From Trichodelitschia bisporula (lineage: Eukaryota): a stretch of 64,000 nt of DNA. The position numbers were made by a program, and so were the translations under genes. The notes beneath the pieces are model-generated. The model did no database searches, was not told the origin of the DNA, and saw only the letters and a program-made list of their open reading frames with translations. Of the stretch, positions 1 to 64,000 are shown piece by piece (position 1 is the first letter of the stretch; every line of letters starts with the position of its first letter). The stretch spans positions 231,873 through 295,872 of the forward strand of contig ML996689.1 of the NCBI GenBank assembly GCA_010356995.1, given 5' to 3'.

Positions 1-547
1 GATTCCCCGAGCGTGACTGCCATTCCTGGCGACGCACTGGCCTCTTCAGCCTTCCAAGACCTCTTCTTGCCAAGCATCGTAGGCCTCGCTGCGAGGCTCT
101 ATTATCGATGTGCTGGACTTCTCTTCCACTTCTCCTTTGCAACCTTCTGCATACCATCTTCTGCAACCATCTTCATACCATCCTCATACCATCGATTTTC
201 TCTTCCACTTCTCATCTGCAACCTTCTACACACCATCTTCAAACCCTCGACATCTCTTCCACTTCTCCTCATAGGTACGTCTTCATCTACTTCTCCAGTA
301 TCTCGCTCATATCGTAGGGCGCGTTGAGAATCTCGTGTTTGTTTGTTGTCGCGGTGTTTGCGCTCGCCTTCGCGCCTCTTCACGAAGCTGTCTGTCGCTG
401 TACGTAACTCCTTTCTCATCGTGTATCTGCGCAGATTATACCCCCGCGCTATACAATCCGCCTCGCGCCTCGGTGTCTATATACACCATCGATACTTACA
501 ATCAATCGCCTGTTAACACATAACCCCCCCCCAGGGTCCATCCCAAG

Positions 548-3061
548 ATGTCCTCCCCCGCCACCCCCGCCCCGCCGCCCCCGTCGTCGCTGACGGCCGC
601 TGAGCTGCGCTACATCATCAGCGTGCTCACGCACCTCGTCGCCGGCATCACCTCCTCCCGCACCACCGGCACGCCCCTCCTCACCCCCGAGCAGCGCATC
701 GCCGCCATCGAGGCCCGCATGGAACAGCACGTCGTCAACATGCACTCGGTCCTCGCGCAGCTAGCCACCGTGCACGAAGCCGCCATCCACGCTGCCATCA
801 CAGCCATCGCAGCCGACGCCGCCGACCACGAGTACGAGTACGGCCTGGGTGGCCTCGACGGGACCTCGGACACCATCAAGGGTGCGAAAAAGACCAAGCG
901 CATCCGCTACGCGCTCCCCCCCTCGGCGCAGGCGCAGACGCAAGATGCGCTGATGGACGACATCGAGGCGTTGCTCGGTGCCCCTTCGTCTTCGGCCGGC
1001 CCATCGGCGAATGACACCCTGGTCGTAGATGGCGGGAATGATACTGGACAGGCCAAGCGGGGCAAGGTCGCGATCAAGATTAATCCGGCGCCTGAGGTGC
1101 CGAACCGGATTGTGCACGACACGGTTAGTAGGCTGGAGGAATTGTCTCGTAGTACACGGGAGGGGCTTTCGCCGGGGAGTGCTGTGAGGACGACTTCGCC
1201 TGTTTCGTCGCTTTCGCCGGTTACTGCTGCGGTTGGGTCGGCTTCGCCTGTTGCGTCTGCTGCGCCGGTTAGGTCTGGTTCTCCGGTTGTGTCGACCTCT
1301 CCCATTCCGGCTCCTTCGGCCTCAGGGTTACGTTCGGCGTCGGCTTCAGCGACACAGACGTCGACTGCGATTTTTCGTTTCTACGCGCGCGACAGGTCTC
1401 CAGGCCCGCCTCCAGGTTACGCACCTCCGGATGTTCCCTTGTCGCAGCTGTTCAACACCTTTCAAGCAGCTCAGGCCCCGGTCGCTGTCTCGCAAGCTGC
1501 GGGTGGTAGTCGTATGGTCCGCTCTCCGGGGTTTATGAATCTGGCACTTGCACGTCTTTCCCTGGAAGACGACGACCTCCCGAGCTACGAGTCTCTCCAG
1601 CACCCAACTTCCGTACCCTCGAGCAATTTCTACCCAGACTCCGACTCCGAAGAGCACGAATCACTGCCTCTGCCCTCGCCTCCGCATGCGCCTTTCTTAC
1701 CTCAAGAAAGCGCTCCAGTCATCACCACCGCATCGACGAACCTTCCTAACAGCGAAATCCAGGGCGAAGCGGGCTACGCGTACTACAGCACCGACGACGA
1801 GGAGGGCTATTACGAACATCCGGCCTACAAAAAGGTCGCGGATGGCCCTCCCGCTGTCTACCACGCCGTCAAGGACCCGGTTCCCTATCGTTCCAGTGGC
1901 GGGGCATCGCCTGACATCACCGACCTTGTTCCGCGCGAGGCGCACCAGGGCCTGGTCCCCGCCCCGCTCACCATCGTCAAGGGCAGCTACGCGCGCCGTA
2001 TGGCCGCCGAAGCCGACGCCGCTGCGACCGCGGCCACGGATCCCGTCATCAAGGCAGTGAAGATCAAGGAGCGCGACGACTTCATTGCGGAGGCGAACCG
2101 GGCGGCCGCCAGTGCTGCGGCCACGGAAGACCAGAGCAAGGAAGCCAAAGTCAAGGAAGCCAAGAGCAAGAAAGCCAAGGGCCAGGCCAAGGCCGACGCG
2201 GCTATCCCGAGCACCGCGGCCTCGCACGGCGACTACGGGTACTACGCTCCCGGCGCGCAGCACAGCGGCGGCGATCGCAGCCTCGCGCCGATCGAGCTCG
2301 AGTTGTACCCCGACCAGGCTGCGCTCGCGGCTCGCGAGGCGCTTCGTCGTGCTGAACGTAGCGCTCAGCGCCACATGACGCCGGAGAACGGGTACGGCAT
2401 CGCTCCCTTGCGCGTCGCGGGCGCTTCGCAGCCGCAGGGCCCTCCGGGGTATGGCATTGCTCCCTTGCGCGTCGCGGGCGCTTCGCAGCTTCAGGGCCCG
2501 CCGGGGTACACCGCCGGCAACCAGGGCCGTCGCTCTGGCACCCAGTCCTCGCGCCGCTCGGAGGACACCATGGCGTCTGCTCGTAGCTCGGCCGGTTCGC
2601 ATCAGGGTCAGCATGGCCAGCGCGCGTCGCAGGGATCTCAGGGGAGCAACGTCGATGTTCAGAACCGTGGGTCCGGGACTCAGATCGCGCGCCGCTCTGG
2701 CAACGCTCCGGCGTCTGCTCGTGGCTCGCAGCGCCGCGGCCAGGCGGCCCTTCCGGCGATTCAGAACTTGGCGATCTCGACTCCGCCGCGCCAGACCAAT
2801 CAGGCTTCGGACCGTTCGTCGTCGTCTTCGTTTGGCTTCGCGTCGCCGGCGCTGATGGTCAATGGCGCTCCGGCTGCGGATATGGATGCGCTTGCTGCGC
2901 AGGTTGGGCGTCTGGGTGGTGAGGCTGCTGGTAAGGTCGTTCGGCGGTCTCCTCGTGTGCTGCGTCTGTGGCTGGAGCGGGCTGGTGAGGAGGGGCCGGT
3001 TGAGAACTGGGCTGCCGAGTTCGGGGAGTGGGTTGAGGCGCAGGGGCGTCGGATTGACTAA
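548..3061 (+). CDS. Hypothetical low-complexity (Ala/Ser/Pro-rich) protein, 837 aa, apparently intronless
   Basis: Long ORF with C/G-ending codon bias and ATG in CCAAG-ATG context. No recognisable domain. Contains an internal 57-bp tandem repeat. Confidence 0.65.
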   Translation: MSSPATPAPPPPSSLTAAELRYIISVLTHLVAGITSSRTTGTPLLTPEQRIAAIEARMEQHVVNMHSVLAQLATVHEAAIHAAITAIAADAADHEYEYGLGGLDGTSDTIKGAKKTKRIRYALPPSAQAQTQDALMDDIEALLGAPSSSAGPSANDTLVVDGGNDTGQAKRGKVAIKINPAPEVPNRIVHDTVSRLEELSRSTREGLSPGSAVRTTSPVSSLSPVTAAVGSASPVASAAPVRSGSPVVSTSPIPAPSASGLRSASASATQTSTAIFRFYARDRSPGPPPGYAPPDVPLSQLFNTFQAAQAPVAVSQAAGGSRMVRSPGFMNLALARLSLEDDDLPSYESLQHPTSVPSSNFYPDSDSEEHESLPLPSPPHAPFLPQESAPVITTASTNLPNSEIQGEAGYAYYSTDDEEGYYEHPAYKKVADGPPAVYHAVKDPVPYRSSGGASPDITDLVPREAHQGLVPAPLTIVKGSYARRMAAEADAAATAATDPVIKAVKIKERDDFIAEANRAAASAAATEDQSKEAKVKEAKSKKAKGQAKADAAIPSTAASHGDYGYYAPGAQHSGGDRSLAPIELELYPDQAALAAREALRRAERSAQRHMTPENGYGIAPLRVAGASQPQGPPGYGIAPLRVAGASQLQGPPGYTAGNQGRRSGTQSSRRSEDTMASARSSAGSHQGQHGQRASQGSQGSNVDVQNRGSGTQIARRSGNAPASARGSQRRGQAALPAIQNLAISTPPRQTNQASDRSSSSSFGFASPALMVNGAPAADMDALAAQVGRLGGEAAGKVVRRSPRVLRLWLERAGEEGPVENWAAEFGEWVEAQGRRID
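2390..2503 (+). repeat. 57-bp in-frame tandem duplication (GYGIAPLRVAGASQ[P/L]QGPP x2)
   Basis: Two near-identical units, 2390-2446 and 2447-2503, read directly from the sequence. Confidence 0.9.
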
Positions 3062-3532
3062 GCTGCATTGCTACGTTGATGAAATGGATGGTGATGGAGG
3101 CGGGCGGGATGCCGGGGTTACATAGGGTTGGATTGGGGGGTGTTATACCGCTCATTTGTGGACTCTTAGTTAGCTTCGGTGTCAATTCATCGTCTATTTT
3201 GTCTTTAAAAGGTCGAGTGTGCTGTGAGTTGCGGATGTTGATGACCTTTCCATTGATATGTGACGATGGGTCCCTTACGTCTGATGTAGACATGAGGGAT
3301 CATGTTAATCTTCGAGAAGGAACATGGTACCGTAATGTGCGCATCAGCAGGAAGGAGCATAGGGGGACAATTGCCACATCATGTATGTACCTTGAGTCTC
3401 TATTCTCTTCTTCTCTTCGTCTTTTGTCAACTCTTCACTTCATCAAGGCATGATTCATCCAACTCAAATATTTCCATAACTCATCAACAACGACCGGGTA
3501 TACCCACACGCAATATTTACAGCCACAAACAC

Positions 3533-5474
3533 CTAAGCCGGCACCTTCGCCGGCCCACCCTTCTCCTCCCCGTGAACCTCAGGCACCCCCTTCTCCTCCC
3601 CGTGAGCCTCGGGCACCCCCTTCGTCCCAGGGTGCATGCGCGCCCACTCCGCCTCATCCATATCCTCATCCGCCACATCAGCCGTCAGTTCCGGCGTCTC
3701 GTGATCCTCAATCTCCTCCTGCAGCACCAGGTTCAGAATCAACGCCAGGAAGGCCGTGATCGCGAAACCCGTCTCCATGACCAGTATGATCGCATTGTAG
3801 AACCCGAGCAGCGGCTTGTTGTTCCCCTTGTACGTGAACACGAAGGAGAACCAGCTGGGAGAGATGTTAGCTTCTGTGCAACGGGGCCTGGATTAAGGGG
3901 AACTCACTTGGGCACCAGCGTCGCGCCAAAACCCACCGCCATCGCCGCAGTCAGGATAAAGCGGTTGCGGCGCGTAAACGGCATGGTGGAAATAATCCTG
4001 ATGCCCGAAACAGCGACCGCAGAAAACAGGAAGGTGGTCATGCCGCCCAGCACGGACGCCGGGATCGCCACGAGCGCCGCCGCAAACTTCGAAAATATGC
4101 CCATGACTATCAGCCAGAAGCACGCCGCGTAGCCGGCCGTGCGATTCGCGCAGCGAGTCAGCGCGATGACACCGTTATTCTGCGCGAACGTGCTCATCGG
4201 CGTGATAGTGCACAAGCCAGCAATCAACCCGTTGAGCCCATCCGCCAGCACGCCGCCCTGGATGCGGCTATCGAACAGCTTGCCGTCGACCTGCAGGCGG
4301 CTCACATCACAGGTGGCGGTGATGTCGCCGATGGCCTCCATGGCAAGCACAATGTACACGGCCAGGAACGGGAGTACGATGGGCCCGTACACGCTGAGCG
4401 GGAACGTGTGCACCCAGATGAAGCTCGCGGCAGGGGCGGAGTCAATTCCCGACCGGTCAAAGTACCCGCAGGCTGCGGCGATGATGCACCCAACCAGCAG
4501 GCCGATGACGACGGCCGTGCTCTTCATGATCGGACTGCCGAAGCGCTCGCACAGGATGATGGTGAGGAAGACGGAGAACCCAAGGCCGATGAATTCGGCG
4601 CTGCCCCAGGGGAGCGCGTGCGGCGCGTGGATTGTCGGGCAGAGGCGGAAGAGGCCGTCCGTTGGACGCGTGGAGCAGTTGTTGGTGCCGCCGGCCCAGT
4701 TCGAGAAGCCGGATTTGATGAGATTGAGACCGATGAGCATGACCGTCGGGCCTGTGACCAGCGGTGGGAAGATCTTCTTCAGTGTTTTAGGCGGCGTGAA
4801 GGACATCAGGATTTCGAGCAGCGCGGCGCAGCACTGTGTTCCGAGGATCGCGCCGTACCCCTTCGGGCACGGAAGCTTGGTGTCGCCATCCATCGGGCAC
4901 ATGCCTGATGCGTACATCTGCGCAAATGCGCCCGTGGCCACGGGAATCGTCGCGAATGAGGTACCGACCACGGAAATCAGCCCCGTACCGATGTAATACG
5001 GCGTCTTGTAAATGTGGAAGCGCGTGATTTGGATGGATGACAAGATGCCGCAAACGATGAGCGATGTTGACACCAGGTACTGCTGCTGGCCCGCCGTCAG
5101 ATTGGCGCCAGCCGAACCGGAAAGGATGATCGGAGGTGTGATGACGCCCGCCAACATGGCAAGCGCGTGCTGGAAGCCGAGAAGAAGTGCCAGCAGCACG
5201 GGCATCTTGTCATTGAGACCGAAAAACGGCGCAGCCCTGCGCTCCTTCTTCACGAACGGCAGGTTCGGCTTGAACAGAAAGGCATAGTCATAGTCGCCAA
5301 CGAGGCCCTCCCTGGGAGCTTGTCAGAAACATGTATCAGAGCAAGCAGCGCCAAACCATACTTGGTGGAGAACTTCTTCACCAGATCACGCCCCTTCTGG
5401 CCCCACGTCCGCTTGGGCCTGACCTCCTCGGGACCGATGTGGTCCGGAGCGTCGTCCTTGTCCAGATGATCCAT
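3533..5474 (-). CDS. Uric acid/xanthine permease (NAT/NCS2 family, UapA/UapC-like). Exons 5474-5362, 5311-3908, 3854-3533.
   Basis: LGFQHALAM TM1 motif and NAT signature QNNGVIALT. GT-AG introns 5312-5361 and 3855-3907 join the frames to give ...STKEGLVGDYDYAFLF... and ...VPNWFSFVFTY... Confidence 0.93.
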
Positions 5475-6881
5475 TCTGGGATGTGCAAATCACTTTTTGC
5501 AGGGTTGGGTGGAACCTGGGGAAGAGCCTACGGTTCTGGCATATAAGTACGTCGATGATGGGGCGCCGCACGATTCCAGCCTAGGACCTGATGATAAGGT
5601 CTTGCGAAAGGCGGGGCAGATTGGCGTCGGAGGCGTCCCTGCAAGTTCGCTGATCTTCAGCCCAATGGGCGCTTGGAGGTCGATCAAAGTACGGTAAACT
5701 GAGGACAAAGCTGACGCCCGAGGATATTGACGATGCTCTACTTCCGCACGGGCGTGGAGTTCTTATATACGCACTCATTGCTGATGTTCCAGAACGTGGA
5801 GAAGGCCGAAAGGTGTGGGATGTGAGGTTGCAAAGCCGACTGCTGATGTGTGGGAGGCCTGTCGGCGAACAGCGCTAGGCATTTGGTTGGCTGACGAGGG
5901 TGGAGCTCCCCGACGCGGCAGCTTTGAGAGCTTCAAGGACAAGCTCGAGGAAGAGCCGAGCCGCTGGATATCCCGCGACCCCGCCACCCCATGAGTTGCC
6001 GTGGGGAGAGGGGTTGATGGCGCCAGTCGCGGGCTGCAGCTCATGACGAGCCTTGCTGATAAGCGGGCGGCCTCGCTCTACCATTGGCCCAAATGGTGCT
6101 GCGACGGCCGCTTCCGACGATCAATTATGCCGACAGCCTGTCCAAAACAGAGTTTTACAGAAACACTGCGTTGCGGCTGATGATATGCATGGTTTTCTTC
6201 AAAGGTCCAGACGTCGATGGAACATGGTGAGAGATGTGAGAAGAAACTGAGGTACTGATGATATCGAGCAATTGGATAGCCTAATGGGCGATTGATCGCG
6301 TGCCCCCGCTGGCTAGTGCCTACTTGGGGAATCGACTAACTTCTCAAGGCAATGAACCCCCGGCGCTTTACTGATACAATTTGTCAAGGGGAGTATCGCG
6401 ATGCGATGAGACCGAGCAGCTTGTCCCACGATAGTTCACGCCATATCTTCGGGATACCCCGAAAGGCATGAGAGAACATGAGTGGTGCAGCGATAAGAGT
6501 TAGCAGTTCGGTCGCTCGGTCGTATTAAGGGTTGGTAGGCCGTGGGAGTCGAGAGCAGTCGTTTAAAGTCTTGGTGAGGCTTGACCACGAAGATAAGGCT
6601 CGAATGATGCTCGAGGCAGGCAGCTGGAAAGAGATGATGTTCACGATTAACTACATCCGTACAGGACTTCAAAAAATGAGGTGGTAGTGAGCAGGCTTCA
6701 TACGGTATACTCCGTAGAAGACATCTACCAACGGAAGGCAAGTTCGCAGGAGAATGGCTGAATTACAAGCGTCCTATGCGTAGGCAAATCGGCGAATTTC
6801 CTGATATCAGATGTGGCGTTGGATTGATTGACGGACGCACAACAACGCCTTGCATGTTCGGTGTCGCAAGGTCCGAAGCAT

Positions 6882-7060
6882 TTATACAATGGCGGCATTG
6901 AGATAGATGGATCCTGTAGTCATCGTCCATTTGCTCATGTGCTTCTCGACAGTAGGTAGTTTTGGAAAATCCTTGTCTCTATGCTTCCAGAACTTGAGAG
7001 GCATTGCCTTCAAGGGGCACGCACGACGATACCAAGCATTGAGTGATCGCATCCTCTCCA
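6882..7060 (-). pseudogene. Possible decayed hAT transposase C-terminal dimerisation-domain fragment
   Basis: PLKFWKHRDKDFPKL resembles the hAT 'PLxWWK...FPxL' motif. No TIRs or longer ORF found. Confidence 0.35.
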
Positions 7061-7735
7061 GCCCATTGCCCAATGGCCAAGATATCTGTACGGTAGACTG
7101 GAAACCCGACAACAGGGCGGTTCTCATGCAGGGCACCAGATCCCCTCGATGCTCCGCTGCAAGGCACAGATGCCAAACTGGCGGATATGCTCATATCACG
7201 GAGTTGCTACCGTGTCCTTTTGAAACCGATTGTAACCCGTATACGAATGACGCCAGAATAGACACTAGGTCCCTTCGGCGCTAGACCGTGCTATGCGGGA
7301 AGGCGTACGGGGGTTGTGGGGCCGATACGATGCGATATCGGTCGGGCCGTGCGGAATTTGAGGAGTGGATGGTGCCCGACATAGGCCGCCCTCCCGGCCG
7401 ACTTCGGGGGACGGTGGGGTATGGTGGATGCGTATCTATAGGCTTACATGCGAGATGTTCAAATAACGGTATCTCTTAGAATACATGAGCAGCGGGGAGA
7501 TGACGTTGAGTATAGTAACACATTCAGAGAGGAACAGAGCTTGCCCAAGGTTGCTTGAGCACCGGCCTGCACATCAGCATATCTCGTTGAAAACAGCAAC
7601 TCAACACAACGGAAATGGTGCTACATAAATGTGACAAGAAGTAGTAAAGAAGCTTGACAGAGAAGAAGTGAAAGCGGTAGCTATGAGTTAGGGGCGACGG
7701 GAGCTACTGTACACCCTTTGATGACGCCAAAAGAC

Positions 7736-7852
7736 AAAAATATACAGCAGTTGGGATTCGCTGCTGGCCACCCACGCAACTACTAGTCAACCGGTTCAGA
7801 GCTTAACTTCAGTGAGCAGACGGGCACTGGTGTATTCTTAGACCTATGGTCG
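7736..7852 (-). rRNA. 5S rRNA gene, 3' body plus T5 terminator; 5' end displaced by an insertion
   Basis: Minus strand reads CGACCATAGG...CCCGTCTGCTCA...GTTAAGC...CTAGTAGTTGCGTGGGTGGCCAGCAGCGAATCCCAACTGCTGTATA-TTTTT, a typical Pezizomycotina 5S sequence. Confidence 0.92.
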
Positions 7853-9072
7853 CGTTCCGCATTAGGAAATCCGGATTAGGACACCGCCTTCGGCAGCACT
7901 TTAATACGGGTTACCTCATCATGTTATCCTCGCAAAAATACTGTGCTATGCTTGGCCGGCTAGATTTGAATTCGAAAACGTCTTATCTCTGACCTGTGTC
8001 CGTATCCTTAGCTCAATGAGGAAAGTGCTCAATCTGGACTAGCCCATGCATTGTCATCCTTGCTAGCCAATACTTTCCTCCGTCTTGCCGCTAAATCCAG
8101 CGCCAGATTTCCTTCAATTGGAAATTACTGACGTGCTAAGTGATTTTAGATGGGCAGTAACATGTGCTCGTCCTGCCCTCCGCATTGAACCACAACGCCT
8201 CCCTTAAATCGCCCCGTCTTCGGCCCGTCGCCGGCTCCCCTCTCCAGAACCGGCCCGGTTGGACCTGCAAGCGAAGTATCATGACTATCGGAAGGGTCAT
8301 ATCTCAATTAAGCGGGGGCGCCTGTTAGGACCCCTATTCCGTCTTCGCAGTGTCAGCTCTACCTCGACGTGACTCAGGCAACACTACCCCGCACTCCGAT
8401 TCTCCGAATGGGGTGGCTAGGGGGCTAAGTGTGGAGTTGTACCGTGGTGAGGGAAGGGAAGACGAGCCGAGGCAGTGACGCAGGTGGCGAGTGGGTTGGT
8501 GGCACGGGTGAAATTGGTGGCGCGGGTGGAGTTGGTGGCGCGGATGGAGATGGTGGCGCGGGCGGAGGTGGCGCTCCAGAATCGGGCTCTCTGTGTAGGG
8601 TCTCAGATGACAAACATAGGATTATCCGCCTAGCATCCTAACGCAGTTTCACGTCTTTATCACTGGAGGCTAATGAGAGGACATGGTGTACGTAACCGTC
8701 TCCCTTTTCCGGCTTTGATCAGGTTGAGCTAGGGTCTGGTCCCGTCTTCATCAACGCTCTGCTCGACGCAAGAACTGAGAGTGGAAAGCATTGAACACAG
8801 CCACTACATTCCATCATGCCTTCTCTGTGCACTGAAGGAATGGTTAATTCCAGATGTTTTCAGATCCCCTCTGCATTGAAGCCATTACTTCACTAATCTG
8901 GCGACATTTTTGTACGCCACTGTTACCATTTGCTAATGGAGTGCTTGATTTCAAAGCCGTACAATTCCCATTTGTAATCCTTTGCCACTTTCACTCTCAA
9001 AAAGGTATAAAAGGACTAAGACCGCAACGGAGGTGGGTGCGGAGGTGGGTGGGGAGGAGGTTAAGAGAAATT

Positions 9073-12000
9073 TTAGCAAATGAATTCCATGCACAGCACT
9101 CGACCAGACGGACATCCCAAGCCAACCTTACCCTCGTGGACAGCGACAGCTTGAGCTCTCGCACTGCGATACTCGGCTGGAAGCCAAAGAAGCCTTTCCG
9201 TGCCCCTGGCTACCCATTGCTCCTGGACAATTATGGACCGTGGAAGATTCGATGCCGACGCCAGCTGCTTGCCGTCCGGCGAGAAGGCCACGGCNNNNNN
9301 NNNNNNNNNNNNNNNNNNNNNNNNNNNNNNNNNNNNNNNNNNNNNNNNNNNNNNNNNNNNNNNNNNNNNNNNNNNNNNNNNNNNNNNNNNNNNNNNNNNN
9401 NNNNNNNNNNNNNNNNNNNNNNNNNNNNNNNNNNNNNNNNNNNNNNNNNNNNNNNNNNNNNNNNNNNNNNNNNNNNNNNNNNNNNNNNNNNNNNNNNNNN
9501 NNNNNNNNNNNNNNNNNNNNNNNNNNNNNNNNNNNNNNNNNNNNNNNNNNNNNNNNNNNNNNNNNNNNNNNNNNNNNNNNNNNNNNNNNNNNNNNNNNNN
9601 NNNNNNNNNNNNNNNNNNNNNNNNNNNNNNNNNNNNNNNNNNNNNNNNNNNNNNNNNNNNNNNNNNNNNNNNNNNNNNNNNNNNNNNNNNNNNNNNNNNN
9701 NNNNNNNNNNNNNNNNNNNNNNNNNNNNNNNNNNNNNNNNNNNNNNNNNNNNNNNNNNNNNNNNNNNNNNNNNNNNNNNNNNNNNNNNNNNNNNNNNNNN
9801 NNNNNNNNNNNNNNNNNNNNNNNNNNNNNNNNNNNNNNNNNNNNNNNNNNNNNNNNNNNNNNNNNNNNNNNNNNNNNNNNNNNNNNNNNNNNNNNNNNNN
9901 NNNNNNNNNNNNNNNNNNNNNNNNNNNNNNNNNNNNNNNNNNNNNNNNNNNNNNNNNNNNNNNNNNNNNNNNNNNNNNNNNNNNNNNNNNNNNNNNNNNN
10001 NNNNNNNNNNNNNNNNNNNNNNNNNNNNNNNNNNNNNNNNNNNNNNNNNNNNNNNNNNNNNNNNNNNNNNNNNNNNNNNNNNNNNNNNNNNNNNNNNNNN
10101 NNNNNNNNNNNNNNNNNNNNNNNNNNNNNNNNNNNNNNNNNNNNNNNNNNNNNNNNNNNNNNNNNNNNNNNNNNNNNNNNNNNNNNNNNNNNNNNNNNNN
10201 NNNNNNNNNNTGTCCCACGATGCCGACGCCAGCTGCTTGCCGTCCGGCGAGAAGGCCACGGCGGAGACCGCTTTCGAATGGCCCTCGAGCGTATTCAGCA
10301 AGGCACCCCAGTTGTCCCTAACCTGCGGTAGTACGGGCATCCGCAGAGGCATTTTGCTTTGAAACCGCCTTTTTACAAGACTTGCTGTCGGGGAAAATAC
10401 CAGCGCGCTGCAATATGTCTGCAAGGGAGCTACTTCGATGGCTGACCGGTTGTAGAGGACAAATCGTTTCATGTCATGAACAAACTCCGATAGTCGCGGA
10501 CACCTCTGCGCCTGAGCCAAGTATCAGCCAAGTATCCCCACTCTGCTTTACGTCCAGCTTACCGATATCATGGACTCCAAAGACACGATGGCATGGAACC
10601 CTTCGGAAACCTTTTGCATCCATCCAAGCGCCTCAAGCCAATGAAGAAGATGCTCCTTCAGGAACTCATGAACTTCACCGTCATCGTTGAGCTGAGATCC
10701 ACTCTTATGAAGATGCTGTATCCAGTAGAGGCATGCGTACTGCTTCTCAGGATGGAGGGAGCCTTCAACCTCATGACTGTCGACCTCGGTCTTGAGTACT
10801 CCAGGCCGACCTATTCCAAGCATGTCCTGCGTGAGGAAGTCTGACATGACCTGTATGCATTTCGTGGCAAGGGCTTGATGCGCTTGCTTTTCATCGACCC
10901 AGAAACCTGTATCTCCGCTTCTCTTCGAGTCGAGAAGGAAGTCGCGGAATGAAGGGTGATGTAAACGGAGTGCGTCATCTGGTTCCTTTGGAATGTCCAA
11001 AATGGCATGAAGATCACCCAGTGCCTGTCCCGCATTCTGGTCGAGTAGCCTGCTCAAGGACGGGATGGAAAGTGAATTGAATAGGATCACGATACCTCCA
11101 AGCAGTTCCTTCAATGTAGATTGCACCTCCTCTGCATCATCGCCTTCATAGTTGGTAAGAGATTGGCGAAGAACAGTCGCGTAGATCTCGTCGAGATGCT
11201 GTTGCGGCCCTTTCACAGTACTGTGGCTTTGATCGAGGATCAAGCCTAGTTTCTTGGGAGCCAATATTCTTCCTTGTTCAACAAAACGGCATGCAGTTTC
11301 AGCCCAGATGAACAGACCACTAGCGTTCCGGACAAGTGAGTCGATGGCTTGCTCGCCTGGCCAATCTTTGTCAAAAGAGTGTTTGCGGGCTAAACGCTCG
11401 AGCTCGTGCCGTAGGAAGAAGCGGATATCATTGTCAACAGTCGACTTCTTAATGTCGTGGAGCACAAAGTCCAGGTGCTCGCTCGTTGGCATTTCGGATA
11501 AAGAAAACCGGATTGGCACTTCAGGTCTACTCGTTAAAAACAGCCGGAGCCGGGTTTTCTTCAGCAACTGAAAGAGATTCAGAATTTTCCCTATGCCATC
11601 CTCGCCCTCGCATTCGTCCAGGGCATCGACCACCAGGATGTACGGAGCAGAGGAGGTGTCGCCTTCGAGCTTCGACATGGGACCGAGGACGAGATGATGC
11701 CACTGACTGCGGATAGGCTCTTCAATGATGGTGTCTCGCTCCTTCAGAGCCTTGTAGAGAGACCACTTTGCCCCCGGCACATTGTCTGCAAGTTGCGCTG
11801 CGATGCTTGTCACGAACTTGCCGGCATGCCGGACATCTGCGCCACTTCGCGAGAAGAAGAAGCTGGCTCCAAGCCTTCCGTTCTCAAAACATTCGGCGGC
11901 CACAGTTTGAGCCACGGTGGACTTGCCGGTGCCAGCTAAACCACTCAACCAGAAAATATTTGGCGAGTTCTCCCCGTCAGCCCAGGCGTAGATCTCTTTG

Positions 12001-13208
12001 AGAAGTTCGACCCGGGTACCAATCAGGCAAGGCGCCTTTTCCCGCTCGTATGGGTTGGATGGTGTGTCTGCGGCCCTGGGCAAGTTTAGGAGCATTGCCG
12101 GCGCGGGTGGATCTTCTGGTATCTCGACTTTGACCGGCGGGAGCAACAACAAAAGCTCTTTAGCGTACGCTGCCGCCGTCCCCGCCGCGAATGGCTGCCA
12201 GCTCTTGTTCTTGTGAGAGTCCGAGTAGTCGCAGATTCCCCGCACAGGCAGACATGGAAAATCGTTCATCACCCCGGCGGCTTCCATTTCGAAGCACAGG
12301 ACGCCTCCGAGTTTCTCACTGACTTTGTCTCGTTCCTTGGCATCGCGCATGACTTGATTCCCCGAAGCGATCGTACCATAGTGAACCAAGACATGTTCAC
12401 CACGCGTCTGGCGCCGCACGCTATATTCTTTCTTGCAATTATTGCAGTTTTCCTCTTCCTCCTCATGGTTGTACGCAGGGTCGTATAGGATATCTGGCCC
12501 GGCCTTGTCGCGAGCGAAAAGAGACTGGCTGCTGAGCTTTGCAAGGTGATGTAGGAAACCAACGCTTCCTTTCAGATGGCTTGCTTTCAGACTCTTCAAC
12601 GCGCTCAGCAAGGCCTTTGGGGGCGCGTTCAGGAATCCAGTTCGTTCAACCCCGTCAGGCCTGGTCTTGCCCAAGTCGTACTGAATCACTCCGCCACAAT
12701 CCTTGGACGGCCAGCAAACAACAACGTCCCCAAGTCGGATGTCGGCTTTTGCGCTCGGCACACCGCCTCCGATGCCGACCAAGACGCCGAATTGAACCGA
12801 AGTGAAAGTTGACTTCATTTGAGCAACCGCCGAGGCCGCCGAGTTTGTGCCCATCAGCCCCAAGACCATGATGACCGTATTGTGTTCGCCAACGCGGCCG
12901 AGCGTGTAGCTATTGGGATCGGACGCGTCCCGGGGGAGAGGTTGGTGCTCTTCGTCGAGCATCTCCTGGGCTGCTGCAAGTTCAATGTCAAGCGCGCAAA
13001 TCCACCCTACTGTGTAGTCTTCGTGACGAAGTCGGCGGGTTGGCTTCCTGTCGGTGGTTCTCTGGAGGGCAAGTGGTAAGGTTGAGGTCTGGCTGACGTT
13101 GCTCGCGGGGGCAGGTGTGGTGGTCTCACCAGCAACAGGTGAGGGTCGTGAAAGACTGGAAGAGGCATGGAAGCGGCCCCGTGTCCAGATCCGCTTTGCA
13201 GGTGGCAT
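9073..13208 (-). CDS. Fungal NLR: PNP_UDP_1 nucleoside-phosphorylase effector + HET-E-like NACHT + WD40 array (copy 1). Intron 10512-10562; WD array partly in N gap 9295-10210.
   Basis: PNP_UDP motifs YTVGWICAL..E, VGIGGGVP, IRLGDVVV, HYGTIASGNQV, CFEMEAAG, RGICDYSDSHKNKSWQ. NACHT P-loop GLAGTGKST and Walker B VVDALDEC. WD repeats LEGHSKAVSAVAFSPDGKQLASASWD. First ATG at 13208; an upstream exon is possible. Confidence 0.92.
9295..10210. other. Assembly gap (916 N) inside the WD40 repeat array
   Basis: The same 44-nt WD-unit sequence flanks both sides (9251-9294 and 10219-10262). Confidence 0.97.
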
Positions 13209-13662
13209 CTTGGAAATAATGATGCTAGTCAAGAAATTGCGGACTTGTGAAAATGCAGGAGTGGAACTGGAGGTTAAAGGCGAGGCTTTGGGGCTTCGAG
13301 CTGAGCTCAACTGCGGGGCAGAATGCCAAGAATGAGGCTGTGAGCTGTCGGGCGCGGAGAGGACGAGATTGGAGACACAGCCACATGCTACGGGGCATCA
13401 AGTTCTCCTACGAACTGATCAGTTCATAGACGAAGACTTCGCTGGAGGACATACCCAGTTGTTCATCCATGTTGCACCGCCCACGCTGCTTGCGTCGTCT
13501 ATGCCCGCGTCGTAGGTGCTGTACGGGATATCGAGACTGACCAGGGCTCGAGCATAAACAGGCTCGGGAGGATGCCGGAGTGGCGGTCATGGTTTTTGGT
13601 GGGAGTTTGGCAGCGTAGTGAGGGACAGACGGAGCATATAGACTGTTCTGATTGAGGAGATA

Positions 13663-13804
13663 TGTTGAATTTGTAGCGGCAACCTGGGGTGGCTGGAGCG
13701 GAGCCAGGAGACAGGGATCGTCTCCTGGTGAGGTATATAGTCAGCTCACTTCCCACTGTTAGTCAACTAAGCAACTCAGTCATGTTCACACTTCATTTTA
13801 AACA
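13663..13804 (+). mobile_element. Solo LTR (same family as Copia 3' LTR 16171-16311) with 5-bp TSD AGATA
   Basis: TG...CA termini; AGATA at 13658-13662 and 13805-13809; the paralogous site near 22835 is empty with a single AGATA. Confidence 0.93.
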
Positions 13805-14243
13805 AGATATGTAGTTGATTCTGTGGCAGAGGTGGCCGGATAATGTGTAAGATGGGTGTTAGCAAGCGTCCTGGTGCTGGATTAAAGGCTCAATTGGAGT
13901 TGAGCAGACGACATCATATCAGTCATACTGCATCGTGTCTTCAGCGCGGGACTCGAGAAACGTACAGTATCATGGAACAATTGAGCCCGCGGGAGCGTGC
14001 GGCCATTCCAACTGCGAAGGAAAGGCCTCATCCCCATCGAGGAGAAACGATTGTCCATCCACAACTCCACAACTTGTCGTCAACAGACCAACATTGGCAA
14101 AAGGTTGAAGGGATAGACGGCGCCTAGCTTCCCCTCGAACTAGCCTAGCGGCCCCTCCCGTCAATCAAGCGGCCCCATGTGGCCCGTATCTATCGCATTC
14201 CCGGCCTCGCAAGTACTCCATCCCACCACCTCTTCGTTTGCGA

Positions 14244-14417
14244 TGTTAAAAGGGGATGTGTGATCAATGGAAACATCACAGCATCATAAGTTGGACCAAA
14301 GGTCTGTCCATGAACAAGTTGCTTAATTGTCAAAGAGGTGGGGATCTCGAGTCTACTTATACTCGAGCGCTGTGGCTGAAACTGGGTGAGGCTAAACACA
14401 GCCACCGCATTCCAACA
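14244..14417 (-). mobile_element. 174-bp LTR, inverted copy of LTR 14812-14985
   Basis: TGTTAAAAGGGG...TTCCAACA is the reverse complement of 14812-14985. It marks the point where homology between the two large repeats ends. Confidence 0.9.
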
Positions 14418-14985
14418 GCGACAACCAAGGAGCGATCGCCCTGGCCAAGAACCCGCAGTTTCACCCGAGAACAAAGCACATAGGCATTCAGCACCACTAC
14501 GTCAGGGAGAAGCAGGCATCCGGAGAGATTGACCTCCAGAGAAGCGGGTTGCTGATGGCCTTACAAAAGCCTTGCCAAAGGATCGCTTCGAACAGTTCAG
14601 GGAGGCATTGGGTCTTGAATGGGCTCGCACCAGGTGAGGGGGAGAAGGGAACCATGAGGATCGGTCTATCTGCCGCCCCTCCTTGTGTAAGTCCAGGCAC
14701 TCTTTCCCTCACAGAGGGTTTTAACGAGGCCTGGCCGTCTGTCCATGTGGGAGCTTCGTGTCTTTGTGAGCGTACCCCTGGCCTTTTCACTGGGTTTCGT
14801 CTGAGGGGGAGTGTTGGAAAGCGGTGGCTGTGTTCAGCCTTACCAAGTTTCAGCCACAGGGCTCGAGTATAAGTAGACTCGGGATCCCCACCTCTTTGGC
14901 AATTAAGCAACTTGTTCATGGACAGACCTTTGGTCCAACTTATGATGCGGTGATGTTTCCATTGACCACACCTCCCCTTTTAACA
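14418..14985 (+). mobile_element. Ty1/Copia 3' fragment 1: RNase H remnant, PPT and 3' LTR (14812-14985)
   Basis: DNQGAIALAKNPQFHPRTKHIGIQHHYVREK. Polypurine tract GAGGGGGAG lies immediately before TGTTGG...TAACA. Confidence 0.9.
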
Positions 14986-16311
14986 GATCGTGCCAGCACC
15001 CGATGACTTCCAGGCCCCTCAGAGCCTCAAGACCTGGTACGCCAAAGCGATCGGTTGCCTCATGTATGCCATGCTTGGTACTAGACCCGACATCGCATAC
15101 GCTGTCTCCATCTGCAGTCGCTTCCTCGCGAACCCCGGACCCCAGCACGAAACGGCGGTCAAGAGGATCTGTCTGAGGGTTCGTCGTGGAAACTAGCAGT
15201 GGCTGCTGCTCGAGCCAAAACCAATGTATCAATTGATCTCTGACTGACTAGCTCGACCTCCGAATGAGGTCGGGAATGAGTGACTATATACACAACGTCT
15301 GACTTCCAGCATCTTCCATCGATCTGACCAATTTGTCAGGAAGAATACTCCAGATACTCAATTTGTCATCATAGAAGATTCTAGATCTTCATCCCGCAGT
15401 GGCTGGGTGTATACCGTCATTGCTCAGTCTGACAGGATCTTTCGCTACCTTCGGGGCACCATGGAGGTGGAACTTGTGTACCGCGGATCGCTGGAGACTC
15501 TGGCTGGTTACACCGACTCTGACTGGGCTGGGGATTCATCCACGAGGCGATCAACGGCCAGATACATCTTCAACCTCGGCAGTGGAGCAGTAAGCTGATC
15601 ATCGAAGCGCCAGAGTGTTGTTGCGTTGTCATCATGCGAAGCGGAATACATGGGGCAGACGCAAGCAACAAAGGAAGCTGTCTGGTTGCGCAACCTACTC
15701 AAGGAGCTTCTCAAACACGATGAGCCAGCAGCTACTGTCATCTTCGGAGACAACCAAGGCGCCATCTCGCTGGCAAAGAACCCCCAATTTCACGCCAGAT
15801 CGAAGCACATCGCCATCCAGCACCACATTGTACGCGAGAAGCAGGCGGAGGGGGTCATCGACATGCGGTACATCTCGACGAAGGAGCAGATCGCTGACGG
15901 ACTCACCAAGACCTTGCCAAAGGATCGCTTTCCGGCTTTCAGGAAAGCCTTGGGGCTGGAGTGTCGCTTTGGGCGGGAACGCAATGGGTAAACGCTTCTG
16001 GCACTCTTTCCCCTCGCTTTTCCCACAGGATTTTTGAGGGTTTAATGAGGCCAGACACTGCCAACCCCTTCTTGTTTTTGTCTCTCTTGGAGTTTATTCC
16101 ATCCCGGGACATGGGAGGCAGTGGGAGCTCACTGTTGGTGCACTTCCATCCACCTCGGTTTGAGTGGGAGTGCTGAATTTGTGGCGGCAACCTGGGGTGG
16201 CTGGAGTGGAGCCGGGAGAGAGGGGTCGTTTCCTGGCGAGGTATATAGTCAGCTCACTTCCCACTGCTAGTCGATCAAGCAACTCAGTCAAGTTCACACT
16301 TCATTTTAACA
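14986..16311 (+). mobile_element. Ty1/Copia 3' fragment 2: RT C-terminus and RNase H pseudogene, PPT and 3' LTR (16171-16311)
   Basis: IGCLMYAMLGTRPDIAYAVS, GYTDSDWAGD, in-frame TGA at 15596-15598 (expected Trp), SSCEAEY, DNQGAI, QIADGLTK. GAGTGGGAG precedes TG...TAACA. Confidence 0.93.
15170..15434. mobile_element. 265-bp solo LTR inserted in Copia RT, TSD GGATC
   Basis: TGTC...GACA termini; GGATC at 15165-15169 and 15435-15439. Excision restores AVKRI-FRYLRGT. Confidence 0.93.
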
Positions 16312-17479
16312 GAATGCGAGAAACAGCAGGAGTATTGTGGGATCAAAGATGAGCTCCACTGTCTCGGTAAGAATGTGGGCGGTTCTTGTAGAAGATTATT
16401 AGCATGCAAATGCCAAACTGAAGTTACTTACGATCTGGGATTTCGCTCGTATCCTTTGTGAAAGACAAGGTTTGATTTCCAGAACCAGCTTCTGTCTCAT
16501 CCGTTCGGAATCGCGGACTAAGAAGAGCCTGACATGCTCATAACGAAGAACTTTGGGTAGTTCCCCATGACCTTGTTTGGCGTACACCGGCTCTAGCAAT
16601 GCCGCTGGCCTTGTTGCCGTAGCCATCGAAATCAGTATAACCAAGGTGACTTGGACTCGTAACCTCTCGTTGGTATACTGCAGTCTGTCCCATTTCCAAA
16701 GGTGGTTGAGAAGGATGGCCATATCGGCAAAGCTTAGGACAGGCTTCTGTTAGACGGATTCCCATTTGTTACAGCCTTCTGATATTGTAAGTTCCTGTAT
16801 CACTTCGCGCCCGGTATCTTTGTAGCCGGTATCCGTTAAGCGCTCGGGATTGCTTACCTCCGTTGTCTTGTTTCATCGTATCTTTGGCTCGACGCCACTC
16901 CTGTTTCATATTTCCTATATAGTACGAGTTGCCCACATGGTACACTCGACAGTTCAGTCTACGTCAATCAACAGAAACCTTTGTTTCATCTGTTCTCAGC
17001 TTCTCCAGTCCAACAGCTTCGGCTGCCGTTCTCTACTGAGTCCATGCTCAGAGGCTAGATTCAAAGAGATGAACTATACAAAATTAGTTTCGAGTTTATC
17101 AAGATGAGTCTCTTACTGAATTGACACGCCTCCTGTCCTCAAGGCTCCACACTCGGTGATGTGGTATTTGTCTTCGAGCGGCGTGCCACCGGTCATAGTA
17201 GACGTTAATAGTTATCTCTTTTCGGATTCCCTTTCGCGTGTCCAAAGTCCATTTCAGGAACAACATAACCAGCTCAGGGTCAGCCTCCGCCATACACTTT
17301 TCAGGGTCACTGAAAAGTGCATCTCCATTAGGAATATCGGAGGTTCGTGCAGCTTCACAGAACTCTTTCCATTGATGGCGGGTTCGGCTCAGGTTGTGTT
17401 TTGACGATTTTGAGTATCTTGCCTCCACTCGGCAGCTTTTCAGCCTAGAGAGAAGGTGAGCGAAGTTTTGCGTCGACAT
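16312..17479 (-). pseudogene. DUF3435 tyrosine recombinase (Starship captain), truncated. Introns 17116-17074 and 16431-16385; solo-LTR insertion; one frameshift near 16473.
   Basis: Reconstructed peptide ...WKEFC...FLKW...FISLNLASEHGLSRERQPK|PVLSFADMAILLNHLWKWD..YTNERLRVQVTLVILISMATATRPAALL...LRYEHVRLFLVR...LEI/NLVFHKG...ELIFDPTILLLFLAF matches the DUF3435 pattern (ER.RVQ, TxxRP, KG, FDP...LAF). The C-terminal half is lost at the Copia LTR. Confidence 0.85.
16748..17015. mobile_element. 268-bp solo LTR inside captain exon 2, TSD GCTTC
   Basis: TGTT...AACA termini; GCTTC at 16743-16747 and 17016-17020. Removal restores RQPK-PVLSFAD. Confidence 0.92.
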
Positions 17480-17816
17480 TTAGATCGAGGGCAGAAGGTT
17501 GACTTCTGAACCTGCAGTGGTCTTCGGGGATATTTAAGTCAGAGCATTAACTAGTTTACCTCCTAGCCCTCCTAAGGACCATCTAACAACGCCCCTACCG
17601 AAGGCATCTAAGGACGCCTTATTCGTCGTCCTGGAAATTTGAGAAGTTGAAAAGAAGAATCGACAATTCCCTTACGTAGTCGCGCGCTTAATAATGGCAA
17701 CTTTCATTGGACGATATTCGCCAAGCCTGATGACAAAGGATATATGACGGCAGTGTAAATTCAGAGTTTTACCAAATTGGGACGCGACCATAGATACACT
17801 CTCTGATCTATGGCCG

Positions 17817-20800
17817 CGTTCCGCATTAGGAAGTCCGGATTAGGACACCGCCCTCGGCAGCACTTTAATACGGGTTACCTCATTATATTATCCTCGCAAA
17901 AATACTGTGCTATGCTTGGCCGGCTAGATTTGAATTCGAAAACGTCTTATCTATGACCTATGTCCGTACCCTTAACTCAATGAGGAAAGTGCTCAATCTA
18001 GACTAGCCTATGCATTGTCATTCTTGCTAGCCAATACTTTTCTCTGCCTTGCCGCTAAATCCAGCGCCAGATTTCCTTCAACTGGAAATTACTGACGCGC
18101 TAAGTGATTTTAGATGGGCAGTAACATGTGCTCGTCCCGCCCTCCGCATTGAACCACAACGCCTGCCTTAACTCGCCCCGTCTTCGGCCTGTCGCCGGCT
18201 CCCCTCTCCAGAACCGGCCCGGTTGGACCTGCAAGCGAAGTATCATGAGTATCGGAAGGGTCATATCTCAATTAAGCGAGGGCGCCTGTTAGGACCCCTA
18301 TTCCGTCTTCGCATTGTTAGCTCTGCCTCAACGTGACTCAGGCAACCCTACCCCGCACTCCGATTCTCCGAGTGGGGTGGCTAGGGGGCTAAGTGTGGGG
18401 TTGCACCGTGGTGAGGGAAGGGAAGACGAGCCGAGGCAGTGGCGCAGGTGGCGAGTGGGTTGGTGGCACGGGTGAAGCTGGTGGCGCGGGTGGAGTTGGT
18501 GGCGCGGATAGTGATGGTGGCGCGGGCGGAGGTGGCGCTCAAGAATCGGGCTCTCTGTGTAGGGTCTCGGATGACAAACATAGGATTATCCGCCTAGCAT
18601 CCCAACACAGCTTCACGTCTTTATCAATGGAGGCTAATGAGAGGACATGGTGTACGTGACCGTCTCCCTTTTCCGGCTTTGATCAGGTTGAGCTAGGGTC
18701 TGGTCCCGTCTTCATCAACGCTCTGCTTGACGCAAGAACTGGGAGTGGAAAACATTGAACACAGCCACTACATTCCATCATACCTTCTCTGTGCACTGAA
18801 GGAATGGTTGATTCCAGATGTTTCCAGATACCCGTTGCATTGAAGCCATTACTTCACTGATCTGGCGACATTTTTGTACGCCACTATTACCATTTGCTAA
18901 TGGAGAGCTTGATTTTAAAGCCGTACCATTCCCATTTGTAACCCTTTGCCACTTTCACTCTCAAAGAGGTATAAAAGGGCTAAGACTGCACCGAAGGTGG
19001 GTGGGGAGGGGGTTAAGAGAAATTTTAGCAATTGAATTCCATGCACAGCATTCGACCAGACGAATACCCCAAGCCAACCTTGCTTCCGTGAACGGCGACA
19101 TGTAGCGGATTGCGATACTCGACTGGAAGCCAAAGACATTTTCCGCACCTATGGTCATCCATTCCCCGACAATTCTGAAACGTGGAGGATCTGATCCGGA
19201 ACCTGGCAACTGCTTGCCGTCCTGCCAGAATGCCACGGCGTTGATATCCGAATGGCCCTCGAGCGTCTGCAGCGCCTTTCCCGAGCCGGCGTCCCACAGC
19301 CTGACCGTCGAGTCCCACGATGCCGACGCCAGCTGCTTGCCGTCCGGCGAGAAGGCCACGGCGCTGACCCCTTTCGAATGGCCCTCGAGCGTATGCAGCA
19401 AGGCATCCCAGTTGTCCCTAACCTGCGGTAGGCCGGGCATCCACAGAGGCATTTGGCTTTGAAACTGCCATTTTACAAGTCTTGCTGCCGGAGAAAATAC
19501 CAGCGCACTGCAATATGTCTGCAAGGCAGCTAGTTCGATGCTGACCGGTTGTAGAGGACAAATCGTTTCATGTCATGAACAAACTCCGATAGTTGGGACA
19601 CCTCTGCGCCTAAGCCAAGTATCAGCCAAGTATCCCCACTCTGCTTTACGTCCAGCTTACCGATATCATGGACTCCAGAGACGCGATGGCATGAAACCCT
19701 TCAGAAACCTTCTGCATCCAGCCAAGCGCCTCAAGCCAATGAAGGAGATGCTTCTTTAGAAACCGATGGACTTGGTCGTCATCTCTAAGCTGAGAACCGC
19801 CCTTCTCAAAATGCTGCGTCCGTCCCTGCGCCTTCACCCAACGAAGGAGGCGTTTCGGCAGGGACCGAGAGATTTGGCCGTCATTTTTAAGCTGGGAGCC
19901 GCCCTTCTCAAGATGCTGGATCCAGTAGAGGCATGCGTACTGAACTTCGGGAGGAGGACATCGGTCGACTTGACTCGGCTCTGTATCTGTTGCAAGTGCA
20001 CCTGGTTGGCCGATCTCCAATTGGTCCTGCTTCAGGAACTTACACATCAGGTCCATGCAATTTGTAGCAAGGGTTTGATGCGCTTGCTCCTCGTCTACCC
20101 AGAAACCCGTATCTCCGCTTCTCCTCGAATCGAGAAGGAAGTCACGAAACGAAGGATGATGTAAGCGGAGTGCATTGGCTGGCTCTTCTGGAATGTCCAA
20201 AATTGCGTGAAGATCATTCAGTGCCCCATTCACTTTAGATTGGGGGATTTTGAGAAGCCCACTCAAGGATTGGGCGGAAAGTGAATTGAACAGGACCACG
20301 ATGCTTCCAAGCAGTTCCTTCAATGTGGATCGCAGCTTCTCTGCATCATCGTCTTCATAGTCGGTAAGGGATTGGCGAAGAACAGTCGCGTAGATCTCGT
20401 CGAGATGCTTCTCTGGCGCTTTCACAGTACTATGGCTTTGGTCGAGAATCAAGCTCAGTTTCTCGGGAGCCAATGCTTTTCCCTGTCGAATAAAGCGGCA
20501 TGCGGTTTCGGCCCAGATGAACAGGCCACTGGCATTCCGGACAAGAGAGTCGATGTCTTGCTCGCCTGGCCAATCTTTGTCAAAAGAGCGTCCCCGGGCT
20601 AGACGTTCGAGCTCGTGCCGTAGGAAGAAGCGGATATCATTGTCAACAGTCGACTTCTCAATTCTGTGGAGCACAAAATCCAGGTGCTCGCTTGTTGGCA
20701 TTTCGGATAACGGAGACCGGATTGACACTTCAGGTCTACTCGTTAAAAACAGCCGGAGCCGGGTTTTCTTCAGCAACCGAAAGAGATCCAGAATTCCCCC

Positions 20801-23800
20801 TATGTCGTCCTCGCCCTCGCATTCGTCCAGGGCATCGACCACCAGGATATGCGGAGTAGGGGAGGCGTCACCTTCGAGCTTCGACATGGGANNNNNNNNN
20901 NNNNNNNNNNNNNNNNNNNNNNNNNNNNNNNNNNNNNNNNNNNNNNNNNNNNNNNNNNNNNNNNNNNNNNNNNNNNNNNNNNNNNNNNNNNNNNNNNNNN
21001 NNNNNNNNNNNNNNNNNNNNNNNNNNNNNNNNNNNNNNNNNNNNNNNNNNNNNNNNNNNNNNNNNNNNNNNNNNNNNNNNNNNNNNNNNNNNNNNNNNNN
21101 NNNNNNNNNNNNNNNNNNNNNNNNNNNNNNNNNNNNNNNNNNNNNNNNNNNNNNNNNNNNNNNNNNGAGAAGTTCGACCCGGGTACCAATCAGGCAAGGC
21201 GCTTTTTTCCGCTCGTATGGGTTGGATGGTGTGTCTGCAGCCCTGGGCAAGTTTAGGAGCATTGCCGGCGCAGATGGATGTTCTGGCATCTCGACTTTGG
21301 CCGGCGGAACCAACAATAGAAGCTCTTTAGCGTACGCTGCCGCCGTCCCCGCCGCGTACGGCTGCCAGCTCTTATTCTTATGCGAGTCCGCATAGTCGCA
21401 TATTCCCCGCACAACAAGGCACGGAAAACTGTTCATGAGCCCCGCCGCCTCCATCTCAAAGCAGAGTACGCCTCCAAGCTTCGTGCTGACTTTGTCTCGT
21501 TCCTTGGCATCGCGCATGACTTGGTTCCCGGAGGCTATGGTGCCGTAATGGACAACAACATGCTCACCGCGCGGCTGCCGCCGTACCACGCACTCTTTCC
21601 GGCACTTCTGGCAGTCGTCCGGTCCTCCCTCATGATTGTAGGTAACGTGGTATAAATCATCTGGTCCGGCTTTGTCCCGTGCAAATCTTGGGTACTGGGC
21701 GAGCTTCGAGAGAGAGTGTAAGAACCCGACTCTCTCTCGGAGGTTATTCGCCTTTAGGGTTGCTATCGCCTTCAGGAAGACCTGCGGGGGAATTGAGGGA
21801 TCCAGTCCGTTCAAACTTGTCTGGTGTCGTCTTGCCGAAGTCGTACTGCACTACTCCGCCGTGATCCTTGAACGGATGACTGACGACGACATCCCCAAGC
21901 CGTAAATCAGCTGTACTCGGCACACCACCTCCGATGCCCACTATCAGGCCGAGCCGGACAGAGCTGAATGCCAACTGCATCTGGGCAGCAACCGAGGCTG
22001 CCGCATTGGTTCCTATTTGGCCTACGGGTAGGCACGCAATCACGACATTGTGTCCACCGATGCGGCCAAGTACATAGACGTTGGAATCAGCCGCATTCTG
22101 AGGGAGACTCTGATGTTCCTCATCTAGCATATCTTGAGCTGCCGCAAGTTCCATCGGGAGAGCGCATATCCATCCTATTGTATAGTCTTCATGACGAAGT
22201 CGGCGGGCTGGCCCACTTTTAGTGGCTCTCTGAGGGGCAAGTGGTAAAGTTGAGGTCTGGTCGACACTGCTCGTGGGGGCAGGTGTGATGGTCTCGCCAG
22301 CAACAGGTGAGGAGGGCCGTGAAAGGCCGGAAGAGGCACAGAAGTGGCCCCGTATCCGGATCCGCTTTGCAGGTGGCATCTTGGAAATAATGATGCTAGT
22401 CAAGAAATGGCGGAGTTGTGAAAATGCAGGAGTGGAACTCGAGGTTAAAGGCGAGGCTTTGGGGCTTCGAGCTGAGCTCAACTGCGGGGCAGAATGCCAA
22501 GAATGAGGCTGTGAGCTGTCGGGCGCGGAGAGGAGGACGAGATTGGAGGAGACACAGCCACATGCTACGGGGCATCAAATTCTCCTACGAACTGATCAGC
22601 TCATAGACGAAGACTTCGCTGGAGGACATACCCGGTTGTTCATCCATGTTGCACCGCCCACGCTGCTTGCGTCGTCTATACCCGTGTCGTAGGTGCTGTA
22701 CGGGATATCGAGACTGACCAGGGCTCGAGCATAAACAGGCTCAGGAGGATGCCGGAGTGGCGGTTATGGTTTTGGGTGGGAGTTTGGCAGAGCAGTGAGG
22801 GACAGACGGAGCATACAGACTGTTCTGACGGAGGAGATACATAGTTGATTCTGTGGAAGAGGTGGCCGGATAATGTGTGAGATGGGTGTTAGCAAGCGTC
22901 CTGGTGCTGGATTGAAGGCTCGATTGGAGTTGAGCAGACGACATCGTATCAGTCATGTTGTATCGTGTCGTCAGCGGGACTCGAGAAACATACAGTACCG
23001 TGGGACAATTGAGCTCGCGGGAGCGTGCGGCCATTCCAACTGCGAAGGAAAGGCCTCATCCCCATCGAGGTGAAACGATTGTCCATCACAACTCCACAAC
23101 TTGTCGTCAACAGACCAACAATGGCAAAAGGTTGAAGCGCTAGACAGCGCCTAGCTTCCCCTCGAACTAGCCTAGCGGCTCCTCCCGTCCATCAAGCGGC
23201 CCCACGTGGCCTGTATCCATCGCATTCCCGGCCTCGCAAGTACCCAATTCCACCACCTCTTCGTCTGCGAATAAACCGCGCCCAGCTCTCCCCTCGTCGA
23301 ATGGGCTATCGGAAATTACCTAGGCATACCCGCAGCAAGTCACGCCGCGCAAAGCCTTACGTATCAGCGTATCGCTCCCAGTGTGCAAACCTTCACCGGC
23401 GACTACCCCACCGCCCCCCGCACCTTCACGCAGCCGCCTTCTAGCAACCTCTCCCGCACAGCCCCTCCTGCGGCCCAACGGATAACCTCTACTACTACCA
23501 GCAGCTGCAGCAACTCATCCGGTGGTCGCAAGCAAAACTGCCCCCAGTTCCCGACCCCCCCGCAGCACCGCCGAAACCTCCGCCAGTTCGTGACCCTCGC
23601 ACCTCCCTACTCCCATTTCTCGTCTAGGCGCCCGCATAACCCACACACACCCACGTCCTAACCCTGACCCACCGTGGCTTCGTCCATAGCACTGGCTCCC
23701 CCTCGGAAGCCAGCCTAATCACTAACGCCATCTCCCTGCTGACCAGCACGCTGCCCCTCCCCCCGAAACGGCTCCTCCCGCGCACGCCGCACAAAATTCG

Positions 23801-24388
23801 CGCTCCCAATATCTGGTACCACGAACGTATGCTGCCCGTGCGGCACATTACGGTCGCTAATCAACTTCAGGCCCAGCAACGAGCCCTCGTACGCCCCCGT
23901 CCTCATCCGCCAGCGCGCCCGACACGCCCGCCTCAATGCCCCACGCGAGCCAAATAGGCAGTCTGTGCTCGGGCAGCGTGGCTGCTAGGGCGAGATCAGG
24001 CGAAAAGGTAGGCGAGGCAAGGGGTAAAGCGAGGTGAAGAAGTGGGCAAGACGAAGGGGCGGGCGAGACGAAGGGATGGGCGAGACGAAAAAGCGGCATG
24101 CGGGAGGACGCATTGAGGCGGCAGCGATGGAGAGACCCCAGAGGGGCACGAGGCGGAAGCTAGACAAAGTAGCGGAAGGCTGATTCTCGATGCTGGGTAA
24201 GCCGCTTTATAGATTTTCTAATTTATAAAATTCGTCCGCTGGAATTTGCTAGCCATCACCAGGGATACTGAACACTCTAAGCGCCCGACTTCTTGGAAGC
24301 CTGCATTGGGGAAATCTGACGCTAGAAACGCGGTTACAAGCCGCCGGATTTGGCGGCTATTTCCCCGGGGACACAGGTATATGTCTGT
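17817..24388 (-). mobile_element. Starship-like element, unit B: no captain seen, carries NLR copy 2
   Basis: Shares its terminus and ~5.4 kb with unit A. Bounded by cores at 17805-17816 and GACCTATGGCCG at 24389-24400. Confidence 0.78.
19025..22379 (-). pseudogene. PNP_UDP-NACHT-WD40 NLR copy 2, frameshifted, with only ~2 WD repeats. N gap 20892-21166 covers the P-loop region.
   Basis: Same domain motifs as copy 1. Single-base losses near 21790, 19596, 19540 and 19142 split the frame; some fall in homopolymers, so assembly error is possible. Confidence 0.8.
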
Positions 24389-24405
24389 GACCTATGGCCG
24401 TATGT
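24389..24405 (-). rRNA. 5S rRNA gene 5' fragment (ACATACGGCCATAGGTC)
   Basis: Joined to the body at 7840-7740 it gives a 118-nt 5S RNA. ACATACGGC can pair with the 3' GCTGTATAT to form helix I. Confidence 0.85.
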
Positions 24406-24717
24406 GCTTGGAGATGGTGAAGTTGAATTGATAAGGAAAAAATTTAAAGCCGTTGGCACGTCAAGGAAAAGAAGCTCAGCAGCGCCACACTCAACATCGC
24501 GACCGGAGGATAAACGGCCCGTGACCATGGTGAGCAACGTGCTTCAGGCGTAAACAGACCAAACGTAAGGAGCAGAAGACCCAAAAATCAAAAGTATGTA
24601 CGGATGTGCCAATTCCTCCAAATAGACAAATCTGACAAAATTAGAATGCTGAGATCATTACAACGCGTTGACCGCAAAAAATTCCCCTGCCAAACTTCAC
24701 CCTGATGCTCAATCGCC

Positions 24718-26118
24718 ATGGCCAGCCAAACAGGCAGCTCGCAGCTGCCATCTTCATCTTTCCGTAAGCTCGAGTCCAGGAAGATTTATGTTCAGCTAAG
24801 TTGATGCTGCCCAGACCGACTCCCCACCATCTCCGCATCTCAAGCGCTCAAGCAATCCAATGACGCCGGCACACGCGCCATCTCCACAGGTCTCCCGCAG
24901 CTCGACACCATCCTTCTCGGTCCGCAGGAGCGTAGCCGCAGCTCACAGCGCGCAGGCGGACTGGCGCGCGGGCAGGTAACAGAGATGTATGGACCTCCAG
25001 GCGTCGGCAAGACTGCGTTTGGGTAGGTGAACCCCGTACGCTGTTGAGTTACCAGGTCAAGCGCTGACCGAGCAACAATCAGCATTCAAGCTGCAGCTTC
25101 AGCCATTCACGCTGGACACAAGGTTGTCTGGCTTGGTGAGTGGATCGGCCGCGCCTGGGTCTCGACTGACGGTGCAGATGCGGCGACGCCCCTTGCATTT
25201 CCCCGCCTTGAGGCCGTCATCGCGGCTGCTGGGGATGGAACGCGCTCCCCGAAGGAGCTCATGAGCATGGTGCATCACTTTGCGGTACCGACGCTTGCGC
25301 ATCTCCTCGCGTTGGTGCTACATCCCGTTCCATCCTTCCCTCCGCCTGGTACGGGCTTGATAGTCGTGGACGCCGTATCGCTGCTCTTTGAAAACGCCTA
25401 CGAGAACGACCGCCCCAAAGGCACCAAGAACGACGCCAAGTGGCTGAGTGGCCGCAGATACGCCATTCTGGGCGAGCTGATGTCGAATCTAGTCCGCATG
25501 GCGACGCGGGGTAATCTCGCCGTTCTGCTTACTAGCCAGACGTCCACCAGGGTGCGGACTGGCCTGGGCGCGCTTTTGATGCCGTCGATATCGGAACGCG
25601 AATGGGAAGCTGGCGTCTCGACGCAGCTCGTGCTGTTCCGGGACAGGCCACCAAGGGGCACGGAGGATGGGCCTGACGCTGAGAAGTGGCGGGGCTTGCG
25701 ATACGTTGGTGTCATGAAGGTCAAGGGCGTGTCGATGGCCGTGGACGGGCGCTTTGAGACGGTTGTCCCGTTTACGATTCTCAAGGCATGTAGCCTCATT
25801 CTAGCTATCGTTGTCTAACCCCAGTAGACTGGTCTCCACGAGCTCCAGGCTCCCGAGAGCATCAAAGTCCCGATCATCTCCTCGCCGACTCGGCCCCCGA
25901 AACGCCCGTACGACGAAGTTCCCGACTCCGATCCCGACGCTCATCCAGACGAGCTACTTTCGGATGATGATTGGATTTGGGACGATGCTGAGGTAGTACC
26001 CGAAAAACTGGCAGACGCGGGCGCGGACGCGGGTACCGATGGGGGCGCAGGTATCACCACAGACGCCAGTCCATCCGCCCCGGACACCAGTCCGCGCAAC
26101 GAAAACGCACCTCCATAG
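24718..26118 (+). CDS. RAD55: RecA/Rad51-paralogue DNA repair protein (Rad55/Rhp55-like), multi-exon
   Basis: HRLPTISASQAL, ISTGLPQLD, GGLARGQVTEMYGPPGVGKT (Walker A), LIVVDAVS (Walker B), KRPYDEVPDSD tail. Introns start at 24764, ~25023, ~25136 and 25786 (GC donor). Confidence 0.82.
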
Positions 26119-29100
26119 CTCATTACCCACGCCCGCCGCCATTGGCCGTAGATAGGGCCTCCGCATGGTGACGCAACCTCAGCCTCATCTCCACTAGCCA
26201 CAAAAATACAATCCAGAAGCTTATCGCCCTCCACTACCACACTCTGGCCCTCCTAACCCGTCCGCTAGCCAATCTACCGTCAAATTTGCTGACCCCACCG
26301 TCCGCCCATTCCTCCCCGCATCTGAGTGGAGCACGACTATGGGCCCCCTCCAGACGCACTTACGGTGACTCACATACGCATCACGCTCTTGGGTTAGATC
26401 TGCGGCGGTCGCGTCCGCACTGCTGCGCGCACGCGCTGTTTGCTAGACCGCTCTTTGCTGGCGGCGCTGGGATGGGGATGCGGACCGGCGGGCCGCCCGG
26501 TGGGACACACGGCGGGACACACGGCGGGGACGGTGGGGTGTGTGTGCGACGCGATGCGGCGGCTCAGAAGCAGCGTGTGCGAGATGGATGTTACGTAGGC
26601 GAAGCTCTAGTGCGAGATTCAGCGTCTAGTCTCCGAGGCTTTCTAGCGCGTTAGGGTCGCCTTTGGTGGATGTCAGCCAGGCTGATTGCTTTTGCGGAAT
26701 GGCGGGGTGCGGGGGGAGATACAGATGGAGTTGGCGTAGCCGGGATCTGGGGTTGGAGGCGAGGCGGGGGATGGGGAGTGGGATGTTGGCATGCGCACTG
26801 CTGATGGATGGAACGGCCGCGATGTGGGGTACGGGGAAAGGCATATCGCAACAAGGCGTGCAGCGCGCGCCATCGCGCCCGCAGCCAGTTGGGCGAGCAC
26901 ATGCGTGGGGAGGCGGTGCTTCGTCGCCGCGACCCGAGGGTTCGGTTAAGAGCAAGGAGGGCTGGCCGGAGTGTGGCCGGAGTGTGGCCGGAGTGTGGCG
27001 ACCGTGGTGGGGATCTGGCGATGCGGTTGGACGCCGGGGATGGTGTGATACAACGGCCTGGATGTTGGCGTGCTATTACTGAGAGGATGTTGGCATGTGG
27101 GCGGCCGGGTTACCGCGCTCAGCGCCGGAAGGGCGGTTTATCGCTGTTGTTGGCAGCGCTTTTCTTTGTTGTGAGATAGGCGAGCAGGGGTGGTAGGGCG
27201 GAGCGGGGTGCGGGGGCGGGCCGGGGGCGGGGTAGGGGTGGATCGGGACTGCAGTCCTGGCGATAGATAACCACGTAGGGCAGGGCGATTCGGCGGGGAT
27301 GATTATCAGTTTCGACTGCCTCGCGAGTCGGGTTCGACGATACTACTCAGTGGCCGAGGAGCGGACCTGGAGACTGGTTGGCGGAGACTGACTCCTGCCC
27401 GGCCTCTCGCGAGTCGCGAGGCTCAACGGCGCGGCGACCCGATATTGGCATCGTGTTTGGCGCTTGTGGGGTGTGGGGTTTGCCACCGCGGCCTGCCTTG
27501 CCGCCTGCTACGTACCCGTTGGTGTATGGGACTCGTTGTGCGCCTGGTACGGGGGTGGACATGGCAATGGACGGCGGGGTAGATAGTGGCGCGCGCGGCG
27601 GTGAGAGCCAGAGTGCTGGGTGCGGGGAGTGCGGTTGGGCTGAGCTGGCTAAGTGGTGATTTTGGGGATGCGGGGCTGAGGATGGGGGCCGGTGGGGTTG
27701 GGCGATGGGGTAGTGTACGTAACGCGGGGAGGTGGAGTGGTAGTGTTGAGGTGGTGAGGCCGGTTGAGGGGTCGAGGTGCCGGATTTGGATGCCGGTGGA
27801 GGAAGGCGGAGGTTGTTGAGGTGTGCTGATTTCTTTTGCGTGGTGTATTGACGCCTTGCTTGGGCGAGAGATGCGGGCAAATATTGACAGTTGACAGATG
27901 GTGACGAGGATCCCGCATTAGGCGTTCGGCGTGCAGAGTGCGCTACCGTGCCTACCCCACAAGAATCCGGAACGTTCATACTTCTGGACCCGCGATTACT
28001 GTAGCTTTCTCAAATCGACTATTCTTGTTTCTATTCTGAACGCCATCAGCCTTGTTCACCGTTATCAGCCGTGGCGCCGGTGTGGCTGAACTCATGATCG
28101 TGGCTCGGGACGTACCGCACTCGCTTCAGCCTTGCGGGACTACAACCAGCCTCGTCAACCTCAGTGCTTAGATGATATCGGGACCTTCATTGCTGAGATC
28201 TTTGGCTTCTCCACGGACTGGTAGGCCGTGAAGTCTCTTGCTGATCTCTCCTCCTGTCATTAGCATTGTAAGCAGCAGCTCGGCTCCTGCGGCATGTTTC
28301 GTCAAGGCATCGGAAGCCGCCTAAGTCTTCGGTTAGAATCAAGGAAAAGAGGCTGGAGAAAAGCAAGTTTAGTGAGGATACAGTACTCGATATTGACACA
28401 TGCAAGTCAACCAACCTGCAAACTACCACTAAATCCCCCACAGGCTCCCCTCTCTCCCACGATATCCATCACCCAGATGCAAGCTGATGACGAACCCTCC
28501 AGCATGACGAGGATCCCCTTATCCATCACCAGCAGCCGCATACACCAATAAACTCAATCACCCCACCTCTCGGTTGCATCCTCCCGCCCCCAGACTCACG
28601 GGCAGATTTACTCCCCTCAAACAGGCTCAGCCCTCCGACATGTGAAACCAACCTCGCTCCGCAAACGCGGGGTAGTACAGTACGGTACGCGCCTCAGCCC
28701 TTCCCGCCTCCAATCCGGCAGGCCACTCTCCATCAGCCCTGCAGCTATTTACGCACCCTCCCCGAGTCTCCATGCGGGGTGCTCGAGTGCCTGTCCGTCA
28801 TCAACGGAGCCGCTAGTAGATGAGCGGGCCGCGCGGGCGCGGGGAAACCGGGTTTGGGGGTATATAGGGCGTTGATGGGGGTCGCTTTGGGGGTTGGCGG
28901 GCGGCCGAGGTTGTGCTAGGGCGAGGTATTGGTCGCTACTTTGCGGTAATGTGCCTGGCGATTCGGGAAGACGTCAACAGTGCTGGATGCAAGGGGAGGT
29001 ATGTCTATGCGGCGCGGCAGCACGCAAGGGATGTAAGACGGCAAATTGGGCGTACCGGAGTTCAAGGCGTGATGGCTGGGATTGATATAGATGCCGCCAT

Positions 29101-31037
29101 CGAAGACGTGTGTCCATCTCCTCGCCCTATTTGCGCGTTGATGGACCTACGATTCGTCATCCGCAGTAGAGCGCCAGACGATCTCAGCTCTGCATATACG
29201 GTCCACCTTCATCAACCACACTCGCGGTACACATTCCGTCCACGGAGATCATAGCCTGTCGTCCAGACCCTTCGGTTGCTCTTTCCCGCACTACGCAACG
29301 TATCAGACCTCGTATACCGCACACGGCCGCGCCCTTATCCTGCCGCAAATATATTAGCCCAGAGCCGGCGCCGCGCCCTAGTGAGGGGCTAGCAGCGAGT
29401 GCGGGTCGTCCCGTCCGCTAATCCCGGGCATGGCTCGGAGGAGAGAGCCGAGAAGGAGCCTCTGGCGGCCTGGATGTGGAGCCGGCGATGGCTCGATGGC
29501 GAGGAGATTAGATGGTGCGGGTGATATGATGCGATGGTTTGCCGAGCCGCCTTTAGCGGACCGGAAGCCGCTTCTTGCACGGCAACCCGGCACGCCCGGC
29601 ACCTCGACTGCTACTGTAGCTCCGGGCAAGAAGCAACGTCACATCGACTGCGGTGTGAAAATCCTCTAGCTGTCATCATCTCCAACCCAAATCCAGATCA
29701 TCGACCCCGCTAGCCCTCATCCGTGCACCCCCCCAAAACAACAGCAAGCGGCCCTACCACATAACCTGGAAACACACGAATTACCCGTGCCCCCCTCATA
29801 ACATCCCCGGCCCGTCAACGTCAGGCCAGATAGACAGAACACCACTCTGGACCTCGGTGATTTCCCCCATCCATCTCAAACACCCACCCCCACGAACCCA
29901 CCCGTCACCTGTATCATCTTCCCCAGGATGTCGCCCCAGCCCCTGCCCCAGCATCCACGGGGAATGCCGCCCGAAGCCGCGAAGAAGACATGTGGAAGCC
30001 GTCTTGCATCGAGATAGATGAACCCGCCCAGCCGCCAACCTCCCGCCCCCAGTGCCAAATTTGCCCACGTCCTCGTTTATGTATATGGCCGCTCAGGTCT
30101 GGCGTGCTGGTCCTGGCGGCGCATCGCGGAGGAGGGGTCTTGATAACGCAGAGTAGGGGCAGATGAAGGTGCTTTAGGCTATCGCATCCAGGCGCGGCAA
30201 CGACGTCGTCGCCCACGTCGACGGTAGACATGCTTCGCGGCCGCTGTTAGAAAAAGTCCGGAGAGATGATCGGACAGGCGATCAAACACCCTCCGCAAAC
30301 GTGCTTGCGGCCGAGATCCAGGCCCCCCCACAAAATCCCCCAAATCCGCGCCTTGCATCGCAGGTAAACCTCACCCCGTGCCCGCCACGCCCAGCCGCGC
30401 CACAACAATCTTCGCAAGTGGTAGGTACCACGCAGCCCGTACCTCGATATATTGCGCGGTGCGTAACAGTCCCTCTCAGCCTCCCTACCACAACCGCTCT
30501 CACCGCCGCAGTGGCGCGCGGACAATCCCGGAACACGCCGCCCGGAACACCCCGGGCGTGCCAGCGCGCACCACCCCGCCAATGGAACTCCGCCCCACCA
30601 TCGACCCCGGGCTACGAACTCCGGGCCCAAAGACCACGGCCTCACGCCAGTGATTGCGCGCGGTGTGCGTCATGTCGTTTTGGGTTTATCGGCGAGTCGT
30701 GCTACGGTGGGAAAGGGGAGTGTTTGTGGGGCGCTTGGGTTTCGGGGCCGGAGAGAGGTGCGCGCTCTTCGCGCAGAGGATGATGCGGGTGTTGGCATTT
30801 TTTGTGTGCCCAGCCAAACGTGCAAGGCCTCGTAAGGCGTAGCCGCTTGGATATCCCTGCTCGTCCCCGCCATTTTCCCCACGGATGGCGGGGAACGGGG
30901 TAGTGGGGTTTACCGTACGACATCAGGCAGGGTAATGACTGTTGCGTATGTTCGTTATTTTACAATCTCTCGCCCAGAGGCATGAGCTCCGCTTCAGGCT
31001 CGACTTCATCCCAATCTGCGATGTCCAACGCCAAAAC

Positions 31038-32436
31038 CTAGCTCGTGATAGCAGCCTGGCTCGCCCTCAAGCTGCCGACAACCGTAAACGCCAGAATCGG
31101 AGATATCACATACGAAACCTGCACACATTAGCCTCAACCCCATCCCATTCCCCACAGCCGAACTCACCGCAAGCAACTTCGAAATCGCTCTCCTCTCCAC
31201 ATCACTCGCATCACTAACCTCCACCATAGTAATAATCTTCATCGCCGGCGGCCCCGTCGGCATAAGCATGAGCGCAAACCACAGCATGGGATCATCCCCC
31301 AAAACCCCCCTCTTCGCCAGCGCATATATCACTGCAATGCTCCCAACGGGCCACACCACGAACCTAACCACCAGTATGAAGATACTTGTCCAAAGCCCAC
31401 CACTCCCCGTCCCGCCTCCCCCCGCCGTCCCCCGCGCCCGCGCCTGCGCCTCAGACGTGTACAGCGAAACACCAGCAATGACCACAGGCAACGGGACAAA
31501 TATACTCCCGACGTTCTGCAAGCTCGCCGTCAACCACGCCGTGAAAACACCCCCGTCCTGTGTGTCCGCGAAGAAAGCCCTATGCAGCCCCGGCGCTAGA
31601 CCGACGATGGCGCCTACTACCGCGCCCAGCAGCGGCGCGTTGAGAAAGTCGCCTAAGAAGACCAGCCACCAGCGTACCCGTGGGGACAGCTGGCTCCAGC
31701 GGCTGCGCGGCACGACGGAGGGCCGCCGATTATACTCCAGTGCCATGCCGGAGGGGTGTGTGGAGGGGAAGAACGCTACGCTGCGGCGGCGCGTATCGGG
31801 CGAAAGAGCGCGCGGCGAGACGGGCGCGAGGAGCGGCGCCGACTCGCCATCGTCGCCGTTGTAATCCGGTGCATTGTCGTCGGGCTTGTCATCATCCCCC
31901 CCGAGCTCAGGCTCGTGCTCCGCATCGATGAGCCGCGGTCCCACGGCGAAGGTCAAGCAGCTAGACACCGTGGCGAAGACGAGGAAGTAGCTCTTCGCGC
32001 GCTCAATCGCCGCGCGAAGTGGTTCGTCCGGCGCGACCAGCGCCTCCAGCACACCCGTTTCGGCGAGCGACTGGATAAGTAGCAGTGGGTAGCTTGTCGT
32101 GTTATTAAACATGATCGCCGCGGTTGCCCAATCCGGCAAGCCGAAGGCGAGATGCGCGGCCGCGCCGATGGCGAAGGATACGATATGGGCCACTAGGGCC
32201 CAGAGCAGGATGATGCCGTAGCGGTGCGCGGAGCCGGCATGCAGCTCGGAGCCTATTTTGACGAAGAGCAGCGCGGGGAGGAAGATCTTGATGCTGGCTT
32301 TGGACATGGTTTTTGCGGCGGCGGGGGTCATGAGGGAGAAGTGTGCCATGGCGGCGCCGTAGCTTATTACGAGCAGGACGGAGAGGCTGGCTTGGATGGC
32401 GGCGGCGAAGGTGTTGATTAGGCCGGTGGGTGACAT
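31038..32436 (-). CDS. Auxin efflux carrier (AEC / Mem_trans) family membrane transporter; intron 31119-31167
   Basis: IFLPALLF, FNNTTSYPLLL, LNAPLLGA and PTGPPAM motifs, with two hydrophobic halves. Spliced C-terminus VSYVISPILAFTVVGSLRASQAAITS*. Confidence 0.88.
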
Positions 32437-33602
32437 GATTGCGGTTGGCGGCGCGAGATGGACCTGGAGGAGGAGATGTTCAGAGGTTCAATTGAGCTCG
32501 AGAAGCTGTTGGAGAGCTTGTTGGAGCTTCGAGTTGCAGCTTCTTGGCCAGATTAAGTTGAGATCGGCAACGTCCCCCCACCTGCTGCATGTACCCCGCC
32601 GTATCCGCCTTGGAAGTGGAAAAAGCAAGGATGAATGACATGGGATTGCGCCATTGGAAAAGGCGATTTGCTCACTTTCCACATGTTGCTTTGGATGAAT
32701 CTGATGTCGGATATCTCGCTCCTCTTCTATATTCACGTCCTGGAAATACGTCACTTTGTTGTGCCCGCTCGCTCCCCACACCTCAGCCTCGTCCCCTCCC
32801 CGCGCAGCCTCATCCCAGACGTTACAAGATTGATAAGATAAATGCGCACAAGTGACCGTTACATACCCGTAACCTTACCCCGACGACAAGTGGAAGATAC
32901 CCCTACCCCCTCCCCGGCACCCCCACACATCTCATCTCAGCCCTCCTCCCTCCTCCCCGCAATCCCCCCCTCACCACCCCCGCATCCTCAGCTAAGGCCC
33001 ACGGCGTCGCATCCCATCGCACCCAGGGCGCGTAAGCAGCGCACCCCCTGAGAACACGCAGCCAAAGCGCACAGCGCTGCTTATATCCACAATTATCATT
33101 TCCGCAAAAGTGATTGTCCGATGTGAAGTGGAAGAGTGATCATTGCATTAAACCCGCTCTCCTATGACCCCTCCGCGCTGCATCCGGCCACACACCTATA
33201 TATCCCCCAAAAAACAGAGTCTATCGTACAACCACGCAAATGAAAACGAAACCGACCAGATGGTCTGGGGCTTCCAGCCATCTATCCTCCCATAGCCTCA
33301 AAGCGAACACCGCTGCTGTCCCATCGCACCACACGCCTTTCCTTCTATTGAGCCCTACAACCCGTACCCCTTAGAGGTATCACAGAAGCCGAAAATGAGA
33401 TTCGTGAGACAAGTCGTAACCTGGAACTGAGGCAAGCGACGTTAATCCACGCGTTGCAACTCAGGGGTCGCCCCCATCCCCGTCTATCCTCCGAAAAAAA
33501 AAACACGAGCGGCTTGAATGCTAACAAGACCGTCCTCCCATACCCGGCGCGCCACCTAACTTATCTGTAGGTAAAAAAAATTTCGCTCGTCGTAACACGT
33601 GA

Positions 33603-34757
33603 CTATTCGGAGCCCGCACCGGAACTCGATCCGTAACCAGGGCCGTTGTTAAGAAGGTCCTGCACTGCGACCTTGGGTACTGGTAGCTTTCTTTGCGCGC
33701 CATCCGAGCGGTGCATGATGTCACTCAGTCGGCTGCCGCTGCTACTGGGTACATATGACGACTTGCTCTCCGTCTGCGGCTCCATGGGTGCGAGCGCGGG
33801 CGTCTGGTGCAGAGAGAGGTGACGGATCGTCGGGAGCTGGACGTCGGTAAAGCCATGCGGGCGCAAGCGGGGCGAGTGAGCCGGGGTGGCGAGCGGCGTA
33901 TGGTCAGGCGTGGGCGAGTACGAATCGTGCGAAAATGTCGGCGAGGGTGGTGCGGTCGAGAATGGCGAGCTTGGCCGCGACTTCTTTGTCATGCGATGGG
34001 AGTACTGGTCATCGGTGTCGTGCGAGTGAGACCGCGACATCGGTTGCGCCGAAAGGGAGTATTGGGCGAGGCTCGACCCGCGAGCGCTGTGTCCAAACAT
34101 CGAATGGGAGAAGTGGTGCCGGTTAAAGGGGGGCAGAGGTGCAAGAGACGGCTGCTCGCGCTCGATATGCGACGCAGCTGTAGCAAGTAGGCCAAAGTTG
34201 TCTATAGGTGGTCGAGGGAGGTTGATCCCGTTGGGACTTGCGGATCCGCTGCTGCCACTACTCCGCGAAAACGGCGTCAGGCTGCCGGAGGGCGAGGCCG
34301 TGTATGGGATGTAGGAGTGAGGCGGCGAGACGTTTGGTGACGTAAGATTCGAATTCGGGGCGGAGATGGAAATCGGTTTCGGTGGAGGGGCCATCATGTA
34401 TTGCCTGTTGACATCGAGCGGACCCGGTCTTTGGCCATCATGCTGGGCCTGCATGTGTGTCTGCGACTGCTGCATTTGGCCTTTTCCTCGTCTTGAGTTC
34501 GGGTTGTTGTGGATGCGCGAGTGGCGGGTAAGCTCGTCGGAGCGGCTGAAGCGCTTCGTGCAGCCTGGAAACTGGCACGCATGAGGCTTCTCACCAGTGT
34601 GAGTGCGGACGTGGCGGGTTTGATGTTCCAAGCGGTGAAAAGCTTTTGAGCAGATGGTGCACTTGTATGGCCGGGGGAGGTCCGGGCGGTGTTCGTCCTG
34701 TTGCTGAGCATTTTGTAACGCAGGCGTTATAAGGCTGACGCCCGGATTTGTCGACAT
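33603..34757 (-). CDS. creA: Carbon catabolite repressor CreA/Mig1, C2H2 zinc-finger transcription factor
   Basis: [109 protein letters not shown]. Confidence 0.96.
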
Positions 34758-37700
34758 GACGAAGTTGAACGGAAAATGTTGTGCTGTGGGCGGGCTGTCT
34801 GTATAAGTGATGGCAGTCCAAGCGTACTAAGGCCCAGACTCAGATGCGATGATGTCGACAAAGTTGGGGAAAAAGTGTGGAGGTGCGGGGAAGAAGAATG
34901 CGCAGAGATCGTGAAGATAGGCGGCAGAGGTGCAAACGTGCAAAAGAGGTGAGAGCGAGACGTCGGAGATGATATGCGGAAGGTTGCGGAGGATGGAGTA
35001 TCAACCTTTCTCCTTTTACCGTTTGAGGGGTAGATGTGGGGGAAATGGTGGGGGACTGGGGTTTGGTCGATGGTAAGTAGTGGTTGTGGTGTGGGTAGGA
35101 AGACCAAATAGTGCGAAAAGAGGTGACAAGTTTAGGAAGGGGTGGCCGGAGATCAAATACGCCGGTGGTCCTCTCCATCGAAATGTACAGCAGTGGCTTC
35201 AAGGCTCTGAGCGCAAAGATGTGTGTGCCAGGCCAGCCCGGTCCAGGCAGGCAGGCGCAGCCCTTTCAACGCCCTGGTGCGGGTGGGTCAAGGGAGGGAT
35301 AGGAAAGAGTGTCCGGAGAAGGTAGGGGCGGGGGGGGAAGGAGGAGTGGGGGGTGACATGGGACGTGGTGGGGGGAGGCAGCTACTAGGGGCAAGCATGG
35401 GGGGAAGAGGGAGGGATGAGCGGGGACGGGGGTGGAGGGAAAGGAAAGGCACACGCTAGGAGGCGCATATTAGCAAAGTGATGGGGCGCATAAGCAAATG
35501 GGCGATGGCGTACAAGGAATATAGCTTGGGGAGTGACGCTGGAAGAACGAAAGAACGTGGGGAATTGACTCTGCGCGCGTCTGGACAAGGGTCCGTCATT
35601 ATTGTGTGATTTGTGTCGACATCGATGAGGTCCGAGGGCAACGCTCGGTGTGTGGGCGATGTGCAGTAGGTGTTAAGATCTTTCTTTCACCCACGCACTC
35701 AACGCCCCCACAACTCATTTAACGAGCGTATACTCATCTAGCATCTGATGGTACCAGGCGAGAGGCAGGAAAGACCAGTGGGGATACTCACGAAGTACCC
35801 CACAAGCCCGTAACCCGCTCCATATTCTCCGCCCTCGGCAGGGTGCATTGTGGGAGTACGGTGGCGGAGTGGGGTGTGGCATATTGTTTGGGGCTGGTAG
35901 AGGAATGGGCAGATGGATGAGAGGAAAAGTTGCTTGAGCCTGGATTCCGTAGTCATGTGGCAAAGCAGACGGAGAGATGGGTTGAGATTCGTCGGGCGTA
36001 CGGGCATGAGCTTTGAAGGAAGTCAGTGGGGGAGGGAGGAAGAAACCGATCCATGTGATATCAAGCGGGATGTGGAGTTCGAGGGCGCTAACTCTGGCAT
36101 GTTGTACCGTTGCGTAACCTCGGGGCTAGATTATAAGGCCGTCTAATGCGGCCAAAGCTTAGCGATGAGCAAGAGTGAACGGTAGGCATTGAAAAGGTTG
36201 AAGAACGACGAAGACAAGGAGATCAAAAAGTCTTCGGTAGTATATGCAAACAATACTTCCATACTACCATCGTACCTTCCACTAACCTGGCCGCAACCTA
36301 CCCTTAGGCTGGGTGTCGACCTACCTCATATGCAAATACGTCCCTTCTAACACACCAATGTTGCTTGCTATTCATACATACCTTAATGATGCTTGTGTTA
36401 ATTCCCGATGCTCCTACCCACATCAACGTCTTCTTGAGTCTATCATGTTCACGTTGATATTTGGAGTCGTGCCAAAACGGATGTGATAAGGCAAGAAGAG
36501 TGATATTTCCAGATTGGACAGCTGGGAAGTGCGTCAACTATCTGACTTTGTACGGGTACCTATCTGATACGCATTGCAAAGGTTGGCTAGGTGTCAGTTC
36601 AACCGTATATATTCTCTTACGCGTCCTCCTACGTACGCATCTTCGTATGTTCAATGTCGCTCGTTAACCTAAGCACCGAAACTACCAAAGTAAAGTCCCG
36701 CATGGTGGGGTAACTTGCAGACGCGCGGGAATAAAAATCAAGAGCCTCCAATGTGGTCTGCAAAAAGGCTAGCGAAGCCTTACAGCCGGAGCCCCAATTC
36801 ATAGGTCCCGCTATGGATACTCTCCGCTGCGCCGGTCGGCGATTTCGAATCTGCCAATTTTTCTGAGCACGTCCGTAGTGCCGTGCGCGAGCACGTTTTC
36901 CTTTGCTAGTCCTTTTCCTTAAGTTGCCGAGTACACTGCCGTCGGGCCGCGGTGCGTTAGCTCGCTTCGGGGCGTGCACGTCGAGACATATGTGGGTCCG
37001 TTTTGATGACGCAGTGGTTGGGGAGAGAAAAATATAAGAAGAGTGGTGGCCTGCGGCTGCCGACGCCCTGCGTTAGGCACGACGTGTCGTCCGGAGGTAC
37101 GCAGACACGGCCAGCGCTCTATCCTGTGGCGGGGGCGTCCCTTCTCCACGGCCCTGATGGTTGCGGGTGCACGCGCGTATGTGGGGAAATGGCGACGTCG
37201 ATGATGTCGAGCGGCGTGAGAGGCTCGTGTGGCGATCGTGGATGCGAAGGGTTCAGGGTGTATAGGGGAGCGGGGACGAGATGCACGTTGCCGACGTGCA
37301 CAGTCTATGAAACGAACGGAAGAGCGATGAAGTCTGTTTTGAGAGTGAGCGACAGCAAGCACCCTCCATTTCATTCACCTCGCATTCCTTGGGTGCTTCG
37401 AAGCTACATCGTACGATGGGACCAATTCTACAGTAGACGTCATCTTCCGTGTCAACAGATCTTCGGGATCTCATCCTTGGCTCGGCCCCAGATTCGAGCG
37501 AAACTTTGCCGACAAGGAAGACGGCTGATGGAACACCCGACTGTTCAGGAACATATTCCGGCCACTGCATCCACGGAGGATACCCCGCTACTTTCTTCCC
37601 CTCAATCCGGGCGTCAAAAAGCGGTGTCAGCCCCAACCGCCGCCTCACGCGCAGCGCTGCACCTGCGGCCGCCCCGAGGAGCGCGCTCCACCCCGCCCCG

Positions 37701-40700
37701 CCCCGCTGCACAATAATGCCTACTGTACATACGTCGGAGAACGGGGAGAGCAATAACAGCCTGCCAGCACAGCATCACTTCGCCATCTCTTCACACAGCG
37801 TACACCGTAGCACACCTTGCGCATCCGCGCCAGCGTCCATCCCACAAACCCACCCCATACTTTACACCTGCTTCTAGGAACCCACGCAGGTACGGCGTGC
37901 AACCATCTCCGCCCGCCCCCGCTGCAGCCGCGACACCCCCACGACTCTCTCGCAACGGGGCTAACCCCGCTAGACGACCCAGCATCGCGGGTACGGGCCT
38001 GCGGCGCGCGAATATGGGGTAGCAACTGAGGGCGCGGGGTGCACGAGTCGTGGTGCAGTGGTGGGCGGGCGGAGCGTGACGGGGTCAACTGGCTTGATCA
38101 CGCCTTGCGGGATGGTGACCCGGGATAGGATAGGTGGTAAAAGGGCGGGAGGTAACAACGCGCGTAAGGTCGTACGGCGAGGCGCGGTCGGTTTTGTTTA
38201 TCACGGCATGTTAAATGGTCGTGCGGGGTACAGGGAAGTAGCTCCGCTTTTGTTTTTGAGAGGATGATATTGATGTGCTGCTGTTGAGATTTGGCCCCCG
38301 CTTCTACGGTAGCGGCAGCTGCTCCCGGCTCGATCGCCCGATGGTCGGTTAACGATGAATCGGAGGTACGGCATGTCGGCGTATGCTGGCCGAAACTATA
38401 ATGCGGTCGTTCGCAGCGGAAATATGCTTCCTTTCCCGAAGCGTACGTGTCGTGATTGAAAGACGCGGAGTTGAGGCACAACTCTCCGTGTCGTGGCGCC
38501 TAGACCGCATGAGGAGATCAACGCACGCGGGCGATCTCCCCCACATCCCGCGGAGCCCCCTTTCAGGTATCCCAGGCACACACGGCACGCCTATCCCAGC
38601 CTCAGCCTCTCTTATCCAGGCCACTATCAGGTCACAGACAAAATATCAGTCGCGCCCTCGGTTCCACCCACGCGCGCGACTCTCGACACACAAGCTTGAA
38701 GCATACTACCATCACTCATTCGTCCTGCAACACCAAACATCACACTCAGAAACGCCACCAGGGGCACCCCCGCGTCAGCCCCCCTCAAAAATCGCCCCCG
38801 CATGGCACTCTCATTCACACAAAGAATCCGTGTGTACCGACGGAGGCTGCTTTCTGCTTTTGCGCCCGGGAAGCCGGGACTGCTGATAGACGTGCACAAG
38901 GGAATCGAATCGTGAAAGGGGGAAAGTGTGGCACAAGGTTTGATCTCTTCGTCCTGTTGCAGAGGTTAGCTTGGGTGTCCCGCACCTGCACTGCAGAGTT
39001 CTGGCCTTACCGAGGGTACGTAACCTTGCGGCCCTAGTGTGGGGGACATCTCGACTCGTCCAGCTCGGGTAGACCACACGGGATCTCATGAAGTCGACCC
39101 TAACGCACCTGCGGCCCGGTTCTCGCGACGACAAACCACCCCGCATCTTGCCTCATGATCCCCACATTCGTCCTATCTCTACCCGAGCACCGAGCCACGG
39201 CGATCGGCGCGTGGGAGTTGTCTTTCTTTGGCGGCTAGCCCTGGGGGGAGGTCACTTGATTGCCCTTGATTATCGCCCTGTGAACGCACCCCGCGTTCCA
39301 CATCAGGGAACAGGACGCGGGGCACGGAGTCGACGGGCTACACCCGCCGCGTTTCGCGCACACAGGTTCACGATCAACAAACGCTGCGCGCAAGAGATCC
39401 TGTCTCGCGCGTGCGGCTCTGCTTCCCATAGGCCATGTACTGTACCAGGTCTCCGCACATGACAGATAGGCAGCCCAACCTTTCCTACCGTACCCCACCA
39501 TCCCACTCACCCGATCATTTCTCATCTCATACCGGTATCGCCATTCCATCGCACCCTGGTCAGACTCGCCAGATGCGGGCGGTGGGCTGGATAACCGCCA
39601 ACCGGCCACCCCGCCAAGCGCCAAGTCTCACGCGCGGGGCCCCAGACGACCCAAACGGCCGGGACTGGCGCAGCCTCGCGGGGGCGCGGGCTGGCTGGCG
39701 GGAAAATAAATAAGGGCGCGGGTTGCGCGGGAGGAGCGCGCACTATCTAAAACCGCCAGCTGCAGGGGAAACTGAGGTTGGGAGGTTCGAACATGCTTTT
39801 CCAACAACAACCCGCGGAATGCGAGCGAGAATGAGCGTGTTTGAGTGCTGGACGAGAGGGATGACGCATCTGGAAGTTGCGGAGATGCGCGCCAACCGGA
39901 GCTCTTTACCCTGGCCCCTGGAGGCCCCGATGTGCGGCAGTTGTGTGGGGGTCAGGCGCGGCATTCGCGGGGCCCCCGTGTTTTCTCTAGCCTGGCTTGC
40001 GAGTGCGTGCGGGTTGTTTGGAATTGGTGGTGCCTGTTGTCGGCGGCGCGAGGCCAATAGCGCGCGACAACGCAACACGAGGGCTACGGGGAAAAAGCAA
40101 GGCGGCTATACCGCTGCTGGGATCAAGCCCGACAGCGAGATGGTGTGCAGGTTGTTCGGCGATGGGGGTGAGTCTGGGGGATGGGCGTTTGGGGACCAAG
40201 GAGGATGGGTGGGGAGGTGCGACGGACTGGGGCGGTGCACGCGGGGGGACGAGGCGACAGCGAGTTGCGGGGGGCAAGGAGCATCATCCATCGGTCACTC
40301 AATCTCCAGACGCTGTGCTCTGCGCGGGGGGCGGACTGGACACTGGTGGTTATTCTGGGAAGCGTGTGGGCGAGTGTGCGACGCGAGCAATGGGGTTGGC
40401 CAGATTGCCGTGACGCAGGAGGATGGGAGGGTTACGTAGGCTGGTGTTCCTGTTGGCTAGGAGGTTAGGAAGGGGGAAAAAGAGCCAGCGCGCCTCCCGT
40501 TTGTCGTGTGTTTGTACCTTTCGTGTGCTCGTCGGCTTTTGCGAGACTCGGGGCTTTTTTTTCTTTGGTCGGGTTCGGTTCGGAATCTAGGACTCCCAAG
40601 AGATCGCGGCAGGGCGACAGGCGATAGCGGCGGGGATATCCTTCGTTCCCAAGGTAAGGTACGGAGTACATAGCACACATCCCCGGACCAGAACATACGC

Positions 40701-43700
40701 CAATGCGTTTCGCGCTTCGGACTGCTGCGACGCAAATCCCAAACCTCATCTCGCCCTGTCACCAAATCCATCACGCAATCCCCCCGAATCTCGCTTCCGT
40801 CGCTGCATCTCGATTCGTGGGATCCCAGTCTTCCTCCGAACGTTTCTCTTTCACCCATGATGAGCCGTTTAGTGACCTGAGATGGCGGCCTCGTCCAGAC
40901 CGACGGGTCCTTCTCGTTCCTGTTTTCAGGCTCTTGTGCGATAAGGAAGCGAAGGGGTGGAAAAAGCATCCAATCGTCGTCTCACCTTACCTTTTCTCCC
41001 GATGCTGAAAGGAAAACAGCGGGATCCCCCCCAGATTTGCCGGTCAGCCCCCCGTATCCCGACCTCTTCAATCCCACGGGAGCTGTCACCGACCCTAAGA
41101 GGCCGCCCCGCATTGCTTCTTGCGTGCCGTCCCTCCCATCCCGCGGCCTCACGGCCACGGCCGACGAGATAGAAAGCAGCCATCCCATCTCGTAACCTCA
41201 GTTCCTCAACTGCCATTAGCGACACCCCGTAAACCTGCGCACAAGACCCGCAACTAGCACAAGTCAATAGTCGCCGTGGACCCGTCGCACCCCGCCCGCC
41301 CACCCGCCCGCCGCACCGCATCGCATCGGCCACCGAAACCAAGCCGCATTCCTTCCAGAACAACGCTTGGCCCCACCCTGTCTTCCGCTCAACCCACGCC
41401 AACGCCACTTCGGGCAAGGCCAGGCCGCACGCGCCTCCCCCAGTCGCTCCAACCCGTGCCGCACGGCCACCACGGACGGCCTCCCGCGCCACATGTGCCA
41501 CAGTGGCTGGTGATCAGGGCGCGCGGCGCACCGTCGGGCGAGAAAATGCCGGCACGACGCTCCGAAGGCTCTGCGACTGCGGGGCGCGGGATCCACTCCT
41601 GGACCCGGGAGACACGCCCGTCACTTGCGGGGAATACGGTGCGGCTAGCGTCACTTCATACCGGATGCGGTGTGCGAGCTGGGATTGAGTGATGATGGAA
41701 GATTCCGATCCTCGGTTTTGGGCTCCGAAGCCGTGGGACGAGGGATGAGACAGGTGGTTAACCGGAATGGGCACGTTGCGTAGGAGACTGTGACGATCTG
41801 GTTGTTTTGGCTACCGTCAGCTCTCCCCTCGTCGAACACATGTAAGGGGTAGGAGGGGATGACGGCTGTGGCTCCATGAAATGACGCCTTGTGGAGCCCT
41901 GGGTCGGGGAAGCCGGCCTTCTCCTGTTCGAGAAGCTGGCATCTCCACACTAGTGCATTCCCGCTCCACATCCCGCTCTTTGACGCGTGCCCCCGGGCCT
42001 GCGCAAGTGGTGAAAGTTTGGTAAACCACGCAGAAATTTTTGAGACGGATCGTAGGAGCCACTCCCTTGTTGAAGTTGGTTTCCGGGGGCTGCCTTCCCC
42101 ACAAGTACGAAGCAGTGATACAGTGGTACGCTTGGAAGAATCCCCGACTTGTTGGGGCCGCTTGTGTGGGCAAGAGATTGTCGTGGACGTGGGTGAGCTT
42201 CATTGACCGCTTTTTCTATAAGCCGGGACATCACCGCAGGTACTCCGGCGCCAGGATCGCGCCTAAGATGCCAACTTCTCAGACGCCTGGAGCCGCGACC
42301 GTTCCCGGGGCTGCCATATCGGCTTCCCGGTTCCTTAGCGGGCAAGTCGGGACGTCTCCAAATTACTACCGGTTGTAAGTGCCGGCTTGGCCCTGGATCG
42401 AGCCGACAACGAATTAGCCTTTCACACGTGAATCCCCTTCTCCGCAGTCGAAACTCTGGGCGACCTGTGGGGTTTGGAACGGGAATCCGGAGTCTGGAGA
42501 TTGGTGCAACTATCACCTACAAGAAAAACCCACATCCGGAGCAACCACCGATGTAAGGGACCAATCTCAGAAGCCTACGTGTTGCAAGGGCATCCGATGC
42601 CTGCCGATGATGTTCGCCGGCGGAGGACGTCCTAGCACTCGTCTCCGTTTAGGAATCCTTATTCGGGACGATCCAAGCGCCAGGATTGGACCAGGGCAAT
42701 ATTTCACTCACCGTGGCTCCTTGGCCATCGTGGAACTGCCGTTTGATCCTGCTAGTCCACCGCACTGTGACGTGCGTGTGCCTGGGAAGTGCTAGCTTGA
42801 GGCCGAGAAAAATTGATCAAGTCTGCAGTCCTGGAAACGTGCCCTAATGAGAAGTTTAATCGCACGATCAACCCGGCTTTAGGTTATGATCGCTTCGGAT
42901 CGACCGTTGACGCGATATCGGCTTGAACGGCTCAGAAGCGCCCAACTAAGACCTATCAGCGGTGCTGAACAAGTTGACTGAGGTATCTCCGTAGGAACAC
43001 ACTAAACTAAAAGCATTTTAATGCTCCCGCCTCAGCAACAGAGCTAAAGTCTTATCGATCCTCGCCTGGAGTCCGGGCCAAGCAATTGCGGAGAAAGCTC
43101 TCGGCCACGGCTGTCAGCTCATCCCGGAAACGCTTCCCGCCCGCGCCAGTCGACCTTGAACGTGGTGCCGAGTAGTACGAGTGCGACCCGTAATACTGTA
43201 CGGTAGGTTGATTTGCAGGCTGATTTGCAGGCCAGGCCATCACGGTATATTTTCTCAACAAGTCGGAACCTCGGAGGTTGAGGTTGGAAGAAGGTTATGC
43301 GGAGAAGCGTCTCCTCGGCTTAACTGGTACGGCAGTGATAGGCAGAACCGTTTGAACCAGGATGCGTCATCATGCACCCCATCGCGATTCCCCCCGCATG
43401 TGCCTGACATGAGGGCATCCTAGTGCCAGATAACACAATAAGACCCTAGTTGGCAAAGAGCAAGGAAGAGCTGAAGTTATGACAATGTGGTATACTAGCC
43501 GCCTCGGGAGGTTGCAGCCGGGAACAACGGCAACGGCGAACCTAGCTAGTTGCCGTAGTCGCTTAATGCCATGCTCAATCAAGCGCGATATCCGATTAAC
43601 CTCTCATCGTCTTATCTGATCTTCCCAATTGCTGAGCGCGCGGTTTACCGGATTGATATGCCGATTTCGGAGTCGTGCATGCACTTCGTCATCGGTCCCA

Positions 43701-44000
43701 ACCCTGATGTCCCGTCGATGGATTGAAGCCGAGGGATGTCATGCTGAGGTAGTGGCCCTCTAGATACCGCAATGCTACACTCTTATAGGTCCATGCGGCA
43801 AGGCTCGATAGACGTCAGTCGGTCAAACTGAAAAATGTTGCTAATACGCTTTAAATTTGGATTCAAGAATCAACTAGACAAAGGCTCCGTAACCCTTTGG
43901 GACCCGATCCTATTTACACAGAAGCATTGTACTTACCCAGGACATAGCAGTGGGTATCAGCCGAGAACGCCATGCATGCTTTGTCCAAGCCAAGTTGCAA

Positions 44001-44955
44001 CTACCATTCAAACTCGCATCCGGGATGCTGTTCCCAAAAAGCATCACATGCCTTTTTCAGCGCGATGTTGGGCCTCAAGTCGTGGATAAACAGTGCCTCC
44101 CGCGTTAATGGGTCCGACGGGTTGCGCTTGATGTGCTCGATGATGGTCGCGCGTTCGTACGAATGTCCGTGCTTCGTAACGACCGGGTCATGCATGATTT
44201 CAAAGGAGATGTCGTCGACAAGGTACTCGGGGATTTCCTATAGCGATCAGCATCTGCCGAGTGGCTATCTTCCAAACATACCCGCTTCGTCATATTCTGG
44301 GGGTCCGCTATCGCAAACACGTTGCGGAGCTCAGTGACCTTATCCTCGTACGTCTGACGAACTTCGTCCATCTCCTCGCGCGCCGCTACATCACCTAATA
44401 CGCCCTGCTCATGTTGATCCTTGATGGACTCCAGTTCGCGGTTGCGGTCTTGCTCCAACTTGGTCTCCAGCTCATCTAGTAGCGCATTGCGGCGCCGCAG
44501 CCGGTCACGCTCACGCAATTCCCACTTTGCCCTCTTGCATTTGAGCACAAAGGCAGAGATGGCAAACGCAGAGGAAGTCTGCGTAAAGGACTTGGAGCAC
44601 AGGTCGTACGCAGTTTTGGCGCTGACGAGAGCCTCGTTGGGATGATTGAGTTCAAGCTGGGCCTGGGCTTCTCGATGTCAGAAAGTGCCGATAATGGGAA
44701 TACCGGGATCTTACCAAGGAAGTAGTAGGCCTTCATATTGTCCTGCAGCAGCTCGATGCTGTGCAAACAGTCGTCGATCACCTCCTCCCATAATCCGAGC
44801 TTGAGGCGAGCATTGGCACGGTTTGTGTAGAGTAACGGATTGGTGCTATGCTTCTGTATAGCTTGAGAGTAGAGTGCTACAGCTTCCTCATATTCACCCG
44901 CCTTGAAGTGGGCATTGCCCTTCTCCTTGAGTTGTTCGGCAGCGTAGGCGGACAT
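44001..44955 (-). CDS. TPR + U-box E3 ubiquitin ligase (CHIP/STUB1-like); introns 44668-44714 and 44238-44281
   Basis: TPR AEQLKEKGNAHFKAGEYEEAVALYSQAI; U-box EIPEYLVDDISFEIMHDPVVTKHGHSYERATIIEHI...DPLTR...LRPNIALK. Confidence 0.92.
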
Positions 44956-45533
44956 CACGCGCGGCGGTAGTCAGTCTGGGAAGATCTTCCAAATCCGCGC
45001 AATTCAGGCACTTGCGAAAGCCAGGGTCGTAATAGCTGCGGGGCGAGGCAGACTGCGGCGGTTAGGATGGTGAGGCGGATTTGACGCACCGCATGCGGAA
45101 AGGTGTGCGTCTTCAGTGAATGGATACGTTGAACGACATTTACTGCTGTTATGTGAATGGTGACATCGGGGAAGTTGCGATGACAAAGCGCATATTTCTT
45201 GCTACCGCCGAGTGACGAGAGAACTTTCTGGACGATCTTCAGCTGAGGTTGCCGATGCCCAGGTGGCTTCCCCCGCTTCTTCCCCGGGTCTTGAGCGCGA
45301 TTGGCGGCCCGCACGTGAGCAGCCAGGGCATTGAGCTTCCGCTGCTCTTTGAGACCTCATTTATATGGGAGTATGATATAACTGGACGGCAGTCACCAGG
45401 TTATAAAGTGCAATTTATTTGCATACGAAACGATCCAGACACTGGGTATAATTAGAATGCTGCAACCTCATCTCTGGCTGTACCGAGCAACGAGGCCAAC
45501 TGTATATATCGCTTCACGTAAGGGGACCCGTCC

Positions 45534-46606
45534 CTAAACCGACATTTTCATCGCAATCATCTTGTGGGGATTATATCCTCTGACCACAAAGTCGTCTGCA
45601 CTCCAGCTGTCAATGCTCCCACTCTTCTCTCGCCGAATTTCGAGCTCCGGAAAGTCTTTCGGCTCTCGCTCTAGTTGCACGTTGAGAGCATCAACATGAT
45701 CCAGGTACACGTGCGCATCGCCCATTGTATGGGTAAAGGTGCCCGGAGTAAGGTCGCACACATGAGCTAGCATGTGGGTGAGCAGAGCGTATGAGGCAAT
45801 GTTGAATGGAACACCGAGGCCCATGTCGCAGGACCGCTGGTAGAGCAAGCTATGCAGCACGCCTTTCGGCTTTTCCTCACCGGAGCCCCGAGGGAATGAG
45901 ACGTAGAACTGCGCAAACATGTGGCACGGCGGTAGAGCCATCTTTGTCAGGTCTGCTGGATTCCACGCGCTGAGGATGATCCGCCGGTCGTACGGCTTGT
46001 GCCTGAGCTTGTCGATGACCTCTGCCAGCTGGTCGATACCTTGACCGGTGTAGTCCGTCTTTGCGTCCACGTATTCGGCGCCAAAGTGTCGCCACTGGAA
46101 GCCGTACACAGGTCCCAGATCGCCCTCTTCGCGGTGTGTCAGGCCGGCTTTGTCGAGGAACTCGCGGCTGCCATTGCCGTCCCAGATTTTGATGCCCTGA
46201 TCAGACAGAGCTTTGGATGATGTGGAGCCGGCAATGAACCAGAGGAGCTCGCCGATTACCGCGCGGAGGAAGACGCGCTTTGTTGTGAGGAGTGGAAGAA
46301 TGGCGACAGGCGGCTGGGAGGGGTCGCTTGAGGGGCGCGAGAGGGAGAAACGGAGCTGGGAGGGCGCGAACACGGAATATGTGCCAGTGCCAGTTCTGAT
46401 GTATGTTAGCACGCGAAATTTCATACAGAGAAACGGATATCATGCCTGTCAGGACGATGCTCCCCATGGTCAAGAATATCGCGGATGACGTCGAGGTATT
46501 GATACTCTTCGTGTCTGCTTTGGCGTGCATTTAGCTGCGCCGCCTGCTTGGGCTTCGCGGTAGCTTGCGGAACTTCGGAGCTCGGTTCAACAATTGCAGG
46601 CAGCAT
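45534..46606 (-). CDS. CDC21: Thymidylate synthase; GC-AG intron 46396-46445
   Basis: [26 protein letters not shown], catalytic [30 protein letters not shown]-terminal MKMSV. Confidence 0.97.
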
Positions 46607-46669
46607 TGTGGGCAAATGTGTGTAAGGTAAGAGGGTTTCGCTCGGTGATGGCAGAAAGTGCTCGAGCGA

Positions 46670-46690
46670 ACGCGTGACGCGTCTACGCGA
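46670..46690. promoter_or_regulatory. Tandem MluI cell-cycle boxes (ACGCGT x2 plus ACGCGA) in a divergent promoter
   Basis: ACGCGT at 46670-46675 and 46677-46682 and ACGCGA at 46685-46690, ~65 bp upstream of the thymidylate synthase ATG. Confidence 0.75.
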
Positions 46691-46813
46691 AGTTTGGACG
46701 TGTTCCCTTGGCAGTGCAGGGTTTGGCTATTGATTTCGGTGCGCCGGTGGCACCTATCTCCGGCATGGACCACCGAACTCCACTGGCGGTTGTCAGAGTG
46801 CCTCATTGTGAAG

Positions 46814-48521
46814 ATGAAAAGCGGCGAGGCTCAGCAGCGCCTGCTGACTGTGCTGAAGGAGCGAAACATCAATATTGGCCCAGACGACGTCGCTTGGGCA
46901 TTTGAATCACCGCGAACAAGAGACGAAGTCACCGTTTGGATTGAGGAATATCTTGACAGTTTGACGCTACTTACTGAAGACGAATACGAACTGTAGGTCC
47001 ATTTCCTTGACTTCTGACGCAATTATATCCTACTGGCCCATTCTGTCTGTTTATTGTGATCGATTCTTACACGTGATAGCTACAATGCCATCGGCTACTC
47101 TAGGGCGCAAGCCGAATTGGCCGCGGCGACCAGTGGAACGCGGGCACTGTCCGACAGCGACTTGAAGGCTGCCATTGAATCGTTGACCAAGTCCACGAAC
47201 GCCATCGAGAAGCATGCCAAAGCCCTCGAGGTACAGAAGGAAGCCCTGCTGGCTCTCAAGGCTCAAGAGCTTGATGCCAGCGCCTATTCTCCCACTCGAC
47301 AATCACAAGAGCTGGAGAACAACCGTCTTGAGTTTGCTGTAGGTTTTCCATGATTCTGAGATGGAGATCTGACACCTGTAGCTTGAGGATATGCGGTCGT
47401 CGACTGAAGAACTGCTCGTAGAAGCAGAGAAGCAGACGCAACGCTCCATCGCACAACTCAGCTCCGTCTCCAATGAACGCATGAGTGCAGACAACCAGGT
47501 GCTTGATGCAATATCCAAGCTGGCTCCAAAGGCGCTTGCGGCGGACAGTGATCAACTTACACCGGAAACGGTCGAGAAAATGTGCCAGGCTCTGGTAGAG
47601 CTCCGTGAACAGGAGGCAAAAGCCCGCATGGACGCTACTCTCCAGGTACTACTGTCTGAGTACGCCAGCAAAACTGCCGAGGATGCGGACAAGGACGAAG
47701 GCGCCGCCGAGAGAGACGAGTTGCAGACTGAATTCAACACACTCCGGGAAGAAATTGGCTCCGTGGTGCGTATGGTCGTGGGCCACGAACTACGAGAGCC
47801 ACTCATCGACATCATTCGCCGCTCGGCGGATCAAGCTGCCGCCTCAAGGCGAAACTGGTTTGACTATGTGAGTAATCCTTCGAGGCGTCTTCGTATCTAA
47901 TCAGCCTAGATTACGTCAACGTTTGAGCACATGGTGGGTCAACTTGAAAGCACCAACGCTCAAGCTACCGAATTGCTTGAATATGACAGCGCTCTCCGCG
48001 AGATTCGAACTGCTTTCAAGACCACCGCAACCGAGATACCACTAGTTCCCGGTAAGCCCGGAGCAGATTCAGCACCCAACACGCCTCTGCGCGGACTTAG
48101 CTTGAAGCCTAAGGCACGGGATGAAAAGCTGGCGGGTGGCACTGTTCATCAAGTTCTCCGCCGCTTCGACGTCGGCAGCGGTGCAGGTTACGATGTGGAA
48201 GAGGCCAAAGCGGAGCTGGCAAAGGTTGCCACGGAGGCTATCTCGAAACTCCAGGCCCAATATGCATCGGCCGAGGCCGTAACTCTTGAGGCCATTTCAA
48301 ACTCGCTTGAAGAGAACAAGCGTCATTTGGATGCTATCTTGGCCCGGATATACTCCAACTCCAAGTACGGCACGATACGGTTGACCGATCAGGGCCTGGA
48401 ATCCGAGCTCCAAGAACTGGATCAGAGTGTTGCACAGCTTGCAGAGGCACTGGAAAAGGCCCCAATCGAAAAGCAAGCAGCCCAGATACAGGTCGGAAAG
48501 CTCAAGGCAAAGTGGGGGTAG
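46814..48521 (+). CDS. Multi-exon coiled-coil protein (possibly augmin HAUS3-like); introns ~46993-47079, ~47340-47380, ~47868-47909
   Basis: Four consecutive coding-like ORF pieces separated by GT..CTRAY..AG introns, with heptad-rich composition. The family assignment is only a guess. Confidence 0.7.
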
Positions 48522-48981
48522 ACGTGTACATTGGCCTAGCGAGAAGTACCTCATAATCATCCACGCTTTGGCATGCTCCTTGAAGTACACCATCTTGTTT
48601 GTAAGTAGTTTAAAAGCTAGGCCGAACAGGACCGGTTAGCGACTCGAAATGAAGCTCGTTCAGGGGTACGTGCTGCTTCCCCTGGAATACCGTGGAGTGC
48701 TACTGCCAACGTGAGCCGAGCGCACACTGAATCCGGATGCCTGCTGCATTGCTTCTGGTGTTTTTGAGAAGGAAGCAGCCAGAGTTCCTGCCGCTCCGGT
48801 AGAAATGCCAGTGTCAGCAGATTCATTGGCACTTCACTTGTCGTGCAAGTAGCTTGGAAGTCATTCCCCCAAATCCCACCATCCATTCCATCACCATCTT
48901 CATCGTACTGCTCCGGCGTATTATTCGTTTTCGCCTCTTTTGATTTCTGGCAGGCAGCATTTTATAGTTCGATATGGGTAA

Positions 48982-51900
48982 GTGTATTGTTTTTGCATCC
49001 ACGTCTTCCATTCCAAGTCTGATTCTAGAGGCTTGGTACCCGCACTGACAGATGTAGCCAAATCGGCGGAGGTCTGCTTTCCCCTAGCAACGTTTCCGTC
49101 ATTTTTCTCGAGCTACAGCTCATGCTCTTCGACTCCGTTGCCAACTACGGGCTACACCCAGTGTCACCCATTTCCAACTTTCACCGTCGTTGTTCCGGCC
49201 GATCGCACTGCCACTCCGTCATATATTGTCATTGAGTCTACAGGGGCCGTGGATGGAATCTCGGTCAAACATGTTGACTATACGAGAACTTCCGATGACC
49301 AATTTTCCCGCGAGGATTCGATGGAACCTGCGAACATGGCTTGGGGGGAGTGCCCTGTTGGTACACCCACTGTACGCAGTTACCCACCTCCAAATTTCAC
49401 CATCGTTGTTCCGGCCGATCGCACTTCCAGTCCGCCATATGTTGTCGTTGAGTCTACAGGGGCCGTGGATGGAGTCCCGATCGAACATGTTGACTGTATG
49501 AGAACTTCCGATGGCCAACTTTCCTGCGACAATTCGATGCAACCTGCGGACATGGCTTGGGGGGAGTGCCCTGCCGGTACGCCTACTGTACGCAGTCACC
49601 CTGACAAGGGTGTACCAACATGGGTATCAAAACTCGGCTCTGTCCGTGTGATGAAGTCAGCCTGGCGACGATATATCAAGCAGGAGTATACTTTGGCCGA
49701 TGTCTCAAACCTCCCCTCTTCCGCTGTTCCAAGCCACCGCCTCAGGCGCGACGACTACCAGTTCTCCAGGTCGACTGTGGGAGTTTATATATCGCTTTAT
49801 CTTGTAGCACTGGGTGTGACATCTGTGTTTCCCTCCAAAAGATTCACGGTATGGAGGCATATCCTGGGCTTCTGGGCACCGTTCAACATCTTCTACGCCC
49901 TTGGTCGGGTTGAACCGGATTGCCTGGAGAGCTACATATACAACTCCAAAGTCGGAATTTGGGAGGTTGTGGAGTTTTTGGCACAAACTGACTTCGCCTG
50001 GCACGCTGGGACAGTCCAGTTTCTAGGGCTTCGGTTTCCACGGCGCCGTGTTCCCATACTGGAAGATCTCTTAGATCACCCCGAACATATTCCCACCGTG
50101 CTTTGCATCCTCCGGACCGTTTGGCCTATTTGGTATGAGTGGTCCATCTCTCCCGAGCTCCATGAGCTGCAGTCGAACGATGATGTTGCATGGTTCTGGG
50201 CCGTGTTACGTCTAGGCCTAGTCATCTTGGTTGCCAACTGGGCTCGCGTGAAGCACTTCCGAAAGTGCTACGACTGGGAACTACTGCTTGTCATCACCGC
50301 GGCATCTCGGGAGCAGGTATTTCTTACATTCCAGTCTACACCGTTTTGGCAGAGTGTGTTTGCGGTGATGAAAGGATTCGATGTGAAGGATTGGATCGCT
50401 GTCCTCGTATCTATGATCATTTTGTCCCTGGTCGAGTTTGTCGGAGTCCTTCACTCGCTGAGGCTTGCTGCCATCGTCCTCTTGTTCACCATCGCTTGCA
50501 TCGCGTCCCCAAGTCCTCCACCTGTTCCTACATGGCTAAAAGTCGCCGTCCAGTTTTACGACTACGTGGCTTACCTGGTGTTTGCGGTACTTATCTACGA
50601 GCAGTCCATCCGGTATCTCGAGGAAAGGTACATCATTCGTTGGCACAGGCTTTTTTGGCGACTTCAGCCTCGGCCGAGACATGAGCCGCTTAACCGACTC
50701 ACCGGGCGCTTCTCCCTGATCCGAGCGGGTGTGTACGCGAGTGCGTACGCAGCGCACCGCATTGGACGGCCCGGAGTGCATATCCATTCTCGTTTTCGGA
50801 GAGCATGTCTTTTGCGTTACACTCTGGGTGCCGTCCTCGCGCTTGGTCGGGATGTGTTCCTTGTCGCGTACATGATCCTCCTGGTCTTTGCCCTCCTTGC
50901 GTTTAAGTCTACCCGCCTTGCGTACAGGCTTACCCGCCTTTTGTACAGGTTCCTATGGGTTCTTACCCTCATTTACTACGCAGCATACATCTACCTACTG
51001 CTGGAGGGATCTGTGGGAGCCATACCGCATATCTCGAATTTGTTTCTGGAGACCAGGTTCTCAGAGATCGACTTTCCAGAGGTCAAATTTCCAGAGGTCA
51101 GGATTCCAGAGATCAGGATTCCGGAGATCGGGATCAGGTTTCCAGGGGCCCACGGCGCAGAACTGCCCTCGCCCGTGCCATCTTCGAGCCCGAATCAAAA
51201 AGAGGACATGACGACTGATCTGACGATCCTTCTGCGAGAGGAGCCGCCGGCCCGTCAGCCTGAGCACGCGACTCCCGGACGACCTACACCTACGACAATC
51301 GAGAATGCAGCCATCCCAGCCCGTAGACGTCCGCCCATTACGCCGCAGCCCCGGCCGGCGTACCGCGATGTCCCCGTTCTGTACGATGTGCGTCAGCTCT
51401 GGCAGCATCGCCAAAAGTTTTCCCCTGTTCTGGACGATCTGGACTATCAAGTCACCCCGATCAAGACGCAGACCACGCAGCCCCAGCCCGCGTACCGCGA
51501 TGCCCCCGTTCTGAACGATTTGCGTCAGCGCTGGCAGCATCGCCAAAGGTTTTCCCATATCGTGGCCGATCTTGATTATCACATCACGCCGACCACAACG
51601 CAGACCACGCGCACCCGGCCCGACTACCGTGTTGGCCGCGAGCGGGACAACTGGCGTCACTTCTACCCGTATAACCGAAAAGTTGCTCCTATCATTGAAG
51701 AACTCGACTATCACTTCGCGCCGACCACGACGCAGACGACGCAGACCCGGTCCCCGTACCGCATTGCTCCCGTTCGATATCAGGGGCATATCCCTTTCCA
51801 CTACCCGTATACACGGAAATTTATCCCTGTTGTGGAAAATCTGGACAATCACATCACGCAGGCCACGGAGGCCACAGAGAGCACGGAAACCGCAGAGGTC

Positions 51901-52347
51901 ACAGAAACCACGGAGACCACGGAGACCACGGAGACCACGGAGACCACAGAGACCACAGAGACCACGCTGAGCACGCTGAGCACTCTGAGCACACCGAGCA
52001 CGCCGACTCCCCCCTACCCGCTCCCAGGCCTCGAACCTTGGCCAATTTCTCAGTCAACATCAACACATTACATAACAGTGACCCGAACCCGAAAAGCGTC
52101 ATCAGAAGCGTCCATCACCCAAACGATGCCATCTATCACCGCCGCAGCCTTCAACATCCCAGGTTGGATCGAAGCCGGCGTGTCCTTCAATACGGAAACA
52201 ACCACCTACCTCGACATGAACCACTACCGGCGCCTACCTGTGGTTATCCTGGATCCAGCCACAAAGGCAGACAGCGAGGGCGTGGAGGGGAAGTCAGCGC
52301 AGAGTGATGAAAAATATGAGACATTGATCAGTGGTCGGGAATTATAA
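48982..52347 (+). CDS. Large orphan multi-TM protein with several internal repeat families (true start uncertain; first in-frame ATG 49321)
   Basis: Uninterrupted 3.3-kb frame with several hydrophobic segments in the middle; all repeats preserve the frame. Confidence 0.65.
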   Translation: MYCFCIHVFHSKSDSRGLVPALTDVAKSAEVCFPLATFPSFFSSYSSCSSTPLPTTGYTQCHPFPTFTVVVPADRTATPSYIVIESTGAVDGISVKHVDYTRTSDDQFSREDSMEPANMAWGECPVGTPTVRSYPPPNFTIVVPADRTSSPPYVVVESTGAVDGVPIEHVDCMRTSDGQLSCDNSMQPADMAWGECPAGTPTVRSHPDKGVPTWVSKLGSVRVMKSAWRRYIKQEYTLADVSNLPSSAVPSHRLRRDDYQFSRSTVGVYISLYLVALGVTSVFPSKRFTVWRHILGFWAPFNIFYALGRVEPDCLESYIYNSKVGIWEVVEFLAQTDFAWHAGTVQFLGLRFPRRRVPILEDLLDHPEHIPTVLCILRTVWPIWYEWSISPELHELQSNDDVAWFWAVLRLGLVILVANWARVKHFRKCYDWELLLVITAASREQVFLTFQSTPFWQSVFAVMKGFDVKDWIAVLVSMIILSLVEFVGVLHSLRLAAIVLLFTIACIASPSPPPVPTWLKVAVQFYDYVAYLVFAVLIYEQSIRYLEERYIIRWHRLFWRLQPRPRHEPLNRLTGRFSLIRAGVYASAYAAHRIGRPGVHIHSRFRRACLLRYTLGAVLALGRDVFLVAYMILLVFALLAFKSTRLAYRLTRLLYRFLWVLTLIYYAAYIYLLLEGSVGAIPHISNLFLETRFSEIDFPEVKFPEVRIPEIRIPEIGIRFPGAHGAELPSPVPSSSPNQKEDMTTDLTILLREEPPARQPEHATPGRPTPTTIENAAIPARRRPPITPQPRPAYRDVPVLYDVRQLWQHRQKFSPVLDDLDYQVTPIKTQTTQPQPAYRDAPVLNDLRQRWQHRQRFSHIVADLDYHITPTTTQTTRTRPDYRVGRERDNWRHFYPYNRKVAPIIEELDYHFAPTTTQTTQTRSPYRIAPVRYQGHIPFHYPYTRKFIPVVENLDNHITQATEATESTETAEVTETTETTETTETTETTETTETTLSTLSTLSTPSTPTPPYPLPGLEPWPISQSTSTHYITVTRTRKASSEASITQTMPSITAAAFNIPGWIEAGVSFNTETTTYLDMNHYRRLPVVILDPATKADSEGVEGKSAQSDEKYETLISGREL
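49160..49601 (+). repeat. 216-bp (72-aa) tandem duplication
   Basis: gttccggccgatcgcact at 49192 and 49408; FTVVVPADRT...WGECP.GTPTVRS x2. Confidence 0.93.
51340..51870 (+). repeat. Four diverged 132-bp (44-aa) tandem units
   Basis: RPAYR/QPAYR/RPDYR/RSPYR begin at 51352, 51484, 51616 and 51748; each unit ends ..LDY(H/Q)xT/AP. Confidence 0.9.
51862..52005 (+). repeat. 9-bp minisatellite (ACCACGGAG / AGCACGCTG) encoding TET and STL/STP runs
   Basis: Read directly from the sequence. Confidence 0.9.
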
Positions 52348-52697
52348 GGGATGGCGCGAGGGATGCCTCTGTTTGCTTTATCCACGCGTGGAATCTTTGT
52401 CCGTACTGTATTGTGGTGTGGTGTGGATTGGCCTAGAGGAATACTTGTCCTCGCTTTGCGCCACTGTAGGCGACGAGTCCGTTCGCTTCCTCTCTCACTA
52501 GGCATACATCTTTCGATTCGTTGAATATCGCCTGATGTTGAAGTGGATCTTTTGCCATCACAACCACAACCTAACCACGATCAGGACCTCAGCTACACTT
52601 ACACCATGCACCAACTGTAAATAACCGCTCTTCTTCAAATCTCAAAATGTCAGAATGTGGAATGATTCCAATCGGTCATCTTGCGCGGCCACTACCT

Positions 52698-53626
52698 TCA
52701 AGCCGTCTCCCGTCGCCTGGCCATCAACAGCGCACTCCCCCATTCAATCTCTAATTCTAAATCCTCCGTCCACCCCTCCACCTTCTTAATTTCATCATAC
52801 AACTCATCCACAATATCCCCCTCCCCCCCCTCCCTCCTCTTCTTCCTCCCCGGATGCGCCTTCTCCCACTCATGAAACGCACTAAACGTCCGCAGATACT
52901 CCATGCTCCCACCCACCGTCATCTTCCCCGTCACAAACGCCGTCCCAACTCCAGTCCCCTTCCCCTTCGTCCCAGGCTCATACTCCACCCTCTGCACATC
53001 CACCCACTCCCACTCCGGCGGCACAACAGCCCTCAGTTTCCCACGGACAATAAAGCGCCCAGGCTCCCAATAAGACCCCATCTGCCCCTTACCCTCGCCG
53101 TAGCAAAACTCATCCACCATCCTCGTTGCCCTCGGATAATTAACAAACACATGATCCTTATACCCCCAAAACGCCAGCGTGCCCCCCGGCCTTACCACCC
53201 GCGCCAGCTCCGGCCAGGCGCGGGCGTAGTCAAACCAGTGCGCCGCCTGCCCGGCGGTCACGAGATCGACATCGCGGTCCGGGATCGAGGACATGTCTTC
53301 GGCGGTGCCGACTCGGAAGCTGACGTGTGGGAATTGAGCGGTGGGGGTTAGTTTCTGTGCTTGTCCGATCATAACGCTTGAGGGGTCGGTGCCGAGGGAG
53401 CGGGTGAAGTGCGCGGCGAGCATTCGGGGGATTAGGCCCGGCCCCGTGCCGAGGTCGAGGTGTTGCGTGCGTGGTCCCTGGTGGTAGGCTAGAACGGTGG
53501 AGTAGAGTGCGGGTGGGTAGGTGGGCCGGTGGACGGCGTAGGAGAGGGCGGAGAAGGACTTGTTGCTGGTTTGGTTAGAGATGGAGAGGTAGGTTGGAGA
53601 GAGGGGGCGTACGCGAAGGTCGTCAT
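52698..53626 (-). CDS. Class I SAM-dependent methyltransferase (trans-aconitate methyltransferase Tmt1-like); intron 53566-53612
   Basis: MTTFA|NKSFSALSYAVHRPTYP, LDLGTGPG, GTDPS..MI, VDLVTAGQAAHWFD, RPGGTLAFWGY. Confidence 0.9.
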
Positions 53627-54102
53627 TGTGCTCGCTGATATCTCCGGTTAAGCTATGATCAACTATGCTATGCTAGAATGCTGGAATTGGAATTTGAGCA
53701 ACAGAAAAAAAGAGAATATATCTGGCAGGTTTATACATGACGTAGCGAGCTGACCGCGCCGCGGGACTAGCGACACCGGGACGGCTGTCAGAATACGGCA
53801 AGGCGCAAGCCGCGGCCGATCGGCTTCGTGAAAGCGGGATTTATCCTCACATCCAAATATTCTACAACCCCTACCTGGCATAACCGATAAAGTGACTTAC
53901 GACAAGTATTGGCAAGCATGCCCTGCCATCCGCCCTTGCGCTGAGCACCCCACATCCGCCAAGGGTCTTGCGTGCTTGCCCTGCGGGACATGGCTCTTGT
54001 CGTCCTAAATCCAACCTCACGTCCCTCGCGCCCCGCCATATATCCCAACATCTTTCGTCCCACCGCAGTACCCAATCCCAATCACCCTATCAAAGAGCAC
54101 AA

Positions 54103-54629
54103 ATGGCCATCTCCACGCCGCACTCAATCGCCTCGCTCAAGTACATCAATCGCGACGAGCTCTCCTCCCAACTCCTCGCCTCGCCTAACGACCCGGACAT
54201 CGCGATTGTCGATGTGCGCGGCGATGATTATCTCGGCGGGCACATTCGTGGGGGAATCAACGTGCCGTCGGAGAATCTGGACTGGCAGGCGCCGGAGCTG
54301 GCGCGCAAGCTGAAGGACAAGAAGGCTGTTGTGTTCCATTGCGCGCTCAGTCAGCAGCGTGGGCCTAGTGCGGCGCTGAAGTATTTGAAGGAGAGGGATC
54401 GGTTGGGGATTGGGAAGACGGAGGGCGAGGAGGGGAAGAAGGAGGGTGAGGAGAAGAAGGAGGGCGAGGAGGAGCAGCAGGTTCTGGTCTTGGAGGGCGG
54501 GTTTGTGAAGTGGCAGGAGAAGTATAGCATTTCCGGGTTTCGAGATATGGGGCTAATGGGAGTAGGTACGGGAAGGATAAGAGGCTGACCGAGGCGTACG
54601 CTGAAGACATCTGGAAGTTCGGGTATTAG
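54103..54629 (+). CDS. Cdc25-like/rhodanese small phosphatase or arsenate reductase (Ych1/Ibp1-like); intron ~54522-54565
   Basis: IVDVRGDDYLGGHIRG, active site HCALSQQRGP (CX5R), VLEGGFVKWQEK|YG.D.RLTE.Y. Confidence 0.9.
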
Positions 54630-54979
54630 GCTCGTATGCTGATATCGCGAACAAGGAAATATCGCCACCATAATGATGCATTCTAGCACCGCAGCGCGCG
54701 GTGGCTAACGGCTACCACAAGGCTTGAGGAGAGCTTCCACATGCCGCAACTTGACTGGCGTTCAGTACACAGTGGCAGTAGTCATACGGCTATTAATGAT
54801 TAGAGAAGACCTACACCACCGTATGGCGCAGTTCTCGGCCCGATCTTGTCTCTCGGTGGACCGGTGGGTTAAAGGAGAAGAGATATAGGAGTGGTGCTTT
54901 CCTGTAGCAGGCGGCTTTTGTCCTTGAACTGTATAATGCTTAATGCCTGAATCGCTTTTGTGCTCCTTAGCTGTCCTTT

Positions 54980-56371
54980 TCATGTCAACGCCTTCGCCAG
55001 ACTAGCAGCAAACTTCTCCTCATCAAGCCCCTTCCCAATAAGAACAATCTTCCCTCCACTACCCTCCCCGCCCGCCCCCTCCCTACTATCCGTAAACTCA
55101 AACATCTCCCGCACACCCTGCAACAGCTTCACCCCACCAGAAGCAAGCTCAATCCGCCCCTTCGTCCGATGCACCTCAATCCCCTCCGCCTCCCCCCCCA
55201 GCAACGTCCCCTCCCACAACAGGGCCTGCAGCCACGAATCCAGCGCCGCGAGCTTCTCCTCCGCTAAAACTGGCACTTCGAGTGCAATCGTCGAAATGGT
55301 GGGGTCGAGATGGCTATGCCCCTTGCGCGCGAAATCTAGCTCTTCGACCGGGACTGCGTTGTAAGCATGTAGATCGAGGAGCACGCCCTCAAGGCGCGGC
55401 ACCGCGCTATATGCCGTCTCGTGGATGCGTGCGAGGGCGTTGATTGCGCGGATGCGTGCCCGCACAGCGTCGAGCTCATCGGCTGAGACGATGTCCGTCT
55501 TATTGAGCACAATGACGTCAGCGTGCGAGATTTGCAAGTGCGCAGTCGTGAGATGCGGGCCCTGCCCATGATCCTCGGGAGTCTCCTCCGGCGTCGGCGC
55601 ATCGAGGCTGCGCAGGATGTTCTTCGCATCCACGAGCGTGACGATGCCGTCGAGGTAGATGGTGCTGCCGAGGCCATCATCGACCCAGAAAATGGGTGCT
55701 ATGTTGCCCGGGTCAGCGAGGCCGGTGGTTTCGAGGAGGATGTAGTCGAAAGCGCCGCGGCGGGCCATGAGGGATTCGATGGCGTTGACGCCTGTGTCTT
55801 TCACGGAGCAGCAGAGGCAGCCGTTGGCGAGGTCGAGCCATTCTTCGACTTTGCCTTCCTCGGTATTGACGGTGAGGGACTTTTCGATGTCCGAGGCTGG
55901 GGATGTCAGATATCATGGTGTTTTAATGGGGGTGACAAAGTCTTACAGTTGCCGAACTCTGGGGTAGGTTAGTGGTAGTTCGGGAAGAGGGAGCTTTTAC
56001 GGACCATTTAGGATCACTGCGATCTTTTTGCCGTGCTGCTCGTTCAGGATGTAGTTTAGCAGTGTGGTCTTGCCGGCTCCCAGGTACCCTGTGATATATT
56101 AGCTACCATGAAGATATCTGAACCTTTGATACACAGCTAGCCATCCACTTCGGGATCATAAAGCGATTTGCATTGCGAACTGGGACATAAAATGTTCAAA
56201 TGAAGAACTAGACCTGACGACTGAGAAGACTCTCTTACCGGTTACAATCGTGATAGGGACCTTAACCTGCGGTTCCCCCGCACTATCTACAAGCTGAGGT
56301 ACATCTTCGTCGTCCTGGGCGGCATCAAGCAGCGGCGGCGCTTCTTCCCGATCCTCTTCAAACTCCATCAT
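54980..56371 (-). CDS. CobW/COG0523 G3E GTPase zinc metallochaperone (ZNG1-like), multi-exon
   Basis: [25 protein letters not shown] (CxCC), [23 protein letters not shown], and an N-terminal 'VPQLV' MetAP-docking-like motif. Confidence 0.92.
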
Positions 56372-56718
56372 GAATGTTTGCTGCCTCCAAAGGACGTCAA
56401 ACAAAGATAAAAATCGCTGAAAAGGGAGAAGTCGTCTAGAAAAGCCCACAAGTCTCGTTTCCTCTGCTATTTACCTAAATCCACAGAATGCAGTCAGAAG
56501 GCGAGAAACGCGCTCTTACGAAGTCGTCCCGCCCGCGATGCCGGGTGACATGGAACAGCCACTGTGGCGTCTGTGGCCGTGCACCAGCCACCAACCCCTT
56601 CCTCACCACCAAACCCGCGGCGTTGCTCGCGGCGCTAAACACAACTCCATCCTCCTCCTCCATCTCCCCCTCTCCCACCACTCCACGACTCCCCCCAGGC
56701 TTCTTCTCAGCCTTCAAA

Positions 56719-58363
56719 ATGGTCGCCTCCCCGCTCAGCTCCCCGCGGCTCCCCAGCCCGCCCCCCATCGCAGAGGTGCAACTCGGCCCCAAATCCCCCA
56801 CCGGCTCGCCCGACGACCTTCCTCCCAGCTTCGACAGCGCATCGCGGCGCATCCGCCCCGGCACCAAAGCAGCAGATATGCCAGAAGGCCCGCCGCTGGT
56901 CGATCTGACCGACGTACGCCCCCCTCCTATCTGAATCACACCCCGCAATCACCTCCCACAACCCAACTAACGGCTACCAGATCAACACCCCCTTCCAACT
57001 AACCGAACACCTCCAAGCCCTCTACGCCTCCCTAACCCACCCCCCCAACTCGCCAACCACTATCCCCATAACCCGCCAAACTGCAACCCGCCTCGCCCAG
57101 CCCCCCGACGGCGTCGACCGCTACCTCTGGCTCTACGAACTCTGCCGCTTCCTCTGCCAAAAAGTAAACGCCATCCTGGTCGCCCTCTTCGCCGACACGC
57201 CCCCGTGCTCAGCAGCGACCTGCAACGAAATGCGCGCCAGCGAGTGGCAATACCTGTGCGCCGTGCACGACCCCCCGAAACCCTGCTGCGCGATTGATTA
57301 CTGCTGCCACACGCTCGACTGGGCGGCGAACGTGCTCACCTCGCCGAAAAACTTCCCCTCGCGGCTGGCGCTGGGCGCGATGGAGGGCGCGGCTGGCGGC
57401 CAGGCGGCGCATAATGCGGGCATACAGCAGCTCAAGCAGTTAACCAATATCTTCCGCCGCGTGTACCGCATTTTTGCGCACGCTTGGTTTCAACACAGGG
57501 ATATGTTCTGGAAAGTCGAAGGCCGCACAGGCCTATACGTGTTCTTCAAAACCGTCTGCGACGTCTACCACCTCATTCCCGAGGATAATTACACCGTCCC
57601 GCCCCAGGCGGAAGGCCTGGACGATGCTCCGGTCCCGGCTCCGGCGCCCGGCCCGACGATACTCACGCGCGACCATGAGAAGCCAGAGCCGAGGGGGAAT
57701 ACGGTGGTTGCGGCGGGGAATACGACGAAGAGACATCATAAGACGCCGAGTGATAATCCGCGGATTACGCCGGTGCCGGAGGAGAAAGAGGAAGAGGATG
57801 AGAAGCCTGGGTCTGAGGCGGCGGAGATCAAGGCGGAGCAGGCGGCTGATGCGGCGGCTGAGGAGGCGGCGAGGGATCCTGAGCCGGTGGCTAAGAGGGT
57901 TGAGACTGTGGTTGAAACGCCGGCGGGCAAGGTCACTGAGCCGGCTGCTGAGGAGGCGAAGGAGGCTGACCCGGCGCCTGTGGCTGAGACGGAAGGTAAG
58001 ACTGAGGTGGGGAAGGAGGAGGCGAAGGAGGAGGATGAGGAATCGTCGGAGGAAGAGGAGGATTCAGATGACGAGGAGGATGACGACGCCACCACAGTCT
58101 CCCCCAGCAAGGCCGGGCCCAAAGACGCGAAGACACCGTCGCCCCCTCCCGCCCCAGCTGCGGAGAAGAAGCCTGAGGCACCTGCTGAATCCAAGGCCAA
58201 GGCCGAGGACGACGATGACGACAGCGACGACGCGGAAGCGGAGCCCGAGGCCGAGGAGAGTGATACGAAGGTGGCGAAGGCTGAGAAGGGTGACGCTAAG
58301 GACAAGGACAAGGAGGCGGGCGCGGGTGCGACGGGCAAGGAAGCCGGCGAGACGAAGGAATAA
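56719..58363 (+). CDS. mob3: Mob1/phocein-family protein (MOB3, STRIPAK subunit) with an acidic low-complexity tail; intron 56914-56980
   Basis: SPRLPSPPP, RRIRPGTKAADM..GPPLV, WLYELCRFL, EMRASEWQYLCAVHDPPK.CCAIDYCCHTLDWAA, FRRVYRIFAHAWFQHR. Confidence 0.92.
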
Positions 58364-60108
58364 GGGTGGGCGTGGCTGGGATGCGTTTGCGATACCCTCT
58401 TTGCGGCGAATGGGTTGGATGGTATGGACTGTGGTGTGGGGGGTGTCTGGGTCTGGGCACGGGCACGGGTGTGGTTGGATGGATGGATTGATGGCGTGTG
58501 TGTGTATGATAATGGGCTGGTAGGCACGTAGGGAACACGAATTCGTCAGACTTAGCGAACACAGACCGTCGAACTTGAGCGAACACAGGCCGTCGAACTC
58601 GAGCGTTACCTTGGCTACACATGACGACCCGCTACCAGTACGCAGACATGAGCCCATCCCGACCGAACAACCGGCTATATGTGGGATGTCGTCCATTGGC
58701 GCGTACCGCCATGATATCTGGGGCATAATACGAATACGTAGGCAGCACAAGGTGTCATCATCTCACGTCACTACGCTACACAACTTTCGCCCATCCCAGC
58801 CCGGCCCCCTTTCCCCCGAACCCACCGGACGGGCGTCCGCATCCACGGCTACCGCGTACGCTCGGTGCATGCCACGACATCGCGCTGCGCCATGTGAGCC
58901 GCAGTAGCCGGTGTCTAGGCCCGCGGCTAATGCAGGCTTTAGCCTCTTGGTAGCGTTGAAATCTTCATGCAGGGCCTCACGCGGGGGGGGGGGAGGGGGC
59001 CGCGGGGTATGAAAATATTGTGACTCCCGCGTGGCCGTCAGGATGTCAGGCTAGGCGGCTGCGATGTTCTCGAATGGTCCATGGCCGGACTGGGTATGGT
59101 ATAGTGTGCCGGGGCCGGAGCCAGCGCCGAAGCGATATCGGATAGGGCCTGCTTGGGGAAGGCACGGAGCTGAAGGCCTGACGGTCGAGGCTCACCCAAC
59201 CGCCGCGGGAACGGAGAATACGGTACCGAGGATTCGGGTCGGTGGGCGGTCATGAGAATGACGGAATGGGGTCCGGCGGTATGATTTGCTCGGGGGAGTC
59301 GGACTAGAGTTTGATGGCCGCTCGATGGGGTGGGGGGTGCGTCGGATACGAGGTCACGATGTGTGTTGCTTGCTGGGGTTGGGTTACGGATGCACTTGGG
59401 TTTTTTTTTGCTGGTGGTGCTTCGCACGTTGGCGCGGGTGTGGGGTGAGGAGTGAGAGGGTTTAGCCGAGGGGCTGGGCTCTTCTGTGCTCGGTGCGGAG
59501 GGGAGGGGGGGGGGGGGTTGGGGCTTATAGTACCAGAGGGGCGGGTTTGGGGATGCTTGGGGGATCCCTGGGGGGGGAGGGTGATCCGGGGGACTTTGCC
59601 GAAGATTGACTTGCCATAGCTGAGAGGGAGAGGGGCTGATATCAGACGGGGTTGGAGGTGAGGAAGTGAAATACGATGGAAAAGCTTAATGAGACGACAA
59701 CTCGGCGTACATGGCATTGTGATAGAAGGGTTATGGCGTCTGGGAGGCTCGAGCTGGTGGGGTGAGGTTGGAGAACATTGTGGGGAAATATGGGTGAGGG
59801 GAGGGGATGAGCAGCGCGCAGCACGCAGGGTCTTGCTTGGCGATCGAGATCAGCTGTGCGGGGGGGGGGATATGCACTTCGGGGGTGATGCCCCCCCCGG
59901 GGGGGATGCACGAGGTCTCGTGAGGTGAAATGGGGAACGGCCAGTCCAGTCCAAGGAGGGCATGTGAGGAGGGTGAGGGAGGAAGCGGGGGGGTGGGGTG
60001 GCGGAATTGGATCCGGCGGCTATGGCTGGACTTTGACAGCGGCCCGGTGGTGAGTTGTGCTTGGATATGTTGTGTGCAAGGTGGTTGATGGTCACGCTGA
60101 TGCTGTGC

Positions 60109-60109
<1 letters not shown>

Positions 60110-60153
<44 letters not shown>
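60110..60153. repeat. (TG)n microsatellite, ~22 units
   Basis: Read directly from the sequence. Confidence 0.97.
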
Positions 60154-60159
<6 letters not shown>

Positions 60160-61389
60160 AGGGCTTGCTTGCTTGATACTGGTGGCTGTGAAGGCAGATG
60201 GGCGTTGGAGGTGTGGATTGCGGGGTAATAACTGTGGTGGTAGAGGGCGCGGCTTTTTGGTGGAGCCAATGTGCGACGTCCACGTGAAGCAGTGGCTTTG
60301 AGCTGATTGCGACACATGAACGCCATCGATAGCGACTACATATCGGTACATAGCACGGTACTTGTACATCCGTAGAGAGAAACGAAGAGAGAGAGAACAG
60401 AGTGCGTTGTGGAAGTGTTGAAGAAGTGTTGAAGAAGTGTTGAAGACAAACAATGAGATGAGCAGGGTGCATCAAACAGGGCTTGTCAAGCTCCATGCAT
60501 CGATGATCAGCCGCCATCTCTCTTTTATTTTGCTGTCTTCCAATCTACCGAACTACTTTCTGCGGACCTACAGGCGCTAAAGCATCTTCACCATAGGATC
60601 CGCTCCGACTTCTTCCTCCTCATTCTCCAATCTGCAGGCCTCACTGGCAGCCTCTGCTCTAGCTCGCTCTCTCTCCCACCGAATCCCGCGGCCCTGCAGT
60701 TCCGGGCCGAGGATGCATATTTCCCACCATCGCGTGTACCAGCACAAGCAAGTAGCCTAAATCGCGCATCAGTACATAGAACCGACGCAGTCCGTCAAAC
60801 GTGCGTTGTTCATACAAAGTGTCGATCGCCGTTTGAAGTCAGAGCAAAGGTCGTGGTTCTCGTCACCTCCCTCGACCAACAGACAAGTGAAGCTTTATTT
60901 TGTCCATCCATCCGTCCATCCTCGTGCCTTCTCTCCTCTCTTCTCCCCTCCCCTCCCTGTCACCCTCTTTGCGCCGCCCCTCACTCCGCTGTGTCACCAA
61001 ACCACCACTCCACACCACACCACACCAAAACTACTTCCACCTCAATCAACAAACCACCACCACCACTACCACCACCACTTCACAGTACCGTAACCCATCC
61101 CTCCACACCCTCCTCCAGTGCACTATCAGCCGACCAACCCCAATTCCACCCACCACACCGCCCCTCCCCCAAGGCAACAGCTCCACCACCCCTCCCCCGC
61201 AAGCGCGTCTTCCGCAGGGCCTCGCCGCGTCCACGTCGCCCTGTCCGTCCACCGCCCTCCGCCCGCCCCACCATTTTGCCTTGTGCGCCTATGGGCCATG
61301 CGCCCACCTCCACCCTTCACTTTAACCACAACCGTCCGGCGTCGCGCACCACAGTCTTCTCTCAATTCAACCGTCGTCCGCCTCAGAAC

Positions 61390-61543
61390 ATGGTCATGAA
61401 GTGAAAGAGTCGCAGGCAACTACCACACCTTACACACGAATTCAAGAATTCCCCACGGCTATGGCCATAAAGTGAGCCGCCAACGTCAACTACCACTCAC
61501 TTCCACGCAACTACAGCAATTGCTCTCGAGCATGGCGAAGTGA
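61390..61543 (+). promoter_or_regulatory. Three short uORFs (MVMK*, MAIK*, MAK*) at 71-nt spacing upstream of the cyclin gene
   Basis: ATGs at 61390, 61461 and 61532; each ends AAG-TGA and is followed by CAAC(T/A)ACC. Confidence 0.7.
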
Positions 61544-61640
61544 GCTCCAATTCAACAACCGCACCACACAACTCAACACCCGCTCCAACCCTCACCACGC
61601 ACCCCCAGCCTTACGCCCACCCCGCCGCAAAACCGCCATC

Positions 61641-61850
61641 ATGTACCCCCCCACCCCCGACCCAACCAACGACATGTCGAGCTTAATAACCACGCTCTCA
61701 ACCACAAACCTCTGGGACGCCGCCGCCCTCCCCCCGGAGTCCGCAATGCACCTGCTCTCCCGCGCCGTCACCGCCCTCGCCTCCTCCCCCTACACCCCCT
61801 ACAACAACACCAACTCCCCCCCCACCCCCCCCACCTCAACCTCCTCCTCG

Positions 61851-61917
<67 letters not shown>

Positions 61918-62309
61918 AACGCTTCTACTGCAAAACGCCCCCCGGCGTCGATGTCGCGGCCTACCTCGCACGCCTGCAGCACTTCTGCCCGATGAGCACG
62001 GCGGTGTATCTCGCGGCCGGGGCGTACATACACCGCGTGTGTGTTGAGGACGGCGCTGTGCCGGTTACACCTAGGACGGTGCATAGATTGGTATTAGCGG
62101 CGCTGCGGGTCGCGGTTAAGGCGCTAGAGGATGATAAGTGTAGCCAGGGGAAGTTTGCGGGGGTGGGGGGGATGAGGGGGGAGGATCTTGGGAGATTGGA
62201 GGGCGCGTTGTGTTGGTTGCTGGAGTATGATTGTCAGGTTTCTGTGGAGGAGTTGAGGGTTAGGATGGGACGGTTGTTGGAGGCGGGGAGGGGGTGTGAG
62301 GGGAGATGA
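61641..62309 (+). CDS. Pho80/PCL-family cyclin (Pho85 partner)
   Basis: KRFYCKTPPGVDVAAYLARLQHFCPMSTAVYLAAGAYI, TPRTVHRLVLAALRVAVKALED, FAGVGG...L.RLE. Contains a 65-C homopolymer at 61851-61915. Confidence 0.88.
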
Positions 62310-62668
62310 GTCGATGAGAGGAGGGTTAGGGTTAGCGGGTGTTTTGGGCGTTACAGGCTGATGCTGGGGATTTTTTGAGAGGGCGTGAGGCGAAGTATGC
62401 GGCTGCGAGGCTGGCACTTCATGCCGCGGCGTATTAAGGCCGATATCGGATTCGGGACGGGGCGAGGCCCCCTTGGTCCTCGAGGGAAGCACGGGCCGGC
62501 GCCGTACATACATTCCCAGGCCGGAGCACACACAATGATGTGAATAAAGTTCTTTTTTTCTGCTCGCCCGCTGCTAGTTATCTGCAAGTGACCACTGATC
62601 CATGTATCCCAATGTCCAACCACAGTCCCACCCCATTTCCGTCGCCTCCGTCCCTCCACCCTGTCCCT

Positions 62669-63134
62669 CTAGGCCTTGTCCTTCTCAATCCCATCCAGCA
62701 CCTCCGGCACCGTCTCAACAAGATGCTCAAACACACCCTCCGTCCCCTTCGCAGCATGCAGGCCTTGTGGGATGGCGTAGATCGCTACATCGGGTTTTTC
62801 GCGGGAGGCGATGGCCTTCACTTCGCTGACTTCTTCGGGGGTCCACATTGAGGCGCAGAACTGCGAGCGGGCGTTAGCGAGCTTCAGCGAGCGTGGCAGC
62901 GAGCGCCAGTTGAAGGAGATGTGGGAGGGTGGGGGAGGGGGGGGGTAAGGGAGGACGGACGAGCAGGTCAGGCTGATGCTCCTTCAGCGCACCCGGGACG
63001 GCATCCACGGTATCGCAATTCGCGGCGTGGATGATCGTGTATTTATCTTTGAGAGCCTCAGCGACCCGACCGATGATGTGCCGCGCCCGGTCGGGGACTT
63101 TGTTCACCGTCACCAGCTTATACGTCTGAGGCAT
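62669..63134 (-). CDS. Small conserved fungal hypothetical protein (121 aa); intron 62861-62960
   Basis: LVTVNKVPDRA..IIGRV...YTIIHAAN...PDLL|FCASMWTPEE...AIPQGLH...G; splicing keeps the frame to TAG at 62669. Confidence 0.8.
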
Positions 63135-63615
63135 GGTGTCGTAGTTCCGTGCAAACGAGGCTGGAGGGGAATCGGTGACGATGGGAGATGATACAAACTT
63201 AGGAAGAGGAATTCAAACTTAGGGAGAAGAGACAGGAGCAATGCTTGTCTTTTCCCAAGCTCCCCCCAAAAGCTTAAACCGAATATCTTGATGTCACTTC
63301 CCTTCCCCCAGCCTGGTCCCCACAAACGCCGCCGCCGCACATCGGGATGGCGCGAGTGGCGCGCGTGGGGCGCGGGGATCACCCCCCCGCCAACCTGCGC
63401 TGTGGGGCTGACGTCGGATCGGCTATCCACATCCCCACGTCTCCACGCGCGGCAATGGGGACGGGATTAGGTACGGGAGTGCGCGACGGCTTGCGTTGGA
63501 ATGGCGGCGGTGGCATGATCGATTGGTTGTGTATGGAGATGACCCCTCTGCTCAATTGCTGAAACCACCGCCCTCAAAGCACAGCGACAAGCGACGCGAA
63601 GCAAAAGACAGAGCA

Positions 63616-64000
63616 ATGACACCCATCCCCTCCTTCCGCGCGCACCTCCCCGATCTCAATTCGCCGCGCTTCGTGACCGCGCGCGAGCAGAGCCCATATG
63701 AGTATGCGGCGTACTTCCGTGCAAACCAACGTCCACCGTGGCTGTTTGCGCTCACGCAGGCGTGGGAGGAGTTGTACACTGAGCCCTTCAAGGGTATAAC
63801 AACAGATGGTGCGGATGTACCCCCTTCCTTCATAGCGCCGCTTGACGAAGATAGGGAATGTGATCCTCGGCCTCTACCCGGAAGAAGACGACGGTGTCCC
63901 AATCGAGGAGATGGTTGAGGCAGCGAACGCACTCCTGGACGGATTGACGCAAGAGCAGAAGGCAGCCCTGACATTCCCCCTCGCCGCCCGCGAATGGCGC
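63616..64000 (+). CDS. DUF3500-like protein, 5' part (runs off the window); intron ~63809-63854
   Basis: FRAHLPDLNSPRF, PPWL, EPFKGITTDG|NV..GLY, MVEAANALL..LT.EQ.....P....EWR. Confidence 0.75.

Follow-up and report, generated by a model that had tools for sequence, protein, structure and literature searches.

A 5S rRNA gene of Trichodelitschia bisporula interrupted by a probable head-to-tail pair of compact, decayed Starship-related elements carrying NLR genes

The analysis was carried out on 64,000 nucleotides of Trichodelitschia bisporula contig ML996689.1, referred to as the window. A single 5S rRNA match was disclosed by Rfam in the window (RF00001, 7857..7739, minus strand, 71.7 bits at a gathering score of 38), the last five nucleotides of which (7853-7857) are the end of an inserted element and not 5S body. 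The true first 17 nucleotides of the 5S gene reside at 24405-24389, also on the minus strand, 16.5 kb away from the body. Between them lie two units, A and B, and the locus as a whole is situated between a xanthine/uracil permease gene and a Rad51-like gene. The following features were identified:

7739..7852, minus strand: body of the 5S rRNA gene, covering 5S nt 6-119 and with them the leftmost copy of the 12-nt repeat; RF00001
7841..7852, plus strand: direct repeat copy 1, GACCTATGGTCG, which read on the minus strand is 5S nt 6-17
7844..7869: terminal inverted repeat at the left end of unit A (26 nt, 77% complementary), pairing with 17768-17793
7853..7990: 138-nt terminal module common to units A and B (95% identical)
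7853..17804, minus strand: unit A, 9,952 nt including 916 N, with captain remnant, transposon debris, NLR gene, 3′ region and terminus
9076..13208, minus strand: NLR gene of unit A (PNP_UDP, NPHP3_N/NACHT, WD40), start mapped by P0003 and C-terminus by P0007
13663..13801: 139-nt segment that unit B lacks; it copies 16171-16309 at 91%, a stretch adjoining the end of the captain remnant
14244..16170, plus strand: transposon debris next to the captain remnant, only in unit A and highly repeated in the genome
16309..17479, minus strand: remnant of a DUF3435 tyrosine recombinase (captain), N-terminal part only; PF11917
17768..17793: terminal inverted repeat at the right end of unit A, pairing with 7844-7869
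17779..17822: head-to-tail junction overlapping repeat copy 2, with two 17-nt inverted arms (15/17 complementary) and a 10-nt spacer
17805..17816, plus strand: direct repeat copy 2, GATCTATGGCCG
17817..24388, minus strand: unit B, 6,572 nt including 275 N, with NLR gene, 3′ region and terminus as in unit A
19028..22379, minus strand: NLR gene of unit B (PNP_UDP, NPHP3_N, WD40), built as in unit A, with the N run 20892-21166 inside
23271..24388: segment only in unit B, without Pfam or Rfam match, unlike 14244-17793 of unit A and repeated in the genome
24389..24405, minus strand: 5′ end of the 5S rRNA gene (nt 1-17), including repeat copy 3 (24389-24400, GACCTATGGCCG)

The original prediction of a 5S gene split by a 16.5-kb insert was borne out by the RF00001 body and the separate 17-nt start on the same strand. 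As assembled, the 5S sequence exhibits three non-canonical positions in helix I (pairing 6/9), because its first ~11 nucleotides derive from the inserted element. Computational rejoining of the two halves yielded a 5S of 119 nt, one nucleotide longer than the predicted 118, whose helix I pairs at 8/9 positions as had been anticipated. In a contig of single-copy depth from a source run, position 7833 is joined to 24389 with eight other letters between; therefore, an uninterrupted 5S copy in the genome has the same start as 24405-24389. This paralogous copy is the single indication in the data of a site without the insert.

A 12-nt direct repeat, GAYCTATGGYCG, corresponds to nt 6-17 of the 5S gene and is present in exact plus-strand copies at 7841, 17805 and 24389, which delimit the two head-to-tail units. 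Allowing one mismatch, the motif gave five matches at 0.94 expected, a number reached by none of 100 shuffles. The exact match at 17805 confirmed the proposal that a third copy of the core divides the insert into two units arranged head to tail. Directly after the 138-nt terminal module a degenerate target-like motif was found, at 7991 in unit A and at 17955 (GACCTATGTCCG) in unit B. Other genomic copies lack this module, since in contigs the 5S body passes from 7796, 7831 or 7839 straight into 7986 or 7990. A search of the module as a small RNA gave no Rfam match at E ≤ 1 except 5S. Two further candidates were discarded: a PYLIS_1 match at the right end (20.4 bits at a threshold of 70), and a third terminus at 39292-39307, a motif match with two mismatches that lacks any likeness to the element around it and was taken as chance.

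The profile check for a DUF3435 captain in unit A was positive, the match lying on a fragment (E = 2.1e-11, 43.9 bits, cut-off 25.8). The open reading frame covers positions 3-85 of the 418 profile positions and a search of the translation frames extended this to 3-114, so that the catalytic part is absent. In all five full-length captains (5/5), no residue beyond 320 took part in the alignment to the window. The start codon of the remnant is located 314 nt inside the high-coordinate end of unit A, which in the orientation of the 5S gene is the element's 5′ end, and the frame reads inward on the minus strand like the 5S gene. Thus, the predicted DUF3435-like gene just inside the start of the left unit is indeed first in its element and directed inward; it resides at the high-coordinate end, and only as a fragment. 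The remnant is 92.6% and 85.5% identical to P0001 (NCBI: T. bisporula gene 534970), and the closest named proteins are from T. bisporula as well; the nearest full-length captains found are only 27-33% identical. The adjacent debris contains two fragments which, judged from their translation and lacking a Pfam match, resemble the end of a Ty1/copia pol gene, and a 174-nt inverted repeat (14244-14417 / 14812-14985). Over the debris the depth of the contigs was high, with loose contig ends at positions 14244 and 14417.

No recombinase was detected in unit B by Pfam searches of the six frames of 23201-24400 and of the remaining open reading frames. Positions 7841-14243 of unit A align to 17805-23270 of unit B at 82-92% identity, the backbone common to both units being 92-98% identical. 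The high-coordinate parts (14244-17793, ~3.5 kb, in A; 23271-24388, ~1.1 kb, in B) are unrelated except for the last ~25-40 nt, where unit B near 24367-24381 contains a degenerate inverted repeat resembling the right end of unit A, as judged by eye from the alignment. Unit B is therefore not a simple deletion derivative of unit A. That 23271-24388 might represent a diverged captain region was rejected: sensitive blastn gave no match at E below 0.2, tblastn with P0001 aligned only 16 amino acids in a non-colinear manner (E = 0.53), and the six frames were devoid of Pfam matches. RIP was likewise rejected as the source of the divergence between A and B, as dinucleotide indices were normal and changes symmetric, without CpA bias.

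The element is not restricted to this locus. Sequencing data came from two runs that are possibly the source of the assembly and are not independent of it; a third run, which stems from another organism and has a share of words of 0.05, yielded 73 contigs, short and of low depth. In the source runs the flanks had depths of 423 and 214, while the bins of the insert summed to 7,247-246,001 and 4,243-117,289, values that represent summed contig depth and not copy number. From run X1, 9,104 contigs aligned at a likeness of at least 80%. Three types of joints, each on one to four short contigs, tie a 5S body directly to the interior of the element in the same orientation. Hence the element family is repeated in the genome and present in other 5S copies. 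This bears on the question whether a mobile element has to be assumed at all. An ordinary NLR cluster could lie beside scattered 5S pseudogene fragments, the DUF3435 piece being unrelated transposon debris; no more than a fragment of the captain is present, local expansion is typical of NLR families in fungi, and Pezizomycotina have dispersed 5S genes. We consider such a constellation extremely improbable, since the two 5S pieces lie on one strand and complement each other exactly as halves, the 12-nt core together with about 300 nt of terminus is present at two junctions, inverted terminal repeats exist, and the interior of the element also adjoins other 5S copies.

Each unit harbors one gene, an NLR, as had been predicted, to which unit A adds the captain remnant. 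Both NLRs have the build of fungal NACHT-type receptors, namely an N-terminal effector domain (PNP_UDP), a NACHT nucleotide-binding domain (NPHP3_N/NACHT) and C-terminal repeats (WD40). In unit A, the reading frame 10551-13397 matched NPHP3_N (4.3e-29), PNP_UDP (1.4e-07) and NACHT (1.8e-07), and the gene is open as far as assembled, the N run 9295-10210 interrupting its WD40 repeats. The NLR of unit B exhibits a frameshift near 21786-21790, where P0003 alignments break (21786/21790). Among 8,000 database proteins scored against the NLR, 7,098 matched at E ≤ 1e-20, with names such as 'Pfs, NACHT and WD domain protein' and 'HET-E-1'. The same three-domain build is known from fungal Pfs(PNP_UDP)-NACHT-WD40 NLRs related to HET-E, the WD40 repeats being alike to a degree at which the assembly breaks, and we see no difference in kind; special are the location on a mobile-element backbone and the mosaic divergence. 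Between A and B, patches of the NLRs are only 58-85% identical and have evolved under purifying selection; embedded in a backbone of 92-98% identity, they indicate that the NLRs are mosaics.

The protein of the unit A NLR is 93% identical to P0002, encoded on another scaffold, and only ~80% to the NLR of unit B, which argues against a recent local duplication. A rival history has one integration only: the second unit would have arisen locally, through unequal crossing-over or through ectopic recombination between members of the family, and later undergone gene conversion with paralogs at other places. The similarity of the common backbone and the mosaic NLRs are in line with this history, a repeated family makes ectopic exchange possible, and the 139-nt internal duplication and the rearranged debris in unit A reveal that the locus has been rearranged. 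Nevertheless, we regard it as unlikely, because the middle junction does not look like a random break, having the right end and the left terminus both complete with the 12-nt repeat between them, as from a site-specific event, and because the captain-side parts of the units are unrelated.

Attention was also paid to the assembly. Its N runs (9295-10210, 916 nt; 20892-21166, 275 nt) each lie within one NLR gene, and an identical 45-mer is present on both sides of the first. The scaffold order is insecure because both gaps fall inside repeated NLR genes; thus, the order 5S body - A - B - 5S start is given as assembled across them. The tandem might be a scaffolding artefact in which the gap-free piece 10211-20891 stems from another family copy and the real locus contains one unit, a reading to which the gaps, the 45-mer, the many near-identical contigs and joints between the WD40 regions of A and B would correspond. 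Set against these, the middle piece continues the interrupted NLR genes colinearly at both ends, and the second gap is close in size to the 317 nt of unit A at the equivalent place. We therefore think an artefact of this kind quite improbable. Furthermore, the junction joining the right end of unit A to the left end of unit B lies within 10211-20891, and since these are two different units, a tandem exists somewhere in the genome.

We conclude that two compact, decayed members of the Starship superfamily, joined head to tail and site-specific for nt 6-17 of the 5S gene, probably make up the insert. Because no intact captain is present, we infer recombinase-mediated integration from the anatomy of the locus; the order of events and any present activity are inferences as well. 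A DUF3435 captain would move the family into nt 6-17 of 5S genes in a single orientation. Recombination within the core common to element and target would leave the 12-nt core at both junctions, so that a second element or a second recombination event could reuse it, creating a tandem whose central junction has joined ends (attP-like). Successive integration is a plausible route to the tandem, one of several. Unit A would then have lost the catalytic part of its captain, retrotransposon debris marking the break. With a truncated captain in A and none in B, both units are immobile unless a captain acts in trans. Thus, neither unit is a working Starship, and the original description of two small Starships did not find support as it stood. 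The term 'cassette-like array' proved fair for the anatomy; a cassette mechanism did not find support.

Starships are defined as regions bounded by target-site repeats with a DUF3435 sequence at the 5′ end (Gluck-Thaler et al. 2022, PMC9156397). Target-site direct repeats bound both units (7841, 17805, 24389), an inward-reading DUF3435 sequence in that position was found in unit A only, and a complete, catalytically competent tyrosine recombinase in neither. Annotated Starships range from 15 to 511 kb, the smallest having 15,020 bp (PMC11162782), and the units with their 9,952 nt (including 916 N) and 6,572 nt fall below this range. That 5S rDNA is an established target is in agreement with the literature (PMC11162782, PMC9156397); it accounts for 23% of the curated insertion sites, with repeats of 6-16 bp (PMC11162782). 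The 5S-targeting Starships belonging to the families Enterprise, Arwing and Voyager likewise insert into the 5S coding region near its 5′ end, possess inverted terminal repeats and a direct repeat matching 5S (12 nt here, 6-16 bp reported), and carry the DUF3435 captain first and reading inward, with NLRs among their genes. The Voyager repeat GCCCTGTATTCT, however, lies 20 bp from the 5S start (PMC9156397), and the core determined here, nt 6-17, is not this sequence but is located directly 5′ of the Voyager site. Voyager also comprises ~91 kb with dozens of genes, compared to one gene in units of 6.6 and ~10 kb, and its captain is typed fam10, while the paralog of our captain remnant is fam01 (starfish supplement). 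This paralog, P0001, was assigned to fam01, the Phoenix captain family, from a partial protein of 215 amino acids (starfish supplement), so that the Phoenix family would contain a T. bisporula captain fragment 86-93% identical to the remnant. In contrast to the units in 5S rDNA, the Phoenix family is reported to favor AT-rich sites (PMC11162782), and the Phoenix element has 195 kb and the repeat TTTACA (starfish supplement). Among the repeat cores listed in that supplement, a search for CTATGG or CATAGG gave zero or irrelevant matches, which is weak evidence of absence.

Degraded Starships, the 'Derelict' regions, have likewise lost the captain and kept accessory genes such as NLRs (PMC9156397, PMC11162782), and NLRs are conserved accessory genes of Starships (PMC9156397). 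Tandem and nested insertions have been reported, too (PMC9156397, PMC11162782). Unlike 'Derelict' regions, the captain-less unit B retains both termini and the target repeat, and its family occupies several 5S copies. In appearance, unit B is closer to a compact non-autonomous derivative than to a giant that has eroded. In the literature searched, no description of miniature or non-autonomous Starship derivatives was found. Starships being known as giants, a repeated unit of 6.6-10 kb with termini, a 5S core and a single NLR would demonstrate that compact derivatives exist, as most transposon superfamilies produce them; the units are probably non-autonomous. They would also connect a site-specific mobile backbone with the way in which a group of NLR paralogs has spread. 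The locus contributes a 5S target core, nt 6-17, unlike the three cores among those listed in the starfish supplement, and it resides in a genome for which the annotations listed by the starfish study, an automated procedure, contain no element. Among mobile elements of a known kind, the example presented here is broken and unusually small, and its practical value is modest because the copies are broken and the evidence all derives from a single assembly. One may go further and envisage a family of Starship derivatives of ~6.5-10 kb with the NLR as sole passenger, which sits in several 5S genes at nt 6-17, stacks head-to-tail at the regenerated core and, on a near-identical backbone, swaps patches of the NLR effector domain and linker between copies. 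We advance this as a doubtful, though not far-fetched, extension; if true, a recombinase-borne 'NLR cassette' system would help to diversify the immune-receptor repertoire of a fungus.

An analogy between Starships and bacterial integrative and conjugative elements (ICEs) has been drawn (PMC9156397). Features in common between the locus and the ICEs and IMEs at tRNA genes are a recombinase of the tyrosine type, a target that is a conserved RNA gene, the regeneration of the core on either side, and an attP-like middle junction in tandem arrays. ICEs and IMEs at tRNA genes are known to form such arrays by tandem accretion. Our element differs in its eukaryotic host and in restoring no well-pairing 5S start (helix I 6/9). 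Cryptons, small tyrosine-recombinase transposons with a Crypton-type recombinase as sole gene and without terminal inverted repeats, were also considered and rejected, since the piece of recombinase found here has its matches in DUF3435 and in a captain typed by starfish, and since the element possesses inverted terminal repeats as well as an NLR passenger.

The window contains a 5S rRNA gene split by two head-to-tail inserts, unit A on the left and unit B on the right. In the single assembly, whose order spans two N runs, this locus is a decayed, non-autonomous tandem of Starship-type elements. The original prediction of two small Starships integrated successively at one 5S site was right in kind but overstated both the certainty of successive integration and how intact the elements are: neither unit harbors a working captain, the DUF3435 tyrosine recombinase that moves Starships.

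An Rfam scan of the whole 64-kb window disclosed 5S as the sole family above threshold, with a minus-strand match at 7857..7739 scoring 71.7 bits (gathering score 38 bits). Helix I of this match exhibited three non-canonical positions because its first ~11 nt belong to the end of the inserted element and not to 5S. The 17-nt start of the gene lies at 24405-24389, read on the minus strand. Joining of the two halves by script gave a 5S gene of 119 nt, in which helix I paired at 8/9 positions versus 6/9 as assembled. The 12-nt motif GAYCTATGGYCG, corresponding to 5S nt 6-17, has plus-strand copies at 7841, 17805 and 24389. With up to one mismatch, five matches were detected versus 0.94 expected, and 0/100 shuffles reached five. 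The coordinates first assigned to the split gene and the repeats are correct. The units are laid out as follows.

Features of the tandem (window positions)
7853-17804: unit A
17817-24388: unit B
7844-7869 vs 17768-17793: terminal inverted repeats of unit A, 26 nt, 77% complementary
9295-10210: N run in unit A, inside the NLR gene
20892-21166: N run in unit B, inside the NLR gene
14244-14417 and 14812-14985: 174-nt inverted repeat, 94% complementary, 394-nt core with a short copia-pol-like fragment
16171-16309 and 13663-13801: 139-nt duplication in unit A, 91% identical

By alignment, unit A (7841-14243) is colinear with unit B (17805-23270) at 82-92% identity, and the right end of unit B is, by eye, a degenerate form of that of unit A. 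The A/B junction, which falls in the gap-free stretch 10211-20891, contains a 17-nt inverted pair (15/17 complementary) whose 10-nt spacer overlaps the 12-nt repeat; its shape is that of recombinase-substrate ends joined together, a likeness that is no proof of function. The N run at 9295-10210 is bordered on either side by an identical 45-mer within the WD40 repeats. Past the stop codon of the NLR, the conserved 3′ region of each unit holds an 18-nt tandem repeat of ~4-5 copies (8479-8589 in A, 18443-18535 in B).

The left unit had been predicted to carry a DUF3435 gene. A match was indeed obtained, but to a remnant lacking the catalytic part. Its minus-strand ORF 16402-16749 scored 43.9 bits to PF11917 (cut-off 25.8 bits), and with translation past its stops the match extended over profile positions 3-114 of 418. 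The start of the gene, at 17479, lies 314 nt within the high-coordinate end of unit A. In all five full-length captains (613-747 aa) from an exhaustive HMMER search, no residue beyond 320 aligned to the window, and therefore the catalytic part is absent. In unit B, 23271-24388 gave no Pfam or Rfam match and, except in its last ~40 nt, no likeness to the captain-side part of unit A.

The stretch 14244-17793 is present in unit A alone and includes, on the plus strand, two fragments resembling the end of Ty1/copia pol, a label read from their translations with no Pfam match. Depth bins covering the 174-nt inverted repeat summed to ~180-260 times that of the flanks, the peak value outside the WD40 repeats. 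At exactly 14244 and 14417, contigs broke off into differing loose ends, which marks it as a discrete repeat of high copy number (solo LTR or MITE-like). Of the two 139-nt copies, one adjoins the captain remnant's end; the second is situated upstream of the NLR at a place with no counterpart in unit B.

Each unit carries on the minus strand an NLR, an immune-type receptor gene, which combines PNP_UDP and NPHP3_N/NACHT domains with WD40 repeats. The frame is open throughout the assembled part in unit A; in unit B it changes near 21786-21790, and each of the three segments of this gene is free of stop codons. No RIP signature was found between units A and B. Identity between them forms a mosaic.

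Identity of unit A to unit B
A 7841-9040: non-coding backbone, 93-97%
A 10662-11300: region after the NACHT domain, 60-85%
NACHT part: 90-93%
A 12150-13190: PNP_UDP domain, 58-83%
A 13191-14243: non-coding backbone, 92-98% (87% in one window with 23 aligned positions only)

Three NLR segments, which take in better-conserved sequence too, gave dS values of 0.45-0.84 and dN/dS values of 0.18-0.29 between A and B. Judged by these values, the divergent patches look like old paralogous sequence introduced by recombination, rather than the outcome of in-place decay. Compared with the NLR of unit B, a copy on a different scaffold is the nearer match to that of unit A, and this speaks against the whole unit having been duplicated locally in recent time.

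The nearest named proteins are from Trichodelitschia bisporula itself. The NLR model P0005 is 100% identical across its overlap with the window gene. P0002 shows 93% identity to the NLR of unit A, and P0003 88-94% to the N-terminal part of that of unit B. P0001, a 215-aa partial captain on a separate 8.4-kb contig, matches the remnant's two main exons at 92.6% and 85.5% identity. Further captain-fragment proteins share scaffolds with NLR paralogs; P0122, a 126-aa exon-1 fragment, lies on a 1.58-Mb scaffold in common with P0002 and P0003. Tables S1-S4 and S8 of the starfish supplement, looked up by term, assign this genome eight recombinase hits (five of them ≤339 nt), three counted captains and no annotated element, and place gene 534970 (P0001) in fam01, to which the Phoenix captain belongs, and Voyager in fam10 (PMC11162782).

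To study repetition in the genome, contigs of the sequencing runs X1 and X2, possibly the assembly's own source, were placed on 6100-26000 at ≥80% likeness (9,104 contigs in X1). Flank depth was 423 and 214, and every covered bin within the insert summed to 7,247-246,001 (X1) and 4,243-117,289 (X2), sums that do not equal copy number. This excess shows that the whole unit is repeated, non-coding termini and B-only segment included. Three joint types (1-4 contigs each, single-copy depth) connect a 5S body at 7796, 7831 or 7839 directly to 7986 or 7990 in unchanged orientation; thus, the element sits in other 5S copies without its first 138 nt. A degenerate copy of the target motif comes after this 138-nt terminal module and, together with the joints, points to repeated use of the same core. 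A single-copy-depth contig of these runs connects 7833 to 24389 with 8 other letters in between, so the genome also contains an uninterrupted 5S paralog whose start is identical to 24405-24389. The paralog differs at these 8 letters beside the core (5S nt 18-25), so that two 5S variants may exist in this genome, as is reported for the Voyager host. Run X3, whose label names another organism, yielded a 230-nt contig (depth 2.6) identical to the left flank (6379-6608) and low-depth contigs 90-98% identical to element parts; these could stem from a relative or from carry-over between libraries.

The tandem belongs to a kind of system already known. By definition, a Starship is a region whose borders are target-site repeats and whose 5′ end holds a DUF3435 gene; NLRs count among the conserved accessory genes. 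Of the curated insertion sites, 23% fall within 5S rDNA, where no fewer than five distinct positions are used and the repeats measure 6-16 bp; for Voyager, the insertion point is 20 bp from the start of 5S. Both tandem and nested insertions and degraded captain-less regions are known, and the smallest annotated Starship has 15,020 bp (PMC9156397, PMC11162782). Three 5S-targeting repeats listed in the starfish supplement differ from the motif found here (PMC11162782). Miniature or non-autonomous derivatives were not found in the literature searched. Compact size, the lone NLR passenger, recurrence in further 5S copies and the mosaic contrast of backbone and NLR set this tandem apart and make it worth a full-genome census.

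A RAD55 gene had been proposed next to the 5S start. The gene at 24880-25815 (plus strand) has a Walker-A motif and weak KaiC (E 0.0033) and Rad51 (E 0.085) matches compatible with this, but both are sub-threshold and do not establish its identity. Two further genes are ordinary flanking genes:

3907-5322, minus strand: xanthine/uracil permease (PF00860, 2.8e-68)
31009-32487, minus strand: Mem_trans family transporter (PF03547, 1.8e-17)

Follow-up and report, generated by a model that had tools for sequence, protein, structure and literature searches.

The window, i.e. the whole stretch of 64,000 nt that was analysed, contains a nearly perfect inverted repeat at positions 17782-17819, in a region where sequence resembling the start of a 5S rRNA gene recurs. 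This raises the question what kind of site the repeat represents. Our preferred answer, to which we assign a probability of roughly 0.7, is that the repeat is the head-to-tail joint of two stacked Starship-type elements, each inserted after nt 22 of one 5S rRNA gene by reuse of a rebuilt site.

Architecture of the locus

The inverted repeat is real and non-random. Its arms, ACGCGACCATAGAT at 17782-17795 and ATCTATGGCCGCGT at 17806-17819, are complementary at 13 of 14 positions and enclose a 10-base spacer, as the preliminary description of this DNA had stated. A search of the window for the arm-spacer-arm layout gave a single match, whereas 100 shuffles gave 0.00 on average. As single-stranded DNA the stretch folds with -14.9 kcal/mol (z -5.2), which none of 200 shuffles equalled. 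A metagenome scan for the arm-spacer-arm pattern matched six loci, none of them (0/6) with a 5S gene. These were taken as chance matches; the most palindromic one, L003, had Pfam matches in 0/7 ORFs.

Read on the minus strand, 5S nt 1-22 are followed by element B, a 150-nt unit, element A, a second 150-nt unit and 5S nt 23-119 (Table 1). The three strings from which the earlier reading started are where it placed them: the 5S start at 24405->24384, the A/B junction at 17819->17800 and the A/5S junction at 7855->7836. The A/B junction is indeed a joint between elements, but its left arm belongs to the 150-nt add-on unit and not to the body of B. In the inverted repeat, the 3' arm of the upstream unit faces the 5' terminal inverted repeat of element A. 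The two 150-nt units share 96.9% identity over 128 nt and have no further copy within the window. Comparison ruled out that the unit is a tandem duplicate of the preceding sequence, and no 5' arm is recognisable in it (scores ≤5).

Table 1. Positions of the host 5S parts, element units, arms and 5S-start look-alikes in the window
Feature	Position	Strand	Basis or remark
Host 5S rRNA gene nt 1-22, 5' fragment upstream of the stack	24384..24405	-	Unique sequence match
Body of element B (unit 1); 6,434 bp, captain absent	17950..24383	-	Homology to A; Pfam
a-type 5' arm of B (ACCTGTGTCC)	24369..24378	-	5 nt after the break
Inner look-alike a_B (ACGGACATAGGTCATAGA)	17950..17967	-	3' end of B's body; 16/18 to host 5S
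mu_B, 150-nt add-on unit	17800..17949	-	b_B, the terminal look-alike, follows ~130 nt
Terminal look-alike b_B	17819->17800	-	End of mu_B
Reported site: b-type 3' arm, spacer and A's b-type 5' arm	17782..17819	.	3' arm 17819->17806, spacer 17805->17796, 5' arm 17795->17782
Unit 3, element A, 9.8 kb incl. 916 N	7986..17799	-	Pfam DUF3435, tblastn, homology to B
Truncated captain (DUF3435 tyrosine recombinase), N-terminal part only	16309..17479	-	Start codon 17479; homology ends at 16309
Inner look-alike a_A	7986..8003 (8003->7986)	-	End of element A
mu_A, second 150-nt add-on copy	7836..7985	-	Ends in terminal look-alike b_A
Terminal look-alike b_A	7855->7836	-	End of mu_A
Chimeric 5S gene	7739..7857	-	First ~22 nt from element; nt 23-119 (7835->7739) host; Rfam RF00001

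The window contains five 18-nt look-alikes of 5S nt 5-22 with 0-4 mismatches, all on the minus strand. A scan at ≤3 mismatches recovered four of the five, where 0.04 were expected, and none of 100 shuffles reached four. Their alignment has 15 columns without variation, and every look-alike ends with AGA, in register at 5S nt 22. The claim that element ends supply a look-alike of the 5S start is thereby confirmed and extended, since two of the five (17967->17950 and 8003->7986) had gone unnoticed; each of these inner look-alikes lies exactly 150 nt inward of a terminal one. The crossover had been placed at about 5S nt 18-22, a candidate position that fits the common break after nt 22. Four different sequences follow the look-alikes, as expected if a rebuilt site was entered repeatedly.

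The arms are of two types, measuring 14 bp in the b-type and 10 bp in the a-type, with spacers of 10 nt and 11 nt, respectively. In either case 6 nt separate the break from the 3' arm and 4-5 nt from the 5' arm. This is a lox/FRT-like layout, with inverted arms, a short spacer and the break within the spacer. The 5' arm of A gave local scores of 12 against the b-type 3' arms and of 4-5 against a-type arms. Conversely, the a-type 5' arm of B scored 8 against B's own inner look-alike and 5 against both b-type arms, and it matches the reverse complement of A's inner look-alike at 10/10 positions. Because there are two matched end types (with arms of 14 bp at the reported site and of 10 bp in B), the joint looks like joined element ends, i.e. 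attP-like. Only 5/10 positions are shared by the two spacers, 17805->17796 and 7841->7832. A resemblance of B's 5' end to 5S nt 23-44 was not significant, as 468 of 2000 shuffles scored equally well.

Starship-type features of elements A and B

Starships carry cargo genes and are mobilised by a tyrosine recombinase of the DUF3435 type, called the captain. Element A contains a captain stub, transposon debris (14244-16309) and an NLR (ORF 13397->10548 plus a WD40 part). The stub starts ~320 nt inside A's 5' end and is oriented towards the interior, which is the position and orientation of a Starship captain. Its Pfam match to DUF3435 (E 2e-11) covers only profile positions 3-85 of 418, and in a tblastn search it was 100% identical to protein P0138 in three exons. 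Thirty-three full-length relatives align with it only up to about residue 320 of ~750. The catalytic half is thus missing from A's copy, and this implies that the copies at this locus are derelict or non-autonomous. Relatives 53-100% identical to the stub are annotated on eight contigs of one species; among the relatives with >50% identity no intact captain was found, all being fragments of 79-215 aa or partial models. The nearest full-length captain relatives share only 27-32% identity and do not bear Starship names.

The cargo of B is a broken PNP_UDP-NACHT-WD40 NLR in three pieces (22574->21744, 21850->19646 and 19572->18961; Pfam). None of the 29 ORF pieces in its 5' 1.2 kb (23200-24420) matched DUF3435. 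Both boundaries carry direct repeats that match the target in register with 5S nt 5-22, albeit imperfectly (16/18 for B and 14/18 for A). Terminal inverted repeats, an optional Starship feature, are present as well: the two ends of A match at 13/14 positions, and the 5' arm of B pairs at 10/10 with an a-type 3' arm. The large size and numerous cargo genes of Starships are absent, as the units measure 6.4 and 9.8 kb and hold one NLR each.

Runs of N interrupt both elements, at 9295-10210 (916 N, in A) and at 20892-21166 (275 N, in B); these had also gone unnoticed. The ORFs predicted across 8848-10523 and 20394-21395 are artefacts, because they span these gaps. The depth summed over the elements reaches ~17-600 times the unique depth, and since a multi-copy family is combined here with N gaps in both elements, A and B as assembled could mix copies. 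The sequencing runs that contained the locus came from one organism only; run X3, from another organism, contained only low-depth pieces, which say nothing about habitat or strain.

Proposed reuse of a rebuilt site and competing explanations

The arrangement could have arisen as follows. The DUF3435 captain would recognise two inverted half-sites flanking a spacer of ~10 nt. The 5S target would offer one good half-site, CGGCCATAGGT at nt ~5-16, and a second, weak half-site at nt ~27-38, where 7/14 positions match; each element would have a good half-site at both of its ends. Strand exchange would probably take place within nt ~17-22. Since the 3' half-site and the adjoining overlap would have to resemble 5S nt ~3-22, every insertion would leave a near-copy of the target, so that the element's 3' arm and the spacer come to precede 5S nt 23 onward. 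The next element could then enter the rebuilt site, and successive insertions would yield 5S(1-22), B, 150-nt unit, A, 150-nt unit and 5S(23-119). In this way unit ends that carry a copy-like 5S start would rebuild the landing site and allow several units to stack at one spot. Where a 3' arm meets the 5' arm of the next element, the junction would have the layout expected once the ends of an excised circle have joined (attP), as at 17782-17819. Neither an empty allele nor a circle junction for the stack locus was found in the same-organism contigs.

Simple tyrosine recombinase sites such as loxP and FRT consist of two inverted recombinase-binding arms of ~13 bp around a short, asymmetric spacer, within which strand exchange takes place. 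The spacer has 8 nt there and 10-11 nt here, where the arms are putative binding sites. In bacteria, tandem prophages and integrative elements leave att sites that are reusable after integration, and their tandem joint has the attP arrangement. Their integrases belong to other families, and many of them restore a working tRNA gene, unlike what is seen for the 5S gene here.

The preliminary description had drawn this parallel with phage attP sites that restore tRNA genes. It applies to the DNA, in which a landing site is rebuilt, but not to the gene. An Rfam scan (RF00001) returned one full-length 5S at 7857->7739, with 71.7 bits against a gathering score of 38, and the alignment contains mismatched pairs in helix I and helix II. 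According to the folding calculations, the 5'/3' duplex that forms helix I is weakened from -8.5 kcal/mol with the host 5' part to -2.6 kcal/mol in the chimera, and helix I is missing from the minimum-energy fold. The rebuilt 5S thus resembles the target as a DNA site and is probably not a working gene.

The boundary recurs at no fewer than three other 5S loci. Same-organism contigs contain three joints (7839->7990, 7831->7986 and 7796->7986) at which an inner look-alike passes in register into 5S nt ~19-25; each is at about single-copy depth. Homologous elements that lack the terminal motif or end far from the 5S core had been named as evidence against target mimicry; these three joints instead abut 5S nt ~23. 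The same contigs hold an uninterrupted 5S copy (joint 7833->24389), and the start of this copy is identical to the first 17 nt of the host fragment at 24405->24384.

The stack might alternatively derive from a single insertion that became tandem later, when the flanking 20-bp repeats took part in unequal crossing-over or segmental duplication. The inverted repeat would then be a by-product, and no site would have been reused. The collinearity of A and B, which at 82-92% identity extends over ~5.4-6.4 kb and takes in all three end parts (inner look-alike, 150-nt unit and terminal look-alike), is precisely what the duplication of a composite would leave behind. Nevertheless, we consider this origin unlikely. 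Beyond the arms, no homology is detectable between the 5' region of A (3.5 kb) and that of B (1.1 kb), also when they are compared by purine/pyrimidine k-mers, and each region has a separate arm type matched to a different 3' arm. Moreover, four different sequences begin in one register after nt 22, the identical boundary is found at other 5S loci, and of 5016 aligned sites, 594 distinguish A from B. Aligning the two 5' regions permissively gave a meaningless result. Repeat-induced point mutation as the source of the A/B differences was unsupported (TpA/ApT 0.54-1.07; (CpA+TpG)/(ApC+GpT) 1.08-1.37).

It is very unlikely that the look-alikes are true pieces of 5S genes, carried along as flank after imprecise excision or recombination between 5S copies, rather than recombinase half-sites maintained by selection. 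The inner ones do have the host-type bases (A/G)TACGG at nt 3-8, and 15-16 of their 18 positions agree with the host 18-mer. Yet all five stop at one nucleotide and none extends past nt 22, and the b-type departs from 5S exactly where this makes it the 13/14 palindrome partner of A's 5' arm. Mis-joined contigs of a multi-copy repeat family are a highly improbable source of the stack: two N gaps lie within repeats, summed depth is many times the unique depth and unique contigs end at 24381 and 7791/7797, but every junction described here lies in gap-free sequence, with the reported site inside 10211-20891, and B's gap matches a 317-nt stretch of A at the collinear position.

The reading as a stack built by reuse of one site has a more speculative extension, which we put forward only tentatively. 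Units such as the 6.4-kb single-NLR element and the minimal 150-nt unit may be captain-less "mini-Starships" that reached tens of copies with a borrowed recombinase. Each insertion would rebuild a working site, so that 5S genes serve as expandable docking points, the a and b arms would reflect two recombinase specificities for one target, and 17782-17819 would be a preserved complete recombination site of a captain.

Comparison with known 5S-targeting Starships

The closest described parallel is Voyager, a Starship of Macrophomina phaseolina that inserts 20 bp from the 5S start (PMC9156397); at our locus the break follows nt 22 at all five look-alikes. Voyager's captain likewise sits at the 5' end; direct repeats and terminal inverted repeats are present, and its regular passengers include NLRs (PMC9156397). 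Voyager differs in size, with 74-124 kb and 10-47 genes against units of 0.15, 6.4 and 9.8 kb with one NLR, and its curated repeat GCCCTGTATTCT (Table S1 of PMC11162782) is unlike the repeat found here. A parallel to the growth of integrative conjugative elements is drawn in PMC9156397.

Other Starships that target 5S genes are Osiris of Aspergillus fumigatus, the Enterprise and Arwing families and Anig_Starship1 (PMC11162782; PMC12153272). These likewise insert specifically in the 5S coding sequence, with long direct repeats of 6-16 bp that match 5S motifs, and 5S targeting is reported to have arisen at least five times (PMC11162782; PMC12153272). Tandem and nested insertions have been reported too (PMC11162782). 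In contrast to the locus described here, the 5S copy is called fragmented or disrupted in these papers, and the accessible parts of their descriptions mention neither a rebuilt full-length look-alike nor serial reuse. That Starship direct repeats arise from a match of the element ends to the target was already accepted (PMC10104507); the earlier idea of target regeneration is supported at this locus, but its principle is not new. 5S-targeting Starships with direct repeats and tandem insertions are thus known, and what is new is a compact multi-copy family together with the proposed serial reuse of its site.

The DNA sites of Starship recombinases are poorly defined, and for the 5S-specific ones only direct repeats have been catalogued. 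The locus provides a concrete candidate site, with two arm versions, a spacer of 10-11 nt and a break fixed at 5S nt 22, and a natural series of junctions (target/5' arm, 3' arm/5' arm and 3' arm/target). It also suggests a route by which 5S genes may become hotspots where elements pile up. In addition, it shows that Starship-type elements include small units that lack a captain and are present repeatedly; the standard finder missed these.

The smallest curated Starship in Table S1 of PMC11162782 measures 14.6 kb. For the species whose proteins match the window, Table S8 of the same paper lists three recombinases and no elements. Rows of its supplement with CTATGG among automatically called terminal inverted and direct repeats belong to unrelated elements. 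FoxyFol4287_Starship1 of Fusarium oxysporum differs from the units described here in its size of 92.5 kb, and its Table S1 row is silent on a 5S location; its curated direct repeat, CCATAG, is identical to the invariant core of our look-alikes at 5S nt 9-14 (PMC11162782).

Interruption of the 5S gene and order of the stack

Rfam detected one 5S rRNA gene in the window, at 7857->7739 (71.7 bits, model positions 1-120 covered), and a detached 5S start of 22 nt lies at 24405->24384. Together these indicate that ~16.5 kb interrupts one 5S gene after nt 22. The flanks of the interrupted locus contain ordinary core genes, including those for thymidylate synthase, xanthine/uracil permease, Mob1 and cyclin. 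The interruption consists of two tandem Starship-like elements, A and B, and the start of the 5S gene (nt 5-22) recurs in the window as near-copies (look-alikes), giving five such sequences that are all on the minus strand. A scan allowing ≤3 mismatches found four against 0.04 expected, a number reached in 0/100 shuffles, and the fifth was recovered by widening the scan to ≤4 mismatches. The three 5S-start strings of the preliminary description were all found on the minus strand where it placed them, but the total is five rather than three.

Coordinates of the 5S look-alikes and of the two elements
Feature	Position	Strand	Mismatches to host 18-mer
Host 5S	start 24401	minus	0
a_B, inner look-alike of B	start 17967	minus	2
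b_B, terminal look-alike of B	start 17817	minus	3
a_A, inner look-alike of A	start 8003	minus	3
b_A, terminal look-alike of A	start 7853	minus	4
Element A	~17799->7836	minus	
Element B	24383->17800	minus	

Alignment of the five look-alikes gave 15 invariant columns and a common end at AGA (5S nt 20-22), after which there are four different continuations: B's 5' end, a 150-nt unit (twice), A's 5' end and the remaining 5S gene. The distance between the inner (a) and terminal (b) look-alike is exactly 150 nt in both elements. From these positions and continuations the order of the stack in the scaffold is 5S(1-22) / B body / 150-nt unit / A / 150-nt unit / 5S(23-119). Neither set of direct repeats is perfect (16/18 and 14/18), and between the two b-type spacers just 5/10 positions match. 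The 150-nt unit occurs twice, with 96.9% identity over 128 nt, and no further copy was found elsewhere in the window. It has no recognisable 5' arm (local scores ≤5) and may be either what remains of a larger element or a unit of minimal size. Just inside its terminal arm (minus strand, 7858-7885 and 17822-17849) are two TCCTAAT(C/G)CGGA copies ~15 nt apart, which could be accessory binding sites.

Arm types and proposed re-use of the target

On the plus strand, ACGCGACCATAGAT at 17782-17795 is followed by a 10-base spacer and ATCTATGGCCGCGT at 17806-17819, at the joint between the 150-nt unit at B's end and A. The inverted repeat proposed for this position was confirmed, as the arms are complementary at 13/14 positions, the arm-spacer-arm layout pattern has one match in the window and none in 100 shuffles, and the stretch folded as single-stranded DNA at -14.9 kcal/mol (z -5.2). 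A's 5' arm (17795->17782) shows 13/14 pairing against the reverse complement of both b look-alikes and has a local score of 12 against b-type arms, versus 4-5 for the inner (a) ones. Pairing is 10/10 between B's 5' arm (24378->24369) and the inner look-alike of A; the same arm has a score of 8 with the inner look-alike of B itself and of 5 with the b type. Judged by these matches there are two matched end types, a and b. In both, the break is located 6 nt past the 3' arm and 4-5 nt ahead of the 5' arm, so that inverted arms around a 10-11-nt spacer arise wherever a 5' arm comes directly after a 3' arm. On sequence grounds, the reported site is such a junction of the b type, in which the unit at B's end contributes the 3' arm and A the 5' arm. 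By analogy, it would look like the joined ends of an excised element, comparable to the joint of tandem prophages.

We propose that the arms are half-sites to which the recombinase would bind and that nt ~17-22 of 5S would be the exchange region. In the 5S gene the left half-site would then be good and the right one weak, and the elements would have good half-sites at both ends; the weak right half-site matches A's 5' arm at 7/14 positions and with the offset expected, a match that by itself lacks significance. The 3' arm would need to resemble 5S nt ~3-16 and the overlap nt 17-22, and with a target-like 3' arm and overlap each insertion would leave behind a near-copy of the target, available for a further insertion. 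Re-use of the rebuilt site, like a circular form, would be a presumed step. The five in-register look-alikes and the joints at other loci support the earlier proposal that the element end supplies a 5S look-alike, which would explain the tandem stacking. The rebuilt 5S gene itself is probably non-functional according to structure prediction: with the host 5' part, helix I is closed in the minimum-energy structure (5'/3' duplex -8.5 kcal/mol), with the element-supplied 5' part it is lost (-2.6 kcal/mol), and in the Rfam alignment of the chimeric 5S both helix I and helix II contain mismatched pairs.

Both the element type and the principle are already known from published 5S Starships and their end/target-matching repeats. 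Voyager enters 5S at a point 20 bp from the start of the gene, which it is predicted to disable (PMC9156397), and Osiris elements "fragment" 5S (PMC12153272). Of 222 curated Starship insertion sites 23% are in 5S; the target sites number ≥5, the repeats are 6-16 bp long, and both tandem and nested insertions occur. Curated repeats include CCATAG in a Fusarium element and GCCCTGTATTCT in Voyager (PMC11162782). Starship repeats come from matching between element end and target, and excision is footprint-free, with a circular intermediate only hypothesised (PMC10104507). The insertion site of Tangerine is unrelated (PMC13486527). In the literature covered, which takes in part of the supplementary repeat lists, we found no description of a serially re-used rebuilt 5S-like site, of small multi-copy captain-less Starship derivatives or of a single target with two types of arm. 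The repeat described here may nevertheless be listed in the supplement of PMC9156397 or in Tables S11-S13 of PMC11162782.

Copies at other loci

Contigs of two runs from one organism (X1 and X2), which is probably also the one that was assembled here, were mapped to 6000-25500. Unique-flank depth was ~423 in X1 and 214 in X2, and bins inside the elements had a summed depth of ~7,000-265,000 in X1, which indicates that element sequences are repeated, although summed depth does not equal copy number. At three joints ~150 nt are left out and the register is kept: 7839->7990, 7831->7986 with 4 intervening letters, and 7796->7986 with 40 intervening letters that look like a diverged 5S stretch. In X1 each of these joints is represented by a single contig, at a depth of 454-522. 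We read them as other loci, at which the inner look-alike would directly adjoin 5S nt ~19-25 with no 150-nt unit in between. The two sides of a fourth joint, 7833->24389, are separated by 8 other letters, and just 20 letters fit on the far side; this joint is an uninterrupted 5S copy at another locus. Related copies in contigs of the same organism end at the same core, which passes the refutation test set in the preliminary description. Independent support for further copies comes from close relatives of A's captain stub (79-215 aa, 53-100% identical, one of them 100%) annotated on 8 different Trichodelitschia bisporula contigs (NCBI). No empty allele or circle junction was seen. In a run labelled as another organism (X3), pieces at 6379-6608, 20363-20605 and others occur with 0-4 differences and a depth of 2-7; these may be between-sample carry-over rather than a relative.

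Captain and cargo

Element A encodes the N-terminal part of a captain, the DUF3435 tyrosine recombinase of Starships (Pfam E 2e-11, profile positions 3-85 of 418), in 1/58 ORF pieces from its 5' part; in B's 5' 1.2 kb, 0/29 ORF pieces match. The start codon (17479) lies ~320 nt in from the 5' end of A and the reading direction is inward, which is the defining position in Starships (PMC9156397). Homology to 33 full-length relatives ends at 16309, around residue 320 of ~750, and is followed by transposon debris. A's captain lacks the catalytic half, and no intact captain was seen. Contigs of other copies omit ~273 nt within the stub (16743-17015; joint 16742->17016, X2), a segment that is treated as an intron in the public gene model. 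A ~140-nt direct repeat in A (13663-13801 and 16171-16309, 90.6%) is missing from the corresponding place in B, and its upstream copy starts exactly at the end of captain homology.

A and B align collinearly across 7841-14243 and 17805-23270 (82-92% identity), with 594 differences in 5016 aligned sites, including 392 transitions, and dinucleotide indices gave no RIP signature. Exactly at the end of this homology lies a foldback-like insert (14244-14985) with 174-nt inverted arms at 94% (14244-14417, 14812-14985); loose contig ends at 14244 and 14417 suggest that it is a repeated transposon. Two coding-like 98-nt stretches (14420-14517 and 15749-15846, 80% alike) are suspected retroelement debris, and the ORF pieces around them had no Pfam match.

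Both elements encode a PNP_UDP-NACHT-WD40 NLR on the minus strand, as a 949-aa open frame plus WD40 part in A and broken into ≥3 pieces in B. Runs of N lie inside repeats, within the WD40 and NLR parts (9295-10210, 916 bases; 20892-21166, 275 bases). Sequence from different copies could therefore be combined in the scaffolded A and B; all junctions considered here sit on gap-free sequence of the scaffold. ORFs listed across these runs were rejected as artefacts. Trichodelitschia bisporula has ≥10 NLR models with 54-100% identity to A's NLR (10548-13397), whereas the best non-conspecific full-coverage matches are ~54% identical, and the family thus looks like a lineage-specific expansion. Contig joints at 19248-19369 and 9130-9294 that step backwards by 122 nt or switch between A and B show that WD40 repeat number varies among copies.
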